From: Alphaproteobacteria bacterium
GTDB taxonomy: Bacteria; Pseudomonadota; Alphaproteobacteria; Rs-D84
Direction: 5' to 3'
Assembly (NCBI GenBank): GCA_017631895.1
Contig: JAGBSK010000035.1
Location: 1-60,103 of the forward strand
DNA: 60,103 nucleotides
The notes below the pieces were generated by a model. That model ran no database searches and was not told where the DNA came from. It saw only the letters and a program-made list of their open reading frames with translations. The translations under genes and the position numbers were made by a program. This document shows, in pieces, positions 1 through 60,103 of the stretch (its first letter is position 1; the number at the start of each line of letters is the position of its first letter).

Positions 1-55
1 ATTCAATAGAAAAATTGTATAATTTGAAAGAATATTTAATCGAGAGAGAATTTTT

Positions 56-1393
56 ATGAAAAAACTGTCATTTTTTCTGCTGTGTGCGGTTCCTTTTTCT
101 GCGTTTGCCACGACCAAAGATTGTATGACGCGCATGGACGTGCCGTATGGAAAATTAAATTTACCCCAGGTGATAGAGTTGGGTCTGTGTCGCAATCCGC
201 AAACTGCGTCGGCGTATATGGCGTATGAATCTGCTCGTTTTTCAAAAAATGCGGGATACGCAGATTATTTACCGAGTGTTAGTGCGTCGGCGAATGCGTC
301 TCTGCCATATAGAAACAGCGAATGGGGCGATTGGTCATACGGCGCGTCGTTGTCGGCTTCTTATTTAATATTTGATTTTGGAAAACGTTTTTCAGATGTC
401 AAACAATCAATCTATGCGTGGCGCGCGGCGGGATTTGATTATGACGAAAGTGTTCAGAACTATGTATATGGCATAATCGGGTCTTACTATGCTTTGTTAA
501 ATGCAAATGCAGACGTTGAATCAGCTGAAATGTTGCGCAAGGTTGCACAGACCGCGCGCGATACCGCAAGTAAAAAATTCCAGGCCGGTTCCGTTGCCAA
601 GGCCGATGTGTTAAAGGCAGATACAACATTGGCCAGTCGCGATTTGGATTTAGAACGCGCAAAAAACAATCGCGAAATTGCCAAGGGCACGCTGCTTAGC
701 AAGTTATCGTTCCCGGCAAATCAGGAAATCGATATTGCCGACCTGCCATCAACAATTGGCACACCCCAGGAAACCAAGTCATTGGATGAATTGTTTGAAC
801 AGGCACAAAAAACGCGCCCCGATTTGTTGCGCGCGACCGCGAACAAAGACGCCGCATGGCACAGACGCAACAGCGTATTCTTAAGTAATCTGCCGTCTAT
901 TTCCGCATCGGGTTCTTTGTCGTGGAATGATACACCATCGGAAACATTTGGCGCGGGTTCGGATAAAATTAGTGGTAGCGTCGGCATCCGCGCATCTATG
1001 CCGTTGTTCGCAGGTTTTGCAAACCTGTACAACGCGCGGGCGGCGGCGGCAAACTATGATCGCGCTGTGGAACAGGAACGCCTGACCCAGGATAATGCGA
1101 CGCTGGATATATTCACGGCGTACCACAATTACAAAACTGCCCAGACGGTATTAAAACAAACAGAAACGTTGTTAAAGTCTGCAACCGAATCGGAAAAGGT
1201 GACGGCCGGCATGTACAAGGTTGGACGCGCAACCATGCTGGATTGGCAAACCGCACAATCTGAATTATTAAGCGCGGAAAAACAAAACAATGCGGCAAAA
1301 TATGATTTGTTCACAAAACGCGCGGCGGTCGCATTGGCGGTTGGCGAAATCAAGACAGAATTAGACAAGGGGACAGAAAATGAAGCAGAATAA
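56..1393 (+). CDS. TolC/OEP-family outer-membrane efflux channel
   Basis: 445-aa ORF. Signal peptide MKKLSFFLLCAVPFSAFA. Internally duplicated OEP pattern (YLPSVSASANASLPY in first half, NLPSISASGSLSWND in second half) separated by long helical stretches. Purine-rich GAGAGAG 8 nt before ATG. 14-nt overlap with the downstream adaptor gene. Confidence 0.8.
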   Translation: MKKLSFFLLCAVPFSAFATTKDCMTRMDVPYGKLNLPQVIELGLCRNPQTASAYMAYESARFSKNAGYADYLPSVSASANASLPYRNSEWGDWSYGASLSASYLIFDFGKRFSDVKQSIYAWRAAGFDYDESVQNYVYGIIGSYYALLNANADVESAEMLRKVAQTARDTASKKFQAGSVAKADVLKADTTLASRDLDLERAKNNREIAKGTLLSKLSFPANQEIDIADLPSTIGTPQETKSLDELFEQAQKTRPDLLRATANKDAAWHRRNSVFLSNLPSISASGSLSWNDTPSETFGAGSDKISGSVGIRASMPLFAGFANLYNARAAAANYDRAVEQERLTQDNATLDIFTAYHNYKTAQTVLKQTETLLKSATESEKVTAGMYKVGRATMLDWQTAQSELLSAEKQNNAAKYDLFTKRAAVALAVGEIKTELDKGTENEAE

Positions 1394-2588
1394 TAGCAAG
1401 ACGCAACAAAAGAAATCTTTTATAGGACGCATGTTTGGTTGGATGTGGCGCAAGAAATGGTGGCTGTTAATAGTTGCGATTGTTGCGGTTGGCACATGGT
1501 GGATTTTTAGCGACAAAACTCAAAAGCCGGGTGAATTTATTACGCTGAATATTACACGCGGGGATTTACGCCAGGTGGTAACGGCAACCGGCGAAATTAT
1601 GCCTGTAAATACTGTGAACGTTGGTTCCCAGGTGTCGGGCACAATTGACAACCTGTACGTTGATTTTAACACCAAGGTAAAAAAGGGCGATGTGTTGCTG
1701 ACCATTGAACCGTCTGTATTACAGGCCACGGTTGACGAGTCCAAGGCATCACTGGACAGCGCGATTTCCCAACGAAACTTTGCAAAAAGCGAATATGAAC
1801 GTAATAAGACCCTGTATGGCGAAGGGTTTATTTCACGCGCGGAAATGGAACAGTCTCAGACGCAGTATGAACAGTCTGAACAGTCTGTTAAACGCGCACA
1901 GTCCACATACGACCGCGCGGTAACGAACCTGGGCTATGCAACAATCGTGTCGCCGGTTGACGGCACAGTTATTTCGCGCAAGGTGGACGTAGGGCAGACG
2001 GTTGCGGCATCTTTCCAGACACCTGACCTGTTTGAAATCGCCGAAGATTTAACCAAAATGCAAATCGAAACCGCCGTGTCCGAGGCTGACATTGGCGTTA
2101 TCAAAGACGGTCAACCCGTCACATTTACCGTTGACGCATACCCAACTGAAACGTTCGAAGGCGTCGTGCGTCAGATTCGCCTGTCGCCGACGACAACATC
2201 AAACGTTGTTGTTTATACCGTTGTAATTGATGTTGATAACACAGATTTGCGCCTGATGCCGGGAATGACCGCGTTTGTGACGATTGTTATTTCTGAACGT
2301 GAAAATGTGTGGCGTGCGGCAAACTCTGCATTTTTGGTGCGCAATTTTGGAAACTTTTTAGACCCTGAAATTGTTAACGGCGCGACGCCTGTATCACACC
2401 TGGCGATACTGCGCGATAGAGATGTGATAATGGTTCCATATACCAAGGGATTAACCACCGCAACTGAAACAGAAATTATTTCAGAAGAAATTCAAATGGG
2501 CGACAAGATCATTGTTGGGCGCATGGGAATGGCGTCATCAAACCCAAAACAAAGTATGAGCCCAATGCGTGGCCCAAGAATGATGTAA
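1380..2588 (+). CDS. HlyD/MacA-type periplasmic adaptor (membrane-fusion protein)
   Basis: 402-aa ORF. N-terminal TM anchor WWLLIVAIVAVGTWWIF. Lipoyl-like VGSQVSGTIDNLYVDFNTKVKKGDVLLTIEP. Long coiled-coil segment, then ATIVSPVDGTVISRKVDVGQTV and beta-barrel/MP-like C-terminus. Confidence 0.85.
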   Translation: MKQNNSKTQQKKSFIGRMFGWMWRKKWWLLIVAIVAVGTWWIFSDKTQKPGEFITLNITRGDLRQVVTATGEIMPVNTVNVGSQVSGTIDNLYVDFNTKVKKGDVLLTIEPSVLQATVDESKASLDSAISQRNFAKSEYERNKTLYGEGFISRAEMEQSQTQYEQSEQSVKRAQSTYDRAVTNLGYATIVSPVDGTVISRKVDVGQTVAASFQTPDLFEIAEDLTKMQIETAVSEADIGVIKDGQPVTFTVDAYPTETFEGVVRQIRLSPTTTSNVVVYTVVIDVDNTDLRLMPGMTAFVTIVISERENVWRAANSAFLVRNFGNFLDPEIVNGATPVSHLAILRDRDVIMVPYTKGLTTATETEIISEEIQMGDKIIVGRMGMASSNPKQSMSPMRGPRMM

Positions 2589-2589
2589 T

Positions 2590-2619
2590 AAAAAAGCCCC
2601 ACAACTGTGGGGATTTTTT
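2590..2619. terminator. bidirectional intrinsic terminator shared by adaptor gene (+) and fba (-)
   Basis: A6-G-CCCCAC-AACT-GTGGGG-A-T6. The fba stop codon (tta, 2618-2620) is formed by the T-run. Confidence 0.75.
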
Positions 2620-3562
2620 ATAACTTGTTTTCCGACCCCATAATATCACGGATTTCATCTGCGCATATTTGGGACATGGTTGTGGTGGCAGCCGATAAAA
2701 ATTCACGCGGATTAAAGTTCTGGGGATTTTCCGCCAATGCGCGACGAGTCGCCGCAATAAAGCCAAGCCTTAAATCGCTGTCCACGTTAATTTTGCATAT
2801 GTTCATATTTGTTGCGCGACGTAATTGCGAAACATCTATTCCACGTGCGCCCGATAATTTACCGCCAAATTTATTTATAATTGTTATCAATTTTTGCGGA
2901 ATATTTGACGCACCATGCAATACCAATGGAAAATCTGGCAGACGCGATGTCACATCCGCCAAAATGTCAAAACGCAGTTCTTCGTCATCGCGTCTGCGCT
3001 TGTATGCGCCATGACTGGTGCCAATGGCAATCGCAAGTGAATCGATACCCGTCGCACGCACAAATTTTTCAACGTCGTCGGGATTGGTATAACTGGCTTT
3101 ATCGCCGAACGTGATTTCATCTTCGATGCCGGACAGAATACCCAGTTCAGCCTCGACCGAGACATTGTGTTGGTGTGCAAATTCCACCACACGACGTGTG
3201 ATTTCAACATTTTCATCAAATGGCAATTTGCTGGCATCTATCATGACAGATGAAAAGCCCAATTCAATTGCGCGGACGCATGATTCAAAACTGGTTCCGT
3301 GATCCAAATGCAATGCCATTTTTTCATCAGGCGATATGTTTGCCCCCATAATCATACCCATTAACATATCAGAGCCCATATATTTTAATGCGGATTCAGA
3401 TACCGCCAATATCACCGGACTGTGTGTCATGCGCGCCGCATTCAAAACGGCGTTCAGGGTTTCCATATTATAAAAATTAAACGCAGGCACCGCATATTTG
3501 CGCGCAATCGCGTCTGCAAACATTTCACGGGTATTAACCAGCCCTAAATCTGTATATTTCAT
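2618..3562 (-). CDS. fba: class II fructose/ketose-bisphosphate aldolase
   Basis: 314-aa ORF with VPAFNFYNMETLNAVLNAA, SPVILAVSE, LHLDHG, VMIDAS, IGTSHGAYK, LVLHGAS motifs typical of metal-dependent class II aldolases. Confidence 0.9.
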   Translation of the reverse strand: MKYTDLGLVNTREMFADAIARKYAVPAFNFYNMETLNAVLNAARMTHSPVILAVSESALKYMGSDMLMGMIMGANISPDEKMALHLDHGTSFESCVRAIELGFSSVMIDASKLPFDENVEITRRVVEFAHQHNVSVEAELGILSGIEDEITFGDKASYTNPDDVEKFVRATGIDSLAIAIGTSHGAYKRRRDDEELRFDILADVTSRLPDFPLVLHGASNIPQKLITIINKFGGKLSGARGIDVSQLRRATNMNICKINVDSDLRLGFIAATRRALAENPQNFNPREFLSAATTTMSQICADEIRDIMGSENKL

Positions 3563-3715
3563 AAAAAATTCCTTTTGATTGGATTATAACACATTTGAGT
3601 AAGATGTAATCGTTTTTTTTAATGGGTTTTAATTGACAACGCAACCATTTGTGCCACAATTATCACGAATCGGGGGCCGGACAGAGATTACAGTTTTTAC
3701 ACAAAGGGTAAATAA

Positions 3716-4054
3716 ATGAAAAAGACTTTGTTTGCATTGTTTGGTTTGATGGTATTAGCGGGCTGTTCGTCCTATGACTATTACAAGGGCGGCGTAAGAT
3801 ACACCCAGGACGGTGATGATTGTGTGTTCTATTCTGCGGAACGTGGTCGTCGCTATTCCGAAGATATTCGTTCATTAGATATGGACAAGAAAATCGTTTA
3901 TCGCAATACAAAATGTCGTAATTTATACCTGCGTGATAATTTTGGCGCAGCACAGCGCACAGAACGCCAGGTGCTGACACCGGCCGCGAATAAACCCACA
4001 ACATGTGGTTGCGAAAAAAAGTGTGGTAAGAAAAAATACGTTTTTGTGAAATAA
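3716..4054 (+). CDS. small lipoprotein, function unknown
   Basis: 112-aa ORF. Lipobox MKKTLFALFGLMVLAGC|SS. AAAGGG SD. Lys/Cys-rich C-terminus. Terminator directly downstream. Confidence 0.6.
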   Translation: MKKTLFALFGLMVLAGCSSYDYYKGGVRYTQDGDDCVFYSAERGRRYSEDIRSLDMDKKIVYRNTKCRNLYLRDNFGAAQRTERQVLTPAANKPTTCGCEKKCGKKKYVFVK

Positions 4055-4056
4055 AT

Positions 4057-4083
4057 AAAAACCGCCATTTGGCGGTTTTTTTA
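4057..4083. terminator. bidirectional intrinsic terminator (lipoprotein gene / GT2 gene)
   Basis: AAAA-ACCGCC-ATTT-GGCGGT-T6. The GT2 stop codon tta (4081-4083) lies in the T-run. Confidence 0.75.
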
Positions 4084-4947
4084 TTTTTTATATGTCTTTA
4101 AGAAACGGATGCCGAACAGATAATATTTTGTTTCGTTGCAATCACGATAAAAGACTTTGCGCAAAAACTTAATCATCAGAAATTTATAGGTTGTTATCTC
4201 TTTGTTATGTTGGCGCTCAATTACATGCCCAAGGTTGTTTTTTTCTATAAATTTTTTTACGTATAATTCCGCATAGTCATAATGTATTTTGCGTTCCGGG
4301 GTTTCCGGCCTGTTTAAGATAGAATTTTCATTAAATACATAATGATAATTTGCCCCGGGAACCGTAATTACACACGAAGCCTGCAACATAGCATTTGGTA
4401 TAAACAACATATCTTCGAAAATGCGACCAACGGGAAATGTTAATTTGTTTTTTTCTAAAAATTCACGACGAAAAACATATCGCCAAATTGTACAATTATT
4501 TAACGCATTGGTTTGTATAAACTTTTCGGTTGGGGTATATAATGCGACACTTGATTTATATCGCACGTTATACAGATTTGAATTTTGCGATATTACATCG
4601 CCCGCTAAAATATCAGGAACGACGTCATGTATTGCGCCCATCATTTTTTCATAATAGTCAACATCCAGATAATCATCTGAATCCATAAAATGAACCCAAT
4701 CGCCCGTTGCAAATTTTAGCCCCGTGTTGCGCGCTATGGATACGCCCGCATTTTTCTGGGTTATAATTTTAATTCGATTATCGGTTGATGCGTATTTTTG
4801 ATAGACCGTACTTGATTTATCAGTCGACCCATCGTCCACAATTAATATTTCCAGATTACGATATGTTTGGCAGACCAGACTGCCTAAACATTGGTCCAGA
4901 AACTTTTCAACATTGTACACGGGTACAATGACCGAAATTTTATTCAT
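4081..4947 (-). CDS. family 2 glycosyltransferase
   Basis: 288-aa ORF. ISVIVPVYNVEKFLDQCLGSLVCQTYRNLEILIVDDGSTDKS and FMDSDDY (DxD) GT2 signatures. AAAGGGG SD 7 nt upstream. Visibly more AT-rich than its neighbours. Confidence 0.85.
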   Translation of the reverse strand: MNKISVIVPVYNVEKFLDQCLGSLVCQTYRNLEILIVDDGSTDKSSTVYQKYASTDNRIKIITQKNAGVSIARNTGLKFATGDWVHFMDSDDYLDVDYYEKMMGAIHDVVPDILAGDVISQNSNLYNVRYKSSVALYTPTEKFIQTNALNNCTIWRYVFRREFLEKNKLTFPVGRIFEDMLFIPNAMLQASCVITVPGANYHYVFNENSILNRPETPERKIHYDYAELYVKKFIEKNNLGHVIERQHNKEITTYKFLMIKFLRKVFYRDCNETKYYLFGIRFLKTYKK

Positions 4948-4972
4948 GTTTTACCCCTTTGATTAATGCCAC

Positions 4973-4998
4973 AAAAAAACCGTCATAAAAACGACGGT
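4973..4998 (-). terminator. intrinsic terminator ending the structured RNA, ~25 nt upstream of the GT2 start
   Basis: Minus strand ACCGUC-GUUUUUAU-GACGGU followed by U7. Confidence 0.7.
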
Positions 4999-5166
4999 CG
5001 GGCATTTTCAAGGTCATAAAGCAGAATGACTCTGTGGGTTTTGGGACGTGCCCTGTTGTATAACCACAGATACCCGACCCAAGGGGTCAGGTGATGTTTT
5101 ACGCGCACACATGCACGCACTGCTTCATGGGTCTTGAAAACCCCGAACCTTACATCCATAAAGTTC
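4973..5166 (-). ncRNA. candidate structured RNA (sRNA or cis-acting leader of the GT2 gene), class unknown
   Basis: No plausible ORF. About 25 bp of long-range pairing between 5149-5120 and 5024-4996 encloses local hairpins 5092-5072 and 5070-5031. Own promoter-like hexamers upstream. Ends in a hairpin plus U7. Confidence 0.4.
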
Positions 5167-5172
5167 GGGGTT
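5139..5172 (-). terminator. terminator-like hairpin downstream of the MerR-family gene
   Basis: Minus strand AACCCCGAAC-N14-GUUCGGGGUU followed by UUC, 40 nt after the stop codon. Confidence 0.55.
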
Positions 5173-5201
5173 ATTATGAATTATAAAATAAGAATTTTCA
5201 A
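5173..5201 (-). promoter_or_regulatory. sigma70-like promoter candidate for the structured RNA
   Basis: TTGAAA-N17-CATAAT on the minus strand. The predicted start (~5166) falls inside the 5' arm of the upstream hairpin. Confidence 0.3.
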
Positions 5202-5211
5202 TCTGTTTTAT

Positions 5212-5595
5212 TTACTGCAACATTTGTTTTGCGGATTCAAGCAAACCAATTGCCAAGTCAATGTCGTCGTTATTGTTTTCCGGTGCGGGCGCCGCAACAA
5301 AGTTTGGTGTGCCGTTATCGCCCATTAAAACTTCGTCCACGCTGGTTGGCAAATTACCATCGCGCAGTAATTTTTTTACACCGGCGATTGTCAGTCCATG
5401 TTTGTACAGCAAATCACGAATAACAATTAATTTTTCAACCGTTTCCGTACGATAATATCGACGACCACCCGCACCCGTTGTTGGACGAATGGCAACCGGG
5501 AATTGTTTTTCCCAATATCGCAGGGTATGTGCCGGCACGTCCAGACGTTTTGACACGTCGTTTATTGATGAAAAGTATTCATTCGTATTTTCCAT
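5212..5595 (-). CDS. MerR-family transcriptional regulator (conserved alphaproteobacterial type)
   Basis: 127-aa ORF. N-terminal HTH INDVSKRLDVPAHTLRYWEKQF and RYYRTETVEKLIVIRDLLYKHGLTIAGVKKLL. Begins 16 nt after the gyrA stop. Confidence 0.8.
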   Translation of the reverse strand: MENTNEYFSSINDVSKRLDVPAHTLRYWEKQFPVAIRPTTGAGGRRYYRTETVEKLIVIRDLLYKHGLTIAGVKKLLRDGNLPTSVDEVLMGDNGTPNFVAAPAPENNNDDIDLAIGLLESAKQMLQ

Positions 5596-5610
5596 GCCGG
5601 CACCCCGTGA

Positions 5611-8343
5611 TTATTCCGATACAACTGTTTCTGTGGCAACTTCTTCGGTTGGCTCTTCTTCCGACGCGCCCTCAATTGAAATAGCCGATACAACGCGTTC
5701 GTTTTCAGCGGTGCGGAATAATGTCACACCCGCGGTTGAACGGCCCGCAATTCGTACGTCTGCGACCGGTGTACGGATGATTTTACCGCCGTCCGTCACC
5801 ATGATGATATCATGGTCGTCTGCGACCGGGAACGAACCCGCAACGGCCGTGTTTTTACCGCCCAGTTTGATGTTTGTAAATCCGCCACCACCACGGTGTG
5901 TCAGGCGGTATTCATACGAACTGGTGCGTTTGCCGAACCCGTTTTCAGAAATTGTCAGAATGAATTCTTCCGCCGCCGCCATTTGCGCCATTTTTGCATC
6001 ATCCAAAACAATTGTTGTTTCTTCTTCGTCGGCTGACGCTTCTTCTTCGATACCAGTCGCGGCACGACGGGCGGCACGCGATTGCTTGATATAAGCCGCA
6101 CGGACCGCAGAATCAGATTCACCACGGTTCAGCATCGCCATGTCGATAATACGGTCATCCGCGCCCAATGTTATACCGCGAACACCGGTTGAATTACGTC
6201 CCGCAAACACGCGAATTTCCGGCACTGGGAATCGAATCGCACGACCGCGATATGTCGCCAAGAACACATCTTGGTCTTCGCGACATGGTAATACTGAAAT
6301 TAGACTGTCGCCTTCGTCCAGTTTCATCGCAATTTTACCGTTTGCACGAATTGAATCAAAATCAGACATACGGTTGCGACGAACGGTACCCGACGCGGTT
6401 GCAAACATCAAGAATTGTTCTTGGTCTGTGGTGCGGGTGGCATCTTCTTCTGGTACCGGCAAGATTGCAGTAATCGTTTCGCCGTTTTCCAATGGCAACA
6501 GATTGACCAGTGGGCGTCCCTTGGCCGCGGCGGCAGCTTCGGGTAATTTATATGTTTTTAATTTATAGCACATACCGCGTGAACTAAAGAACAACAATGG
6601 TGTGTGCGTGTTTGCAACGAACACCTGGACCACATAGTCGTCGTCCTTGGTCGCCATGGCGTTGCGTCCCTTGCCACCGCGTTTCTGGGCGCGATATGTA
6701 TCCAGCGCAACACGTTTGATATAGCCCGTATTAGATACGGTAATTACCATATCTTCGCGGGCAATCAAATCTTCGATATCAATGTCAATTTCTGCGTCGG
6801 AAATTTCTGTGCGACGTGGGGAAGCCCAATTGTCGCGAACCGCCGCCGTTTCATCGCGAATGATTTGGACGATTCTTTCATGGCTGCCCAAAATTTCAAG
6901 CAGGTCGCGAATCGTTGCACCAAGTGTCGTCAAATCGTTATGGATTTTATCGCGTTCCAAACCGGTCAGACGATGCAATTGCAATTCCAAGATTGCACGT
7001 GCCTGATCTTCGGACATGTGGAACATGCCGTCGCGATATTCTGTGTTTGGATCATCAATCAATTGAATATAAGATTCAATGTCTGATGCACGCCAGCCGC
7101 GCGACACCAATGCCACGCGCGCCTCTTCTGGGTTTGGACTGGATTTAATCAGTTCGATAACTTCGTCCAGATTGCCAACCGCAACGGACAGCCCCAACAA
7201 TGTATGTGCACGATTGCGTGCCTTGTTCAAATCGAAAATCGTGCGACGGCGTATAACCTCGGCCCTGAAATCGATAAATGCATCCAGAACACCACGAACA
7301 TTGAACAACATTGGGCGACCACGATTCAATGCCATCATGTTTACTGGGAAACTGGTCTGCATTTCTGTGTATTGGAACAAGTGATTCAAAACAACATCCG
7401 CAATTGCGTCGCGCTTTAATTCAATAACGATACGCAGACCTTCTTTGGATGATTCGTCGCGGATTTCAGAAATACCCTCGATACGTTTGTCTTTAATCAA
7501 TTCGGCGATTTTGATAATCATTTGCGCCTTGTTGACCTGGTATGGGATTTCATCAACAATAATTGCCTGGTGGTCGCGAAAATCTTCGACGTGCGTTTTA
7601 GAACGGATGATAATTGAACCGCGCCCAGTTGTGTGCGCCTTGTACGCGCCGGCACGCCCCATAATCATCGCGCCCGTCGGAAAGTCTGGCCCCGGAATGA
7701 TTGTGAACAATTCATCATCACTGATGGATTTGTTGTCCAATATCGCCAAAATACCGTTGCAGATTTCGCCCAGATTGTATGTCGGAACATTAGTTGCCAT
7801 ACCAACTGCAATACCAGAACCGCCATTCACCAGGAAATTTGGGAACTTGGCTGGCAAAACAACCGGTTCCGACAGCGAACCATCAAAGTTCGGCTGCCAA
7901 TCAACCGTATCTTTGTCCATATCGTCCATTAATGACGCACCCAGTTTGGACAGACGAGCCTCGGTATAACGCATGGCCGCGGCCTTGTCCCCGTCGCGCG
8001 AACCAAAGTTACCCTGGCCCTGGACCAGCATTTCGCCCATGGAAAAGTCCTGCCCCATGCGGACCATAGCCTCGTAAATAGAACTGTCGCCGTGCGGATG
8101 GTATTTACCCATAACATCACCGACAATGCGCGCCGATTTTACCGTTGGTTTCGTCGCAGGTGCAACATCATTCATAACGTACAAAATTCTGCGGTGCACA
8201 GGCTTGCACCCGTCGCGAACATCCGGCAACGCACGGTCAACAATAACCGACATCGCATAGTCCAAAAAACTGGTCCGCATTTCGTGTTCCAGGGAAGATT
8301 GCGGAACACGGGTTTCAATTACTTCGTTAATGTTTTCTGACAT
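5611..8343 (-). CDS. gyrA: DNA gyrase subunit A
   Basis: [31 protein letters not shown]-like [17 protein letters not shown], active-site [11 protein letters not shown]-terminal beta-pinwheel repeats and acidic tail. Start placed at MSENINE (ATG 8343, AGGAAAGG SD) rather than the ORF-track start 8403. Confidence 0.97.
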
Positions 8344-8425
8344 ACTTACCTTTCCTATGTTTATAACATACAAAACATAGCAGAATTTTGGGCTTTTCGT
8401 CAAGAAATAAAGCCCAAAAAACAGA

Positions 8426-8453
8426 TTGACAAAACACGCATTCGTGATAACAT
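8426..8453 (+). promoter_or_regulatory. promoter candidate giving a leaderless mRNA for the 61-aa ORF
   Basis: TTGACA-N16-TAACAT. The ATG at 8461 lies 7-8 nt after the -10 hexamer with no SD in between. Confidence 0.35.
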
Positions 8454-8460
8454 AAATTGT

Positions 8461-8646
8461 ATGGGAAAATTTAAAGATATTTTAACCGAAACACGCGATT
8501 GGGCACAGCAAATGCGGGATGCCGCCGGCAATAATTACATTGAACGTGCGCAATACACGTGCCAGGTGTGGAACTTGGACCAAATGATTAAAATCGGAAA
8601 CGCAATTGAACACGCGTACAATTGGTTGCGCGACAAACAACGATAA
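8461..8646 (+). CDS. hypothetical 61-aa protein
   Basis: ORF only, with non-repetitive balanced composition and a consensus-like promoter placed for leaderless translation. No recognisable motif. Confidence 0.4.
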
Positions 8647-8889
8647 GACAAAAATCACATGGATAAGATGTTTTTACCTTTTTATAAATTGTTTGTGGCG
8701 TTGTTTATATATTATCTGACGATGGACGCGTTGGCAAAATTTGGATTGATAAAATCTAAATAAAAAGGTTGCGTTTTTATAAAACGTATGATTAAATAGG
8801 GGCACAAACGGATTTTTCCGGGTGTACGAATGATGCTGCTCGGGTACACTTGGGACACAAAAACACACAAAAACTAAGGGTTTGAAGTC

Positions 8890-9042
8890 ATGGCAACAAA
8901 ACGTACATATCAACCATCGAAAACACGCCGTGTTCGCACACACGGGTTTCGTGCACGTATGGCAACCGCTGGGGGTCGCGATGTTTTGAATCGTCGTCGC
9001 GCGGCGGGTCGTAAAAGATTGGCTGCAACTGCGGCTAACTAA
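8890..9042 (+). CDS. rpmH: 50S ribosomal protein L34
   Basis: Below the ORF-track length cut-off. Translation [50 protein letters not shown] matches the L34 consensus (KRT[YF]QPS..R..R.HGFR.RM.T..GR.VL..RR.KGRKRL). AAGGG SD. Terminator follows. Confidence 0.9.
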
Positions 9043-9045
9043 AAT

Positions 9046-9070
9046 AAAAACCGCCGATTGGCGGTTTTTA
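9046..9070 (+). terminator. rpmH intrinsic terminator
   Basis: AAAAA-ACCGCC-GATT-GGCGGT-TTTTATTT. Confidence 0.75.
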
Positions 9071-9077
9071 TTTACAC

Positions 9078-9108
9078 AAAAAAATCCCGCCAGGTGGCGG
9101 GATTTTTT
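9078..9108 (-). terminator. pyk intrinsic terminator
   Basis: A7-TCCCGCC-AGGT-GGCGGGA-T6. The pyk stop codon (9107-9109) lies in the T-run. Confidence 0.75.
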
Positions 9109-10477
9109 AATCCAATGTACGCAGGCTGATTTTATCTTCGTCCACGATAACCAATTTACCCATATTGATATTAAATCGACGTGCGGAATTAAACGCATCG
9201 CGCATGCCAAATAATTCTGGGCAATAAATTGGGAACACACCACGCGCCAGACACAACTGATTTGCGACAACCGATTCATTACATACCGCAATAACCGGAA
9301 TATCTGGTTTGCGACACGAAATCTGGGTCGTGGCAATTGTATCGCGTGCAAACACAACAATGGCGGACGCCTTGTTCAAATACGCCATAGACGCAACAGA
9401 ACGAGACCAATCGTTTTCTGGTATATTTTCAACACGCGACCAATCGTACGGATTCGCAATAGCGTCCGCATCTGCATACGCCAAAATATTATACATAGTT
9501 TCGATAACACCAACCGGATTGATACCAATTGTCGTTTCTTCGGACGTCATGGTCGAATCTGCACGCAAATATGCCGCATTCGCAACGTCTGTAATTTCGG
9601 CGCGGGTTGGGAATTCGCTGTTTACCATAGAACCCAACATCTGGGTCGCAACAATTACTGGCTTATTCATCTTGCGACATTCGCGAATAATATGGCGGGA
9701 AATTGCTGGAACCTCGGCATAGGGAACCTCTACAGCAAGGTCGCCACGCGCAATCATAATACCATCCGCCGCCGCCGCAATATCTGTGATGCGTTCAACC
9801 GCATTTGGACGTTCGATTTTCGCAATAATCTTAATCGGATGCGCGGTGCGTTGGGTGATGAAATCACGAACTTCGGCTATATCCTCGGGCTTTTGCACAA
9901 AAGATATTGCAACATAGTCCGGATTTTTTGTAATTGCGTATTCCAAATCCGCACGGTCTTTGGCCGTCAGTACAGATGTGTTAATTTCTGTGTCCGGCAA
10001 ATTAAAGCCACGACGCGACCAGATTTCAGTTCCACGAACAACCGTCGCATCAACGCGTTCAGAAGAAGCAAATTCAACACGCATTTCAATTTTACCATCG
10101 TTTAGCAAAATACGGTCGCCAACATTCAATGACCCCAAGACATCTGCATCAGGTAATTGCACACGCGACGCATTACCCGGCGTCGGGTCTGTGTCAAAAG
10201 TAAATTTCTGACCGATTTCTAATGGATATTTATCTTCGGTTTCAAAGTTGCCAATACGGTGTTTTGGCCCCTGCAAGTCAATCATAACAGCAACAGGCAT
10301 ATTTAATTCATCAGAAATTTCACGAATCATATCAATTTTGCGCCCCTGGATGTCGCCTGTGTCATGACTGAAATTCAATCGGCACATATTAACACCAGAT
10401 GAAATCATACGCGTTAATGTTTCACGATCTTCACACTTTGGCCCGATTGATGCAGTTATTTTTGTAAATTTATTCAT
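9107..10477 (-). CDS. pyk: pyruvate kinase
   Basis: 456-aa ORF with TKITASIGPKC, NMCRLNFSHD, IAKIERPNAV, IMIARGDLAVE, ATQMLGSM motifs. Confidence 0.95.
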   Translation of the reverse strand: MNKFTKITASIGPKCEDRETLTRMISSGVNMCRLNFSHDTGDIQGRKIDMIREISDELNMPVAVMIDLQGPKHRIGNFETEDKYPLEIGQKFTFDTDPTPGNASRVQLPDADVLGSLNVGDRILLNDGKIEMRVEFASSERVDATVVRGTEIWSRRGFNLPDTEINTSVLTAKDRADLEYAITKNPDYVAISFVQKPEDIAEVRDFITQRTAHPIKIIAKIERPNAVERITDIAAAADGIMIARGDLAVEVPYAEVPAISRHIIRECRKMNKPVIVATQMLGSMVNSEFPTRAEITDVANAAYLRADSTMTSEETTIGINPVGVIETMYNILAYADADAIANPYDWSRVENIPENDWSRSVASMAYLNKASAIVVFARDTIATTQISCRKPDIPVIAVCNESVVANQLCLARGVFPIYCPELFGMRDAFNSARRFNINMGKLVIVDEDKISLRTLD

Positions 10478-10560
10478 AATAAACCCTTAATTTTGTTTTC
10501 TTGATTTTTGTGATTTATGATATATCATAAAAGCCATAAATAAACAAGGGGAAAACAGAA

Positions 10561-10809
10561 ATGAAACAGGCAAATCACGGCGCAATTGACAATCAGCAAT
10601 TGTTAAGCATTATTGAACGTATTGAAAAACTGAACGAAGATACCGCAGCAATCGCTGCCGATATCAAGGAAATTTATTCCGAGGCTAAATCTGCAGGTTT
10701 TGACCCAAAATATATTCGCCAGATGATACGCCTGCGCAAGTTGGATCCAGATGAACTGGACGAAGCAGACGAATTAACACAAATGTATCGCAACGCATTA
10801 GGTATATAA
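10561..10809 (+). CDS. gapR: GapR / DUF2312 (UPF0335) nucleoid-associated protein
   Basis: 82-aa ORF. LLSIIERIEKLNEDTAAIAADIKEIYSEAKSAGFDPKYIRQMIRLRK closely parallels Caulobacter GapR (LKSIIDRVERLE...IKEVYAEAKGNGFDVKVLKKVVRIRK). Confidence 0.85.
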   Translation: MKQANHGAIDNQQLLSIIERIEKLNEDTAAIAADIKEIYSEAKSAGFDPKYIRQMIRLRKLDPDELDEADELTQMYRNALGI

Positions 10810-11123
10810 TGAAAGGCTTTACAAAAACAGTCGAAGATTTTAACTGCGCCCATTGTGGCGCAGTTGTACATGGAAATGGATACACAAATCATTGTCCGGA
10901 ATGTTTGTGGTCGCGACACGTTGATAATAACCCAGGCGACCGTGGCGCAACGTGCGGCGGAATGATGCGCCCCACCATGATTGAGGCAGACGGCGACAGA
11001 TTTATAATTACACATGTATGCGAGATATGCGGAAAAACAAAACGTCAACGAACATCCGATAACGACAATATGGATGCGATAATAGAAATATCAAAAAATA
11101 ATTCCTTTATATTTGGAAAATAA
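10809..11123 (+). CDS. RNHCP-domain zinc-ribbon protein
   Basis: 104-aa ORF. CAHCG...YTNHCPECLWSRHVD...CGG...CEICG (RNHCP-type motif plus extra Cys pairs). Start overlaps the gapR stop (TAATG). Confidence 0.65.
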   Translation: MKGFTKTVEDFNCAHCGAVVHGNGYTNHCPECLWSRHVDNNPGDRGATCGGMMRPTMIEADGDRFIITHVCEICGKTKRQRTSDNDNMDAIIEISKNNSFIFGK

Positions 11124-11147
11124 AAATCCCGCATGTGCGGGATTTTT
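11122..11147. terminator. bidirectional intrinsic terminator (RNHCP gene / RND gene)
   Basis: AAAAA-TCCCGC-ATGT-GCGGGA-TTTTTA. The RND stop codon lies in the T-run. Confidence 0.75.
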
Positions 11148-14100
11148 ATTTACGCCATTTTGGTTTCCAATGACGCGCACGTTCAATAAGGAAGAACAAT
11201 GCAGGCGTCAAGGTGAACGTGAACACGAGACTTGCGAACATACCACCAATCATAACCGCACCCATGGCAACCTTCATACCGTCAATTGACCATAACTGGG
11301 GTACCATACCCGCCATAACCGCAATTGATGTCATCAAAATCATGTTTTTGCGTTCCATCAATTCTGTCCACAGGGCGGTGTGCATGTCTTCGCCACGATT
11401 TACACGATTAATTGTTGGTTCCAATACCAAAATGTTATTGTTAACCACCAAACCAACCAACATAACAAACGCCAACATCGCACCAATGTTCATGGTTGCC
11501 CCAGACAAGAACATCAGGATGAACACACCTGTGAAACTGGTCAAGATAGATGTAGCAATTGTGAATGGGTGTGCCAATGAATTCAAAATCGCAGCCAACA
11601 ACATAAACGTCAGAATAGTCGCCAGCAAGAAAGCCTTGCCGATTTCGGCCGCCGCTTCGACCTGGTATTCGGACATACCACCAAATTCAGCATAGAAACC
11701 ATATTCCCAGTCAATTTTATCCAGTTCAGATTGGATTTTACTTTGCACCGGTCCCATGGTTGATTTACCGATATTAATATCAATTTCAGTCAGACGATTT
11801 TTATTCTGACGACGAATGTCTGGTGTTGCGCGCGCCATTTTAATTTCACCCAGGGACGATAATGGAACCATACCCTTTTGCGAATTGACATAGACATTAT
11901 CAAACAAAGACGCGTTTTTGAACGGACGGGCAAATTCCAAAACAATTGGATATTCTTCGCCGTTTTCTTTGTATTTATAATCGTCGTTGCCGTACAGCGC
12001 AGTACGCAATGTTGTACCAGCGTACGAGTTCTGAACACCCCAGAAATTCATCTGTTCCTGATTTGGGATGAACTGGGTTTCCATGGCGGGCAACTGTTGT
12101 GCGCGGACGGCCGATTGAACCTCGGGTATTTGATTGACGACGTCAATAATATGCGCTGCGTACGCTTCTCGTTTTGCGTCGTCTGGTCCAAACACGTTTA
12201 ATACCAGGTCGGATGATACGCCGGCAGAATGAGCCTCGCCCGCGCGGATTTGGATTTCTGCATCCGCAATATCGGCAATCGATGGCAACATTTTCTGTGC
12301 CAGCATTTTATCCGATACATCACGTTCAGAAACATCAACCAATTCAACCTTGACGTTAATATTCTGCAAACCTTGGTCGCCGATTTTTACAGTTGTGGCG
12401 GCCACTTCGGGGAACTGTTTCAGGCGTTCTTCGATTTGCATCGCAATCGATTCAGAACGTTCATACGTCGCACCCATTGGCGCACGCGCCGTGATTGTAA
12501 TTTCATTGGCATCCGTCGTTGGGGAAAATTCGTTTCCAACAAACTTCATCAACACGGTAGAGCCAATAAATATTGCCACAGCCATCCCAACAACGCGCCA
12601 TGGGTGCGTAGACTGGAAATCAAACCAGCGACGCATCCAACCTGTGCTGGTTGGTTTGGGGTATGCAGTTTGTTTTTGTTTCGCAGATTTATTATTCTTG
12701 TCCGTCAGACGCAAGAACTTTGCAATCATCATTGGCGTTAATGTGAACGAGAACATCAAAGACAACAATGTCAAGTACACAACCGTCATACCAAACTGGA
12801 CCATAAATTGACCCACAATACCGCCCATAAACGCCAAAGGCAAGAACACCACCACGTTCGTGCCAACACCCGCCAAAACAGACACGGCTACGTTTTTCGT
12901 ACCATCTATTGCGGCGTCTTCTGGGGTTTTGCCGGCACGCATTTCTTGCAGGGCCGCTTCTATCAAAATAATTGCGTTCGATACCAATGTACCCAATGCC
13001 GATGAATATGCCAACAGCGTTAATGCGTTAATTGTAAAGTTGCTGTTGTCCATAAAGAAGAAGCCGGCAACCAAGGACGCAGGAATAACCACGCCCGCGA
13101 TAACGGTCGAACGCCAGTTGCGCGTAAACGCCAACAACACTAAAACAGTCAACACAACACCCAAGATAATGCCGTTAATTGTACTGTCTGTTTCGTCGGA
13201 CACGGCAATGGACGAGTCAGACGCAATCAGCATTTCTGCACCCGGGAAACGGCTTTGCAGGTCGGCCTGAAATTCCGGCATGTGTTCACGCAATTCGCCA
13301 GAAATATTTACCGCATTACCATCAGACGCCTTGACCACGGATGCAATAACAACAGGTTCGCCGTTATAACGCGCACCGTTTTCAATATCACGCGCGGCGT
13401 CCGAAATTTCGGCAATGTCTGATAATTTGAAATTGCCACCTTCGACCGTTGTCAGGCGCAGATTTGCAATTTCATCGACGGACGCAAATTCACCAATAAA
13501 ACGTACGTTTGATGAATTAACAGATGTTTCTATTTTTCCACCCGGGACATTCAAATTATGCGACCCCAGAGCAGATACAACATCCATAACCGTGACCCCG
13601 TGCGCCGCCATAGAATCGGGATTTAATGCAATTCGAATGGCACGTTCACGGCCACCGAATACGGACACACTTGCCACACCATGCAAACCTGTAATCTTGG
13701 TCGATAAAACGTCATCAACATATTCTTCGACCGCGCGCGCGTCCGCACCACGAATAACAATGTCAACCACAGACTGTTGCAAGGGGTTTAATTTTTCAAC
13801 AACCGGATTTTCCATATCGGATGGGAATTCGGAAATCAGCGAATCCAGTTTTGTTTTAACCTCGTTCGCTTTGTCATTAACATTTACGCCCAGATTAAAT
13901 TCCGCCATTACCATGGCACTGTTTTCATAGACATACGACGTAATTTTCTTTAATTCGGAAACCTCACTCATCGCGTCTTCTGCGCGTTTTACAACCTGGG
14001 ATTCTAATTCAGATGGCGCGGCACCTGGATAGATAAATGTTGCCGTCACCATTGGAAAATCCAACGCAGGTGTACGTTCTACATTCATATTTGGAAATGA

Positions 14101-14175
14101 GACCAAGCCCAATACAACCCATACCAAAACAAACATTAATGTGGTAATTGGTCTGCGAACAAAAAACTTTAACAT
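11146..14175 (-). CDS. RND (AcrB/HAE-type) inner-membrane efflux transporter
   Basis: 1009-aa ORF. MLKFFVRRPITTLMFVLVWVVLGLVSF N-terminus. Two large periplasmic loops alternating with two 6-TM bundles. Confidence 0.95.
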   Translation of the reverse strand: MLKFFVRRPITTLMFVLVWVVLGLVSFPNMNVERTPALDFPMVTATFIYPGAAPSELESQVVKRAEDAMSEVSELKKITSYVYENSAMVMAEFNLGVNVNDKANEVKTKLDSLISEFPSDMENPVVEKLNPLQQSVVDIVIRGADARAVEEYVDDVLSTKITGLHGVASVSVFGGRERAIRIALNPDSMAAHGVTVMDVVSALGSHNLNVPGGKIETSVNSSNVRFIGEFASVDEIANLRLTTVEGGNFKLSDIAEISDAARDIENGARYNGEPVVIASVVKASDGNAVNISGELREHMPEFQADLQSRFPGAEMLIASDSSIAVSDETDSTINGIILGVVLTVLVLLAFTRNWRSTVIAGVVIPASLVAGFFFMDNSNFTINALTLLAYSSALGTLVSNAIILIEAALQEMRAGKTPEDAAIDGTKNVAVSVLAGVGTNVVVFLPLAFMGGIVGQFMVQFGMTVVYLTLLSLMFSFTLTPMMIAKFLRLTDKNNKSAKQKQTAYPKPTSTGWMRRWFDFQSTHPWRVVGMAVAIFIGSTVLMKFVGNEFSPTTDANEITITARAPMGATYERSESIAMQIEERLKQFPEVAATTVKIGDQGLQNINVKVELVDVSERDVSDKMLAQKMLPSIADIADAEIQIRAGEAHSAGVSSDLVLNVFGPDDAKREAYAAHIIDVVNQIPEVQSAVRAQQLPAMETQFIPNQEQMNFWGVQNSYAGTTLRTALYGNDDYKYKENGEEYPIVLEFARPFKNASLFDNVYVNSQKGMVPLSSLGEIKMARATPDIRRQNKNRLTEIDINIGKSTMGPVQSKIQSELDKIDWEYGFYAEFGGMSEYQVEAAAEIGKAFLLATILTFMLLAAILNSLAHPFTIATSILTSFTGVFILMFLSGATMNIGAMLAFVMLVGLVVNNNILVLEPTINRVNRGEDMHTALWTELMERKNMILMTSIAVMAGMVPQLWSIDGMKVAMGAVMIGGMFASLVFTFTLTPALFFLIERARHWKPKWRK

Positions 14176-14196
14176 AATCTATACCCCCTGCCCTGA

Positions 14197-14805
14197 TTAT
14201 TTTTTAATTTGCACTTTATCGCCGGCACGAACCGATGACAGAATTACAACATCGCCATTATTCAAACCTGATTTAATGTATGCGGTTTCTGAATCCTGGC
14301 GCGCGATTTCAATATTGCGCGCGACTGCCACGCCATTTTCGGCAACATAAACCGTACCATCTGTAACTGCATACAGCGGCACAAAATGTCCGTCCGCGTT
14401 AAATTCCGCCATTTGCAAACCATCCGCCACACCAGACGTGCGAACAACATACATTCCCGTATCATAGTCAATATTTGATGACACAGATACGATTTTACCA
14501 TCGCCAACTTTTTGACCCGCACGCAACTTTTTTGCGCGAGCACCCGATACATACGCACGATTATTTTTTACCGCCAGCGGTTCGTACAATGTCCCGGTTG
14601 TGTTTGACATTTCAATTGCCATTACCGGCAACCCAGTATCCGCCGCAACACGCGATGCATTAAACACAAAACGCGAATTTTCAGACGCAACCGCCGCAAA
14701 GCGGAATATTACCCAGCCCGCCAATAGCGCAACCAGTGCAATATATGCGATTTTTTTGAATTTCTTGGCCGCTAATGTTCTTTGTATTTTTTCCATTTTA
14801 TTCAC
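14197..14805 (-). CDS. unusually short RND periplasmic adaptor (beta-barrel plus membrane-proximal part only)
   Basis: 202-aa ORF between tolC and RND genes. TM anchor IAYIALVALLAGWVIF. RAKKLRAGQKVGDGKIVSVSSNIDYDTGMYVV and VPLYAVTDGTVYVAENGVAVARNIEIARQDSETAYIKSGLNNGDVVILSS resemble MFP beta-barrel and MP domains. No coiled-coil hairpin segment visible. Confidence 0.6.
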   Translation of the reverse strand: MNKMEKIQRTLAAKKFKKIAYIALVALLAGWVIFRFAAVASENSRFVFNASRVAADTGLPVMAIEMSNTTGTLYEPLAVKNNRAYVSGARAKKLRAGQKVGDGKIVSVSSNIDYDTGMYVVRTSGVADGLQMAEFNADGHFVPLYAVTDGTVYVAENGVAVARNIEIARQDSETAYIKSGLNNGDVVILSSVRAGDKVQIKK

Positions 14806-16129
14806 CTAACTTTTTTACCGTTTCCGCAGACATTAAAATATTGTACTTCATTTGCAACACAGACACATCCAACGAATACAATCCCGCCGAAACGTCCGCC
14901 AATTCAACCGCAGATGTCTGGCCCGACGCAAAACGATTCTGGGACAGCTCATACGTCTTTTGCGCCAAATCACGCGCGTTTTCCAGGGACGCCAGATTAT
15001 CACGCAACATATCGTACTGATTGATTGCGGTGTTATACTGTTCCGTTGTGATTTTCTTGGCCTGGGCCAGGTCTTGGCGTGCCGCTTCGGCATTCATGGC
15101 TTCGACCGTAGCATTGGCACGATTTAGACCACCATTGAAAATCGGCATTTGTAATGCAAGCCCCCAATATGCAGACTGCCCCCCCTTTTCATCAAACATA
15201 TGCCCGACATCGCCCGACATTGATGAATATGTATAGGACGCAGTTGCCGCCAATGTTGGATAATTATTTGCACGCTTGGAACGCGCCAGGCGTTCATACA
15301 TGTTTGCCTGTTCGTCCAAGATTTCCCATTGTGGCGTTGACTTTAATTCAGGTGCATTTAATGCAGAAAACGCCGCCGGAAAATTATCTGTTAAAACCAG
15401 TTCTTCATCAACATCAATACCCGCCATGATTTTCAACATGCGATGCGCGGTATCACGATTAAACTTTACATTAGCCAGATTTACTTGTTTTGTAATAATA
15501 TCGGATTCAATCTTTAACAGATTGCTGCGATTTGCACGACCGGCAGATGTTAATTTATTTTTTGCCGTTTTCGCATTCTTCAAATCTTTTTCCGCCAGGG
15601 CAACCATTTCATCGGTCATTTTAGCCGTCCAATACAGGTCGGTTGCGGCATAGCGAACCTCGCGCGCGGTCAATTCACGCGAAGACTGGGCCATTTTAAT
15701 CGCAGACTTTACAGATTTTACCGCGTTGCCAATTTTGCCAAACGTATAAATCGGTTGGGTCAGGGTCAAGCCCGCCTGAAAAATATTATCTGGAATTTCA
15801 ATATAGACAGATTGGTCCTTTAATGATTCTGAAATCAATCCCCCCAACGCAGGTGGCAATTCAATCCCCATTGATTTTGATGGGTTTTCAATATTTACAA
15901 GATTCATGTATGACGCGCTGCCTTCGATTGAAAACCAACGGTTGGCGTTGGCCGCATCCAGGGATGCTTCGGCCTTGTTAACGTTTGCTTGGGCCTTTTT
16001 CAGGTCATGTGATTCACGTTCAATTTTTGAAACCGCATCTTTTAACGACAGATCCAAAGAATACGCCGGCGAAAAACAAACACCGGCGCACAAACACGCA
16101 ACCATAGATATGGTCTTAATTTTGTTCAT
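14798..16129 (-). CDS. TolC/OEP-family outer-membrane efflux channel
   Basis: 443-aa ORF. Signal peptide MNKIKTISMVACLCAGVCFSPAYS. Duplicated OEP halves (SIEGSASYMN / TLAATASYTYSS). Overlaps marR by 14 nt and the adaptor gene by 8 nt. Confidence 0.85.
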   Translation of the reverse strand: MNKIKTISMVACLCAGVCFSPAYSLDLSLKDAVSKIERESHDLKKAQANVNKAEASLDAANANRWFSIEGSASYMNLVNIENPSKSMGIELPPALGGLISESLKDQSVYIEIPDNIFQAGLTLTQPIYTFGKIGNAVKSVKSAIKMAQSSRELTAREVRYAATDLYWTAKMTDEMVALAEKDLKNAKTAKNKLTSAGRANRSNLLKIESDIITKQVNLANVKFNRDTAHRMLKIMAGIDVDEELVLTDNFPAAFSALNAPELKSTPQWEILDEQANMYERLARSKRANNYPTLAATASYTYSSMSGDVGHMFDEKGGQSAYWGLALQMPIFNGGLNRANATVEAMNAEAARQDLAQAKKITTEQYNTAINQYDMLRDNLASLENARDLAQKTYELSQNRFASGQTSAVELADVSAGLYSLDVSVLQMKYNILMSAETVKKLGE

Positions 16130-16571
16130 TATTCAACTCCACCTTTTTAATAATGTCGCGCATAGTACGCAATGCGTCGGTCAGGTGTGCCTCATCCTCG
16201 CGCGAGAGGGATGAAAAAACACGCTCAATCCCCGTACGAAACATATCCATCGCACTGCGTGCCAATTCTGCACCCGCCGGTGACACACAATACCAAGTAT
16301 TGCGACGATCTTCTTCGTCAATTGTGCGAATAACCAGACCGTCTGCTTCTAATTTACGAAATGCGGCACACAAATTCGGCGCAGACACATGTTCGCGACG
16401 TGCAATGTCTTTCAACCGCGCACGACCGCCATTGTGCAAACGCACCAAGATTGACATCATTTGACGTGGATAACCCGTCGTATCAACACGTTCAAGACGA
16501 AGTTTGTCTGCGATTTTATCCAACGTCCAGATATTTTCTTCCATTAAACGAACAAATTCCTTGCGCGCCAT
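16116..16571 (-). CDS. MarR-family transcriptional regulator
   Basis: 151-aa ORF. Winged-helix segment QMMSILVRLHNGGRARLKDIARREHVSAPNLCAAFRKLEADGLVIRTIDEEDRRNTWYCVSPAG. Confidence 0.85.
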   Translation of the reverse strand: MARKEFVRLMEENIWTLDKIADKLRLERVDTTGYPRQMMSILVRLHNGGRARLKDIARREHVSAPNLCAAFRKLEADGLVIRTIDEEDRRNTWYCVSPAGAELARSAMDMFRTGIERVFSSLSREDEAHLTDALRTMRDIIKKVELNNEQN

Positions 16572-16623
16572 TTTTATCCCCTGTATAATAGGTTTGATTT
16601 AGAAATTGTTATAAAACTGAATT

Positions 16624-16652
16624 ATTATACATTTTAACAAACTCTTTTGCAA
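16624..16652 (-). promoter_or_regulatory. promoter candidate of the marR-tolC-adaptor-RND operon
   Basis: TTGCAA-N17-TATAAT on the minus strand, ~46 nt upstream of the marR ATG. Confidence 0.5.
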
Positions 16653-16930
16653 GTGTTTTGTTCAAAAAAAATCTGCGAAAATATTTTGTTTGACCGACGC
16701 AACGTTTGTGTGCAACATTTGTCGTGCGAAAATGGTTTTAGGTCTGAATTTTTTAACACCGCACGCGGGCGCGAAATCGCATCGCTGAATATTGACGGGC
16801 AAAGACAGTATATAGAAGACCAAGACGCTTTCTTAATTCGCAACCGCATTAAAACACGCCAACAGATTGATTTTGAACTAAAACAAGACGCAATTCAAAA
16901 TGAATTGGGTACCGTATTCTGCTGTAAATC

Positions 16931-16960
16931 AAAATAAAAACCGCCGAATGGCGGTTTGTT
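16931..16960 (-). terminator. murG intrinsic terminator
   Basis: Minus strand AACCGCC-AUUC-GGCGGUU followed by UUUAUUUUG immediately after the murG stop. Confidence 0.7.
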
Positions 16961-18004
16961 TTATTTTGTTATTTCATCGCAGATTAAATCTACGGCCCGA
17001 TTTTCAATGTGCGCCTTGTGCGCCATTTTTTCCAGACGCGACGGGTTATCAAATAATTCCGTCAGGGTTGATGACAACCAACGTGGGGTGAATTTAGACT
17101 GTTCTATTGCGAACCCGCCGCCCGTTTTAGCAAAAGATGCCGCGTTTGCCGCCTGGTCCGGGTTGATATTTAACGGCACCAATATCGCGGGGCGACCAAT
17201 TGTTTGTAATTCTATGACCGTGCTGGCCCCGCTGCGCCCTATTACCAAGTCCGCACCCGAAATTGCGCCCGCCATATCATGAATGAACGACAGAACATTT
17301 GCGCGAATTTTATTGTCGGCATAAAACTTTTGCAGACGTTCCACATTTTCTGGACGCGTTTGGTGGGTGATGAAAATCTTTTTATTTTTCATAGACGCAA
17401 TTGCGGCGGGAACCACTTCGTCCAAAATTTGCGCCCCCAGCGAACCGCCCGTTATTAACAACCTTGATTCGCCCGGCAACGGCGCACCAGACACATTAAT
17501 AAAATCACGACGTACCGGCAGACCTGTGTACACCACGCGTGTCTGCGCGTTTGGAATACCAGATACGGTCGGAAAACTTGTCATCAATGTTTCAACCCAG
17601 CGCATAGAAAACTTATTCGCACGACCAATTGCCGCGTTCTGTTCATGCAAGAACGTTGGAATATGCCATACATGCGCGGCAAACACCGCCGGCACAGACG
17701 CATACCCACCAAACGCAACAACGCGGTCCGGGCGAAATATCATAAAGCGCAATGTTAACGCAATTGAAGACACACCTATCTTGAACAATGCCCACATTTG
17801 TTTGATGCGACTTTTTGCGCCAACACCCGACGCCCAAACGTGCGCAAAGCGCGCACCCGCGGGCGCGCCACGGTGCACCATATCGCGCACACGCCCATCG
17901 CATGAAATTGTTATTTTATGACCACGTGCATGCAAACATTCCGCAACACTTAGTGCTGGATACACATGTCCGCCCGTGCCACCCGTTGCAATCCAAATTT
18001 TCAT
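16961..18004 (-). CDS. murG: UDP-GlcNAc:lipid I N-acetylglucosaminyltransferase
   Basis: 347-aa ORF. IATGGTGGHVYPALSVAE N-terminal G-loop, TGGSLGAQ, GASTVIEL motifs. Confidence 0.95.
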   Translation of the reverse strand: MKIWIATGGTGGHVYPALSVAECLHARGHKITISCDGRVRDMVHRGAPAGARFAHVWASGVGAKSRIKQMWALFKIGVSSIALTLRFMIFRPDRVVAFGGYASVPAVFAAHVWHIPTFLHEQNAAIGRANKFSMRWVETLMTSFPTVSGIPNAQTRVVYTGLPVRRDFINVSGAPLPGESRLLITGGSLGAQILDEVVPAAIASMKNKKIFITHQTRPENVERLQKFYADNKIRANVLSFIHDMAGAISGADLVIGRSGASTVIELQTIGRPAILVPLNINPDQAANAASFAKTGGGFAIEQSKFTPRWLSSTLTELFDNPSRLEKMAHKAHIENRAVDLICDEITK

Positions 18005-18027
18005 AATTTACACCCCTGTTCTTGGTT

Positions 18028-19194
18028 TTATTGTTTCCATTTATCTTCGCGCACAATCGCCAAAATCATACCGAACAACAGGCAGTATGCCAACAGCGAA
18101 CTGCCCCCATACGATATAAACGGCAACGTCATACCCTTGGGCGCGAACAGATTTAATGTCGTCAACATGTTAAAGCAAATCTGGGTTCCAAACAGCGCCG
18201 CCGCCCCACCCGTCGCATATAACACAAACAAATCACGCGCGTTGGTCGCATTTGTTATTAAACGACGAAATACAAACAACAACAGTACCAGCAAACCACA
18301 CGCCATTATCGCCCCCAAATCTTCGGCAATGGCGGCAAAAATAAAGTCCGTGTGCACGTCGGGCAGATACTGTTTTACAAATGCGTCGTCGCCCGACCCC
18401 AACAGTCCGCCATGACGTATTGAATCAACAGAATTGTCAACCTGGTACGTGTCGCCCGCGCCCGTAAAGTGCGCAATTAAACGACGTTGGACGTGTCCCA
18501 ATGTAAAGAATGCAACCGTCAGCATCAATGCCCCAACACCCGCAAACACAGGTATTAAAATCAGCGGCAGTCCCGCCACAAAAACCATGGCACAAAACAC
18601 CAACAGATATAACACCGCCGTACCAAAGTCCGGATGATTAAAGACAATAAAAACCGTCAATCCAAACAACGCCAGATAGTACACCCAACTGAGCCATGTG
18701 TCAAAACGCCAAGCTTCCTTGTTAAAGAAAATGTTTGAACCATATCGGTCCTTCATCCGTGCCAGAAAATATGCCGTCATTATGATAAAGCCCGGTTTCA
18801 TAATATCAGCCGGCATGACATTGGCAAACCCAAACGACACAAATCGTGCAGAATTATTAATCATATGTGGCGCAATAACCGTCAAAGGCAACAACGCCAA
18901 ACCGAACACTAAATCCGCGCCAGCCAACCACAGGACCTGTTTTTTTGTCAGAAAACTGGACGCGAATAACAGCACCAAACCCATACAATAAAACGGTATA
19001 GCCTTGACCAAATAAAAGTACCACGGCATCCCAATTCGTTCCGCCGCAACCGACCCCGCAGACACCACAAATATTGACGACAACGCAATCAGCAATAAAA
19101 CACAACCCAACAGACGACGGTCTATTTCAAAATACCAACTGGTTAATTTACTGTCATCGTTTCGCGTCAGTTTGAACATATTTCCCCACCCCAT
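18028..19194 (-). CDS. ftsW: SEDS-family peptidoglycan polymerase / lipid II-associated division protein FtsW
   Basis: 388-aa polytopic ORF. HTDFIFAAIAEDLG and PFISYGGSSLL SEDS motifs. The alternative start ATG 19179 (MFKL) has the better SD (GGGGTGGGGA). Confidence 0.9.
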   Translation of the reverse strand: MGWGNMFKLTRNDDSKLTSWYFEIDRRLLGCVLLLIALSSIFVVSAGSVAAERIGMPWYFYLVKAIPFYCMGLVLLFASSFLTKKQVLWLAGADLVFGLALLPLTVIAPHMINNSARFVSFGFANVMPADIMKPGFIIMTAYFLARMKDRYGSNIFFNKEAWRFDTWLSWVYYLALFGLTVFIVFNHPDFGTAVLYLLVFCAMVFVAGLPLILIPVFAGVGALMLTVAFFTLGHVQRRLIAHFTGAGDTYQVDNSVDSIRHGGLLGSGDDAFVKQYLPDVHTDFIFAAIAEDLGAIMACGLLVLLLFVFRRLITNATNARDLFVLYATGGAAALFGTQICFNMLTTLNLFAPKGMTLPFISYGGSSLLAYCLLFGMILAIVREDKWKQ

Positions 19195-19201
19195 GCATGC
19201 C

Positions 19202-20290
19202 CTATGCGAATTTTAACAACACCAGCGCAAGACCAGAAAACAATATCGACAGAATGAAAAAGCGTTCAACAATTTTTGTTTCCGTCCAACCAAGTTCTTC
19301 GAAATGGTGATGCAGGGGCGCACGCAGGAATACGCGACGACCCGTGCCCGTTATTTTACGGGTCGTCTTGAAATACATTGTCTGGATGAAAGACGACAAC
19401 AAAATCAAAACCATCATACCGGCAGCAACCCCCATAATCAGTTCGGACTTTAACAGCATTGCAACCGTACCCATAAATCCGCCCAGCGCAAGGGAACCAA
19501 CATCACCCATAAAGATAGAAGCAGGCTTGGCATTATACCACAAGAACCCAAGTACCGCACCAAATGCCGCCCCCAAAACACCATACAGGCCGTTCGCCAT
19601 TGGCAGGAACATTACCGTATCCATAAAACCAATCCGCGTCGCGCCATACAACGCAACAACCAATACAACCAATACCGGCATATACAATTTTGCCAACATA
19701 CCATCCAGGCCGTCTGTGATATTTGTTGCGTTCGCCCCACCGCAGATTACAAAGTATGCAAACACATAATACAACAACCCAAGCGGCAAAATAATCCCAG
19801 CCCCAATCGCCAAAGAATATTCTGGGATGTATGGTGGCATTGTCTTGTTAATCAAGTATGCAAGGATTAGGACAAATACACCCTCGACCAACAGGCGCGT
19901 CAGGGGCGACAGACCATTTGATGCCTTTTTAGATTGAGATGCAACCTTTTTATAATCATCAACAAATCCCAAACAACCAAACATTACCAATGCCGACAAC
20001 GCAATCCAACCCGTTGGAGTAGAGAGCGGCATAAACAGTAATGCACCCACCAAAATCGCAACAATCACCAAGATACCACCCATTGTCGGGGTTCCCGCCT
20101 TTTGCCGATGGGATTCAGGTACATTTTCACTGATTGGTTGACCCTTTTTCTGAACATTTCGCATGGCACGAATAAAGGCGCGACCAAACAGCAGCATTAT
20201 CATGAACGATATAAAGAAGCCGCCCGCAAATTGGGTCCAGCCACTTGCAAAAAATGAAAAACCTTGATTCAAAAAGTAGTCTGTCAGCAT
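19202..20290 (-). CDS. mraY: phospho-N-acetylmuramoyl-pentapeptide transferase
   Basis: 362-aa ORF. KAGTPTMGG, VDDYKK, NATNITDGLDG, MGDVGSLALGG, APLHHHFE motifs. Confidence 0.95.
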   Translation of the reverse strand: MLTDYFLNQGFSFFASGWTQFAGGFFISFMIMLLFGRAFIRAMRNVQKKGQPISENVPESHRQKAGTPTMGGILVIVAILVGALLFMPLSTPTGWIALSALVMFGCLGFVDDYKKVASQSKKASNGLSPLTRLLVEGVFVLILAYLINKTMPPYIPEYSLAIGAGIILPLGLLYYVFAYFVICGGANATNITDGLDGMLAKLYMPVLVVLVVALYGATRIGFMDTVMFLPMANGLYGVLGAAFGAVLGFLWYNAKPASIFMGDVGSLALGGFMGTVAMLLKSELIMGVAAGMMVLILLSSFIQTMYFKTTRKITGTGRRVFLRAPLHHHFEELGWTETKIVERFFILSILFSGLALVLLKFA

Positions 20291-20357
20291 AAAAAATCCT
20301 TTCCTTATGCCTTCATTCTATCACAAAAGATTTTATAAACAAATGTTATTCTAAGAA

Positions 20358-22397
20358 TTAAAATACGCCACCGACAACCGCGCTGGATCCAACCGATTTT
20401 GTACTTGGCGCGGGGTTGGGTGATTGACCGGGTTTGAAAACCTCTTGTATAATTGTACCATCGGGATCGGCACTTGCCGCGGCACCACTGCGACGATTAA
20501 CACGCATAAACGTCATGCCATCCGGGACGGCAAATGGCTGATTTTTTTCGTTTGCCAACGCCACACGCATAAAGTCCGCAAAAACACGTGCCGCCATGTG
20601 GGAACCCGCGCCCTTGCCCAGCGGTTTTGGTGTATCAAACCCCAGATAGACACCCGCAATCAGATTTTTCGAAAATCCGATAAACCATACATCCTTGACA
20701 TCATTAGACGTACCAGTTTTTCCCGCAATCGTGTACCCAGGCACGCGCGCCTGTTTTCCGGTGCCACGTTCAACCGCGCCCTGTAATATCGACACCATTT
20801 GATACAGACTTTGCGGGTCGGACAACGGTTCCGCGTCATCCGCCGATTCCGGGGGCAATAAATCATCAGACCATTCAACAATCGCTGTCTGGGTACCATC
20901 AATCAAGCGACCGTATCTGTCTTCGATATAGTCAACCAATTTAGGCTTAATCGCACGACCGCCGTTGATAAATGCCGAATACCCCAACACCAATTTTTCC
21001 AATGTCGTTTCGCCCGACCCCAACGCCATTGACAAGTTGATGTTTGGCATATCAGGCGGATAAACACCGAAACGCTGGGCCGCATCAATTGCGTTTTTAA
21101 CACCAATCTGTTCCACCAAGCGCACCGTCGGAACATTACGCGACGTTTCCAACGACAGGCGCAACGGCACATCGCCCAAGAATTTCTTGTCATGGTTTTC
21201 AGGCTTCCACAACGTGTCGTTTTCACGCCACCCAACAATCGGTGCATCCAGAATCATTGTCTGGGGGGTGTAGCCGCGTTCCAACGCCGCAAGATACACA
21301 AATGGCTTTATCGTTGAACCAATCTGACGATATGCCTGGGTTGCACGATTAAAAGAACTTTCCCGAAAAGAACGACCACCCGTCATCGCGACAATGCGAC
21401 CGGTGTGCGGATTCATTGCAATAATTGCACCCTGTAACTTTTCATCGCGACCAGTGTTGTATGCATCCAATTCTTTGTTCAATGCAGCCGCGGCAGCACG
21501 TTGCAATTCCGGCACAATCGTCGTTTTTATATACAAACCCTGGTTATACAGGGTTTCGCGCCCAATTGTCCCCAGTAATTGACGGCGGACATCTTCGGCA
21601 AAGTATTGGAAATCTTCTTCCATTTGGGCGGTAAAACCGCTGTTGATATTTAATTCTTCGGCGGCGGCGGCATCTGCCTGGGCCTGGGTGATAAAGCCTT
21701 CTTCTAGCATGCGGCGCAGAACATAGTTTCGACGTTCAACCGCACGGGTACGATTGTTTGGTGCCTTGGGCAGGGATGCAAGAAAAGCACATTCCGCCAA
21801 ACTTAATTCAGATACAGGTTTATTAAAATACATCAATGCCGCCGACCCCACACCATAGGCACGCGCACCCAAGAATATCTGGTTCATGTACAGGGTTAAA
21901 ATATGTTGTTTCGAAAAACTGCGTTCCAGACGCAGGGCAAGTATAGCCTCTTTTATCTTTCTGGAAATTGTGCGTTCGGACGTTAAAAAGAAATTTTTTG
22001 CAACCTGCTGGGTGATTGTCGATGCACCAGACAATGTCGTATCACGCCCCATCGCACGCAGGGCATTATTTGCCAACGCACGGGTTATACCCTGGATATC
22101 AATGCCGGGATGGGTCCAGAAATTTTGGTCTTCGGCCGCGATAAAGGCATTAACCAACATTGGTGGCATATCGGCATAGTCGATAAACACACGGCGTTCT
22201 TCGGCATATTCCTGTAATAAAGAACCGTCCGACGCATAAAGGCGCGTCGCAACCGGCGGGGCATACGTTGCCAATTTTTTATAATCCGGCAAATCATTAC
22301 CATAAATCAAAATCAATGCAGCCAATGTCGCAATACCCGCGACAAACATCCAAAAGAAAATATTTAATAATATGCGCAAGAATTTCTTGAATTTCAT
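20358..22397 (-). CDS. class A (bifunctional) penicillin-binding protein, PBP1A-like
   Basis: 679-aa ORF. TM anchor. GT51 motifs EDQNFWTHPGID, GASTITQQ, RKIKEAILALRLE. Transpeptidase STIKP (SxxK), SRN (SxN), KTGT. Confidence 0.9.
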   Translation of the reverse strand: MKFKKFLRILLNIFFWMFVAGIATLAALILIYGNDLPDYKKLATYAPPVATRLYASDGSLLQEYAEERRVFIDYADMPPMLVNAFIAAEDQNFWTHPGIDIQGITRALANNALRAMGRDTTLSGASTITQQVAKNFFLTSERTISRKIKEAILALRLERSFSKQHILTLYMNQIFLGARAYGVGSAALMYFNKPVSELSLAECAFLASLPKAPNNRTRAVERRNYVLRRMLEEGFITQAQADAAAAEELNINSGFTAQMEEDFQYFAEDVRRQLLGTIGRETLYNQGLYIKTTIVPELQRAAAAALNKELDAYNTGRDEKLQGAIIAMNPHTGRIVAMTGGRSFRESSFNRATQAYRQIGSTIKPFVYLAALERGYTPQTMILDAPIVGWRENDTLWKPENHDKKFLGDVPLRLSLETSRNVPTVRLVEQIGVKNAIDAAQRFGVYPPDMPNINLSMALGSGETTLEKLVLGYSAFINGGRAIKPKLVDYIEDRYGRLIDGTQTAIVEWSDDLLPPESADDAEPLSDPQSLYQMVSILQGAVERGTGKQARVPGYTIAGKTGTSNDVKDVWFIGFSKNLIAGVYLGFDTPKPLGKGAGSHMAARVFADFMRVALANEKNQPFAVPDGMTFMRVNRRSGAAASADPDGTIIQEVFKPGQSPNPAPSTKSVGSSAVVGGVF

Positions 22398-22437
22398 AAA
22401 TCGAATTTTAAGACAAAAACATCAAGTTTGCAAATAT

Positions 22438-22710
22438 TTAGTTTTTAGTTTTTTTGGACTTGTGTTTTTGGTCATTTTTATACCCCAGGATTTCCATCTG
22501 CATTTGCAAAATTACGTTTTCTTTTTCTTGGATTTGTTTCAGCAACTCTTCGTTTTTTACCCTTATTTCATCCAATGCCCGGCGACTGATTACCAATTGG
22601 GACGACATGGATTTTGCGCGACGCTGGCCCAGCATAAATGTGACCAACGCGCCGCACATTGCGCCGGCTGATGCACTTAGTAAATCAAAAAGTGTTTCTA
22701 TGAGTTTCAC
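22438..22710 (-). CDS. small TM plus coiled-coil protein, function unknown
   Basis: 90-aa ORF. One hydrophobic segment (LFDLLSASAGAMCGALVTFML) followed by RRAK, a heptad-like stretch (LDEIRVKNEELLKQIQEKENVILQMQMEIL) and a Lys-rich tail. Co-oriented 40 nt upstream of the PBP gene. Confidence 0.45.
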   Translation of the reverse strand: MKLIETLFDLLSASAGAMCGALVTFMLGQRRAKSMSSQLVISRRALDEIRVKNEELLKQIQEKENVILQMQMEILGYKNDQKHKSKKTKN

Positions 22711-22750
22711 AGAAACACTTTAACATTATTAAATAAAATATTCATCAGGA

Positions 22751-23347
22751 CTATTTTCGCAGACCGGTTTTCTTATCAATCCAAACCTGTTCGTCCGCGA
22801 TTTCCATCATAGGCATATCAGATTTGCTGTCTGAATACGCGCGAACGACATGCGGAATAATCTTGTTTTCGCGCGCCCATTCGTCCATCGCCAACACTTT
22901 GTTTTTACCCCAGCACAAAAATTCATATTTCCATGGTTTTTTCTTGTCCATTTTGGAACAGAAAACCGCATCAAATTTCATGTCGCGCACCAATGCCGGC
23001 AACAGATAATCAGGACTTGCCGAAATCATCAAAACCTTGCGCCCTGCATCGCGTTCAGATTGAACCTTTTCCTTGGCCCAGCCAAAGCGTTCGCGCTTGT
23101 GCTGTTTAATAAATCCGGACGCATACTTTTTCACCAACGCAGGCGTCATAAAACGACGAATGTTTTCACGCCACCATACACCATCTGGGTTTAACCAACG
23201 TGCAATTCCGCAAATACCCATCAAAGGTAAATAAAACCAGGGACGAATACTGCGACGAAAACAATAGCGCGCAAACGCAACATTCGAATCCAACCCCGAC
23301 AAAGTTCCATCAAAATCAAATAAAACTACATCCGTTTTTTTCAGCAT
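22751..23347 (-). CDS. HAD-superfamily (IB-like) hydrolase
   Basis: Start placed at MLKKTDVVLFDFDGTLS (ATG 23347, AAGGA SD). DxDGT motif I and a later SDSKSD motif. The ORF-track extension to 23455 lacks support. Confidence 0.7.
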   Translation of the reverse strand: MLKKTDVVLFDFDGTLSGLDSNVAFARYCFRRSIRPWFYLPLMGICGIARWLNPDGVWWRENIRRFMTPALVKKYASGFIKQHKRERFGWAKEKVQSERDAGRKVLMISASPDYLLPALVRDMKFDAVFCSKMDKKKPWKYEFLCWGKNKVLAMDEWARENKIIPHVVRAYSDSKSDMPMMEIADEQVWIDKKTGLRK

Positions 23348-23489
23348 AAAAACATATCCTTTGTTTTGTTGTTCGTGCAAATTATAACTATCTTTTAGAT
23401 TTATGCAAGGTATTGTCGTTAAAACAATATTTTCCACTTGCGTGCGATTCGCCATTTGTTCTATGATTGGAACAGGAAGGAAAGGAATT

Positions 23490-24749
23490 ATGCGTCATTT
23501 TACAATCAGTGTATTGTCGTTATTTGTTGTATTGCCAACGGTTGCGTCTGCACGTCTGCCGGTCGTGAACATCGCGTCCGCAGGGGTTTCTGCGCGCAGT
23601 GCGTTTGGCGAAGACGTGGCAACGGAAACTAAAAAACGCGTAGAACCAACGCGCAAAAAAACCGTTGTTGCACGCAGTGCGAAAAAATCGGCACCAGTCG
23701 ATATGGGCGAACAACTGATTGCCACAAACGACGTTTTGGCGCCGCGTCGCCCAAGCAATGATTTGTGGGCAAAAAGCACAAATAATAATGTCGCGGACTT
23801 TGCGTTGCGCATGCCATCAGCGAATGAATTTTCTGTGATTCGTTCGGACAGTTTATTGCCAGAAGAAAGTCTGGATAAAAAGGTTGCGGTTGCAGCACCA
23901 GTTGCGGAAGTAAAAACAATCGCAAACCCAATGTCTGAAATCGATAATCAGATTGCACGATTGAATGAATTACAAAAACGCGCCGAAGAAAGCGTACGAA
24001 ATGTATCGAATCGCGTTATCGCCGCACCAATCGCAGAAACCAAGGTTGCTGAACCTGTACGCATAGCAAAAACTGAACCAAAGGTCGAACAGAAAAATGT
24101 TTCTTTGCGTCGTTTGGTTGTGCCAATGGATGACGATGTAATTGTGCGCAGCGTTGAAAAGAACACTTCCCCACGAATCGTGGCGGTGCGTGATGATATG
24201 ACGAAAATGAGCCCCGCTGAACTGCGTCAGGCATTCAGAAAAACGTTCCTGTCGGAAAACAAGCACCTGTCAACGTATGCGATTGACGACCGTTTTGATG
24301 TGGCCAGCGATATGTCATCTTCTATCGAGGGATTTACCGCCCAGCGTGATATTTCCGAAGGCGGAGGAATTCGACCACTTGAAATCAAAATCAAATTCCG
24401 CAACGAAGATTCCGCATTATCGCGTGAAAATTATAATTTGCTGACCGAATATGCGGGTATTGTTGTCAGCAAACCAACACGCGCAATTCAATTGGCAATA
24501 CCAGAAAATATGACCAAGACCAAAGACGGTCGCAAATTGGCGGCGCGTCGTTTGGCAATTGTAGAACAGGTTTTAACCGATAATGGTGTATCACAGCAAC
24601 GCATTGTTCCAGTACTGTCCAATCGGGACGAGGCCGGATTTGTATTGCGTATTATTTCCAGCGACCAATACGAAACGCTGACCAAGCAAAAGCGCGACAT
24701 ATTCGGTGATACGATTGGTAATAAAACGTACAAAAGTATGTCGTGGTAA
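23490..24749 (+). CDS. secreted protein with OmpA/MotB-like C-terminal domain
   Basis: Start at MRHFTISVLSLFVVLPTVASA (ATG 23490, GGAAGGAAAGGA SD). The C-terminus IKFRNEDSALSRENYNLLTEYAGIVV...GRKLAARRLAIVEQVLTDNGVSQQRIVPV follows the OmpA_C pattern loosely. Confidence 0.55.
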   Translation: MRHFTISVLSLFVVLPTVASARLPVVNIASAGVSARSAFGEDVATETKKRVEPTRKKTVVARSAKKSAPVDMGEQLIATNDVLAPRRPSNDLWAKSTNNNVADFALRMPSANEFSVIRSDSLLPEESLDKKVAVAAPVAEVKTIANPMSEIDNQIARLNELQKRAEESVRNVSNRVIAAPIAETKVAEPVRIAKTEPKVEQKNVSLRRLVVPMDDDVIVRSVEKNTSPRIVAVRDDMTKMSPAELRQAFRKTFLSENKHLSTYAIDDRFDVASDMSSSIEGFTAQRDISEGGGIRPLEIKIKFRNEDSALSRENYNLLTEYAGIVVSKPTRAIQLAIPENMTKTKDGRKLAARRLAIVEQVLTDNGVSQQRIVPVLSNRDEAGFVLRIISSDQYETLTKQKRDIFGDTIGNKTYKSMSW

Positions 24750-25465
24750 AAATATTACACAAAATATTAGAGTTTCTGTTTCCGCCGGCGTGTCCATTGT
24801 GTGATACGCCGGTGTCAACACATGGTGAACTGTGTGCCGCATGTTGGACGGAAATAAATTGGATTGAAAATCCAAAATGCGTGAAATGCGGGTATCCTTT
24901 TCCGGCGGATCTAGATTTAGGCGGCACGCCACTGTGCCCAGTTTGTGCGTCTGACATGTGCGAACTGGATTGGATACGGTCTGCATGCGTATACGACGAT
25001 GCGTCCCGTGGTGCCATGTTGCCGTTCAAGCACGGCGGACGAATTCAATACGCACGCTTTATGTCGCGCGCCATGATGTGGGCGTTGCGCGATGTGAAAA
25101 TTGACGCAGATATAATTATGCCTGTTCCGTTGGCGACACGTCGCCTGTTCAAACGTGGGTATAATCAGGCAACCCTGTTGGCGCGTCCGATTGCGCGGGC
25201 AACCGGGATAAAAATAGACCACGATTCGGTTCGTCGTAAATATCGCGAAGATATGGGACACAAGAGTGCACGCGAACGCGCCGAAAATATTCGTGGTGTG
25301 TTTTCCGTTGTGCGACCAGACAGAATTCGCGGGAAAAAGATTTTATTGGTTGATGACGTTATGACAAGTGGCGCAACATTTTCAGAACTGCGCCGTGTGT
25401 TAATTCGTGCGGGCGCGGTGGCTGTCTATGGAATAACATTTTGTCGCGTGGTGCGCGCGATTTGA
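24743..25465 (+). CDS. comF: ComF-family phosphoribosyltransferase-like protein
   Basis: 240-aa ORF (GTG start overlapping the upstream stop). N-terminal Cys4 (CPLC...CAAC, CVKCG...CPVC). PRTase motif KKILLVDDVMTSGAT. Confidence 0.8.
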   Translation: MVKILHKILEFLFPPACPLCDTPVSTHGELCAACWTEINWIENPKCVKCGYPFPADLDLGGTPLCPVCASDMCELDWIRSACVYDDASRGAMLPFKHGGRIQYARFMSRAMMWALRDVKIDADIIMPVPLATRRLFKRGYNQATLLARPIARATGIKIDHDSVRRKYREDMGHKSARERAENIRGVFSVVRPDRIRGKKILLVDDVMTSGATFSELRRVLIRAGAVAVYGITFCRVVRAI

Positions 25466-25468
25466 ATA

Positions 25469-25834
25469 TTAACTGTGATATACTTTTTCGACCTGGGAAT
25501 TAAGCAGACCGCGCATTTCCTGGGCGACAATCTGGTGGGCGCACTGGCAAAATAATTCCAACACCACCTGTTGCGCGGGCGAATGAATTTTATCCTTGGT
25601 TGATATGACTGCGGTCGCCACTTCGTTTTCACCAACAGATACCACATATTCATATACGGTTTCAGCGGACGACGTTGATAGCATTGTGCGCGATAACACC
25701 AATAAACCTTCGTTGGATAGGGGCACAAAATATTCCTTGAAATCGCCATATGGGTCATTAAAAACAGAAACCCAACCCGCACGAATGGCGCACCGAATTA
25801 AATCTAGCAAATCTTGGTCCATAAAGCCGTTCAT
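25469..25834 (-). CDS. hypothetical 121-aa protein
   Basis: ORF only. First ATG at 25834 (the track start 25882 is TTG). No signal peptide and no motif recognised. Confidence 0.4.
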   Translation of the reverse strand: MNGFMDQDLLDLIRCAIRAGWVSVFNDPYGDFKEYFVPLSNEGLLVLSRTMLSTSSAETVYEYVVSVGENEVATAVISTKDKIHSPAQQVVLELFCQCAHQIVAQEMRGLLNSQVEKVYHS

Positions 25835-25970
25835 TGTTTTATTCCAACAGAACAACACTAGCACAATTGTTCTTTTTGTCAATATTTTTTGTTTCGTTGC
25901 TTTGTTTTTATATTTTTTCTAGAATTTATGCGTCCAAATATATGTCATATAAAAACCAAAGGATACATAT

Positions 25971-26495
25971 ATGAAATCAAAAATTTTATCGGGACTGATG
26001 CTGGCGACGTTGCCGTTTGTCGCAAGCGCGGCATTGCCGTTTGTCGGAACATATCAAACAATTGATGATGAAACCAATAAGCCAAAATCTATTGTTGCGC
26101 TGTATGAATATACCGACGGCGATGATAACCAATTGGGCGGACGCATTGTTGCGCTGTATGGCGCGGATGGCACAATTTCCGAAACGATTTCCAACCCGAC
26201 ACGCGTTGCAGACGCGGTCAAAGGTGCGCCAAAGATGGTTGGACTTGATATTATATGGGACATGGAATGGGACGCGGACGACAACAGATTTGAAGATGGA
26301 AAAATTATGGACCCAAAATCGGGCAAGATTTATTCCAGCCTTATGTGGCAGGACACGCCAAGTGTGCTGAACGTTCGCGGTAAAATCGGACCATTTGGAC
26401 GCACACAGAGATGGAATGTAATAAGCGCGGGCGATTTACCCACCGAATTACAGAACATAGACACCAGCACATGGACGCCCGTTGTGCGCAAATAA
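25971..26495 (+). CDS. DUF2147-family secreted protein
   Basis: 174-aa ORF. Signal peptide MKSKILSGLMLATLPFVASA. GTYQTIDDETNKPKSIVALY, GGRIVALYG, VGLDIIWDM, DGKIMDPKSGKIYSS, LNVRGKIGPFGRTQRWN follow the DUF2147 pattern. Confidence 0.7.
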   Translation: MKSKILSGLMLATLPFVASAALPFVGTYQTIDDETNKPKSIVALYEYTDGDDNQLGGRIVALYGADGTISETISNPTRVADAVKGAPKMVGLDIIWDMEWDADDNRFEDGKIMDPKSGKIYSSLMWQDTPSVLNVRGKIGPFGRTQRWNVISAGDLPTELQNIDTSTWTPVVRK

Positions 26496-26520
26496 AAATC
26501 CCCCGTTTGGGGGATTTTTA
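26494..26520. terminator. bidirectional intrinsic terminator (DUF2147 gene / Cys-rich gene)
   Basis: AAAAA-TCCCCC-GTTT-GGGGGA-TTTTTA. The minus-gene stop codon lies in the T-run. Confidence 0.75.
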
Positions 26521-28668
26521 TTTGTCGCTTTTGGCGGATTGCATCTTATCCCATTCCGTTTCAAGCCATGTGCGGATGGCAACCTTGCCAGTTTCATCAT
26601 CAGTACCAATGGCATCTTGCATACATTGTTCACGTATCGCCGCTGAATCCGTGCTGGTACGAGAATCAAAGTCAGTACCTACCGTCGCACCCGTGCCATT
26701 CAAGATTTCATTCAGGGTCACAATGTTGCGACATGTGTTTGTTGTATAATCCTGGCTGTTTTTGCAATCCGGGCTGTCAGCCTTGTCGATAACAGCCTTG
26801 AACTGGGATGTAGATGGATTACAAATCATTTCTTCATAGCAAGACGGTACGTTTGCAACCTGAGAACAATATGTGCGGATGCGCGACGCCGTCCAAACGG
26901 TGCTGTTGCCCGGCCCATGGGAATCCAACTGGGCGTCATAACATTCGTACAGTTCGCTGATACATGCGTCAAAGTTCGTACCAGCCTGGACCGCGTCAGC
27001 CAATATCGTGTCGCGTTCTTCGGTCGCAAATTCCAGACGCTTTTGTTGCAGGGCCTGTTGCGCTGCCACCTTTTGATAGCCAATATTCTGGGCCGTTGTG
27101 CGCAACTGTTCGCCATAGGCATCACAATCCGCGTTCGCATCCAATGCATATTTCTGCATAATGCTGCGACGCGCGTCGGCAACTGGACCGCGCAAGTTTG
27201 AATATGGGTCGCCTGATGTTGATGTATAGCCAAAGCATGTCGCGGAATTCGATGCGGAATAACCGCTGTTTGCCTTAACAAAATTCAATTCATACGTACC
27301 AGAATTATTAACGGTGATATTGCTGTTGTAATTATATGGACACTGGGACGCGCCATTGGAACATTTTGTCCCAGATGGTGGGGTTCCGCAGGCCTCGTAT
27401 ATTCCGTTAAAACACGAATCCAATACGCGTGCACAAACGTTGTTGTGCGCGTATTCAAACAATTCATAGCCCCATGTTTCAGCCAGGCTGTCCTTTAATT
27501 CATCGGATGAATCCAATGCGCCACCGAATCCGCCCAGACCACTGACCACATTGGACAGTTCTTTGAACGCGTCGTCAACGCGTTTATTGTCTTCGTCCAG
27601 AATGGTTATTGTATTTTCCTTGGCATCGGCCCATGCCTGCAAGGACGCCAGAATATCAGAACCACTGCCGTCCAGGTTGGTGACTTCAAAACCAAAACTG
27701 TTGCCCGCGATTGAACAATATTTAGGCTTGGCACATGAAGATACGCTGCCCCCATTTTCAGCATAAATGCCGTGATTAGAACACCATTCAATAGCTTCGT
27801 CGGAACTTTGACCATATTGGTTGGTCACATCCTGCCATGAAACACAGTTCATAACCTTTTCTGCGTCGGTTAACTGAAACGCCTCGGACACATCTTTGCC
27901 CTTGTTCGCGATTAACAATGCCAATTCACCAGAAACCTTGATCAATTCTTCGTTTGCGGTCTCTAATGCGGTTTCAGCCTCGGCAAATGCCTTGACACGG
28001 CCGGCACATGCGCAACGACGTTGCGCCGCATTGCGCGCCGTACAGATTTCGTCCATACAGGTATAGTATGATTCCATACAGTTGTTAAACGCGTCCGCCG
28101 AAATCAGACCCGTTGTGGAATCGATAATGTTTGAATAGTTGCCCGTGTACAGTTTGCTGTTCAAATAAGAATAAGGTGTGGTCGCCGCAGATGTTTTAGA
28201 ACCGCGGATTGCGCTGCCCTGCAACGATACGCGGGCGTTGTTGGTTGCGTCCGTTGTTGCGGTACGGGCGCGAACTGTGCGCGTGTTGTTTGCGTTGGCG
28301 CGGGATGTCGCCGCAGTTTGACGCGATACGACATTACGGGATGGTGCCACATTGGCGCGATTTGCATTTGCACGCGATGCCACGGCGCGGGATTGTACCG
28401 TACTGCGTGAATTTGCGGCACGCGACGCGTTTGCCGTCGTTGTGCGCGCAGTTGTCGCACGTGATGTGGCGGCGCGCGGACTGGCACGACCCGCACGTGG
28501 GGACGTGCGACCGTTTTGATTTGAATACATTGCGTCCGCCGGTGCAATCGGATCTGCAAAAACCGAACGAATTGACAACATTGTCGAACAGACAAAAAAA
28601 GCACCAGCCAACAAAAACACCGTTCCAAGTGCATTTTTAACGGAATTTGCAACTTTCTGACTTGTCAT
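26518..28668 (-). CDS. large secreted or anchored cysteine-rich protein with basic low-complexity N-terminal module, function unknown
   Basis: Start at MTSQKVANSV (ATG 28668, AAGGAGAG SD). Hydrophobic signal or anchor GTVFLLAGAFFVCSTMLSIRSVFA. ~110 aa of R/A/S/T/N low complexity. Then ~530 aa containing 24 Cys by my count. Confidence 0.7.
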   Translation of the reverse strand: MTSQKVANSVKNALGTVFLLAGAFFVCSTMLSIRSVFADPIAPADAMYSNQNGRTSPRAGRASPRAATSRATTARTTTANASRAANSRSTVQSRAVASRANANRANVAPSRNVVSRQTAATSRANANNTRTVRARTATTDATNNARVSLQGSAIRGSKTSAATTPYSYLNSKLYTGNYSNIIDSTTGLISADAFNNCMESYYTCMDEICTARNAAQRRCACAGRVKAFAEAETALETANEELIKVSGELALLIANKGKDVSEAFQLTDAEKVMNCVSWQDVTNQYGQSSDEAIEWCSNHGIYAENGGSVSSCAKPKYCSIAGNSFGFEVTNLDGSGSDILASLQAWADAKENTITILDEDNKRVDDAFKELSNVVSGLGGFGGALDSSDELKDSLAETWGYELFEYAHNNVCARVLDSCFNGIYEACGTPPSGTKCSNGASQCPYNYNSNITVNNSGTYELNFVKANSGYSASNSATCFGYTSTSGDPYSNLRGPVADARRSIMQKYALDANADCDAYGEQLRTTAQNIGYQKVAAQQALQQKRLEFATEERDTILADAVQAGTNFDACISELYECYDAQLDSHGPGNSTVWTASRIRTYCSQVANVPSCYEEMICNPSTSQFKAVIDKADSPDCKNSQDYTTNTCRNIVTLNEILNGTGATVGTDFDSRTSTDSAAIREQCMQDAIGTDDETGKVAIRTWLETEWDKMQSAKSDK

Positions 28669-28754
28669 AAAAACTCTCCTTGTGTTCTGGAAGGCCCAGA
28701 AACCCAACCTTTCTATACGCAAACACCACGCATTATGCATGCATGTTTGTTTTA

Positions 28755-28783
28755 ATTATAACAATTTTTTTAAGGTCTGTAAA
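28755..28783 (-). promoter_or_regulatory. strong promoter candidate for the Cys-rich protein gene
   Basis: TTTACA-N17-TATAAT with a TGT extended -10 on the minus strand, immediately after the der stop. Predicted 5' UTR ~80 nt. Confidence 0.5.
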
Positions 28784-28787
28784 TAGT

Positions 28788-30122
28788 TTAGTCGTATGGA
28801 TTGTCTGATTTTTCGTATTCAATCACAATTGGCAAATGCTCCCAATGCAACGCGGTCGCAATTCCACGACGCAGGTATCGCGTATAAGATTCTGGAATGT
28901 CCGACGCACCACCGACATTGATTGTAATACGCATTGGATGACGCCCCGTTTGGCGTGCAAACTTAATCTTCATCGGGCGTTTCAGGCGCGACAACGGTGG
29001 TTGGCGATCGGCAACCAATTTTTCAACAATACGATTTACCAGACTGGTTGGTGCCTGGGCCGATGAAATATCCCATTGTTCATAAATGCGGCGGAACATA
29101 TTCTGAACCCCCGTTCCCGTTTCAGCAGATACCGCTAAAATCATTGGCTTGATAATCTGGTGGAACGAATTTGAAAACTGATGTTTCAATTTCAGCAATT
29201 TTTCATCGCGGATTTCTGGTTCAACCAAATCCCACTTGTTCAACGCAACACACAAAATCTTGCCCGCATTATAGACACGCGCAGCGATTCCCAACGCCTG
29301 GTTTTCAATATTGCGTGTGGCATCAACCATCAAGATTACAACGTCCGCTTTGTCAATTGCATCCAATGATTTTAATGCGGACAACGTTTCAACATCGTCG
29401 GTGACCCCAGCCTTGCGACGCAGGCCCGCAGTATCCATTAACACAATGTCGCGACCATAGAACTTTGTCGGAATTTTGACCGTATCACGTGTAATGCCGG
29501 GCGCGTCCATTACAATCTGACGACGTTCCCCCAGGACGCGATTTACAAATGTTGATTTGCCGACATTAGGCTGACCCAAAATTGCGATTTTAATACGCGA
29601 ATCAGCTGGCTGTTCTGGTGCCGGCAGGTCTGCTGTATCGCCCGCAATTTTATCCAAAAAAGCATAAATTTCTTCGAATCCGCGTTTGTGTTCCGCAGAT
29701 ACCAAGACAGGTTCGCCAAAACCCAATTTATAAAAATCATGCACGTTCGCAAGGCGTTTTGCCGATTCGCTTTTGTTCACCAGCAGCAATACCGGCGCAC
29801 GCGTTTTACGACGAACCAATTTTGCCCAGTCCAGATCTTCGTTAGTCAATCCCACACGACCATCAACAACAAACAAAACCGCATCCGATGTTGCGACCGC
29901 ATCAATTGCCATATTTGTCGAATCCAACGCAATGCCAGAATTCGCGCGTTCCAGGCCCGCCGTGTCATACAGCGTATATGGACGATCGCGAAAATTGCCC
30001 GAAATTGTATCGCGCGTGACGCCCGGACGGTCATGCACAAGTGCGTCACGCGTTCCCGTCAGCGCGTTAAAAAGTGTCGATTTGCCCGTGTTTGGGCGAC
30101 CTGCTATTGTTATTTTCATCAT
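28788..30122 (-). CDS. der: ribosome-associated GTPase Der/EngA
   Basis: Tandem G domains (GRPNTGKSTLFN...DTAG...NKSE and GQPNVGKSTFVN...DTAG...NKWD) plus KH-like C-terminus. Start placed at MMKITIAG (30122). The 36-aa hydrophobic extension in the track is unlikely. Confidence 0.95.
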   Translation of the reverse strand: MMKITIAGRPNTGKSTLFNALTGTRDALVHDRPGVTRDTISGNFRDRPYTLYDTAGLERANSGIALDSTNMAIDAVATSDAVLFVVDGRVGLTNEDLDWAKLVRRKTRAPVLLLVNKSESAKRLANVHDFYKLGFGEPVLVSAEHKRGFEEIYAFLDKIAGDTADLPAPEQPADSRIKIAILGQPNVGKSTFVNRVLGERRQIVMDAPGITRDTVKIPTKFYGRDIVLMDTAGLRRKAGVTDDVETLSALKSLDAIDKADVVILMVDATRNIENQALGIAARVYNAGKILCVALNKWDLVEPEIRDEKLLKLKHQFSNSFHQIIKPMILAVSAETGTGVQNMFRRIYEQWDISSAQAPTSLVNRIVEKLVADRQPPLSRLKRPMKIKFARQTGRHPMRITINVGGASDIPESYTRYLRRGIATALHWEHLPIVIEYEKSDNPYD

Positions 30123-30189
30123 TACTTTTTTCCGTTGATTTTTTGTAATTATAAAGCAAAAATATAAATAATCAAATAGGGGTATAAAT

Positions 30190-30786
30190 ATGATTAAAAA
30201 AATCAAAAATGCGTTCAAACATATTCGCAATCTGATCGTTAATCCGAAACGCTATTTTACCAAGATTGTTGCCGATGGTAATATGGAAGAAGCCATGTTA
30301 AAGGCATTCTTGTACGGCCTGTTGGGCGGATGTTTGGTTTTGTTAATTCGTCTGTTGGGTGGCGCAACTATTACAATCGGCGCAATTTTCACAGCAATCA
30401 TTATTGTGCCTGTGTTAGCGGTGGCATTGTTGTTCGTGTTTGGGGGACTGATGATGCTGGTGTCTGAAATTACAGGTGGGGAACGCGACTGGGAAATTGC
30501 GATTAAGGGCTTGGCGTCTGTGTTCTTTATTTACCCCGTGATTTTGGTTTTGAACGCGATGGCGTTTAACTGTACATCGATTTGGGTTATCAGTATGCTG
30601 GTTGATGTGTATGTGTTATTCCTGTTCTACAATATATCGCTGTATTGCATGCGCGGGAAACGTGGGAATGTTTTGCTGGTAATCTGTGTGTTGGTATTGT
30701 TTATGATAACTGTCTATGCAACAGATTATCGCATTGGATGGTTTATGTTAAAGAACACCAGCGCAACATTGGCGTGTTTGTTATAA
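30190..30786 (+). CDS. polytopic membrane protein, Yip1-like architecture
   Basis: 198-aa ORF. Short cytosolic N-terminus then ~5 hydrophobic spans. AGGGG SD. 28 nt upstream of the ABC ATPase gene. The family call rests on architecture only. Confidence 0.5.
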   Translation: MIKKIKNAFKHIRNLIVNPKRYFTKIVADGNMEEAMLKAFLYGLLGGCLVLLIRLLGGATITIGAIFTAIIIVPVLAVALLFVFGGLMMLVSEITGGERDWEIAIKGLASVFFIYPVILVLNAMAFNCTSIWVISMLVDVYVLFLFYNISLYCMRGKRGNVLLVICVLVLFMITVYATDYRIGWFMLKNTSATLACLL

Positions 30787-30814
30787 CGCGATAACATTGG
30801 CGAGAGAGAATAAT

Positions 30815-31543
30815 ATGAAAAAAAAATCCGCACAAGATGCGATTATTTCGCTGAAAAACATTAATAAAAGTTTCCCAATAGAACTGGGTGGGGAACAACA
30901 GGTTTTATTTGATATAAACTTTACGATTATGCCGGGCGAGTTTGTCGCAATTATGGGACCGTCAGGGTCGGGCAAATCAACGTGCATGAATATAATTGGC
31001 GCGCTGGACACACCAACGTCTGGCGTCTATGAACTGTACGGTCGGGACGTGACCGGTTTGACGCCGGACGAATTAGCAACTGTTCGAAACGAGCATATCG
31101 GATTCGTTTTTCAGCAATTTAATTTGTTGCCAAAGCGTAGCGTGCTGGACAATGTAATGTTGCCGCTGATGTATCGTGGGATGCATATGGATGAACGCGT
31201 CCGTCGTGCGCGTGAGATGTTAAAGCGTGTGGGTTTGGAAAATTTTGAATCTTATTTGCCAACACAATTGTCAGGCGGAATGAAGCAACGTGTTGCAATT
31301 GCACGCGCGTTGGCGGGGGAACCGAAACTGATTCTGGCGGACGAACCAACAGGTGCATTGGACAGTAAAATGGGACATGATATTTTGCAATTCTTTAAGC
31401 AACTTAATAAAGATTTAGGAATCACAATTGTTATGATTACCCATGAGTTCGATATTGCAAAATACGCTAATCGTTTAATACATATTCGCGATGGAAAAAT
31501 TAACTATGACGGGGCAATTCCGCGCAACGATAACAATTTATAG
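30815..31543 (+). CDS. ABC transporter ATP-binding protein (MacB/LolD-like)
   Basis: Walker A GPSGSGKST, Q-loop, signature LSGGMKQRVAIARAL, Walker B ILADEPTGALD, H-loop ITHE. ATG 30815 preceded by GAGAGAG. Confidence 0.93.
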   Translation: MKKKSAQDAIISLKNINKSFPIELGGEQQVLFDINFTIMPGEFVAIMGPSGSGKSTCMNIIGALDTPTSGVYELYGRDVTGLTPDELATVRNEHIGFVFQQFNLLPKRSVLDNVMLPLMYRGMHMDERVRRAREMLKRVGLENFESYLPTQLSGGMKQRVAIARALAGEPKLILADEPTGALDSKMGHDILQFFKQLNKDLGITIVMITHEFDIAKYANRLIHIRDGKINYDGAIPRNDNNL

Positions 31544-31555
31544 GGGAATTTTATA

Positions 31556-32773
31556 ATGACAATTAATGATATTTTCAAGGAATCTTGGCTGTCTATCAGC
31601 GGGAATAAAATTCGTTCTTTTCTGACCGTGTTGGGGATTATTATCGGTGTTATGGCGGTGGTGATTATGGTTGCGGTGGGCGAAACCGTACAAAAAGAAA
31701 TCACAGACCAGTTTTCATCACTGGGGACAAACACTATTATGATTCGCGCAGGCGCGGCGCAGACCGCCGGCGTTCGTACCGGAAATCGTCAGACGCTGAC
31801 CATTCAGGACGCTGAGTTTATCGGAAAATTACCAGACGTTATGGCAATCAGCCCCGTTCAAAACGGTTCCGCCCAGGCGATTTATGGGAATAAAAACTGG
31901 GGGACATCCATGGTAGGTGTTTATCCGGACTATACCACTGTTCAAAACATCGAAATGGAATTTGGTACGTTCTTTGATATGTCTTCCGTTCGCAACGCAT
32001 CTACATACGCGGTAATTGGACCAGAAACGGCCGAAGAATTAGGGTTGCCAGAAAACCCCGTGGGCGAAGTTATTCGTGTTCAAAATACCCCGTTTGTTAT
32101 TATCGGTGTCACCAAGGCTAAGGGTGATTCCGCCATGGGCAGTCAGGACGACATGATTCTGATTCCAATCACAACATTAAAGAAACGTTTGCAGGGGTCA
32201 AGATTTCCAAATTCTGTTAATATGATTGCGCTGAAATTGTTCGCAGATTCAGACAACAACATGGCAATTGAACAGATAACCGCCCTGTTGCGTCAACGAC
32301 ACAGACTGAAAGACGATGCGGTTGATGATTTCCAAATTATGGACATGAAACAAGTTATGGAAACAATGACGACCGTTACCGGGTATATGAAGTTGCTGTT
32401 GATTGCGATTGCAGCGGTATCGTTGTTAGTGGGCGCAATCGGTATTATGAACATGATGCTGGTGTCGGTGGCAGAGCGCACACGCGAAATCGGTATTCGC
32501 AAGGCAATTGGCGCACGTGAACGGATGATTATTATTCAGTTTTTGTCTGAATCTGTTTTAATTTCGTTTATCGGTTCTATGATTGGTCTGATTATTGGCG
32601 TTGGGCTAAGCCAGGGCGTGGGACGATTTATACTGGGGTATAATGTGCCATTCAGTATTTGGCCGGTGGTTTTGTCTGTATCGGTTGCGGTAATTGTGGG
32701 ATTATCGTCCGGGGTTATGCCGGCGATGAAGGCGGCAAAACTGAACCCGATTGACAGTCTGCGATACGAATAA
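31556..32773 (+). CDS. ABC transporter permease, MacB-type (periplasmic core domain plus FtsX)
   Basis: 405-aa ORF. N-terminal TM (IRSFLTVLGIIIGVMAVVIMV), ~220-aa periplasmic domain, three C-terminal TMs with the REIGIRKAIGAR motif. Confidence 0.9.
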   Translation: MTINDIFKESWLSISGNKIRSFLTVLGIIIGVMAVVIMVAVGETVQKEITDQFSSLGTNTIMIRAGAAQTAGVRTGNRQTLTIQDAEFIGKLPDVMAISPVQNGSAQAIYGNKNWGTSMVGVYPDYTTVQNIEMEFGTFFDMSSVRNASTYAVIGPETAEELGLPENPVGEVIRVQNTPFVIIGVTKAKGDSAMGSQDDMILIPITTLKKRLQGSRFPNSVNMIALKLFADSDNNMAIEQITALLRQRHRLKDDAVDDFQIMDMKQVMETMTTVTGYMKLLLIAIAAVSLLVGAIGIMNMMLVSVAERTREIGIRKAIGARERMIIIQFLSESVLISFIGSMIGLIIGVGLSQGVGRFILGYNVPFSIWPVVLSVSVAVIVGLSSGVMPAMKAAKLNPIDSLRYE

Positions 32774-32826
32774 GCATGCGTATCTATGCCTTGAAAACTG
32801 GGAATTAATGATTTATACTGGGAATC

Positions 32827-33885
32827 ATGAAGATTTTAAACCGGTATTTTTTGCGTCAATTGATTGCAATTTTTGTTATGCTGTTGCTGATTTTAACGGG
32901 ATTGGCATGGATGATGCAGATTATGTCCATGATGAAATTCTTGTTAAAATACGGGATTGATGTTGGCAGTTTTTTAGGTTTGACCGCACTGATGATTCCG
33001 TTTATCGCATCAATTATCGTGCCGTTTGTTTGCTTTATTGCCGTAATATTTGTTTATAACAAGATGATTGGCGACAATGAAATTACCGTGATGGCGGCAT
33101 CTGGGTTGTCGCCACGTCAGATTGCACGTCCAGCATTGATTTTGGGGTCGGTGTTGATGGTATTGAATCTGATACTAAGTATATGGATTGTGCCACGCAG
33201 TCAGGCATTGTTTTATGACACACAATGGAATCTGCAATATGGTATGGCGCATATGAAATTACAAGAAAGTGCTTTTACCGAAATATCTGATGGATTGGTT
33301 GTTTATGTGGACCGTGTGTCGGGGCATGATTTGGCACAGGTTATGTTGTCTGATATGCGCGATGAAAATGCACCGTCTATGATTTTCGCAGAAAAAGGCA
33401 AATTAGTATCGACCACACGTGGGTTGTCGCTGGTTATGACAAATGGTTCATTACAGGCGTCGGGTGATACTATGGTGACGGGGACATTTGAAACATTTGA
33501 TATGGATTTGAATGTTGTTGACCGTGGCGATAATACTTCATTCAAGGTGCGTCGTGTTTCAACGCCTGATTTGTTGCGTGTCGTATTTGATGCAGAAACA
33601 AAAAAACGGCATAAAACCATTTTGACCGAAATGTGCAACCGTTTTTTAAGTCCGATAATGAACCTGATATTGGCCGCGTTATGTGCAACAATTTTATTAC
33701 GAACGTCTTTGTTGCGACGTCGTGCCAGTTTTGCGCCCATGGTCGCCGTTGGCGCAATGGCGGGCGTGATGGGATTGTATATGTCGCTGTCTAATATGGT
33801 GTCCAGTTTGACCGGGTTTGGGATGCTGGCAATTGGGTTGGTGGCATTACTTGTGATGATATTGGCGATATTGGCAAAGAAATGA
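32827..33885 (+). CDS. LptF/LptG-family LPS export permease (YjgP/YjgQ)
   Basis: 352-aa ORF. MKILNRYFLRQLIAIF N-terminus typical of the family. 3+3 TM with a central periplasmic domain. ATGA overlap with lptD. Confidence 0.8.
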   Translation: MKILNRYFLRQLIAIFVMLLLILTGLAWMMQIMSMMKFLLKYGIDVGSFLGLTALMIPFIASIIVPFVCFIAVIFVYNKMIGDNEITVMAASGLSPRQIARPALILGSVLMVLNLILSIWIVPRSQALFYDTQWNLQYGMAHMKLQESAFTEISDGLVVYVDRVSGHDLAQVMLSDMRDENAPSMIFAEKGKLVSTTRGLSLVMTNGSLQASGDTMVTGTFETFDMDLNVVDRGDNTSFKVRRVSTPDLLRVVFDAETKKRHKTILTEMCNRFLSPIMNLILAALCATILLRTSLLRRRASFAPMVAVGAMAGVMGLYMSLSNMVSSLTGFGMLAIGLVALLVMILAILAKK

Positions 33886-35897
33886 TAAAAAGATGGTCTG
33901 CATTTTTATTGTTTATTTTGGCATCCGCAAATGCGGATGCAATGTCTGTTAATATGGACGAACCAAGAACAATTACCGCCGACCGTATTGAATATGATGT
34001 AAAATCTGAAACAATTAAAACCGTTGGAAACACAGAAATTGTAAATCAGTCGGGGCAAAGAATGACCCTGACCGATTCTTATATCACACAACAGGGCGAA
34101 GAATTATCAGGCGATGACATCAGATTGTGGCTGGGCAATCATGTGTATGTCGAATCAGATAATATCACGCGCAAGGGGAACCTGACAATTGCGCGGCACG
34201 CAACATTTACGGCATGTGATGATTGTGATGCGTACGGCGACGCATGGGAAATTTCGACATACAAAATTATTCATGATATGGATTCGCGCATGTTGAAATT
34301 TTACAGTCCCGTATTGCGCACGTACGACATACCTGTTCTGTGGTGGCCATACTTTGAAATGCCCGACCCTGGGGTTAAGTATAAGACGGGTTTTTTAATG
34401 CCCGACTTTGAATCAACGAATAAAATGGGGACCCAGATAAATATTCCGCTGTACATATCGTTGTCTGACACCCACGATATGACATTTACATTTTCATATC
34501 TGACCCAGGAAAACCCATTGTTCCAATTTGAACACAGATTAAATGCCGAACATTCTGAATACAGAACCCATGGTTCTTTTACGCATAATCGCGAAGGTGA
34601 AAGCCGTTGGCATATATTTAATGATGATGTAATTGAACTGGGCGAATATGCACGCGCAACTGTATTCCTGGAACGCGCGTCTGATAAAACATATTTGCAG
34701 AAATATGGATTCTATGAAGACCAGCCGTACTTGGAATCAGGTGCAAAACTGGAATTATTCGGACAAAGCAGTTATGTTGTGGCGGACGCACATATATTCC
34801 AGGAACTGCGTGACAGTACGGGTATTCAAACCGCACCAGATGGTGATATTTTGCCAAACATTCGTGCTGTACACCAGACTGCGCCATTGTTTGGTGAAAC
34901 ATATGCAACGTTTGCCGCTGATGTGTTGGGAATTTCGGGCGACGGGACATCCGCCCAGCGTATGATTGGGGATGCACGTCTGACCACACCGTGGACATTG
35001 TGGGGGGGCAATCGATTGACGGCAAGTGTTTCCGCACGATATGACCTGTATCATTTTCATAATACAGAAATGATTGACGGGGCGATTTATTCTGGGTTCA
35101 AGAATCGTTTTCTGCCCAGCGGATACTTGGAATGGGGATTGCCTTTGTTCAAGCCGACGAATAATTGGACACAGATTATTGAACCACGCGCGCGTTTGAC
35201 CGTTATGCGCGAAATGGATGCGGAAACATTTGCAACAAACAATGATTCTGCGGGAACAATTTTGACTGATTCTGTACTGTTTTCAGATAATCGTTTTGCT
35301 GGATTGGATTTGTGGGAAAATGGTACGTATGCGGACTATGGCGTGCGTTGGGCCGCGTTTAACGAAGATGGTACAAACGTGGAAATTTTCCTGGGGCAAT
35401 CGTATGACTTTACAGAACGACCAGACACAGAACTGGATACTGGTTTTAGAAATGGTTTGTCGGACTATGTGGGACGCGTCAGTTATAATGATATGAAATT
35501 GCTGAATGTGGCGACGCGTTTCAGGTTAAGCCAGGACACACTTGTACTGCGTCATATGGAAACAACTGCAAACATTGGCAGTTCGCGAAACTTTTTCAAC
35601 GTTGGGCATATTTGGTCCCAGCATTGGAATACTGAATTGCGCGAAAATGTCAATATTAACGAGGCGATTATTGGTGCAGGCATACAATTAACAAACCGCT
35701 GGTCAATGCGATGGAATGCAATTTACAATATAGAAGAAAAACAATTCCAACGCCATACAGGTGGATTTTTCTATAATCATCCGTGCTATTATCTGTCGGT
35801 GGAATATCGTCGTGATAACGCCATTAAAGAAGACTATGTCGGAACCACCACATTCCAGTTCAGATTCGGTATGGCCATCAATGGTCAGCAATATTAA
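33882..35897 (+). CDS. lptD: LPS-assembly outer-membrane protein LptD
   Basis: 671-aa ORF. Signal peptide, OstA-like N-terminal domain (ITADRIEYDVKSETIKTVGNTEI), PYFEMPDPGVKYKTGFLMPDF and a large beta-barrel C-terminus. Confidence 0.85.
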   Translation: MIKRWSAFLLFILASANADAMSVNMDEPRTITADRIEYDVKSETIKTVGNTEIVNQSGQRMTLTDSYITQQGEELSGDDIRLWLGNHVYVESDNITRKGNLTIARHATFTACDDCDAYGDAWEISTYKIIHDMDSRMLKFYSPVLRTYDIPVLWWPYFEMPDPGVKYKTGFLMPDFESTNKMGTQINIPLYISLSDTHDMTFTFSYLTQENPLFQFEHRLNAEHSEYRTHGSFTHNREGESRWHIFNDDVIELGEYARATVFLERASDKTYLQKYGFYEDQPYLESGAKLELFGQSSYVVADAHIFQELRDSTGIQTAPDGDILPNIRAVHQTAPLFGETYATFAADVLGISGDGTSAQRMIGDARLTTPWTLWGGNRLTASVSARYDLYHFHNTEMIDGAIYSGFKNRFLPSGYLEWGLPLFKPTNNWTQIIEPRARLTVMREMDAETFATNNDSAGTILTDSVLFSDNRFAGLDLWENGTYADYGVRWAAFNEDGTNVEIFLGQSYDFTERPDTELDTGFRNGLSDYVGRVSYNDMKLLNVATRFRLSQDTLVLRHMETTANIGSSRNFFNVGHIWSQHWNTELRENVNINEAIIGAGIQLTNRWSMRWNAIYNIEEKQFQRHTGGFFYNHPCYYLSVEYRRDNAIKEDYVGTTTFQFRFGMAINGQQY

Positions 35898-35912
35898 GGA
35901 AAGGGGAAAACT

Positions 35913-36737
35913 ATGAAAGGCATTTTTGCGTTATTGTCTGTATTTTTTATGATGCCGGCGTTCGGTGCATCGGTTGTTGCAACCGTTAATGGCGCGCCAA
36001 TTACAGATACTGATATTACCGCACGTACCAAATTGATGGCGCGCCAGGGACAGACTTCGACCGATAATCGTCGCGTGGCATTACAAAGTATTATTGATGA
36101 CAGCGTAAAATTGGCATATGCCCAGAACTTTAATGCCGTGCCAGACGATAAAACGGTGGATGCGGAACTGAAAAAAATGAAACTTGGGGATGATTTAAGT
36201 GCGACCGAACGCGAAATGGCACGAAATGCGTTGCGCGCCGAAATCGCATGGCAGATTGTTGTTGCACGTACCGTTATGCCGACGGTTGACGCAACAGACG
36301 AAGATATTGCAAATGAACGTGCAAATATTGCACGCGAACATGGATTGCCAATTGAAATGACAATTGTACGACTGACGGATGTGCCGGCAGATGTGGTTGC
36401 GAAACTTGCCAAGCCAAAAACATGTGATGCGGCGATTGAAATGGCGGAATCTTTGGGTGGCGTGCCTCAGAAATTTACCGCATTGCAATATGAATTGTCG
36501 GCGGATTTACGCGAACGCGTGGCAACGTTGCCAAATATGACATGGTCCAAGCGTGCAGAAGACGGTTCTGTACTGTTGGTGTGCAGTACAAAAAAAACAG
36601 ACGAATATAAAAATCTGGATGAGGTTATCAAACAAAACACAATCTATAAACAGGCCATGTTCATGGCAGACCAACAGTTAAAGCAGTTGCGTCGCAAAGC
36701 GGTTGTTGTAATCAATGACGAACGGTATAAATTATGA
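35913..36737 (+). CDS. SurA N-terminal-domain periplasmic chaperone (no obvious parvulin domain)
   Basis: 274-aa ORF. Signal peptide MKGIFALLSVFFMMPAFGA. VVATVNGAPITDTDITARTKL typical SurA_N start. Position after lptD as in many Proteobacteria. Confidence 0.65.
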   Translation: MKGIFALLSVFFMMPAFGASVVATVNGAPITDTDITARTKLMARQGQTSTDNRRVALQSIIDDSVKLAYAQNFNAVPDDKTVDAELKKMKLGDDLSATEREMARNALRAEIAWQIVVARTVMPTVDATDEDIANERANIAREHGLPIEMTIVRLTDVPADVVAKLAKPKTCDAAIEMAESLGGVPQKFTALQYELSADLRERVATLPNMTWSKRAEDGSVLLVCSTKKTDEYKNLDEVIKQNTIYKQAMFMADQQLKQLRRKAVVVINDERYKL

Positions 36738-37837
36738 AAAAAATCCTATTTAATCTGACGGATGCAGAATTAGAAAAATTTATTGTGGACATGGGTCAAC
36801 CACGTTTTCGCGCAAAACAAATTCGCGAATGGTTAAATCGGGGCGCGCCTGATTTTATGTCTATGAAAAATATTCCCGAATCTTTGCGGGACGCATTGGA
36901 TGAAGTGGCGCAGACATTGCCTGTTAAAATTATCAAGAAATTGGAATCGTCAGATGGTGAAACAACTAAGTTTCTGTTGGAATTAAATGACGGCGAACAG
37001 ATTGAATGTGTGTTAATGCGCACAACATACGGAAACAGCGTCTGCGTCAGTTCCCAGGCAGGATGTGCAATGGGATGTAAATTCTGTGCCAGTACGTTGT
37101 TGGGACTGAAACGGAATTTAACCGCTAATGAAATTTTCTCGCAAATCTTGGTTGCACAATGGGAACTGCGTGCCGATAAATTTAATGACAAACCAATTAG
37201 ACCAAATGGTGACGCAAACAATGGGGACGTGTCGCACATTGTAATCATGGGAACAGGTGAACCATTACAAAATACAGAAAACGTGATTGACTTTATTGAA
37301 CGCGCAAACCGCGATATGGGTATCGGTTGGCGACGAATTACGGTTTCAACATGCGGTATTGTGCCTGGGATTGATCGCTTAATCGAATGGGGGCGACCAA
37401 TTAATCTGGCGATATCTTTGCATGCGCCAACGGATGAATTGCGTTCGCAAATTATGCCAATTAACAACAAGTATAAATTGAACGATGTTTTGGACGCTGC
37501 GTGGCGTTTTACGGACAATCATAATCGCCAGTTGATGATTGAATATATTCTGTTGGGCAAAAAAAATGAAAACGGCGAAACCGAATTGTACAACGCAACC
37601 CCAGAATACGCGGAAAAATTGTCAGAACTGTTGCGCGGGAAAAATTGTATGGTGAATTTAATCCCATGGAATGCGGTTGATGAACGCGACTTTGCATCCC
37701 TGTCGGGGAATGCGGTTCATCGATTCCAAGATACCCTGATTAAAAACGGTATTCACACGCGCATCAGACGTGAACGTGGAACGGATATTGGGTCAGCCTG
37801 TGGGCAACTGCGTCTGAACAACGCAAAACGTAAATAA
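36734..37837 (+). CDS. rlmN: 23S rRNA/tRNA m2A methyltransferase RlmN (radical SAM)
   Basis: 367-aa ORF. FRAKQIREW, radical-SAM CAMGCKFCAS, GTGEPL, catalytic GSACGQL. Confidence 0.95.
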   Translation: MKKILFNLTDAELEKFIVDMGQPRFRAKQIREWLNRGAPDFMSMKNIPESLRDALDEVAQTLPVKIIKKLESSDGETTKFLLELNDGEQIECVLMRTTYGNSVCVSSQAGCAMGCKFCASTLLGLKRNLTANEIFSQILVAQWELRADKFNDKPIRPNGDANNGDVSHIVIMGTGEPLQNTENVIDFIERANRDMGIGWRRITVSTCGIVPGIDRLIEWGRPINLAISLHAPTDELRSQIMPINNKYKLNDVLDAAWRFTDNHNRQLMIEYILLGKKNENGETELYNATPEYAEKLSELLRGKNCMVNLIPWNAVDERDFASLSGNAVHRFQDTLIKNGIHTRIRRERGTDIGSACGQLRLNNAKRK

Positions 37838-37866
37838 AAAAACCGCCACAACGGCGGTTTATTTTT
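37836..37866. terminator. bidirectional intrinsic terminator (rlmN / thioesterase gene)
   Basis: A7-AACCGCC-ACAAC-GGCGGTT-TATTTTTA. Confidence 0.75.
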
Positions 37867-38593
37867 ATATTTCGTCCCAATGACAGATTACAACGGCGTG
37901 TACTGTGTCGCCAACACAGATTTTGTGTCTTGATACCAATCCATCAATTGCAACATCTATGCGAATTTCAGGGGTGTCGGGAGATACCTCTTTCTTGAAA
38001 TTGATGTCGATTTTACGCAGTTTGTGTTGTGTGCGATATTGATATCCAACACTTTCCGTTGCCCAGACCGCATAGACCGCGTTGTTTATATGCTGGTTCA
38101 CGTCAATATCATCAAACCGGCATTTCATAACATGGGTTTTGTTTGTATCAAAGTCTGGAAACTTGTCAAAAGCGCAACCATATGCGCGGTGTGGCACCAC
38201 CACATCCGGCGACAGATGATTTGCCAATGGCAACGGACGACGCGTCGCCATATCAATCAAAATCCATTGGGATGTGGCACGAACCATTAAACGACCATCC
38301 GCGCCATGAATTTCAAAATCACGCGTGGCACGCAGGGCATCCTGGCACGAAGGCCATGTGGAAAATGTTAGTTCTTCGCCCTCGGTCGGTAATTCGATTA
38401 TATCAACCAGGTAATACATTACAACCCAGCCAACACCATGTTCCAGGCAATATGTACGACCACAGCCCAAAAATTCCGCATGGCGGTCGGCAATCGATTG
38501 CAATTCGTTCATCAAAATCAATGGACGGACATTGCCAAAACGGTCGCACTGATATGCCTGTAAAACACGCGTTTCAATCAGTTTATCTGCCAT
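37865..38593 (-). CDS. acyl-ACP thioesterase (double hot-dog, FatA/B-like)
   Basis: 242-aa ORF. CDRFGNVRPLILMNELQ, GVGWVV, RFDDIDVNQHINNAVYAVWATE resemble the Acyl-ACP_TE family. Start is 3 nt after the valS stop. Confidence 0.7.
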   Translation of the reverse strand: MADKLIETRVLQAYQCDRFGNVRPLILMNELQSIADRHAEFLGCGRTYCLEHGVGWVVMYYLVDIIELPTEGEELTFSTWPSCQDALRATRDFEIHGADGRLMVRATSQWILIDMATRRPLPLANHLSPDVVVPHRAYGCAFDKFPDFDTNKTHVMKCRFDDIDVNQHINNAVYAVWATESVGYQYRTQHKLRKIDINFKKEVSPDTPEIRIDVAIDGLVSRHKICVGDTVHAVVICHWDEI

Positions 38594-38596
38594 GAT

Positions 38597-41002
38597 TTAC
38601 CCCGCAATGTTTTGGGTCGCCACAACAAAATCTAATGCGTCACCCAACTGAATTTCATTCGCGCGTGCCGCAGATTTAATCAGAACATGCAAAACCGCCG
38701 GTGTGTCAGATGGAATCGTTAACGTTTCCAGTTTTGCACCGTTGCCAATTTTCCGATCTGTGCGCAGACCACGGATGTTTTTCAACAGTTCCAACGCAAT
38801 ATTCATTGTCGATACATCTGTTTCATATTCGGCAATAACGTCCGGGTATGCGGTCAGGTGTAATGTTTCGCCACCTTCGGTTGGTTTGTAAATTTTCTGC
38901 CACAATTCTTCGGTCAGGAATGGTATAAATGGCGCATACAGGCCAATTATCGCACGCAGTACTGTGTACAATGTCCATTGTGCAGACAATTTGGATTCTG
39001 CGCTGTATTTTTCAGGTGCCCAGAAGCGATCCTTGATGAATTCCAAATACTGGTCACAGAAAATATCCCAGAAGAATGTGTCGATGGCTGCGCGTGAATT
39101 GTAATTGTCATATTTATCCAAGTGTTTGCGCGTTTCTGCAATTGTCTTGTTCAATTCGTTCAGAACCCAACGATCTTCGATAAAGCGTTCAGATACAGGT
39201 ACCACGGGTGCCGTTTTTGGATCAAAATCAGACAAGTTCATCAGAACGTATTTAGACGCGTTCCACAATTTTGTCAGCAGTTTTGAACCGCGTTTAACTT
39301 CGTCATCACTATATCGCAGGTCGGTGCCAATTGGGGCGGTCGCAATCCAATAGCGCAATGCGTCCGCACCAAATTTATCAACCGCAGTTAATGGGTCGGT
39401 ACCGTTGCCCTTGGTTTTGGACATTTTTTGCCCCTTGGAATCGCGTACCAAACCGTGGAAGTTTACGGTCTTGAATGGCACGTCGCCCATAACGTACATA
39501 CCCATCATAACCATACGCGCCACCCAGAAGAAGATGATGTCTGCACCGGTGTACAACAAGTCAGTTGGATAATACTTTTTTAATTCCAATGTGTCGTCTG
39601 GCCAACCCAATGTGGAAAATGGCCACAGACCAGATGAAAACCATGTGTCCAGAACGTCTGGGTCGCGGGTCAATGTTTTGCCACCTGCCATTTTAATCGC
39701 TTCTTCTTCGGTTTCTGCAACATAAACCCGACCGTCTGCGTCGTACCACGCCGGAATATGATGTCCCCACCACAACTGACGTGAAATTGTCCAAGGACGA
39801 ATACCCTTCATCCATGCCATAAATAGGTTATAACGATGTTCAGGCAGGAATTTAATACGACCCTCTTCTACTGCCTTAATCGCAGGAATCGCCAACTTTT
39901 CCGCGTCTACAAACCATTGATCCGTCAGGTATGGTTCAACCGGAACACCACCACGTTCAGAATATGGTGTTGGAATAACCTTGTCTTCTATCTTGACCAA
40001 CAGACCCGCTGCTTCGATATCTGCAACAACCGCTTCGCGCGCCTTGTATCGATCCAAGCCACGATATTTTTCAGGAACCACAGGGTTGTCGTTTAATTTC
40101 GCGTCCGGGGTCAAAATGCAAACCGGGGTCAGGTTATGACGGACACCAACTTCCCAGTCATCAAAGTCGTGGGCCGGGGTAATTTTTACCGCACCGGTAC
40201 CCTTGTCCGGGTCGGCATGTTCGTCCGCGATAATTGGAATTTCAATATCGGTCAATGGAATGATTGCGCGTTTGCCAATCAAATGTTTTAATTTTTCGTT
40301 TTCAGGGTGCACCGCAATCGCCTGGTCCCCGAATAAAGTTTCAGGACGTGTTGTTGCAATTTCAATCGCGCCACCGTCAACCAACTGATAGTTGAAGTAA
40401 TAGAATTTGCCCTTTTCGTCGCGGGTTTCAACTTCTAAATCAGAAACGGATGTCTGCTGTTTTGGGCACCAGTTTACCAGACGCTTTTCACGGTAAATTA
40501 AGCCCTCGTTATACATTTTTACAAACAGTTTTGTAACGGCGTTCGACAGCCCTTCGTCCATTGTAAAACGTTCGCGCGACCAAACAGGTGTCACCCCCAG
40601 AACATGCAACTGGTTCATAATCTGACCCCCCTTGTCAGCCTTCCACGTCCAGGCGGCATTTAATTTTTCAGCCAACGACAATGAATGAGGATTTATGCCA
40701 CGCTTGGACAAATCACGTTCAACCAACAACTGGGTCGCGATTGATGCGTGGTCGGTTCCCGGTTGCCACAGGACATCAAAACCGCACATACGTTTATAGC
40801 GACATACAATATCTGTCAAAACATTGTCCAGCGCATGCCCCATGTGCAAATTACCCGTCACGTTTGGTGGTGGCATCATGATACAAAATGCCGGTTTTTC
40901 AGACGCAACATCATTGTTCCAGAATGTGCTGTGGTCCCAAAATTCCTGGATTTTTGTTTCGATTTCACGTGGATTTATATTTTTGCCCAATTCTATATTC
41001 AT
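38597..41002 (-). CDS. valS: valyl-tRNA synthetase (compact, 801 aa)
   Basis: HIGH region PPPNVTGNLHMGHA, DVLDTWFSSGLWPFSTLGWP, KMSKTKGN. Start at MNIELGK (ATG 41002), not the track start 41059. Confidence 0.95.
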   Translation of the reverse strand: MNIELGKNINPREIETKIQEFWDHSTFWNNDVASEKPAFCIMMPPPNVTGNLHMGHALDNVLTDIVCRYKRMCGFDVLWQPGTDHASIATQLLVERDLSKRGINPHSLSLAEKLNAAWTWKADKGGQIMNQLHVLGVTPVWSRERFTMDEGLSNAVTKLFVKMYNEGLIYREKRLVNWCPKQQTSVSDLEVETRDEKGKFYYFNYQLVDGGAIEIATTRPETLFGDQAIAVHPENEKLKHLIGKRAIIPLTDIEIPIIADEHADPDKGTGAVKITPAHDFDDWEVGVRHNLTPVCILTPDAKLNDNPVVPEKYRGLDRYKAREAVVADIEAAGLLVKIEDKVIPTPYSERGGVPVEPYLTDQWFVDAEKLAIPAIKAVEEGRIKFLPEHRYNLFMAWMKGIRPWTISRQLWWGHHIPAWYDADGRVYVAETEEEAIKMAGGKTLTRDPDVLDTWFSSGLWPFSTLGWPDDTLELKKYYPTDLLYTGADIIFFWVARMVMMGMYVMGDVPFKTVNFHGLVRDSKGQKMSKTKGNGTDPLTAVDKFGADALRYWIATAPIGTDLRYSDDEVKRGSKLLTKLWNASKYVLMNLSDFDPKTAPVVPVSERFIEDRWVLNELNKTIAETRKHLDKYDNYNSRAAIDTFFWDIFCDQYLEFIKDRFWAPEKYSAESKLSAQWTLYTVLRAIIGLYAPFIPFLTEELWQKIYKPTEGGETLHLTAYPDVIAEYETDVSTMNIALELLKNIRGLRTDRKIGNGAKLETLTIPSDTPAVLHVLIKSAARANEIQLGDALDFVVATQNIAG

Positions 41003-41091
41003 GTTTGTTGTCCTGTTTATAAAAATAATCTGGTTCAAATCGTACCAGATTAAATTCAAATTTCAAGATTTTAACAATATATACCACAAAT

Positions 41092-41120
41092 AAAAATCCC
41101 GCCGGGTGGCGGGAATTTTT
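41092..41120 (-). terminator. infB intrinsic terminator
   Basis: AAAAA-TCCCGCC-GGGT-GGCGGGA-ATTTTT straddling the infB stop. Confidence 0.7.
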
Positions 41121-43527
41121 ATAACTGGGCGCGAACTTCTTCGACCTCGTAACATTCGACGCGGTCGCCTTCTTTCAAGTCATTATACTTGTCAAAAGAC
41201 ATACCAAATTCAACACCACCTGATACTTCTTTAACCTCGTTCTTTTCGCGGCGCAACTGTCCGATTTTGCCGTCATAGATAACAACATTGTTGCGTAACA
41301 AACGAACGAACGCGTCTTTCTTAATCGTGCCTTCGGTCATGCGACAGCCCGCAACGCGTACGCCTTTGCCGACCGTGAACAATGCGATAACGTCCGCATA
41401 GCCGATAAATGTTTCGCGCTTTTCAGGTGCCAATTTACCAGACAGAATTTCTTTGATTTCGTCCGTAATGCGATATACAACGCTGTGATAGCGAATGTCA
41501 ACACCATTGTTGCGTGCCATATCACGAACCGCAGAATCTGCACGTACGTTAAACGCAATAATCACCGCGCCAGATGCCGTCGCAAGGCGGATGTCGCCTT
41601 CGGTAATTTGACCAACACCAGACGACAGGATTTCAACACCAACCTTGTCTGTTGTAATGTCTTTGACCATGTCAGAAATCGCCTCGACAGAACCCTGAAC
41701 ATCTGCACGCAAGATGATTGGCAAGATAAGTTTTTTGGACTCGTCACGTTTGGCAAACAATTCTTCCAATGATGAACGTTTAACCGCGTTTGCACGGTCC
41801 TTGGCCTGCTGAGTGCGATATGCAGCAACTTCACGCGTTTGTGCTTCGTTTTCCATAACACGCAATTCATCGCCCGCGCCCGGCACAGAATCCAGCCCCA
41901 AAACAACCGCAGGTTGGCCCGGCTTTACAGATTTTACACGTTCGCCAGCGGAATTGATTAAACCACGAACGCGTCCAAATGTTTCACCAACAACAAATAC
42001 ATCACCGATTTTCAATGTACCCTGGCGCATCAGGACGGTCGCAACCGACCCTAAGCCTTTTTCCATCTTGGCTTCGACAACATATGCAACAGCCGGCATT
42101 TCTGCATCAGCCTTTAATTCCATCATTTCTGCCTGCAACAGGATTGCGTCTTCCAGTTTGTCCAGACCGATTTTCTTGGTCGCAGAAATTTCAACGCATT
42201 GGACATCGCCACCCATTTCTTCTACCTGAACTTCCTGTTGCAACAAGTCGGTCTTAACACGGGTTGGGTTTGCTTCGGGCAGGTCGATTTTGTTAATCGC
42301 AACAATAAATGGAACGTTTGCCGCACGGATGTGGTTAATAGCCTCAATCGTTTGTGGCATGATAGAATCGTTTGCCGCAACAACCAATACAACAATGTCC
42401 GCCATCTGGGCACCACGGGCGCGCATAGCGGTAAATGTTTCATGACCCGGCGTGTCCAAGAATGTAATCATGGCACCGGATTTTGTTTTAACCTCGTACG
42501 ATGAAACGTGTTGGGTAATACCGCCCGCTTCGCCCGCTGCAACGTTCGCATTTCGGAACGCGTCCAGCAGGGACGTTTTACCATGGTCAACGTGTCCCAC
42601 AACGGTCACAACTGGCGCACGTGGCGTCATGTGTTCTGGGTTTGGTTCACGTTCCAGAATATCTGCGTATGGTTTTACAACAACGCGTTTTACTGTCGCG
42701 CCAAATTCAGTTGCAATCAATTCTGCGGTGTCGGCATCAATAGACTGATTCACGGACACCATCATGCCCATTTCCATCAATTTTTTGATAACATTACCCG
42801 CCTTTTCAGCCATTGCAGCCGCCAGGTCTTTGACCGTAATTGTGTCGCCCAGGTTGACAACATGTTCAACCTTTTGTGGGGCAGAAAATACGGCGCGCGC
42901 CTTTTCACGGAAACGTTTTAGGGACGCTTCGGAACGACGGCGGTTTGCACCACGAATGCCGATTTCATCATCGTCATCATCGCCACCACCCATAACAATA
43001 TCGTTCAGGTGAATTTTACCAGATTTTTTGAAATCTTTTTTGTTATTGAATTTACCAGGACGCGTGTCTTCGTCGTCTGCGTTGCGACCACGACGCGATG
43101 CGCCTGCAACCGCATTGTTTGTGAATACCTTGGGTGCGGGTGCCGCCTTGGGCTTTTGCACAGGGACTTCTTCGGCAACATCAGAAGCATCCCCTGCATT
43201 CGCATTTTCGCGAGCAGCCAACTGGGATTTGACCTGTTCGTATTCGCGATTTTCGCGTTCAATTTCCGCGTCGCGGGCGGCACGGGCTGCGGCCTCTTCG
43301 GCTTCGCGGGCCTTGCGTTCTTCTTCGCGGGCCTTGGCCGCCGCCAATACCGCGCGCAGTTTTTCATCCGCTGCATTTTTTGGTGCGGATGGCGCGATCG
43401 GCTCATCGCGTAATTCCTTGCTGCCGGGCGCAACAACGCGGCGACGACGTTCAACGAAGACCGCGTCGCCCTTTTTACTGCGCACAGCATCAGTTGTTAC
43501 AGATTTTCCAAGTGTCAATGTTGCCAT
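41119..43527 (-). CDS. infB: translation initiation factor IF-2
   Basis: 802-aa ORF. Charged N-terminal region. GTPase [28 protein letters not shown]. Conserved C-terminal domains. Confidence 0.97.
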
Positions 43528-43558
43528 GTTTTAACAACTCCGTCTGTTTTATATATTT

Positions 43559-45097
43559 TTATTCATTGTCTTTGGTTATACCGTATGCCAGTTCACGTGC
43601 CTTCATAATCACGCGACCCGCCAAACGAGATGACATTGTATCTTCGCCCAAGATTTCAACCAATTCGTCTGTTGCAAGGTCCGCCAAATCTTCCAAAGAT
43701 TTAATGCCACCTTCGCCCAGTTTCATGATTGTTGGACGTTTGATAAAATCAAATTTCAACAGGTCGTCGGACATGCCCAATTTATGACCCGCGTCCATAT
43801 AATCGCTTTCGATTTTTTCCAGATAATCCTTGGCGCGTTTCTGCAATTCCGCCGCCAATTCTGGGTTAAAGCCTTCGATGCTTTCCAGTTCGGACACATC
43901 CACGAATGCAATTTCTTCGATTGTACGGAACCCTTCGGTAATCAGCAATTGCGCAATCATTTCGTCGACGTCCAGACCACCGATAAACAATTCTGTCTTT
44001 TCCTTGAATTCCTTGGCACGACGTTCTTGTTCTTCGGTTTCGTTCATAACATCGATGTTCCAGCCAGTCAATTGGGACGCCAGACGTACGTTCTGACCAC
44101 GACGACCGATTGCAAGCGACTGCTGGTCTTCGTTCACAACAACCGCCGCGCTGCGTGTATCTTCGTCAACGATGATTTTCGCGACCTTGGCCGGTTGCAT
44201 AGCATTAACAATAAATACCGCAGGGTCTTCGGAATACAAGATAACGTCAATCTTTTCACCATGACATTCGTTGATAACCGGCTGGATACGTGTACCCTTA
44301 ATCCCCACAGTCATACCAACCGCATCAATAGATGGATCCGCCGTTTCAACAGCAATTTTCGCGTGCGAGCCAGGTGCGCGCGCAACAGATTTAATCTTGA
44401 TAACACCTTCATAAATTTCTGGCACTTCCTGGATGAACAGTTTTTCCATAAACATTGGATGTGTACGTGTCAGGAAAATCTGGGGACCCGTATTGGAACG
44501 CGCAACGTCCATAATCAATGCACGTACGCGGTCGCCAACATTCAAGCGTTCGCCCGGGATTAATTCTGTGCCTTTGATATAGCCTTCGGCCTTGCCATTA
44601 ATATCGACATAAACACTGCCGAATTCGATACGTTTTACAATACCGCTGACGATGTCGCCGATATTGTCTTTGAATTCTTCGAACTGACGACCCTTTTCTG
44701 CGTCGCGAACACGGGTTGTCATAATCTGTTTCGCGGTCTGGAATGCCATACGACCAAATTCAGGTTCCGGCAGCGCATCTTCGACCACGTCGCCAACAAC
44801 CGGATTCTTGGCATACTTTTTCGCCTGGGCCACCGTCAGCATTGTGTTTGCATCATATTCTTCGCCCACAGATTCCGGGGATTCGATAACAGTAAATAGA
44901 CGCTTGACATGTATTGCCCCATTTTTGCGGTCAATATCCGCAACAATATTAAATTCTTCGCCATATTTATGTTTGGCAATTTTCGCGACCGCAATTTCCA
45001 ACGATTCAAAAACAATTTCACGATCAATTTGCTTTTCCTGGGCCAGCGAATCAATCGCCAACAACAAGTCCTGACGAGGCATTGATACAAAAGACAT
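43559..45097 (-). CDS. nusA: transcription termination/antitermination factor NusA
   Basis: S1 domain, tandem KH domains (IGRRGQNVRLASQLTGW) and C-terminal acidic repeats. ATG 45097 (MSFVSM) has AAGGAG 8 nt upstream, whereas the track start 45106 is GTG. Confidence 0.95.
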   Translation of the reverse strand: MSFVSMPRQDLLLAIDSLAQEKQIDREIVFESLEIAVAKIAKHKYGEEFNIVADIDRKNGAIHVKRLFTVIESPESVGEEYDANTMLTVAQAKKYAKNPVVGDVVEDALPEPEFGRMAFQTAKQIMTTRVRDAEKGRQFEEFKDNIGDIVSGIVKRIEFGSVYVDINGKAEGYIKGTELIPGERLNVGDRVRALIMDVARSNTGPQIFLTRTHPMFMEKLFIQEVPEIYEGVIKIKSVARAPGSHAKIAVETADPSIDAVGMTVGIKGTRIQPVINECHGEKIDVILYSEDPAVFIVNAMQPAKVAKIIVDEDTRSAAVVVNEDQQSLAIGRRGQNVRLASQLTGWNIDVMNETEEQERRAKEFKEKTELFIGGLDVDEMIAQLLITEGFRTIEEIAFVDVSELESIEGFNPELAAELQKRAKDYLEKIESDYMDAGHKLGMSDDLLKFDFIKRPTIMKLGEGGIKSLEDLADLATDELVEILGEDTMSSRLAGRVIMKARELAYGITKDNE

Positions 45098-45135
45098 CTT
45101 GTACACTCCTTTGCGTTATTACATGTCTTAGTAGA

Positions 45136-45162
45136 AGGGCGGGGTTTTTTCGACCCCGCCCT
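45136..45162 (-). promoter_or_regulatory. GC-rich hairpin in the nusA 5' leader
   Basis: Minus strand AGGGCGGGGU-CGAAAAA-ACCCCGCCCU followed by UCUACUAAG (weak U-tract), ~40 nt upstream of the nusA ATG. Confidence 0.4.
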
Positions 45163-45188
45163 TAAATTATTATTTAAGAACACTTGGT

Positions 45189-45216
45189 ATTATAAAGGCG
45201 AATTAGCAAAACGCAA
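45189..45216 (-). promoter_or_regulatory. promoter candidate for nusA-infB
   Basis: TTGCGT-N16-TATAAT on the minus strand. Confidence 0.4.
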
Positions 45217-45281
45217 GCAAAAATATAAACTTTTATAAAAATGTGGAATGTGGAATTTTTTTTATCTATAATCGGCGTGCT

Positions 45282-46325
45282 ATGATGAAAATAATTAAAT
45301 CTTTGTTTATGCCGGCGGCAAGTAAAACAACAGCCGGTGCATTGGCGACCAAATTTGGTCTGGAATTACGTGGGGATGCAAATGCGCCTGTGCGCGGGGT
45401 CGCGCCAATTGCGGATGCACGACCGGGTCAATTGGCGTTCTATTCCACAGAACAGAACAGTAATGCGTTCAAAATATTGCCGATAAGTGTGCTTGAAAAC
45501 ACGCGCGCAACCGTTATTCTGGTTCAGCCAGAAATGGCAAAGCATGCACCCGCGGGCGCAACGCTGTTAATCACGAACAGTCCACGCGGAAATATCGTAA
45601 AAATTTTGGGGGAAATTTATCGCGAAAAACCAAGATTCGGTATCAGCAAACATGCCTTTATCGAACGTGGCGTGTTTTTCCGTAAAAAACGCACTATTTA
45701 TGTTGGACAATTCGTTACGATTGAACGTGGCGCCGTGATTGAGCCTGAGGTTAAAATTTACCCAGGTGCATTTATCGGACGAAACGTTGTTTTGGGGCGT
45801 GGCACAATTGTGCAAAGTGGCGCACATATCGAAAACGCAACCATTGGCGCAAACAGCGTTATCAACGCAAACGCAGTTATCGGCAAGGACGGATTTGGGT
45901 ACACACGTCAAAATGGGAAAAATATCTTTATTCCGCATGTGGGACGTGTTGTTATTGGCGAACGTGTGTCGGTGGGTGCAAATACATGTATTGACCGCGG
46001 TGCAATGACTGACACAACAATTGGCGAGGGGACAAAAATCGACAACCTGTGCCAGATTGCACACGGGGTTGTTGTTGGCAAAGAATGTTTCTTGGCCAGC
46101 GGTGTGGGACTTGCCGGCGGGGTTGTTGTTGGCGACCGCGTATTGCTGGGCGGACACGTTGGTGTCGCAAATGGCGTAAAAATCGGAAATGATGCGTCGG
46201 TTGGCGCAAACAGTGGTGTATTCCGCAATGTACCTGATGGAGAATCCCATATGGGGTACCCAGCGGGACCGGGAACCGAATTTATGCGTCATTATGCGTG
46301 GCTGAAAAAACAGATGAAAAATTAA
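45282..46325 (+). CDS. lpxD: UDP-3-O-acylglucosamine N-acyltransferase
   Basis: Left-handed beta-helix hexapeptide repeats throughout (e.g. [37 protein letters not shown]). N-terminal uridine-binding-like domain. Start at MMKIIK (ATG 45282). Confidence 0.9.
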
Positions 46326-46342
46326 GGACGAGAGAGAGCAGT

Positions 46343-46783
46343 ATGATTGACTCAAAAGAAATTGAAAAAATTATTCCACATCGTGGCAATATGCGCCTGA
46401 TTGATGAAGTACGCGAATTCAGCGACACTAGTGCGGTTGGCATTAAATATGTGCGCGACGATGAATTCTGGTGCGATGGACACTTTCCGGGCAACCCAAT
46501 TATGCCGGGTGTTTTACAGGTCGAAGCGTTGGCCCAGACTGCATGCTTTGTCGCATTCAGCAGATTAAGCCCAGAAGAACGCGAAAACATGCTGGGGTAT
46601 TTTACATCTATGGAAAAAATTAAATTTTCACATATGGTGCGCCCAGGCGATAAATTGGAATTGCATGTAGAATTGTTAATGACGAAAATGAGTTTATATA
46701 AATTCCATGGCATTGCGTTGGTTGGTGGAAAAAAGGTTGCAGAATCTACATTTTCCGCCGTTCTGCAAAAGGTGCAAGAATAA
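46343..46783 (+). CDS. fabZ: 3-hydroxyacyl-ACP dehydratase FabZ
   Basis: IIPHRGNMRLIDEV and HFPGNPIMPGVLQVEALAQ active-site region. ATG 46343 preceded by GAGAGAGAG. Confidence 0.93.
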   Translation: MIDSKEIEKIIPHRGNMRLIDEVREFSDTSAVGIKYVRDDEFWCDGHFPGNPIMPGVLQVEALAQTACFVAFSRLSPEERENMLGYFTSMEKIKFSHMVRPGDKLELHVELLMTKMSLYKFHGIALVGGKKVAESTFSAVLQKVQE

Positions 46784-46784
46784 C

Positions 46785-46812
46785 AAAAACCGCCAAACGG
46801 CGGTTTATTTTT
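46785..46812. terminator. bidirectional intrinsic terminator (fabZ / nth)
   Basis: AAAAA-CCGCC-AAAC-GGCGG-TTTATTTTTTT. The nth stop codon lies in the T-run. Confidence 0.75.
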
Positions 46813-47443
46813 TTGCAACGGGGCACCATTTTGCGACGGGGCATTTGGCGCATTCGGGTCGCAGCGCTTTACAGATGTATCGTCCATGCAACACCATTAC
46901 ATGATTGACAATTGGATGATATTTTTTTGGTATTTTTTTTAACAGTTTTAATTCAACTTTTTCAGGCGTATTGTCTGTGTCATCCACCCAGCCATATCGG
47001 TGTGCATTGCGAAACACATGCGTATCAACACCGATATTTGGCGCATGCCACAAAACATTACAGACGACATTTGCCGTTTTCTGGCCAATACCGGGTAATT
47101 TCATCAATTCATCGCGGTTGTGGTATTTGTCTGGGAATGTGTCGGTCATATTTTCCGCCACCAGACGTTCCGCCAGGGCGATTATGTTTTTCGCCTTGTT
47201 ATTAAAGAACGATATTACTTTGATATGTTCTTTTAGCCCGTCAATACCCAATTCCAACATTCTTTGTGGTGTGGGGGCAACGGCAAATAATGCTGGGGTG
47301 ACCTCGTTCACCTTTTTATCTGTTGCCTGGGCGGATAAAATCACAGCCACCGCAAAGTTAAATTCATTGGTATGATACAGTTCCGACCGTATTGTCATAT
47401 CTACGGTCGGAGGAACCAATTCAAAATATTGTGCCGGTGTCAT
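46805..47443 (-). CDS. nth: endonuclease III
   Basis: 212-aa ORF. HhH-GPD LPGIGQKTANVV, catalytic Lys/Asp region, C-terminal 4Fe-4S cluster CKALRPECAKCPVAKWC. Confidence 0.93.
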   Translation of the reverse strand: MTPAQYFELVPPTVDMTIRSELYHTNEFNFAVAVILSAQATDKKVNEVTPALFAVAPTPQRMLELGIDGLKEHIKVISFFNNKAKNIIALAERLVAENMTDTFPDKYHNRDELMKLPGIGQKTANVVCNVLWHAPNIGVDTHVFRNAHRYGWVDDTDNTPEKVELKLLKKIPKKYHPIVNHVMVLHGRYICKALRPECAKCPVAKWCPVAKK

Positions 47444-47700
47444 TATTTTAATTTCTGTAATTGTTGTAATGCCAACTCTTCTATAATCTTTTTGTTTTGT
47501 TCCAAGATTTTTAGATTTTGCTCCTTTACAGCACGCAAACTGTCCAGCATTGCAAACTCTTTATTATCCAAAGACAATTTGCGTGAACACCAATTAGCAG
47601 CATGGCATTCACACGGACATACCCGTTGCCCATTTTGTTCGCATTTATATGTGTTATATTTTTCTGGGTAAAAATATTTTTCACAATAATTTTTTGCCAT
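47443..47700 (-). CDS. small Cys-rich plus coiled-coil protein, function unknown
   Basis: 85-aa ORF. 6 Cys in the first 40 aa (CEKY..CEQNGQRVCPCECHAANWC), then heptad-like LDSLRAVKEQNLKILEQNKKIIEELALQQLQKL. Its stop overlaps the nth start, and its start is 16 nt after the ileS stop. Confidence 0.4.
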   Translation of the reverse strand: MAKNYCEKYFYPEKYNTYKCEQNGQRVCPCECHAANWCSRKLSLDNKEFAMLDSLRAVKEQNLKILEQNKKIIEELALQQLQKLK

Positions 47701-47715
47701 AACTTATCCTTTTTA

Positions 47716-50700
47716 TTAAGCCTTTTTAACAGAAATCGCCAGGTTATAGCCTTCGATTTCGGTTTCGTATTCGCCGTCGCCCGCAACCATTTCGACAATC
47801 AGCGCTTCGTGCATGATGCGTTTTTTATGGGCTTCCAGCGCGTTTGCCAGGGCCGGATCCGCAGAATACGTCAAAACAATGCGGTCAGATACGTCCAGAT
47901 TCGTTGCCTTGCGCGTGTCTTGGATAAAGCGCAGGGCATCGTTCGCCAACCCTTCGGCGACCAATTCTGAATTAACATCTGTGTCCAGTACAACAACCGC
48001 CGTATTATCCGGCAATGCCGCACCAGATACACCATCACGCATGGTCAGACGCATTTCAAATTCGTCTGCGTTCAATTCATGACCCGCGGCAATCAATTTG
48101 TCGCCCACCAATTCATAATCACCATGTTTGACAGATGGGATGATTTCTTTTAACGCACCACCCAGGCGTGCGCCGATTTTTGGTGTAATCAGGTACACAA
48201 AACTGTCTGCGATGTCACCAAACGATTCTTTGAACACAACCGATTTTACATTCAGTTCATCCTGGATGATATCTGCGTATTCCGGCATATTCACACCCGC
48301 CACCGTCAAAGAATTTAATGGCAGACGGTTGCGCAATTTATATGTTTCGCGCAGTTGCTTGCCGGTGGATACAATCATTTGTACGCGACGCATATCGTCT
48401 ACAATTTTCGTATCGGCAGAAACCGCCGCAGGGAAAGTTGTCAAATGTACAGATTCTTCGCCCGTCAGGTTGGTATAGATGTATTCTGATACAAATGGCG
48501 CAAACGGTGCCAGAATGCGACAGAAACGCGTCAGAACCGTGTACAGGGTATCAAATGCCGCCTGTTCTTCGTCCCAGAAGCGTGCGCGACCACGACGGAT
48601 GTACCAATTGTTCAAAACGTCCAGGAAGCGTACAAATTCTTTGACCGCCGCATCCGGTTTATATTCAGTCAACGCATCACGAACCGTGTCCGTCAGCATA
48701 TTCAATTCCGCCAAGATATATTTATCCAGCGGATTTGTTGGCGCAGTCATTTCGTGTGCGGTAACATTGCCCGCATTCGCGTACAATGTAAAGAAGTGAT
48801 ACGCGTTCCACAAAGGTGTCTGGATTGTTTTTGTGGATTCTACGAATACTTTACCTTCTTTATCAACGGGAACGGGTTCTGCCTTCATAAAATTAGAGCC
48901 CAAGATATACAAACGCACAGCGTCTGCACCGTACTGTTCAATTTGGTCGGCGGGGTTCACAAAATTGCGCAGGGATTTCGAGAACTTCTTTTTATTTTCG
49001 TCCACAACCATACCATTGGCAGATACCGCCATAAACGCAGGCTTATCAAACAATGCCGTCGCCAATACCATCAGCGCATAGAACCAACCACGGGTCTGAT
49101 CCTGGCCTTCGATAATATAGTCCGCAGGGAAAGTCGCATTGAACTTTTCTACATTTTCAAACGGATAGTGTAATGACGCCCAGGGCATAGAACCTGATTC
49201 AACCCAGCAATCCAATACGTCTGGGATGCGTGTCCAGCCATCCTTGGTTAACTTGTCCAATGTTGGACGATGCAGGTCGTCAACCGTAACACCAAAGAAT
49301 TCTTCCAATTCTGCGATTGAACCAAATACTTTGTATTCGCCATCACGTTCCCAGATTGGTAATGGCATACCCCAGAAACGGTTGCGCGAAATTGACCAAG
49401 GACGTGCGCCTTCTATCCACATACGGAAACGTTCACCAGCCGACGTCCAATTAACTTTTTTATTGTTTGCCAATAATTTGTCTTTGATTTTTGGAACATC
49501 AATGTACCAAGAATCGGTTGCACGCTGGATTAACTTTTCTTTGCTGCGGTCGCCAAATGGATATGAATGTTTATACTGTTCTTTTTTAACCAATTTGCCA
49601 TTCGTTTTTAACCAATCCATGATTTTTGGTGTCGCCGCAAAGATGTTTTCGCCAGCAAAGTCCAAAACAGTTTCATCAAAATTACCATATGTGTCAACGT
49701 TCAATAATACCGGGAATTTTGGGTCAATGTTTTTTGCCGCCCAAAAGTCTTCTGCGCCATAGGCCGGTGCAATATGTACGATACCCGTACCGTCGGAATC
49801 AGAAACATAGTCCGCAGGGATGATTTGATACAACAAATCAGACGTTCCCGCATAGTATGGGAACAATGGCGCGTAATGCATACCCGCCAGATCTGCGCCT
49901 GTGATACGTCCCACTTCGGTTGCGTTGGCGAATTGTTTTTCATATGCCTTTAGACGCGATTCTGCGATTACATATACTGCACCGTCGCTGTCCTGCATGC
50001 GCAGATATGTCATATTCGGATTTACCGCCAATGCAGAATTCGCAGGCAATGTCCATGGCGTTGTTGTCCATGCGATTGCGCGGTCACCATTTTCTAATTC
50101 AAACCAAACCGTTACCGCATCATCAACAATTTCACGATAATCCTGGGACGCTTCGGAATTAGATACAACCGTGCCATTTACCCAGTCGTATGGATTCACG
50201 CTGTAATCTTTGTACAACAGACCCCGTTCATACAGGCTTTTCAATGTCCACAGCATGGATTCCATATAATTTTTATCCATGGTTTTATACCCATAGCCGT
50301 CGCCAATATCAACCCAGCGACCCATACGGGTAATAAACGCGTTCCATTCGTTGGTGTATGTCATAACGTCTGTGCGACACATGTCGCAAAATGCGGCAAT
50401 ACCGTCGGTGGCAACAATATCTTTGGCGGGACGCGCCTGTTTCTTTTCAACGGAATTTTCCGCCGGCAAACCGTGGCAATCCCAACCCAACTCACGCGAT
50501 ACGTGGCGACCAGACATTGTCTGAAAACGCGCAACCATATCTTTGACAACGGACACGCCCAAATGCCCCCAATGCGGCAGACCGTTTGCAAATGGGGGAC
50601 CGTCATAGAACGAAAAAGGACGACCGGATTTTGTTTTATCCAGCGATTTATGAAAAGTGTTTTCGGTTGCCCACTTGGACAACATTTGCTGTTCCAGTGC

Positions 50701-50739
50701 GGTAAAGTCTGGGCGAGCATCAGTCTTTGTGTACGTCAT
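47716..50739 (-). CDS. ileS: isoleucyl-tRNA synthetase, type 2 (eukaryote-like)
   Basis: 1007-aa ORF. FSFYDGPPFANGLPHWGHLGVSVVKD...GWDCHGLP (type-2 HIGH region, compare eukaryotic FYDGPPFATGLPHYGH). KMSKS variant KKFSKSLRN. No type-1 C-terminal Zn-finger pattern seen. Confidence 0.95.
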   Translation of the reverse strand: MTYTKTDARPDFTALEQQMLSKWATENTFHKSLDKTKSGRPFSFYDGPPFANGLPHWGHLGVSVVKDMVARFQTMSGRHVSRELGWDCHGLPAENSVEKKQARPAKDIVATDGIAAFCDMCRTDVMTYTNEWNAFITRMGRWVDIGDGYGYKTMDKNYMESMLWTLKSLYERGLLYKDYSVNPYDWVNGTVVSNSEASQDYREIVDDAVTVWFELENGDRAIAWTTTPWTLPANSALAVNPNMTYLRMQDSDGAVYVIAESRLKAYEKQFANATEVGRITGADLAGMHYAPLFPYYAGTSDLLYQIIPADYVSDSDGTGIVHIAPAYGAEDFWAAKNIDPKFPVLLNVDTYGNFDETVLDFAGENIFAATPKIMDWLKTNGKLVKKEQYKHSYPFGDRSKEKLIQRATDSWYIDVPKIKDKLLANNKKVNWTSAGERFRMWIEGARPWSISRNRFWGMPLPIWERDGEYKVFGSIAELEEFFGVTVDDLHRPTLDKLTKDGWTRIPDVLDCWVESGSMPWASLHYPFENVEKFNATFPADYIIEGQDQTRGWFYALMVLATALFDKPAFMAVSANGMVVDENKKKFSKSLRNFVNPADQIEQYGADAVRLYILGSNFMKAEPVPVDKEGKVFVESTKTIQTPLWNAYHFFTLYANAGNVTAHEMTAPTNPLDKYILAELNMLTDTVRDALTEYKPDAAVKEFVRFLDVLNNWYIRRGRARFWDEEQAAFDTLYTVLTRFCRILAPFAPFVSEYIYTNLTGEESVHLTTFPAAVSADTKIVDDMRRVQMIVSTGKQLRETYKLRNRLPLNSLTVAGVNMPEYADIIQDELNVKSVVFKESFGDIADSFVYLITPKIGARLGGALKEIIPSVKHGDYELVGDKLIAAGHELNADEFEMRLTMRDGVSGAALPDNTAVVVLDTDVNSELVAEGLANDALRFIQDTRKATNLDVSDRIVLTYSADPALANALEAHKKRIMHEALIVEMVAGDGEYETEIEGYNLAISVKKA

Positions 50740-50761
50740 GTTTTGTCCTGTTTTTTATACT

Positions 50762-50783
50762 AAAAAAGGCGCCCATGCGCCCC
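50762..50783 (-). terminator. attenuator terminator in the ileS leader
   Basis: Minus strand GGGGCGC-AUGG-GCGCCUU embedded in a U6 run, 22 nt before the ileS ATG. Confidence 0.5.
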
Positions 50784-50810
50784 AGCCACCGTGCGAAGCG
50801 CAGTGCAGCC

Positions 50811-50843
50811 TTATTTAATAATAATTATTGTTGTTTGTTTCAT
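50811..50843 (-). CDS. candidate ileS leader peptide MKQTTIIIIK
   Basis: ATG AAA CAA ACA ACA ATA ATT ATT ATT AAA TAA. Four consecutive Ile codons. Lies between promoter-like hexamers and the terminator hairpin. There is no SD, so translation would have to be leaderless or nearly so. Confidence 0.4.
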   Translation of the reverse strand: MKQTTIIIIK

Positions 50844-50851
50844 CGGTGTAC

Positions 50852-50880
50852 AGATTACAACGGATTTATTAAGATTGCAA
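50852..50880 (-). promoter_or_regulatory. promoter candidate for the ileS leader
   Basis: TTGCAA-N17-TAATCT (alternatively N15-TGTAAT) on the minus strand, 8 nt upstream of the mini-ORF ATG. Confidence 0.4.
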
Positions 50881-50891
50881 GTACATATAAT

Positions 50892-50918
50892 AAAAAATCC
50901 CCCGACTGGGGGATTTTT
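50892..50918 (-). terminator. skp intrinsic terminator
   Basis: A6-TCCCCC-GACT-GGGGGA-TTTTT just after the skp stop. Confidence 0.75.
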
Positions 50919-50921
50919 GGT

Positions 50922-51587
50922 TTAGAAACCTTTTGGGTTTTCCATTTTGACCTTGGATACTTTTTTATCCAGCGCCTTAATCACTTCGTCTGTGATGTCC
51001 AGGTTGGCAACGTCCGCACCTGTGCGCGCCATACGACCGTCAATTACCAGGGACAATTTCTTTTTCGCGATAATGCCTTCGATTACTGGGTCCAGGTGTT
51101 TTGTCTGAACTTCGTTCAATGCCTTTTGATAAGACATTTCAATCGACTGGGCACGTTCTGTCAAATCACGTTGCAATTTTGTAACCTTGTTTTGATAGTC
51201 AACAACGCGACGTTGTAAAGCCTCACGCGATAAAACATCCTGGGACTTTTCAATTTCTGCCTTTTCTTTTTCCAGCGCCTTTTGGTCGCGGGTCAATTCA
51301 TCACGCAGGGAATTTTCATATTTTTCCTTTTGTGCACGCAGGTCTTTTAATGCGGTGGCTGTACCCTGAATTGCGTCCATACGAACAACAGCAATGCGCA
51401 AGTTAGCACCATTTGCGGCATCTTCGCTGACAACCGCGACAGCATCCGATACAGATGCACCAGAATTAGAATTCAAAGCACGCACCGCCCAAACACCCAA
51501 CACCGCAACCGCAATAACAATTGCCGCGATAATGCCGGTCTTTTTATAATTTTTTACAACTTGGTTTTCTGATGATTTTTTTACCAT
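50922..51587 (-). CDS. skp: OmpH/Skp-family periplasmic chaperone
   Basis: 221-aa ORF. N-terminal anchor or signal. Long charged coiled-coil (LRAQKEKYENSLRDELTRDQKALEKEKAEIEKSQ...). C-terminal LSLVIDG pattern. Confidence 0.75.
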   Translation of the reverse strand: MVKKSSENQVVKNYKKTGIIAAIVIAVAVLGVWAVRALNSNSGASVSDAVAVVSEDAANGANLRIAVVRMDAIQGTATALKDLRAQKEKYENSLRDELTRDQKALEKEKAEIEKSQDVLSREALQRRVVDYQNKVTKLQRDLTERAQSIEMSYQKALNEVQTKHLDPVIEGIIAKKKLSLVIDGRMARTGADVANLDITDEVIKALDKKVSKVKMENPKGF

Positions 51588-51648
51588 TTTTCCATCCTTT
51601 GATTTTGTTATGAACGTACTATAACAACAAATATGTGAAAGTAAAACA

Positions 51649-51677
51649 GAAAAAATCCCCGAGAACGGGGATTTTTA
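51649..51677 (-). terminator. intrinsic terminator of the 445-aa orphan gene
   Basis: A6-TCCCCG-AGAA-CGGGGA-TTTTTA. The stop codon lies in the T-run. Confidence 0.7.
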
Positions 51678-53012
51678 TTTTTGGTGGGCGCCATATTTTT
51701 CCAGAATTTTCATCTGGGTCGCGGTTGGCTTTATCGATTTCTTGATTTTACTAAATGTTTCCGGGGTTGGAATAACCGCAAAATCACGCGCCATCTTCAA
51801 TTCGTTATCCAGCACAACAACACCAGACACATTGTCGCCCGACGCAATGCGCGCGGCCGCCACCGCCAGTTCGGCACGAACCTTGTCCTTTTGTGGTTTT
51901 GGTGCATCTGGCAGTCCAAACGTTTCCGCCATGTGCCTTGCCTGACGTCCATCTTTGACAAGTCCATGCAAACGACGGACAAATTCTGTTACCTTTTTAT
52001 TATTTTTGAATTTGTTATAATGTGGCGCCAATGTGTCATACATCATGCGAATAATTTCCTGGTTCGCATAGCCATCACCCAACGTTTTATTCAATTCCGT
52101 CATAAATGGTGTAATGTCGCGTTTCGCGGCAATTATGCGTTCCATACGACGAATAACCTGTAATGCGTTGCCATAATTTTGCATTGCGTTCCAACCAACA
52201 ACCTGGATAAAATCGGAATCAGACAGTCCGTCCGCAGATTTTTGACCGGTTTCTGATATAAATATTCCCATATTTCCGGTCTTTTTATAGTATTTATATT
52301 CCAGCGCATCGCGCAACATATCATCAACCGCGCGAGCAATAACATTGTCCACACGCGCGTCAGAATGGTCTATTTTTGGACGAGCGCGCAGAATCATATC
52401 TTTGTAATCGCGACCCTCGGTATTAGCGGCATCGTATGAAATAACCCAATTACGCTGGGACGCAAATTCACGCATACGATTTACAACTGGTCTGGGTAAT
52501 TTTGCGATGTCTTGTTTGATTTGTTTGTGCGAAACACCACGTGCAAAATCGTGCGCCACCGCCGAGAAAGGATACTTTTCCCCCGTCAAAATCGCACGAA
52601 CGCCCGCAGGTTCAAATTTAGACAATGCCAATAAAGCCTGATGATAATATTCGGCATTTTTCATTCTCAGATAAAAATCTTCGTTGGCATCTATGTCCGA
52701 TGCGATGGAAGCATCAAATGCGCGATACTGATTGTTTTCATCTATGAACTTTTTAATTTTCTTGTTGGCATCTTCGGGCTTTTCATCAGCACGGAAAGAA
52801 ACCTTGGCCACACGGTCCGCTATGTATTTTTCTGCGTCTGCCAATGTGTTTTGTATATTTTTATAATCACGGGCCTGCCCGCGCGACTGAGCATAACTGT
52901 ACGCATAGCGGCCGTACATAGAATTGGCATGAACAACGATTAATTCCAGTTCGCTGTATGCATTTCCATGACTTGCTATGTAATAACTTTTCCCGAATTT
53001 ATACTGAATCAT
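51675..53012 (-). CDS. hypothetical 445-aa soluble protein, no recognisable domain
   Basis: Long ORF with ordinary composition. ATG 53012 (MIQYKFGK) preceded by GGGGGAAAA. Own terminator. No signal peptide or TM segment. Confidence 0.6.
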   Translation of the reverse strand: MIQYKFGKSYYIASHGNAYSELELIVVHANSMYGRYAYSYAQSRGQARDYKNIQNTLADAEKYIADRVAKVSFRADEKPEDANKKIKKFIDENNQYRAFDASIASDIDANEDFYLRMKNAEYYHQALLALSKFEPAGVRAILTGEKYPFSAVAHDFARGVSHKQIKQDIAKLPRPVVNRMREFASQRNWVISYDAANTEGRDYKDMILRARPKIDHSDARVDNVIARAVDDMLRDALEYKYYKKTGNMGIFISETGQKSADGLSDSDFIQVVGWNAMQNYGNALQVIRRMERIIAAKRDITPFMTELNKTLGDGYANQEIIRMMYDTLAPHYNKFKNNKKVTEFVRRLHGLVKDGRQARHMAETFGLPDAPKPQKDKVRAELAVAAARIASGDNVSGVVVLDNELKMARDFAVIPTPETFSKIKKSIKPTATQMKILEKYGAHQK

Positions 53013-53073
53013 ATTTTCCCCCGCTGTTTTTTCAGGCACAATTGTATCATAAAACAGCAATAATTTTTATAAT

Positions 53074-53096
53074 AAAAAATCCCGCCATGCGGGATT
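53074..53096 (-). terminator. tRNA-Thr intrinsic terminator
   Basis: Minus strand UCCCGC-AUG-GCGGGA followed by U6, 6 nt after the tRNA CCA end. Confidence 0.7.
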
Positions 53097-53101
53097 AATG
53101 T

Positions 53102-53177
53102 GTGGTGCCGGTGATAGGACTTGAACCTACGACCCCCTCATTACGAATGAGATGCTCTACCAGCTGAGCTACACCGG
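53102..53177 (-). tRNA. tRNA-Thr (anticodon CGU), CCA encoded
   Basis: Reverse complement GCCGGTG-TA-GCTC-AGCTGGTA-GAGC-A-TCTCA-TTCGTAA-TGAGG-GGGTC-GTAGG-TTCAAGT-CCTAT-CACCGGC-A-CCA folds as a canonical 76-nt cloverleaf. Confidence 0.93.
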
Positions 53178-53294
53178 CGTGCGAGGATGACTATAATGCA
53201 TTCCCAGAATAAATTCCAGTAGTTTTTTTAATTTTTTGGTATTTGATTTTGGTTATTCGTTGGGTATAATTTCCTGGACAACAAAGGATAACAC

Positions 53295-53939
53295 ATGAAA
53301 AAATTTTTACTGTCTTGTTTGTTGATTTTTGCTTTGCCGTGTACCGTAATGGCGGAAGAAACCCAATCGCAAGAAAATGAAACCACACAAATAGAAGTAG
53401 AAGAAAATATCATCGTTCCAGATGAATACATGTATCCTGAGTTATATATAAACCCAACAAATGAACAACTGTTTATTGAGTATAATATTGCGCTGTATTC
53501 AAATACAGAAGTTGAAATAACAGATATGGATGACATTGATATAACACAACTGAATTCTGATGGTCGTATGTCTTTGTCTGTTGGTATAGAAACAGAATCT
53601 GTTCGTTTTGCCGTGTCGCCCAGTTTTCAAACCGAAGAAAATGTTGAGTTGGGTTCAATTGATTTGTCGTTGGATTTTATGCCAAAACGCGACCGCGTTT
53701 CCCCATTTTTGGGCATACATGTCGGATTTAATTGGATTGACGCAGAAGATTACGATATATCAGAAACCGCAATGGGCTATGGTATGCATGCTGGAATCTT
53801 GTACGATATTGCCGATAATTTATTCTTTAAGTTGGCCTTGGGATTCAGTGTTGTCGAGTTTGAATTAGATGATTATGATGATGTAAATATTGAAATTTCA
53901 GGATTTAATATAACAACCGGATTTGGTTTTAGATTTTAA
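53295..53939 (+). CDS. small outer-membrane beta-barrel protein (OmpA-like/OMP_b-brl type)
   Basis: 214-aa ORF. Signal peptide MKKFLLSCLLIFALPCTVMA. Acidic N-terminal region. Alternating-hydrophobic strands. C-terminal GFGFRF with terminal Phe. TTGATT-N16-TATAAT upstream. Confidence 0.65.
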   Translation: MKKFLLSCLLIFALPCTVMAEETQSQENETTQIEVEENIIVPDEYMYPELYINPTNEQLFIEYNIALYSNTEVEITDMDDIDITQLNSDGRMSLSVGIETESVRFAVSPSFQTEENVELGSIDLSLDFMPKRDRVSPFLGIHVGFNWIDAEDYDISETAMGYGMHAGILYDIADNLFFKLALGFSVVEFELDDYDDVNIEISGFNITTGFGFRF

Positions 53940-53969
53940 GAAAATACCGCCCAAATGGGCGGTGTTTTA
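53940..53969. terminator. bidirectional intrinsic terminator (OMP gene / mnmG)
   Basis: AAAAT-ACCGCCC-AAAT-GGGCGGT-GTTTTA. Confidence 0.75.
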
Positions 53970-55610
53970 ATTCTTGATTTTCCGCAGGACAACCATAATG
54001 CCCGCGGGGGTCATGCCCGGTATGCGCGACAGGTCCGCGATATTTTCTGGGCGTGTGGCCGTTAACTTTTCAATTAACTCATTCGTTAATCCGGGCAGGC
54101 CCGTGTACACAAAATCAGATGGAATCTTTAATTCCGCATCGCGTTTATAGGCGGCGATTTCGCGTTCGTTACGTGCGATATAACCCGCATAAAATTTATC
54201 GTTTTCGGCAATTTGTGCAGATTTATTCGCCAATTTTCGTTCGTATGAGCCCGCATCAATTAACCCAAGTTCCACGCCAATTTTCCCCAAACGCGCAATC
54301 GCATTATCTGCACGCAGGGACAGACGATATTCCGCGCGCGATGTGAACATTCTGTACGGTTCGTCCACGCCAAGCGTTGTGATGTCGTCAATCAGCACGC
54401 CAATCATCGCGTTTGTGCGGTCTAATTCTAAATACGGTAAATCGCACGCATATGCCGCAGCATTTGCGCCCGCAACCAGGCCCTGGGCCGCGGCTTCTTC
54501 GTATCCAGACGTGCCGTTGATTTGCCCCGCAAAGAACAGGTGTGGATGGTCCTTGGACTGCAATTTATCATTCAATGCGCGGGCATCAATTGCGTCGTAT
54601 TCAATCGCATAGCCATATCGCGCAATTTCGGCGTTTTCAAGCCCCGGAATGGTGCGAATCCATTTGTCTTGGATGTCTGCGCCAAAACTGGTCGAAATGC
54701 CGTTGGGGTAAATCAGGGGACTGTTATAGCCCTCGGGTTCCAGGAAAACATGATGTGATGCGTGTTCGGGGAAACGCATTACTTTGTCTTCTAGACTTGG
54801 GCAATAGCGCGGGCCTGTACCACGAATGTCGCCATTGTACATTGGGGCATTTTTAATGTTTTCACGAATTACATTGTGTGTAGTTTCGGTTGTATGCGTG
54901 ATATAACAAACCGAGTCATATTTATTATTTTCATCACCGTCCGAAAACCAATCATGGGGTGTGTCGCCGGGCTGAATTTCACATACAGAAAAATCAATCG
55001 AATCACGCTTGATACGCGCAGGTGTACCCGTTTTCAAACGCAATACACGAAAGCCCGCGTTCTGTAATATGCAAGATATGTTTTTATCAGCATCCTGATA
55101 TGTGCCATCGTCCATTAATCGTCCCGACAGAATCTTTTCCGTGCCACGTGTGACGGTGCCGTTCAAGAATGTACCCGTTGTCAAAACAATTGCACGCGCA
55201 TGATATTTATTGTTAACGGTTGCGTTTTCCAGGTCTATATTTTCAACCGGTTCAAAAACAACGTCCAGATTTTTATATTCAGATAAAATATCAACAATTG
55301 CATTATGATATAAATCGCGATCAATTTGCGCACGCAGGGCCTGGGTTGCCGCACCGTGGGTGGCGTTCAATGTACGCCAATGAATACCCGCACGGTCTGC
55401 TGCGCGTGGCATCACACCGGCAAACGCATCCATTTCGGCAACCATCTGGGATTTGCCTGGGCCACCAATACTGGGGTTGCAAGACAATGCCCCCAGGTCG
55501 GATTCCGCCATGGTCAGCAACAATGTTTTTGCACCACGACGAGCAGCAGCAGACGCAGATTCCGTGCCAGCATGTCCACCACCGATAACGATTACATCAT
55601 AGTTCTGCAT
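53967..55610 (-). CDS. mnmG: tRNA uridine-5-carboxymethylaminomethyl synthesis enzyme MnmG (GidA), compact form
   Basis: 547-aa ORF. YDVIVIGGGHAGTE FAD motif, SCNPSIGG, GPRYCPSLEDK, FFAGQINGTSGYEEAAAQG, EPYRMFTSRAEYRL, C-terminal RIPGMTPAGI. Confidence 0.93.
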   Translation of the reverse strand: MQNYDVIVIGGGHAGTESASAAARRGAKTLLLTMAESDLGALSCNPSIGGPGKSQMVAEMDAFAGVMPRAADRAGIHWRTLNATHGAATQALRAQIDRDLYHNAIVDILSEYKNLDVVFEPVENIDLENATVNNKYHARAIVLTTGTFLNGTVTRGTEKILSGRLMDDGTYQDADKNISCILQNAGFRVLRLKTGTPARIKRDSIDFSVCEIQPGDTPHDWFSDGDENNKYDSVCYITHTTETTHNVIRENIKNAPMYNGDIRGTGPRYCPSLEDKVMRFPEHASHHVFLEPEGYNSPLIYPNGISTSFGADIQDKWIRTIPGLENAEIARYGYAIEYDAIDARALNDKLQSKDHPHLFFAGQINGTSGYEEAAAQGLVAGANAAAYACDLPYLELDRTNAMIGVLIDDITTLGVDEPYRMFTSRAEYRLSLRADNAIARLGKIGVELGLIDAGSYERKLANKSAQIAENDKFYAGYIARNEREIAAYKRDAELKIPSDFVYTGLPGLTNELIEKLTATRPENIADLSRIPGMTPAGIMVVLRKIKN

Positions 55611-55615
55611 TTTAT

Positions 55616-56344
55616 TTAGAAACGCCCCATTCCGCCGTTAACATGCAATGTTTGACCGTTGATATAGGACGCTTCGTCAGACGCCAAGAATACACACGCG
55701 TTCGCAATATCGTCCGGTTCACCAAAACGGCCCGCAGGAATTTGCGCCAGATATGTTTTCTTTAATTCATCCGGCAAAACATCCGTCATTGGGGTCTGAA
55801 TAAATCCAGGTGCAATTGCGTTGGCGGTGATGCCACGAGACGCAACCTCGGCCGCGATGGATTTTGTCATCGCAATCATGCCACCCTTGGATGATGCATA
55901 GTTTGCCTGGCCTGGGCCACCAATTGTGCCGATGATTGAAGCCATATTGATAATACGACCAAAGCGATTCTTCATCATTGGCATAATTGCCGCACGGCAC
56001 ATCTTGAAACAAGAACGCAGATTTGTATTGATAACTTCGTCAAACTGTTCGTCCGTCATACGCATTAACAATGTGTCGCGTGTAATTCCCGCGTTATTTA
56101 TCAAAATGTCAATTTTGCCCGCGCGTTCAATTGTGTTCATGACCAGTTCAACCGCACCGCCTTCGGCCGCCAGATCACACGGAATTTTGATGTATTCATC
56201 ACCAAATTCTGCATCCATTTTCGCCACATTACGACCAGAAACAACAACCGTTGCGCCCGCCTGTTTCATCTTTTTTGCAATTGCGCCACCGATACCACCG
56301 GTTGCGCCTGTGATTAACGCAACTTTACCCGTTAAATCAAACAT
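55616..56344 (-). CDS. fabG: 3-oxoacyl-ACP reductase
   Basis: 242-aa SDR. TGATGGIG, NNAG, catalytic YASSKGG (YxxxK), C-terminal LHVNGGM. Confidence 0.93.
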   Translation of the reverse strand: MFDLTGKVALITGATGGIGGAIAKKMKQAGATVVVSGRNVAKMDAEFGDEYIKIPCDLAAEGGAVELVMNTIERAGKIDILINNAGITRDTLLMRMTDEQFDEVINTNLRSCFKMCRAAIMPMMKNRFGRIINMASIIGTIGGPGQANYASSKGGMIAMTKSIAAEVASRGITANAIAPGFIQTPMTDVLPDELKKTYLAQIPAGRFGEPDDIANACVFLASDEASYINGQTLHVNGGMGRF

Positions 56345-56346
56345 CG

Positions 56347-57222
56347 TTATATCTCCAATTTCTTTGCTGTTATTTTATCTGTTATGCGGGAACACAAGCC
56401 CGTCAGGACGGAACCGGGTCCAACCTCTATCATTTCTGTAATTCCCAAATCCGCCATGTTCAACACACTTTCGCGCCAGCGCACGCCGTGTGTCATCTGA
56501 TAAATCAGGGCTTCTTTGATTTCATCAATATCCGTCGTGGGGGCGCACGTTTTATTCAAGATAATCGGAACAACCGGCGTTTTGAAATCGACCGAATCCA
56601 ATGCTGCACGCATAACATCCGCCGCGGGTGCCTGCACCCGACAATGAACCGGCACAGACAACGCCAATGGCATCGCGCGTTTTGCGCCCTGCTCTTTTGC
56701 GATTGCCATCGCTGCTTCTACAGATTCGCGCGTGCCGGAAATTACAACCTGGCCGGGGGAATTATCGTTTGCAACATCACAACCGGACGCATCACAAATT
56801 TTACGCAGGTCTTCTATTTCCATCCCCAGAATAACCGCCGTCAGACCCGTTCCAGCCGGCGCAGCATTCTGCATAGCGTTTCCACGCGCACGCAGCAATT
56901 TTGCGGCATCACCAACCGACAATGCACCCGCTGCACACAGCGCGGTGTATTCGCCCAGGGAATGTCCCGCCACATATTCAGGAACCGTCGCACCCGCCGC
57001 ACGCATCATAGCAATTGATGTCGCCATAATCGCAGGCTGAACATTGGCGGTCATGGTCAAAGTATCGGCCGGACCGTTAAAGATAATATCCGACAGTTTT
57101 TCGCCCAATGCCGCATCCACCGCGTCAAAGACCGCGCGTGCGTCTGCATTGTTTTCATATAAATCACGTCCCATGCCGACGCTTTGCGCGCCCTGGCCCG
57201 GGAATACAAAAATTGATGACAT
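56347..57222 (-). CDS. fabD: malonyl-CoA:ACP transacylase
   Basis: 291-aa ORF. FPGQGAQ, active-site GHSLGEY, VSVPVH patterns. Confidence 0.93.
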   Translation of the reverse strand: MSSIFVFPGQGAQSVGMGRDLYENNADARAVFDAVDAALGEKLSDIIFNGPADTLTMTANVQPAIMATSIAMMRAAGATVPEYVAGHSLGEYTALCAAGALSVGDAAKLLRARGNAMQNAAPAGTGLTAVILGMEIEDLRKICDASGCDVANDNSPGQVVISGTRESVEAAMAIAKEQGAKRAMPLALSVPVHCRVQAPAADVMRAALDSVDFKTPVVPIILNKTCAPTTDIDEIKEALIYQMTHGVRWRESVLNMADLGITEMIEVGPGSVLTGLCSRITDKITAKKLEI

Positions 57223-57251
57223 CTATTGTCCTTTGTTAAATCACAGGATTA

Positions 57252-57788
57252 TTATACTTTGCGAATACTGAATTCGCAACCGCAATAATTTTGGCGGTAA
57301 AAATCAGAAGAACGGTTTATTTGAACCCGTAAATCTTCGTCCCATTTGATTGGAAGATACTGAATATCTGCACAGACGGATGTGGCGGATGTATCAACCT
57401 GGGCCTGATTCTTGTGGCGAGATACCCCAAGAACACTTGCAATCGCGTTATATCCGTTTTCGCGCGCAAAACGCACCGCACGACGGAAACGATATTCAAA
57501 GCACAGCGAACAGCGCGCACCACGTTCGGGTGCGGTTTCAAACCCGCGCACCGCGTCCCGCCATGCGTCATGGTCGTATTCCAGAACCGCATATTTTACA
57601 CCAAGTGTTTCACAATACTTAATCTGTTCTTGCATGCGTTTGGTGTATTCAGTTTCTGGAAAAATATTTGGATTATAAAATAAAACGATAAAATCAAATA
57701 CGCCCGGCATACCATCCGACAGTTGTTTAATCGCACCCGCAGAACACGGAGCACAACAGGACAATAAAACCAGGCGTATATCATTCAT
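57252..57788 (-). CDS. queH: epoxyqueuosine reductase QueH (DUF208)
   Basis: LLSCCAPCS, FYNPNIFP, CSLCFEYRF, YRQNYCGCEFS motifs. Start placed at MNDIRL (ATG 57788), which overlaps the upstream ORF stop as TGATG. The track start is GTG 57806. Confidence 0.8.
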   Translation of the reverse strand: MNDIRLVLLSCCAPCSAGAIKQLSDGMPGVFDFIVLFYNPNIFPETEYTKRMQEQIKYCETLGVKYAVLEYDHDAWRDAVRGFETAPERGARCSLCFEYRFRRAVRFARENGYNAIASVLGVSRHKNQAQVDTSATSVCADIQYLPIKWDEDLRVQINRSSDFYRQNYCGCEFSIRKV

Positions 57789-58093
57789 CACAATGTTTTT
57801 TGACACATGGTCGCACGATTGGAACGCAGACGCTGGGCGCGATGAATTATATTTAATGCACGCGCATGGGCAGCGTCATCAGCAACGAACGCTGTCAGCA
57901 CCGACATATCAGTATTAATCTTGTATGTAGTTTGTGGAATACGTTCGCGAACATAGTCCACAAAATGACAATTTGCCTGATTTTGGCATTCGTGCACATT
58001 TTTACATTTGGCACAGTAATAGTGCGCAAGATACACAGGCGCCCCATTATGATTTACAATTACTTTTATGCTTCTGTTTAATCTTTCTAACAT
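57788..58093 (-). CDS. hypothetical 101-aa protein coupled between metG and queH
   Basis: ORF whose ATG lies within the last codons of metG and whose TGA overlaps the queH ATG. Contains CAKCKNVHEC..C. No family recognised. Confidence 0.4.
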   Translation of the reverse strand: MLERLNRSIKVIVNHNGAPVYLAHYYCAKCKNVHECQNQANCHFVDYVRERIPQTTYKINTDMSVLTAFVADDAAHARALNIIHRAQRLRSNRATMCQKTL

Positions 58094-60075
58094 TTATATT
58101 CCGTTCCTATTTCTGCATTATCATTTAATTCAATTATTTTTTCCCCGTCGGTGCCAATGCCCAGTTCGGCTGGACTGCACATCATACCATATGATTCAAC
58201 GCCTGCAACAGTTCTTTGTGCCATCGGTTTTTTCATGCCTGGCAATTTTGACCCAACCGGCGCCAACACACCACGAAGCCCCACACGCACATTTGGTGCA
58301 CCGCACACAATTTGCAACGTGTCTGTGCCGGTGTTAACCGTTAAAATATGTAAATCAGCGCGCGTGTCATGATTTTTTACATCCACAATTTCCGCAACAA
58401 TTGGCGTAGGAATGTTTTCTTGTTTTTTCGGGGCGTATTTTTCAGTCAATATCGCAACCGTTTCATCATCAATGCGATTGAACAGATTTTCAGGCACCAT
58501 AAATTCTGCGCCATCTGCGATGCGACGTTCGTATTTTTCCGGCCATGTCAGGTCATGCGCATCTGCGAAAACATTCTGCATTTTTTCCGCCGCAGTTGGA
58601 ATAAAAGGTGCCGACGCACGCGCAAACAAATCAATCAACTGAAAACATTCATTCAGGCATGCGGCCGCCGCGTCCATATCGCCGTTCTTTACCAACGCCC
58701 ATGGTTCGCATGCCGTCATATATTCATTACCAATAGCATACAGACCACGCAACGCCGCAATCGCCGCACGGAATTCACACGCATCCAGCGCAGTTGTCAA
58801 TTCAGACAATTTTTCGTTAATCTGGGTTGCCAGTTCTGCGTTAATCGCACCCGCCTTGGGCACGTTGTTGCCAAAATTCTTAGCAGTTAACTTGCATACG
58901 CGCGACACAAAGTTCCCCAACATACCGTTCAAATCTTTGTTCACAACGTCCGCAAAGCGCGCGATTGTAAAATCGTTATCGTCCGTTTCGGGTGCGTTTG
59001 CCAACAGCGCATAACGCCAATAATCTGCCGGCGCAACATCAATTGCGGAATCCAAGAATATCCCGCGCTTTTGCGATTTCGAGAATTTGCCACCTTCGAA
59101 GTTCAGGAAATTCATGCCCTTTAACATATCGACGGTTTTCCAGTTGTCGTTCATCGCCAATTGCTGTTCTGGGAAAAACACCGAATGGAATTTCACGTTG
59201 TCTTTGCCCATAAATTGCGCATAGTGGGCATCTGGATTTTTCCACCAATCCGCCCAATTTTCATTTGCCGCCTGAGAAATAGATACATAGCCCCATGGCG
59301 CATCAAACCATACATAGAAAACCTTGTTTTCATAGCCCGGTTTGTTGACCGGTATCCCCCACGGCAGGTCGCGTGTAATGGATGTATCGCGCAAGCCTTC
59401 GTTCGCCCAACCGCGCGCAATTGACGCCGCAGAACGCGACCATTTTGGTGCGTGTTCGGCCAACCAAGCCTTCCAAGTGTCTTCGACGCGTGATGCCAAA
59501 AAGAACAGATTCTTGGTTGGACGCATTTCGATTTTATCGCTGCCCGAAATGGTACTGCGTGGGTTCAGAAGTTCTGTTGCCTCGTACGTGGCGCTGCATT
59601 TATCACACTGGTCCCCGCGCGCGCCTTCAAAGCCACATTTTGGGCATGTGCCCACCAACTGACGATCCGCAAGGAACATGTTGTCATCAACCGAAAACGG
59701 CTGAATCGTTTCGCGTTCTTCGATTAGCCCCAATTCGTCCAGGCGCGAAAACAATTCGTGGATTAATTTTTCCTGTTTTTCTGTGTGGGTGCGACCATAC
59801 AGGTCAAACGACAAATTAAAATCACGCACCGCACGTAGGTGCTTTTCATAGTATTTATTGTTGTATTCTATAACCGGCATATTTTCAGCGGCCGCACCAA
59901 CGACGGCGGGGGTTCCATGCTCGTCCGCGCCACAGATATACAAAACGTCGCGACCACGCGCACGACAAAAACGCGCATAAACATCCGACGGCAACCAACA
60001 GCCGATTAAATGCCCCAGGTGCAATTCACCATTTACGTATGGTAATGCCGATGTTATTAAATACTTTTTTGCCAT
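58087..60075 (-). CDS. metG: methionyl-tRNA synthetase with C-terminal tRNA-binding (Trbp111/EMAP-like) domain
   Basis: 662-aa ORF. HIGH region SALPYVNGELHLGHL. Zn knuckle CPKCGFEGARGDQCDKC. KMSKS variant KFSKSQKRG. C-terminal OB-fold VGLRGVLAPVGSKLPGMK...GMMCS. Confidence 0.95.
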   Translation of the reverse strand: MAKKYLITSALPYVNGELHLGHLIGCWLPSDVYARFCRARGRDVLYICGADEHGTPAVVGAAAENMPVIEYNNKYYEKHLRAVRDFNLSFDLYGRTHTEKQEKLIHELFSRLDELGLIEERETIQPFSVDDNMFLADRQLVGTCPKCGFEGARGDQCDKCSATYEATELLNPRSTISGSDKIEMRPTKNLFFLASRVEDTWKAWLAEHAPKWSRSAASIARGWANEGLRDTSITRDLPWGIPVNKPGYENKVFYVWFDAPWGYVSISQAANENWADWWKNPDAHYAQFMGKDNVKFHSVFFPEQQLAMNDNWKTVDMLKGMNFLNFEGGKFSKSQKRGIFLDSAIDVAPADYWRYALLANAPETDDNDFTIARFADVVNKDLNGMLGNFVSRVCKLTAKNFGNNVPKAGAINAELATQINEKLSELTTALDACEFRAAIAALRGLYAIGNEYMTACEPWALVKNGDMDAAAACLNECFQLIDLFARASAPFIPTAAEKMQNVFADAHDLTWPEKYERRIADGAEFMVPENLFNRIDDETVAILTEKYAPKKQENIPTPIVAEIVDVKNHDTRADLHILTVNTGTDTLQIVCGAPNVRVGLRGVLAPVGSKLPGMKKPMAQRTVAGVESYGMMCSPAELGIGTDGEKIIELNDNAEIGTEYKC

Positions 60076-60103
60076 TATTATATGTCCCTTGGTTCAAAAA
60101 AAT

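Follow-up and report, generated by a model that had tools for sequence, protein, structure and literature searches.

A candidate leader-peptide attenuator with a conserved run of isoleucine codons upstream of ileS in Alphaproteobacteria

A short open reading frame with consecutive isoleucine codons, followed by alternative RNA hairpins and a U-tract, was found directly upstream of the isoleucyl-tRNA synthetase gene ileS in the stretch of DNA analysed here (60,103 nt, referred to as the window) and in nearly all related genomes compared. Judging from its sequence and conservation, this element is likely to be a ribosome-mediated (leader-peptide) transcription attenuator, which would set ileS expression by the supply of charged tRNA-Ile. 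It is of a classical attenuator type that was not earlier detailed for ileS, and not a new principle.

All elements reported in a first-pass annotation of the window were located again on the minus strand when the sequence was re-read (Table 1). The TAATCT hexamer ends 8 nt before the ATG of the mini-ORF, and 22 nt with an AGGA motif separate the U-tract from the ileS ATG at 50739 on the same strand; AGGA or GGAG is present at the equivalent site in related ileS loci. The ORF upstream of the leader is OmpH/Skp-like (PF03938) and was found by the terminator scan to have its own terminator at 50918-50893. No other leaders were found within the window: valS is without one, and the region upstream of metG runs off the window end.

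Table 1. Features of the ileS leader and its surroundings, in window coordinates.
Feature	Position	Strand	Basis
−35-like hexamer TTGCAA	50875..50880	minus	read from sequence
−10-like hexamer TAATCT	50852..50857	minus	read from sequence; 17-nt spacer from TTGCAA
Leader mini-ORF, ATG AAA CAA ACA ACA ATA ATT ATT ATT AAA TAA = MKQTTIIIIK	50811..50843	minus	read from sequence
Four Ile codons ATA ATT ATT ATT, putative regulatory codons	50817..50828	minus	sequence and conservation
Post-stop stretch, 49 nt, GGCUGCAC...GCGCCUUUUUU	50810-50762	minus	read from sequence
Region 1, AAGGCUGCAC, +1 to +10 after the U of UAA	50803..50812	minus	predicted folds
1:2 hairpin (5', anti-antiterminator type), GGCUGC..UGCG-CUU-CGCA..GUGGCU	50784..50810	minus	predicted fold
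Region 2, antiterminator 5' strand, UGCGCUUCGC	50793..50802	minus	predicted 2:3 hairpin
Region 3, shared strand, GCUGGGGCGCA, partner region 2 or region 4	50776..50786	minus	folds and compensatory changes
Terminator hairpin 3:4, GGGGCGC-AUGG-GCGCCUU	50766..50783	minus	terminator scan
U-tract of terminator, six T	50762..50767	minus	sequence and terminator scan
AGGA Shine-Dalgarno of ileS	50746..50749	minus	read from sequence
ileS, type-2-like IleRS, 1007 aa	47716..50739	minus	TIGR00392, 753 bits (cut-off 621)
tRNA-Thr(CGU), context only	53103..53178	minus	tRNA match

Of 80 related genomes (order Rs-D84, Candidatus Enterousia), 79 carry a mini-ORF of the form M-x4-I(3-5)-[K/R/Q/E/G]-stop in front of ileS, with IleRS identities of 79-97% across the genome loci compared; at the one other locus (L071) the leader is entirely absent. 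A metagenome scan based on RNA structure only gave 120 matches. Exactly 12 of these are preceded by an Ile-run ORF, of the form M-x4-I(3-5)-x-stop with an ATG or GTG start, and these very 12 are followed by an IleRS of 54-95% identity; the remaining 108 have no Ile-run ORF upstream and no IleRS downstream. Conservation of a short ORF with consecutive Ile codons, named as a check in the first-pass annotation, was thus found across IleRS identities from 54 to 97%. A protein search for the phylogenetic edge of the element was uninformative, the best 120 matches all being at least 83% identical.

The start codon of the 42 distinct ORFs is ATG in 39 and GTG in three, with no other start, and the stop codon is kept in every mini-ORF. 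The distance from start to run is four codons in 75 of 79 ORFs. In the Ile run, mean pairwise identity reaches 0.95; codons 2-5 stand at 0.69 and the structured part at 0.76. The flanks and the third codon positions of ileS, taken for comparison, have values of 0.40-0.42 and 0.54, respectively. Variants of the run are almost all Ile-synonymous (ATA, ATT, ATC; GTA or AAA are rare) and result from third-position changes, T to C included, not from A/T swaps at codon positions 1-2. ATC accounts for 33% of Ile codons in the background, yet the run avoids it. The synonymous sites of the run are conserved beyond coding need, pointing to a constraint that also acts at the RNA level or on specific codons. 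The peptide is free to vary at residues 2-5 and 10. The two Thr codons noted earlier before the Ile run are present in the window sequence and are not conserved among relatives; with codons 4-5 varying among T, A, Q, K, N and S, a sensing of Thr through these codons and the nearby tRNA-Thr was rejected.

The minimum free energy (MFE) fold of the leader (−28.1 kcal/mol, z = −2.77) includes the UGCGCUU:GGGGCGCA pairing that had been proposed as antiterminator, and the terminator-like hairpin with its T-run was also reported by the terminator scan, at 50783-50766. The terminator 3:4 is the RNAalifold consensus structure, with a helix that is 96.9-98.9% paired and shows CG to UA double changes. 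Its energy averages −12.1 ± 1.6 kcal/mol in 77 leaders, all 77 having a T-run of 5-8 nt. The antiterminator 2:3 helix is 92.5-93.6% paired, with two to three pairs changed on both sides, and slid-partner controls are 25-57% paired; its hairpin reaches −13.7 to −14.2 kcal/mol in the window and a mean of −15.8 ± 1.3 kcal/mol across leaders. One C to U change in region 3, at offset −2, is compensated in both region 2 and region 4. The covariation suggested as a check was thus seen in both alternative helices, which are conserved with compensatory changes; the core helices are highly conserved and the independent compensatory events few. With one strand common to the predicted terminator and a conserved alternative helix, the leader carries the signature of switching between termination and antitermination.

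The small UGCG-CUU-CGCA hairpin, described earlier as sequestering the antiterminator strand, exists as the core of a larger 1:2 hairpin of −10.4 kcal/mol in the window and −11.0 kcal/mol on average over 77 leaders, in 65 of which the first paired nucleotide is located at +3 to +5. In the predicted folds, region 1 is the 5' strand of both this hairpin and a conserved 1:4 pairing that was absent from the first-pass annotation and is supported by a swap test (z = −4.8, 0/2000) and a contingency table. For 1:4, 2:3 and 3:4, duplexes with the own partner outscore those with a swapped one (z −4.3 to −4.8, shuffle and swap statistics being inflated by the relatedness of the sequences), and the control pairings 1:3 and 2:4 gave no own-partner advantage in this test. 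Covariation was assessed on region-3-anchored tables, the swap tests and a smaller alignment (A2), in place of the MAFFT alignment A1, which mis-registers GCACCC variants and the indel-rich region 1. The long hairpin formed by 1:4 and 2:3 together is the MFE structure in the window, yet in just 14 of 67 leaders. As the sole terminator it was rejected on this count and for the wrong response that it would give to early stalls, and it was retained as a sub-model.

We infer the transcription start, translation of the mini-ORF, termination at the U-tract, a kinetic folding order and the response to isoleucine as follows. Transcription would begin at, or a few nucleotides from, the AUG of the mini-ORF, or would continue from the upstream tRNA-Thr gene in many relatives, and a ribosome would translate the 10-codon ORF while RNA polymerase makes the next ~50 nt. 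The post-stop RNA would act as four segments: region 1 (AAnGG..CAC), region 2 (UGCGCUUUGGC), region 3 (GGCUGGGGCGCA) and region 4 (GCGCC(C)n, then the U-tract). With region 1 free, the ribosome being absent or released, the 1:2 hairpin (about −11 kcal/mol) would form first and occupy region 2, upon which region 3 would pair with region 4 into the terminator. A ribosome on the last Ile codon(s) would have its front edge at about +6 to +12 past the U of UAA, covering region 1 and leaving region 2 free; the stronger 2:3 helix (about −15 to −16 kcal/mol) could then form before region 4 exists, pre-empting the terminator and allowing readthrough into ileS. When Ile-tRNA is ample, a ribosome at UAA would cover the first bases of region 2, 2:3 would collapse and 3:4 would terminate transcription.

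Masking of the RNA up to successive ribosome edges gave an energy of the 1:2 hairpin that changed from −11.0 to −3.3 kcal/mol as the edge moved from +4 to +12, whereas 2:3 stayed at −15.2 kcal/mol to edge +11 and reached −10.7 at +13 and −5.0 at +15. The edges that favour antitermination form a narrow range, +6 to +12. In a standard ribosome footprint the first free nucleotide is nucleotide 1 of the A-site plus 12-13. Under this footprint, the masking model puts the edge in the antitermination range for two codons only, the last Ile codon and the Lys that follows it; with a ribosome stalled on Ile codon 1 or 2, the 1:2 hairpin would stay folded. The distance from the last Ile codon to the GCGC core is 17-18 nt in 82 of 87 leaders, and the sole ORF without the Lys codon (L075) has a post-stop spacer of 17 nt versus the usual 11-12. 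The geometry put forward in the first-pass annotation agrees with the masking: a ribosome on UAA extends to the first bases of UGCGC, weakening the antiterminator, and one on the last Ile codon leaves UGCGC free.

The terminator state is at least as stable as the antiterminator at every mask edge, 2-3 kcal/mol ahead at 0-9 and equal at +10/+11. Since the terminator is never thermodynamically disfavoured, the switch would have to be kinetic; a purely thermodynamic switch was rejected, the full-length MFE being the terminator state in most leaders and at most ribosome positions. When region 4 is left out as a proxy for kinetics, 2:3 is the MFE structure in 62-66 of 67 leaders at any mask edge up to +12.

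The mini-ORF is without a Shine-Dalgarno sequence. In 50 related loci a TTGnnn-N17-TAnnnT motif occupies the equivalent position, its spacer invariably 17 nt long, and the end of its −10 element lies 7-10 nt from the start codon (7 nt in 20 loci, 8 in 24, 9 in four and 10 in two). In many relatives a tRNA-Thr gene is located 9-22 nt upstream of the mini-ORF. The missing Shine-Dalgarno sequence can be explained by this short distance from the −10 element, which would give a leaderless mRNA, or by co-transcription with tRNA-Thr, and the mini-ORF is probably leaderless or nearly so, or co-transcribed.

Taken by itself, the single sequence provides evidence that does not exceed chance. The window holds five runs of four consecutive Ile codons versus 1.65 ± 1.48 expected, a number reached in 4 of 100 shuffles, and the earlier caution that ATT runs arise by chance was justified, four-Ile runs being not unusual in this AT-rich DNA. 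Hairpins followed by a T-run are common in the window as well, and the consensus promoter scan does not report the −10 hexamer, which is too weak for it. Such features could stem from a chance AT-rich mini-ORF that has no regulatory role and lies beside a terminator of the usual kind, such as the one of the upstream gene. The element does exceed chance because it is conserved: 79 of the 80 orthologous loci and 12 independent loci from metagenomes have it, with ORF, frame, start, stop and Ile codons kept down to 54% IleRS identity while the flanks are just ~40% identical. The loci are not near-clonal, as shown by the mere 54% identity of ileS at third codon positions. Moreover, the skp-like gene has a terminator of its own, and the leader is kept whether its upstream neighbour is skp or tRNA-Thr. 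We regard a chance origin as vanishingly improbable.

A structured RNA acting independently of translation, be it a ligand-, tRNA- or protein-binding leader of riboswitch or T-box type or the terminator of a tRNA-Thr unit, would explain the 95% conservation of synonymous positions in the run with its avoidance of ATC, the lack of a Shine-Dalgarno sequence and the position of the element directly after tRNA-Thr in 20 loci, and the conserved GGUGG loop faintly recalls a T-box bulge. A T-box needs a Stem I with specifier loop and an antiterminator bulge (UGGN) matching the tRNA acceptor end, which for a tRNA-Ile with discriminator A would be UGGU. The loop found, GGUGGC, has the wrong base for this discriminator, the ~50 nt from ORF to U-tract leave no room for Stem I, and an Rfam scan of the region at E ≤ 10 gave no family on the ileS strand, T-box included; the T-box was rejected on these grounds. 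At gathering thresholds, Rfam detected only tRNA in the whole window, and the best scores for Phe_leader (RF01859) and Leu_leader (RF00512) were 22-30 bits against gathering thresholds of 50-55, from matches to the other strand or to the skp terminator. Any such RNA is made very improbable by the short leader (~90 nt) without Stem I or specifier structure, by the restriction of changes to Ile-synonymous third positions, ATG/GTG exchanges and an unbroken stop, and by the fixed 12 nt from start to run in a stretch that is only 69% identical. It is also quite improbable that the mini-ORF is translated to serve another mechanism, such as ileS translation or re-initiation, Rho-dependent polarity, mRNA stability or a hydrophobic micropeptide. 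One proposed general role of leader genes is re-initiation after leader ORFs (PMC4833913), and the terminator state, thermodynamically favoured at most ribosome positions, gives room for a constitutive partial terminator combined with another regulated step. Against this, a GC-rich hairpin with a U-tract of 5-8 nt is invariant, one of its strands also belongs to the conserved alternative helix, and both helices show compensation; the ORF stop lies ~70-85 nt from the ileS start with spacer insertions tolerated (L026, L155), which argues against translational coupling; and the free variation of residues 2-5 and 10 argues against a functional peptide.

To our knowledge, leader-peptide control of aminoacyl-tRNA synthetase genes has been documented experimentally for very few genes, with pheST as the textbook case, and the RNA control known for ileS is the T-box of Gram-positive bacteria. 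Like E. coli pheST (pheM), the ileS leader combines a short ORF rich in cognate codons with exclusive antiterminator and terminator hairpins and a U-tract; pheST is controlled directly, as ileS would be, by the logic that little charged tRNA leads to stalling, readthrough and more synthetase. In Streptomyces, trpS and leuS are preceded by predicted classical attenuators (PMC1262725). The ileS leader differs from these and from pheST in amino acid and gene, in the absence of any sequence relationship, in its much shorter ORF (10 codons) with regulatory codons upstream of region 1 instead of inside it, in its probably leaderless or tRNA-co-transcribed start and in the extra conserved 1:4 pairing, and it is known from sequence alone. 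Ile codons also occur in the leaders of the thr operon (Thr and Ile codons), ilvGMEDA and ilvBN, and Rfam holds Thr_leader, Leu_leader and Phe_leader families. These amino-acid operon leaders have in common with the ileS leader the tandem regulatory codons, Ile included, the 1:2 / 2:3 / 3:4 architecture and the intrinsic terminator. They regulate biosynthetic operons, whereas Enterousia, with genomes below 1 Mbp, is without amino-acid biosynthesis (PMC12306168).

T-box leaders of ileS, found in Firmicutes and Actinobacteria (PMC1262725), resemble the present leader in gene, signal (tRNA-Ile charging) and output (a terminator/antiterminator switch or sequestration of the Shine-Dalgarno sequence). 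They differ in binding uncharged tRNA directly and free of translation, while here a candidate translated mini-ORF would read the signal. The earlier statement that no ileS example has been described holds in so far as no detailed account was found; a bare precedent exists in an 'ileS leader CDS' of Caulobacter crescentus, CCNA_03934, named as a negative control in a figure legend of a paper that does not go into its sequence, Ile-codon content, structure or mechanism (Schrader et al. 2014, PMC4117421). Likened by description only, it is likewise a small CDS upstream of an alphaproteobacterial ileS, translated according to ribosome profiling. Leaderless mRNAs are frequent in the Caulobacter genome, and the ileS context there (ileS-lspA, 969 aa) is different. 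The leaderless polycysteine short ORFs of mycobacteria, which are Cys-responsive attenuators, are similar by description as well, in that the mRNA starts at the start codon of the short ORF and a codon run for a single amino acid controls downstream genes, and they differ in phylum, amino acid and target genes (bioRxiv 10.1101/834739).

A further and rather doubtful reading, advanced here only tentatively, is that of a minimal leaderless 10-codon four-way switch, in which 1:2 plus 3:4 alternate with 2:3 plus 1:4 and the order AUA then AUU reads both tRNA-Ile isoacceptors. The 1:4 pairing could serve as a second, fail-safe terminator at all times when region 1 is not covered; alternatively, it could lock the antiterminated fold, making the leader default-ON with termination dependent on a ribosome that completes the ORF. 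The near-invariant order of AUA and AUU and the avoidance of AUC would in such a switch relate to the isoacceptors, including the lysidine-dependent tRNA-Ile2, and IleRS synthesis would, if this is true, also be tied to the modification state of tRNA-Ile2.

As a leader-peptide attenuator, the element would be a well-conserved candidate with Ile codons on ileS in Alphaproteobacteria, filling a gap among the known cases. The ~90 sequences with defined helices form a candidate RNA family that no Rfam entry covers. Its retention in a minimal genome suggests that tRNA-charging sensing, as predicted, is kept where most regulation has been lost. With ~85 nt from start codon to U-tract and a probable leaderless start, the leader could provide a compact in-vitro system for relating ribosome position to RNA folding. 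The host bacteria are uncultured and gut-dwelling.

Direct reading of the minus strand of 50600-51100 recovered, at the same positions, every element of the trp/pheST-type attenuator that a first-pass annotation had proposed upstream of ileS (see table). The 1007-aa ORF behind the leader was correctly assigned, matching isoleucine--tRNA ligase (TIGR00392) at 753 bits, and the ORF ahead of it is OmpH/Skp-like with its own terminator. A consensus scan detected the terminator-like hairpin of the leader, and folding of the leader, a check named in the annotation, gave -28.1 kcal/mol, more stable than shuffled sequences (z = -2.77). The window sequence alone makes a weak case for an attenuator, as the annotation itself had warned, since the window holds five runs of four Ile codons versus 1.65 ± 1.48 expected and the -10 hexamer TAATCT was not recovered by a consensus promoter scan. 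The synthetase belongs to the long, eukaryote-like type 2; the models ranking next, mupirocin-resistance MupA/MupB, scored 573-585 bits, far under their cut-offs of 1900.

Features of the ileS leader and of other genes and terminators in the window
Feature	Position	Strand	Remark
tRNA-Thr(CGU)	53103-53178	-
461-aa ORF	51675-53060	-	neither NCBIfam nor Pfam gave any match
OmpH/Skp-like gene	50922-51587	-	family match
skp terminator	50918-50893	-	upstream ORF's own; terminator scan; symmetric
TTGCAA promoter-like hexamer	50880-50875	-	read from sequence
TAATCT hexamer	50857-50852	-	17 nt past TTGCAA; read from sequence
Mini-ORF	50843-50811	-	ATG AAA CAA ACA ACA ATA ATT ATT ATT AAA TAA; 8 nt past TAATCT
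Ile run of mini-ORF	50828-50817	-
Post-ORF 49 nt	to 50762	-	3' end GGGGCGC-AUGG-GCGCCUUUUUU; read from sequence
Spacer of 22 nt		-	with AGGA, then ATG of 1007-aa ORF; read from sequence
ileS (IleRS)	47716-50739	-	1007 aa
valS	38597-41059	-
metG	58087-60075		starts too near window end for its upstream region to be judged
448-aa ORF	23403-24749	+
740-aa ORF	26518-28740	-
Symmetric terminator	51651-51676
Symmetric terminator	about 41096-41125
Symmetric terminator	about 11126-11150

The 260 nt upstream of ileS were compared between 80 genome loci with 79-97% identity in the IleRS N-terminus, and in this alignment, which the annotation had called for, the Ile-codon mini-ORF was kept in 79, always with four variable codons between the start and a run of three to five Ile codons, then one K/R/Q codon and a stop. 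Among the 42 distinct ORFs, 39 start with ATG and three with GTG, TAA or TGA serves as the stop, and variants within the Ile run are almost all Ile-synonymous (ATA, ATT, ATC), GTA or AAA being rare. The two Thr codons pointed out earlier are not conserved. Mean pairwise identity was 0.95 for the Ile run, 0.94 for codon 10 plus stop and 0.92 for the start codon; it was 0.76 in the structured part of the leader, 0.69 in codons 2-5, 0.54 at ileS third codon positions, 0.42 in the spacer before ileS and 0.40 over the 40 nt that precede the ORF. Conservation at synonymous sites of the Ile run and its equivalents goes far beyond coding need: ATA is the first Ile codon in 36/42 distinct ORFs versus 12% of background Ile codons (four window genes), and ATC is nearly absent from the runs versus 33% of the background. 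Within ileS itself ATC is commonest (28 ATC, 19 ATT, 1 ATA). One might guess that the mini-ORF senses both tRNA-Ile isoacceptors.

The single genome locus lacking the leader (L071, about 2869-3000) has a tRNA-Thr, then a plain terminator (ACGACGGCTTCGTCGTTTTTT) and the ileS start 26 nt on, with no promoter visible ahead of ileS; this reflects either natural loss of the leader or a problem of assembly. At two further loci, L026 (2890-2990) and L155, palindromic, repeat-rich insertions of ~90 nt (GTTCAAAGTTCA... and GAAGTTTGAGGTTTGAAG..., respectively) follow the attenuator U-tract and precede ileS. The leader itself is intact in both, and the insertions are possibly small mobile repeats.

Four pairing regions follow the stop codon: region 1 (AAnGG..CAC), region 2 (UGCGCUUUGGC), region 3 (GGCUGGGGCGCA), which is the shared strand, and region 4 (GCGCC(C)n) with the U-tract behind it. 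The terminator 3:4 is the RNAalifold consensus structure and was paired for 96.9% in 77 leaders and 98.9% in a 29-sequence alignment including divergent leaders; the antiterminator 2:3 reached 93.6% and 92.5%, versus 25-57% for slid-partner controls. CG->UA double changes are present in 3:4, and two to three pairs of 2:3 are altered on both sides. In compensation tables anchored on region 3, which avoids alignment artefacts, three leaders carry C->U at offset -2 with compensating changes in both helices (GC->AU in 2:3, CG->UA in 3:4); in five leaders C->U at offset 0 has its compensation in 3:4 and leaves a tolerated G.U in 2:3. Both alternative helices of the annotation are thus conserved with compensatory changes, of which few are independent events because the core is so highly conserved. 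A 5' hairpin corresponding to 1:2 of classical attenuators (mean -11.0 kcal/mol) would form before the region 3 G-run emerges; in 65/77 leaders its first position is +3 to +5, counted from the U of UAA, and the smaller UGCG-CUU-CGCA hairpin described earlier is present within it.

An additional pairing, 1:4, joins the bases directly after the stop with the 3' side of the terminator, as AAGGC:GCCUU, AAUGG:CCAUU or AACGG:CCGUU. An A before the T-run goes with U before GG in 11/12 leaders, a G before the T-run has C (7) or U (8) as partner and never A, and A before GG is found only opposite U; nine of ten divergent metagenome leaders, read by eye, obey this rule. When partners were swapped between leaders, own-partner duplexes of 1:4, 2:3 and 3:4 were better (z -4.3 to -4.8, at most 1/2000 swaps as good), a test that relatedness inflates; the controls 1:3 and 2:4 had no such advantage. 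The 1:4 pairing could lock the antiterminated fold, or it could serve as a fail-safe long terminator whenever nothing covers region 1.

Isolated 2:3 (mean -15.8 kcal/mol) is stronger than isolated 3:4 (mean -12.1 kcal/mol) in 74/77 leaders. Folding of the full-length RNA gave, for all mask positions, a terminator state (1:2 + 3:4) at least as stable as the antiterminator state, so that in this model the switch decision must be kinetic. In transcripts ending before region 4, 2:3 was the minimum free energy structure in 62-66 of 67 leaders at any mask edge (first ribosome-free nt, counted after the U of UAA) up to +12, and was lost from +14.

Mean energies (kcal/mol) of the competing hairpins by mask edge
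Mask edge	1:2	2:3
up to +4	-11.0	-15.3
+6	-9.1	-15.2
+9	-5.6	-15.2
+11		-15.1
+12	-3.3	-14.1
+13		-10.7
+15		-5.0

The usual ribosome footprint places the first free nt 12-13 past nt 1 of the A site. The RNA would thereby be free from +6/+7 with a ribosome held at the last Ile codon, from +9/+10 with one at the Lys codon and from +12/+13 with one at UAA. By these mask energies, stalling at the last Ile or Lys codon would leave 1:2 melted and 2:3 intact, and at the stop codon 2:3 would begin to fail. The stalling geometry of the annotation agrees with this, with some tension at Ile codons 1-2, where a stall would leave 1:2 untouched. The last Ile codon lies 17-18 nt from the GCGC core in 82/87 leaders; the one ORF that lacks the Lys codon, at locus L075, has a post-stop spacer of 17 nt versus the usual 11-12, which suggests that the Ile-to-structure distance is the constrained quantity.

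In 50 loci a promoter-like pair, TTGnnn-N17-TAnnnT, lies upstream of the mini-ORF with its end 7-10 nt from the start codon, and the mRNA of these loci would therefore begin at or just before the AUG. This predicted near-leaderless start offers an answer to the earlier caveat that the mini-ORF has no SD. It fits with leaderless mRNAs being abundant in Alphaproteobacteria (PMC4117421) and with the leaderless poly-Cys attenuator ORFs reported for mycobacteria (bioRxiv 10.1101/834739). In 20 loci a tRNA-Thr ends only 9-22 nt upstream of the leader, leaving no room for a promoter, and judging from this layout the leader must be co-transcribed with the tRNA. Loci with tRNA-Thr directly before the leader include L017, L025, L058, L067, L073 and L079 (anticodon CGU, UGU in L067). 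In the lineage of the window the 461-aa ORF and the skp-like gene, an insertion, separate tRNA-Thr from the leader, which has its own promoter-like site.

A metagenome collection was scanned for the RNA part alone (GCGCTT-N9-16-GGGCGC-N3-7-GCGCC-NN-TTT), with neither Ile codons nor IleRS in the pattern, and gave at least 120 matches. Among the 120 listed, an Ile-run mini-ORF preceded 12, and IleRS followed those 12 and no others; the remaining 108 listed had neither and are GC-rich chance matches. In nine of the 12, IleRS is only 54-71% identical to that of the window, with peptides including MNKKIIIIIK, MGTDAIIIIIR, MDNKTIIIIE and MNNKNKIIIG. Because ORF and enzyme coincide in the same 12 listed matches, mini-ORF, RNA structure and ileS co-occur well outside the first genome set.

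Among synthetase genes, pheST of gamma-proteobacteria has a known classical attenuator, and trpS and leuS of Streptomyces have predicted ones; the known RNA control of ileS is the T-box (PMC1262725). The literature on ileS leader peptides and attenuation, a check left open by the annotation, yielded no described ileS attenuator and a single leader ORF, the Caulobacter 'ileS leader CDS (CCNA_03934)', mentioned in passing as a negative control without sequence or mechanism (PMC4117421). No Rfam family matched the leader. Weak Phe_leader/Leu_leader matches (22-30 bits; 50803-50922 (+), 50889-50944 (-)) are artefacts of the skp terminator and AT-rich sequence, and on the wrong strand for ileS. Given the known synthetase attenuators and these negative searches, the leader probably represents a leader-peptide transcription attenuator of known type, here a putative one for ileS.

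The closest IleRS loci come from gut samples (ruminant, chicken, mouse and others), in metagenome-assembled genomes of unnamed Alphaproteobacteria and of Candidatus Enterousia. Enterousia, a member of order Rs-D84, has genomes <1 Mbp without amino-acid biosynthesis (PMC12306168). Isoleucine must therefore be imported, and control of IleRS through tRNA-Ile charging would thus be physiologically sensible.

Among the three synthetase genes of the window, a leader was found only at ileS; the region upstream of metG lies beyond the window end. No mini-ORF precedes valS, which has an ordinary terminator after infB-nusA (upstream 41060-41130), so the attenuator is ileS-specific and not general to the synthetase genes of this genome. 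A window-wide scan for a pre-gene terminator plus a mini-ORF with an amino-acid run returned the ileS leader and one poor 18-codon candidate before lpxD (weak hairpin, -9.1 kcal/mol). The ORFs of 448, 740 and 461 aa had no NCBIfam match at E <= 1e-20. Nearly all terminators of this genome share a symmetric layout (AAAAA, GC stem, TTTTT; see table) and, from their sequence, could work in both directions; the stem sequence of the ileS leader terminator is unlike theirs.
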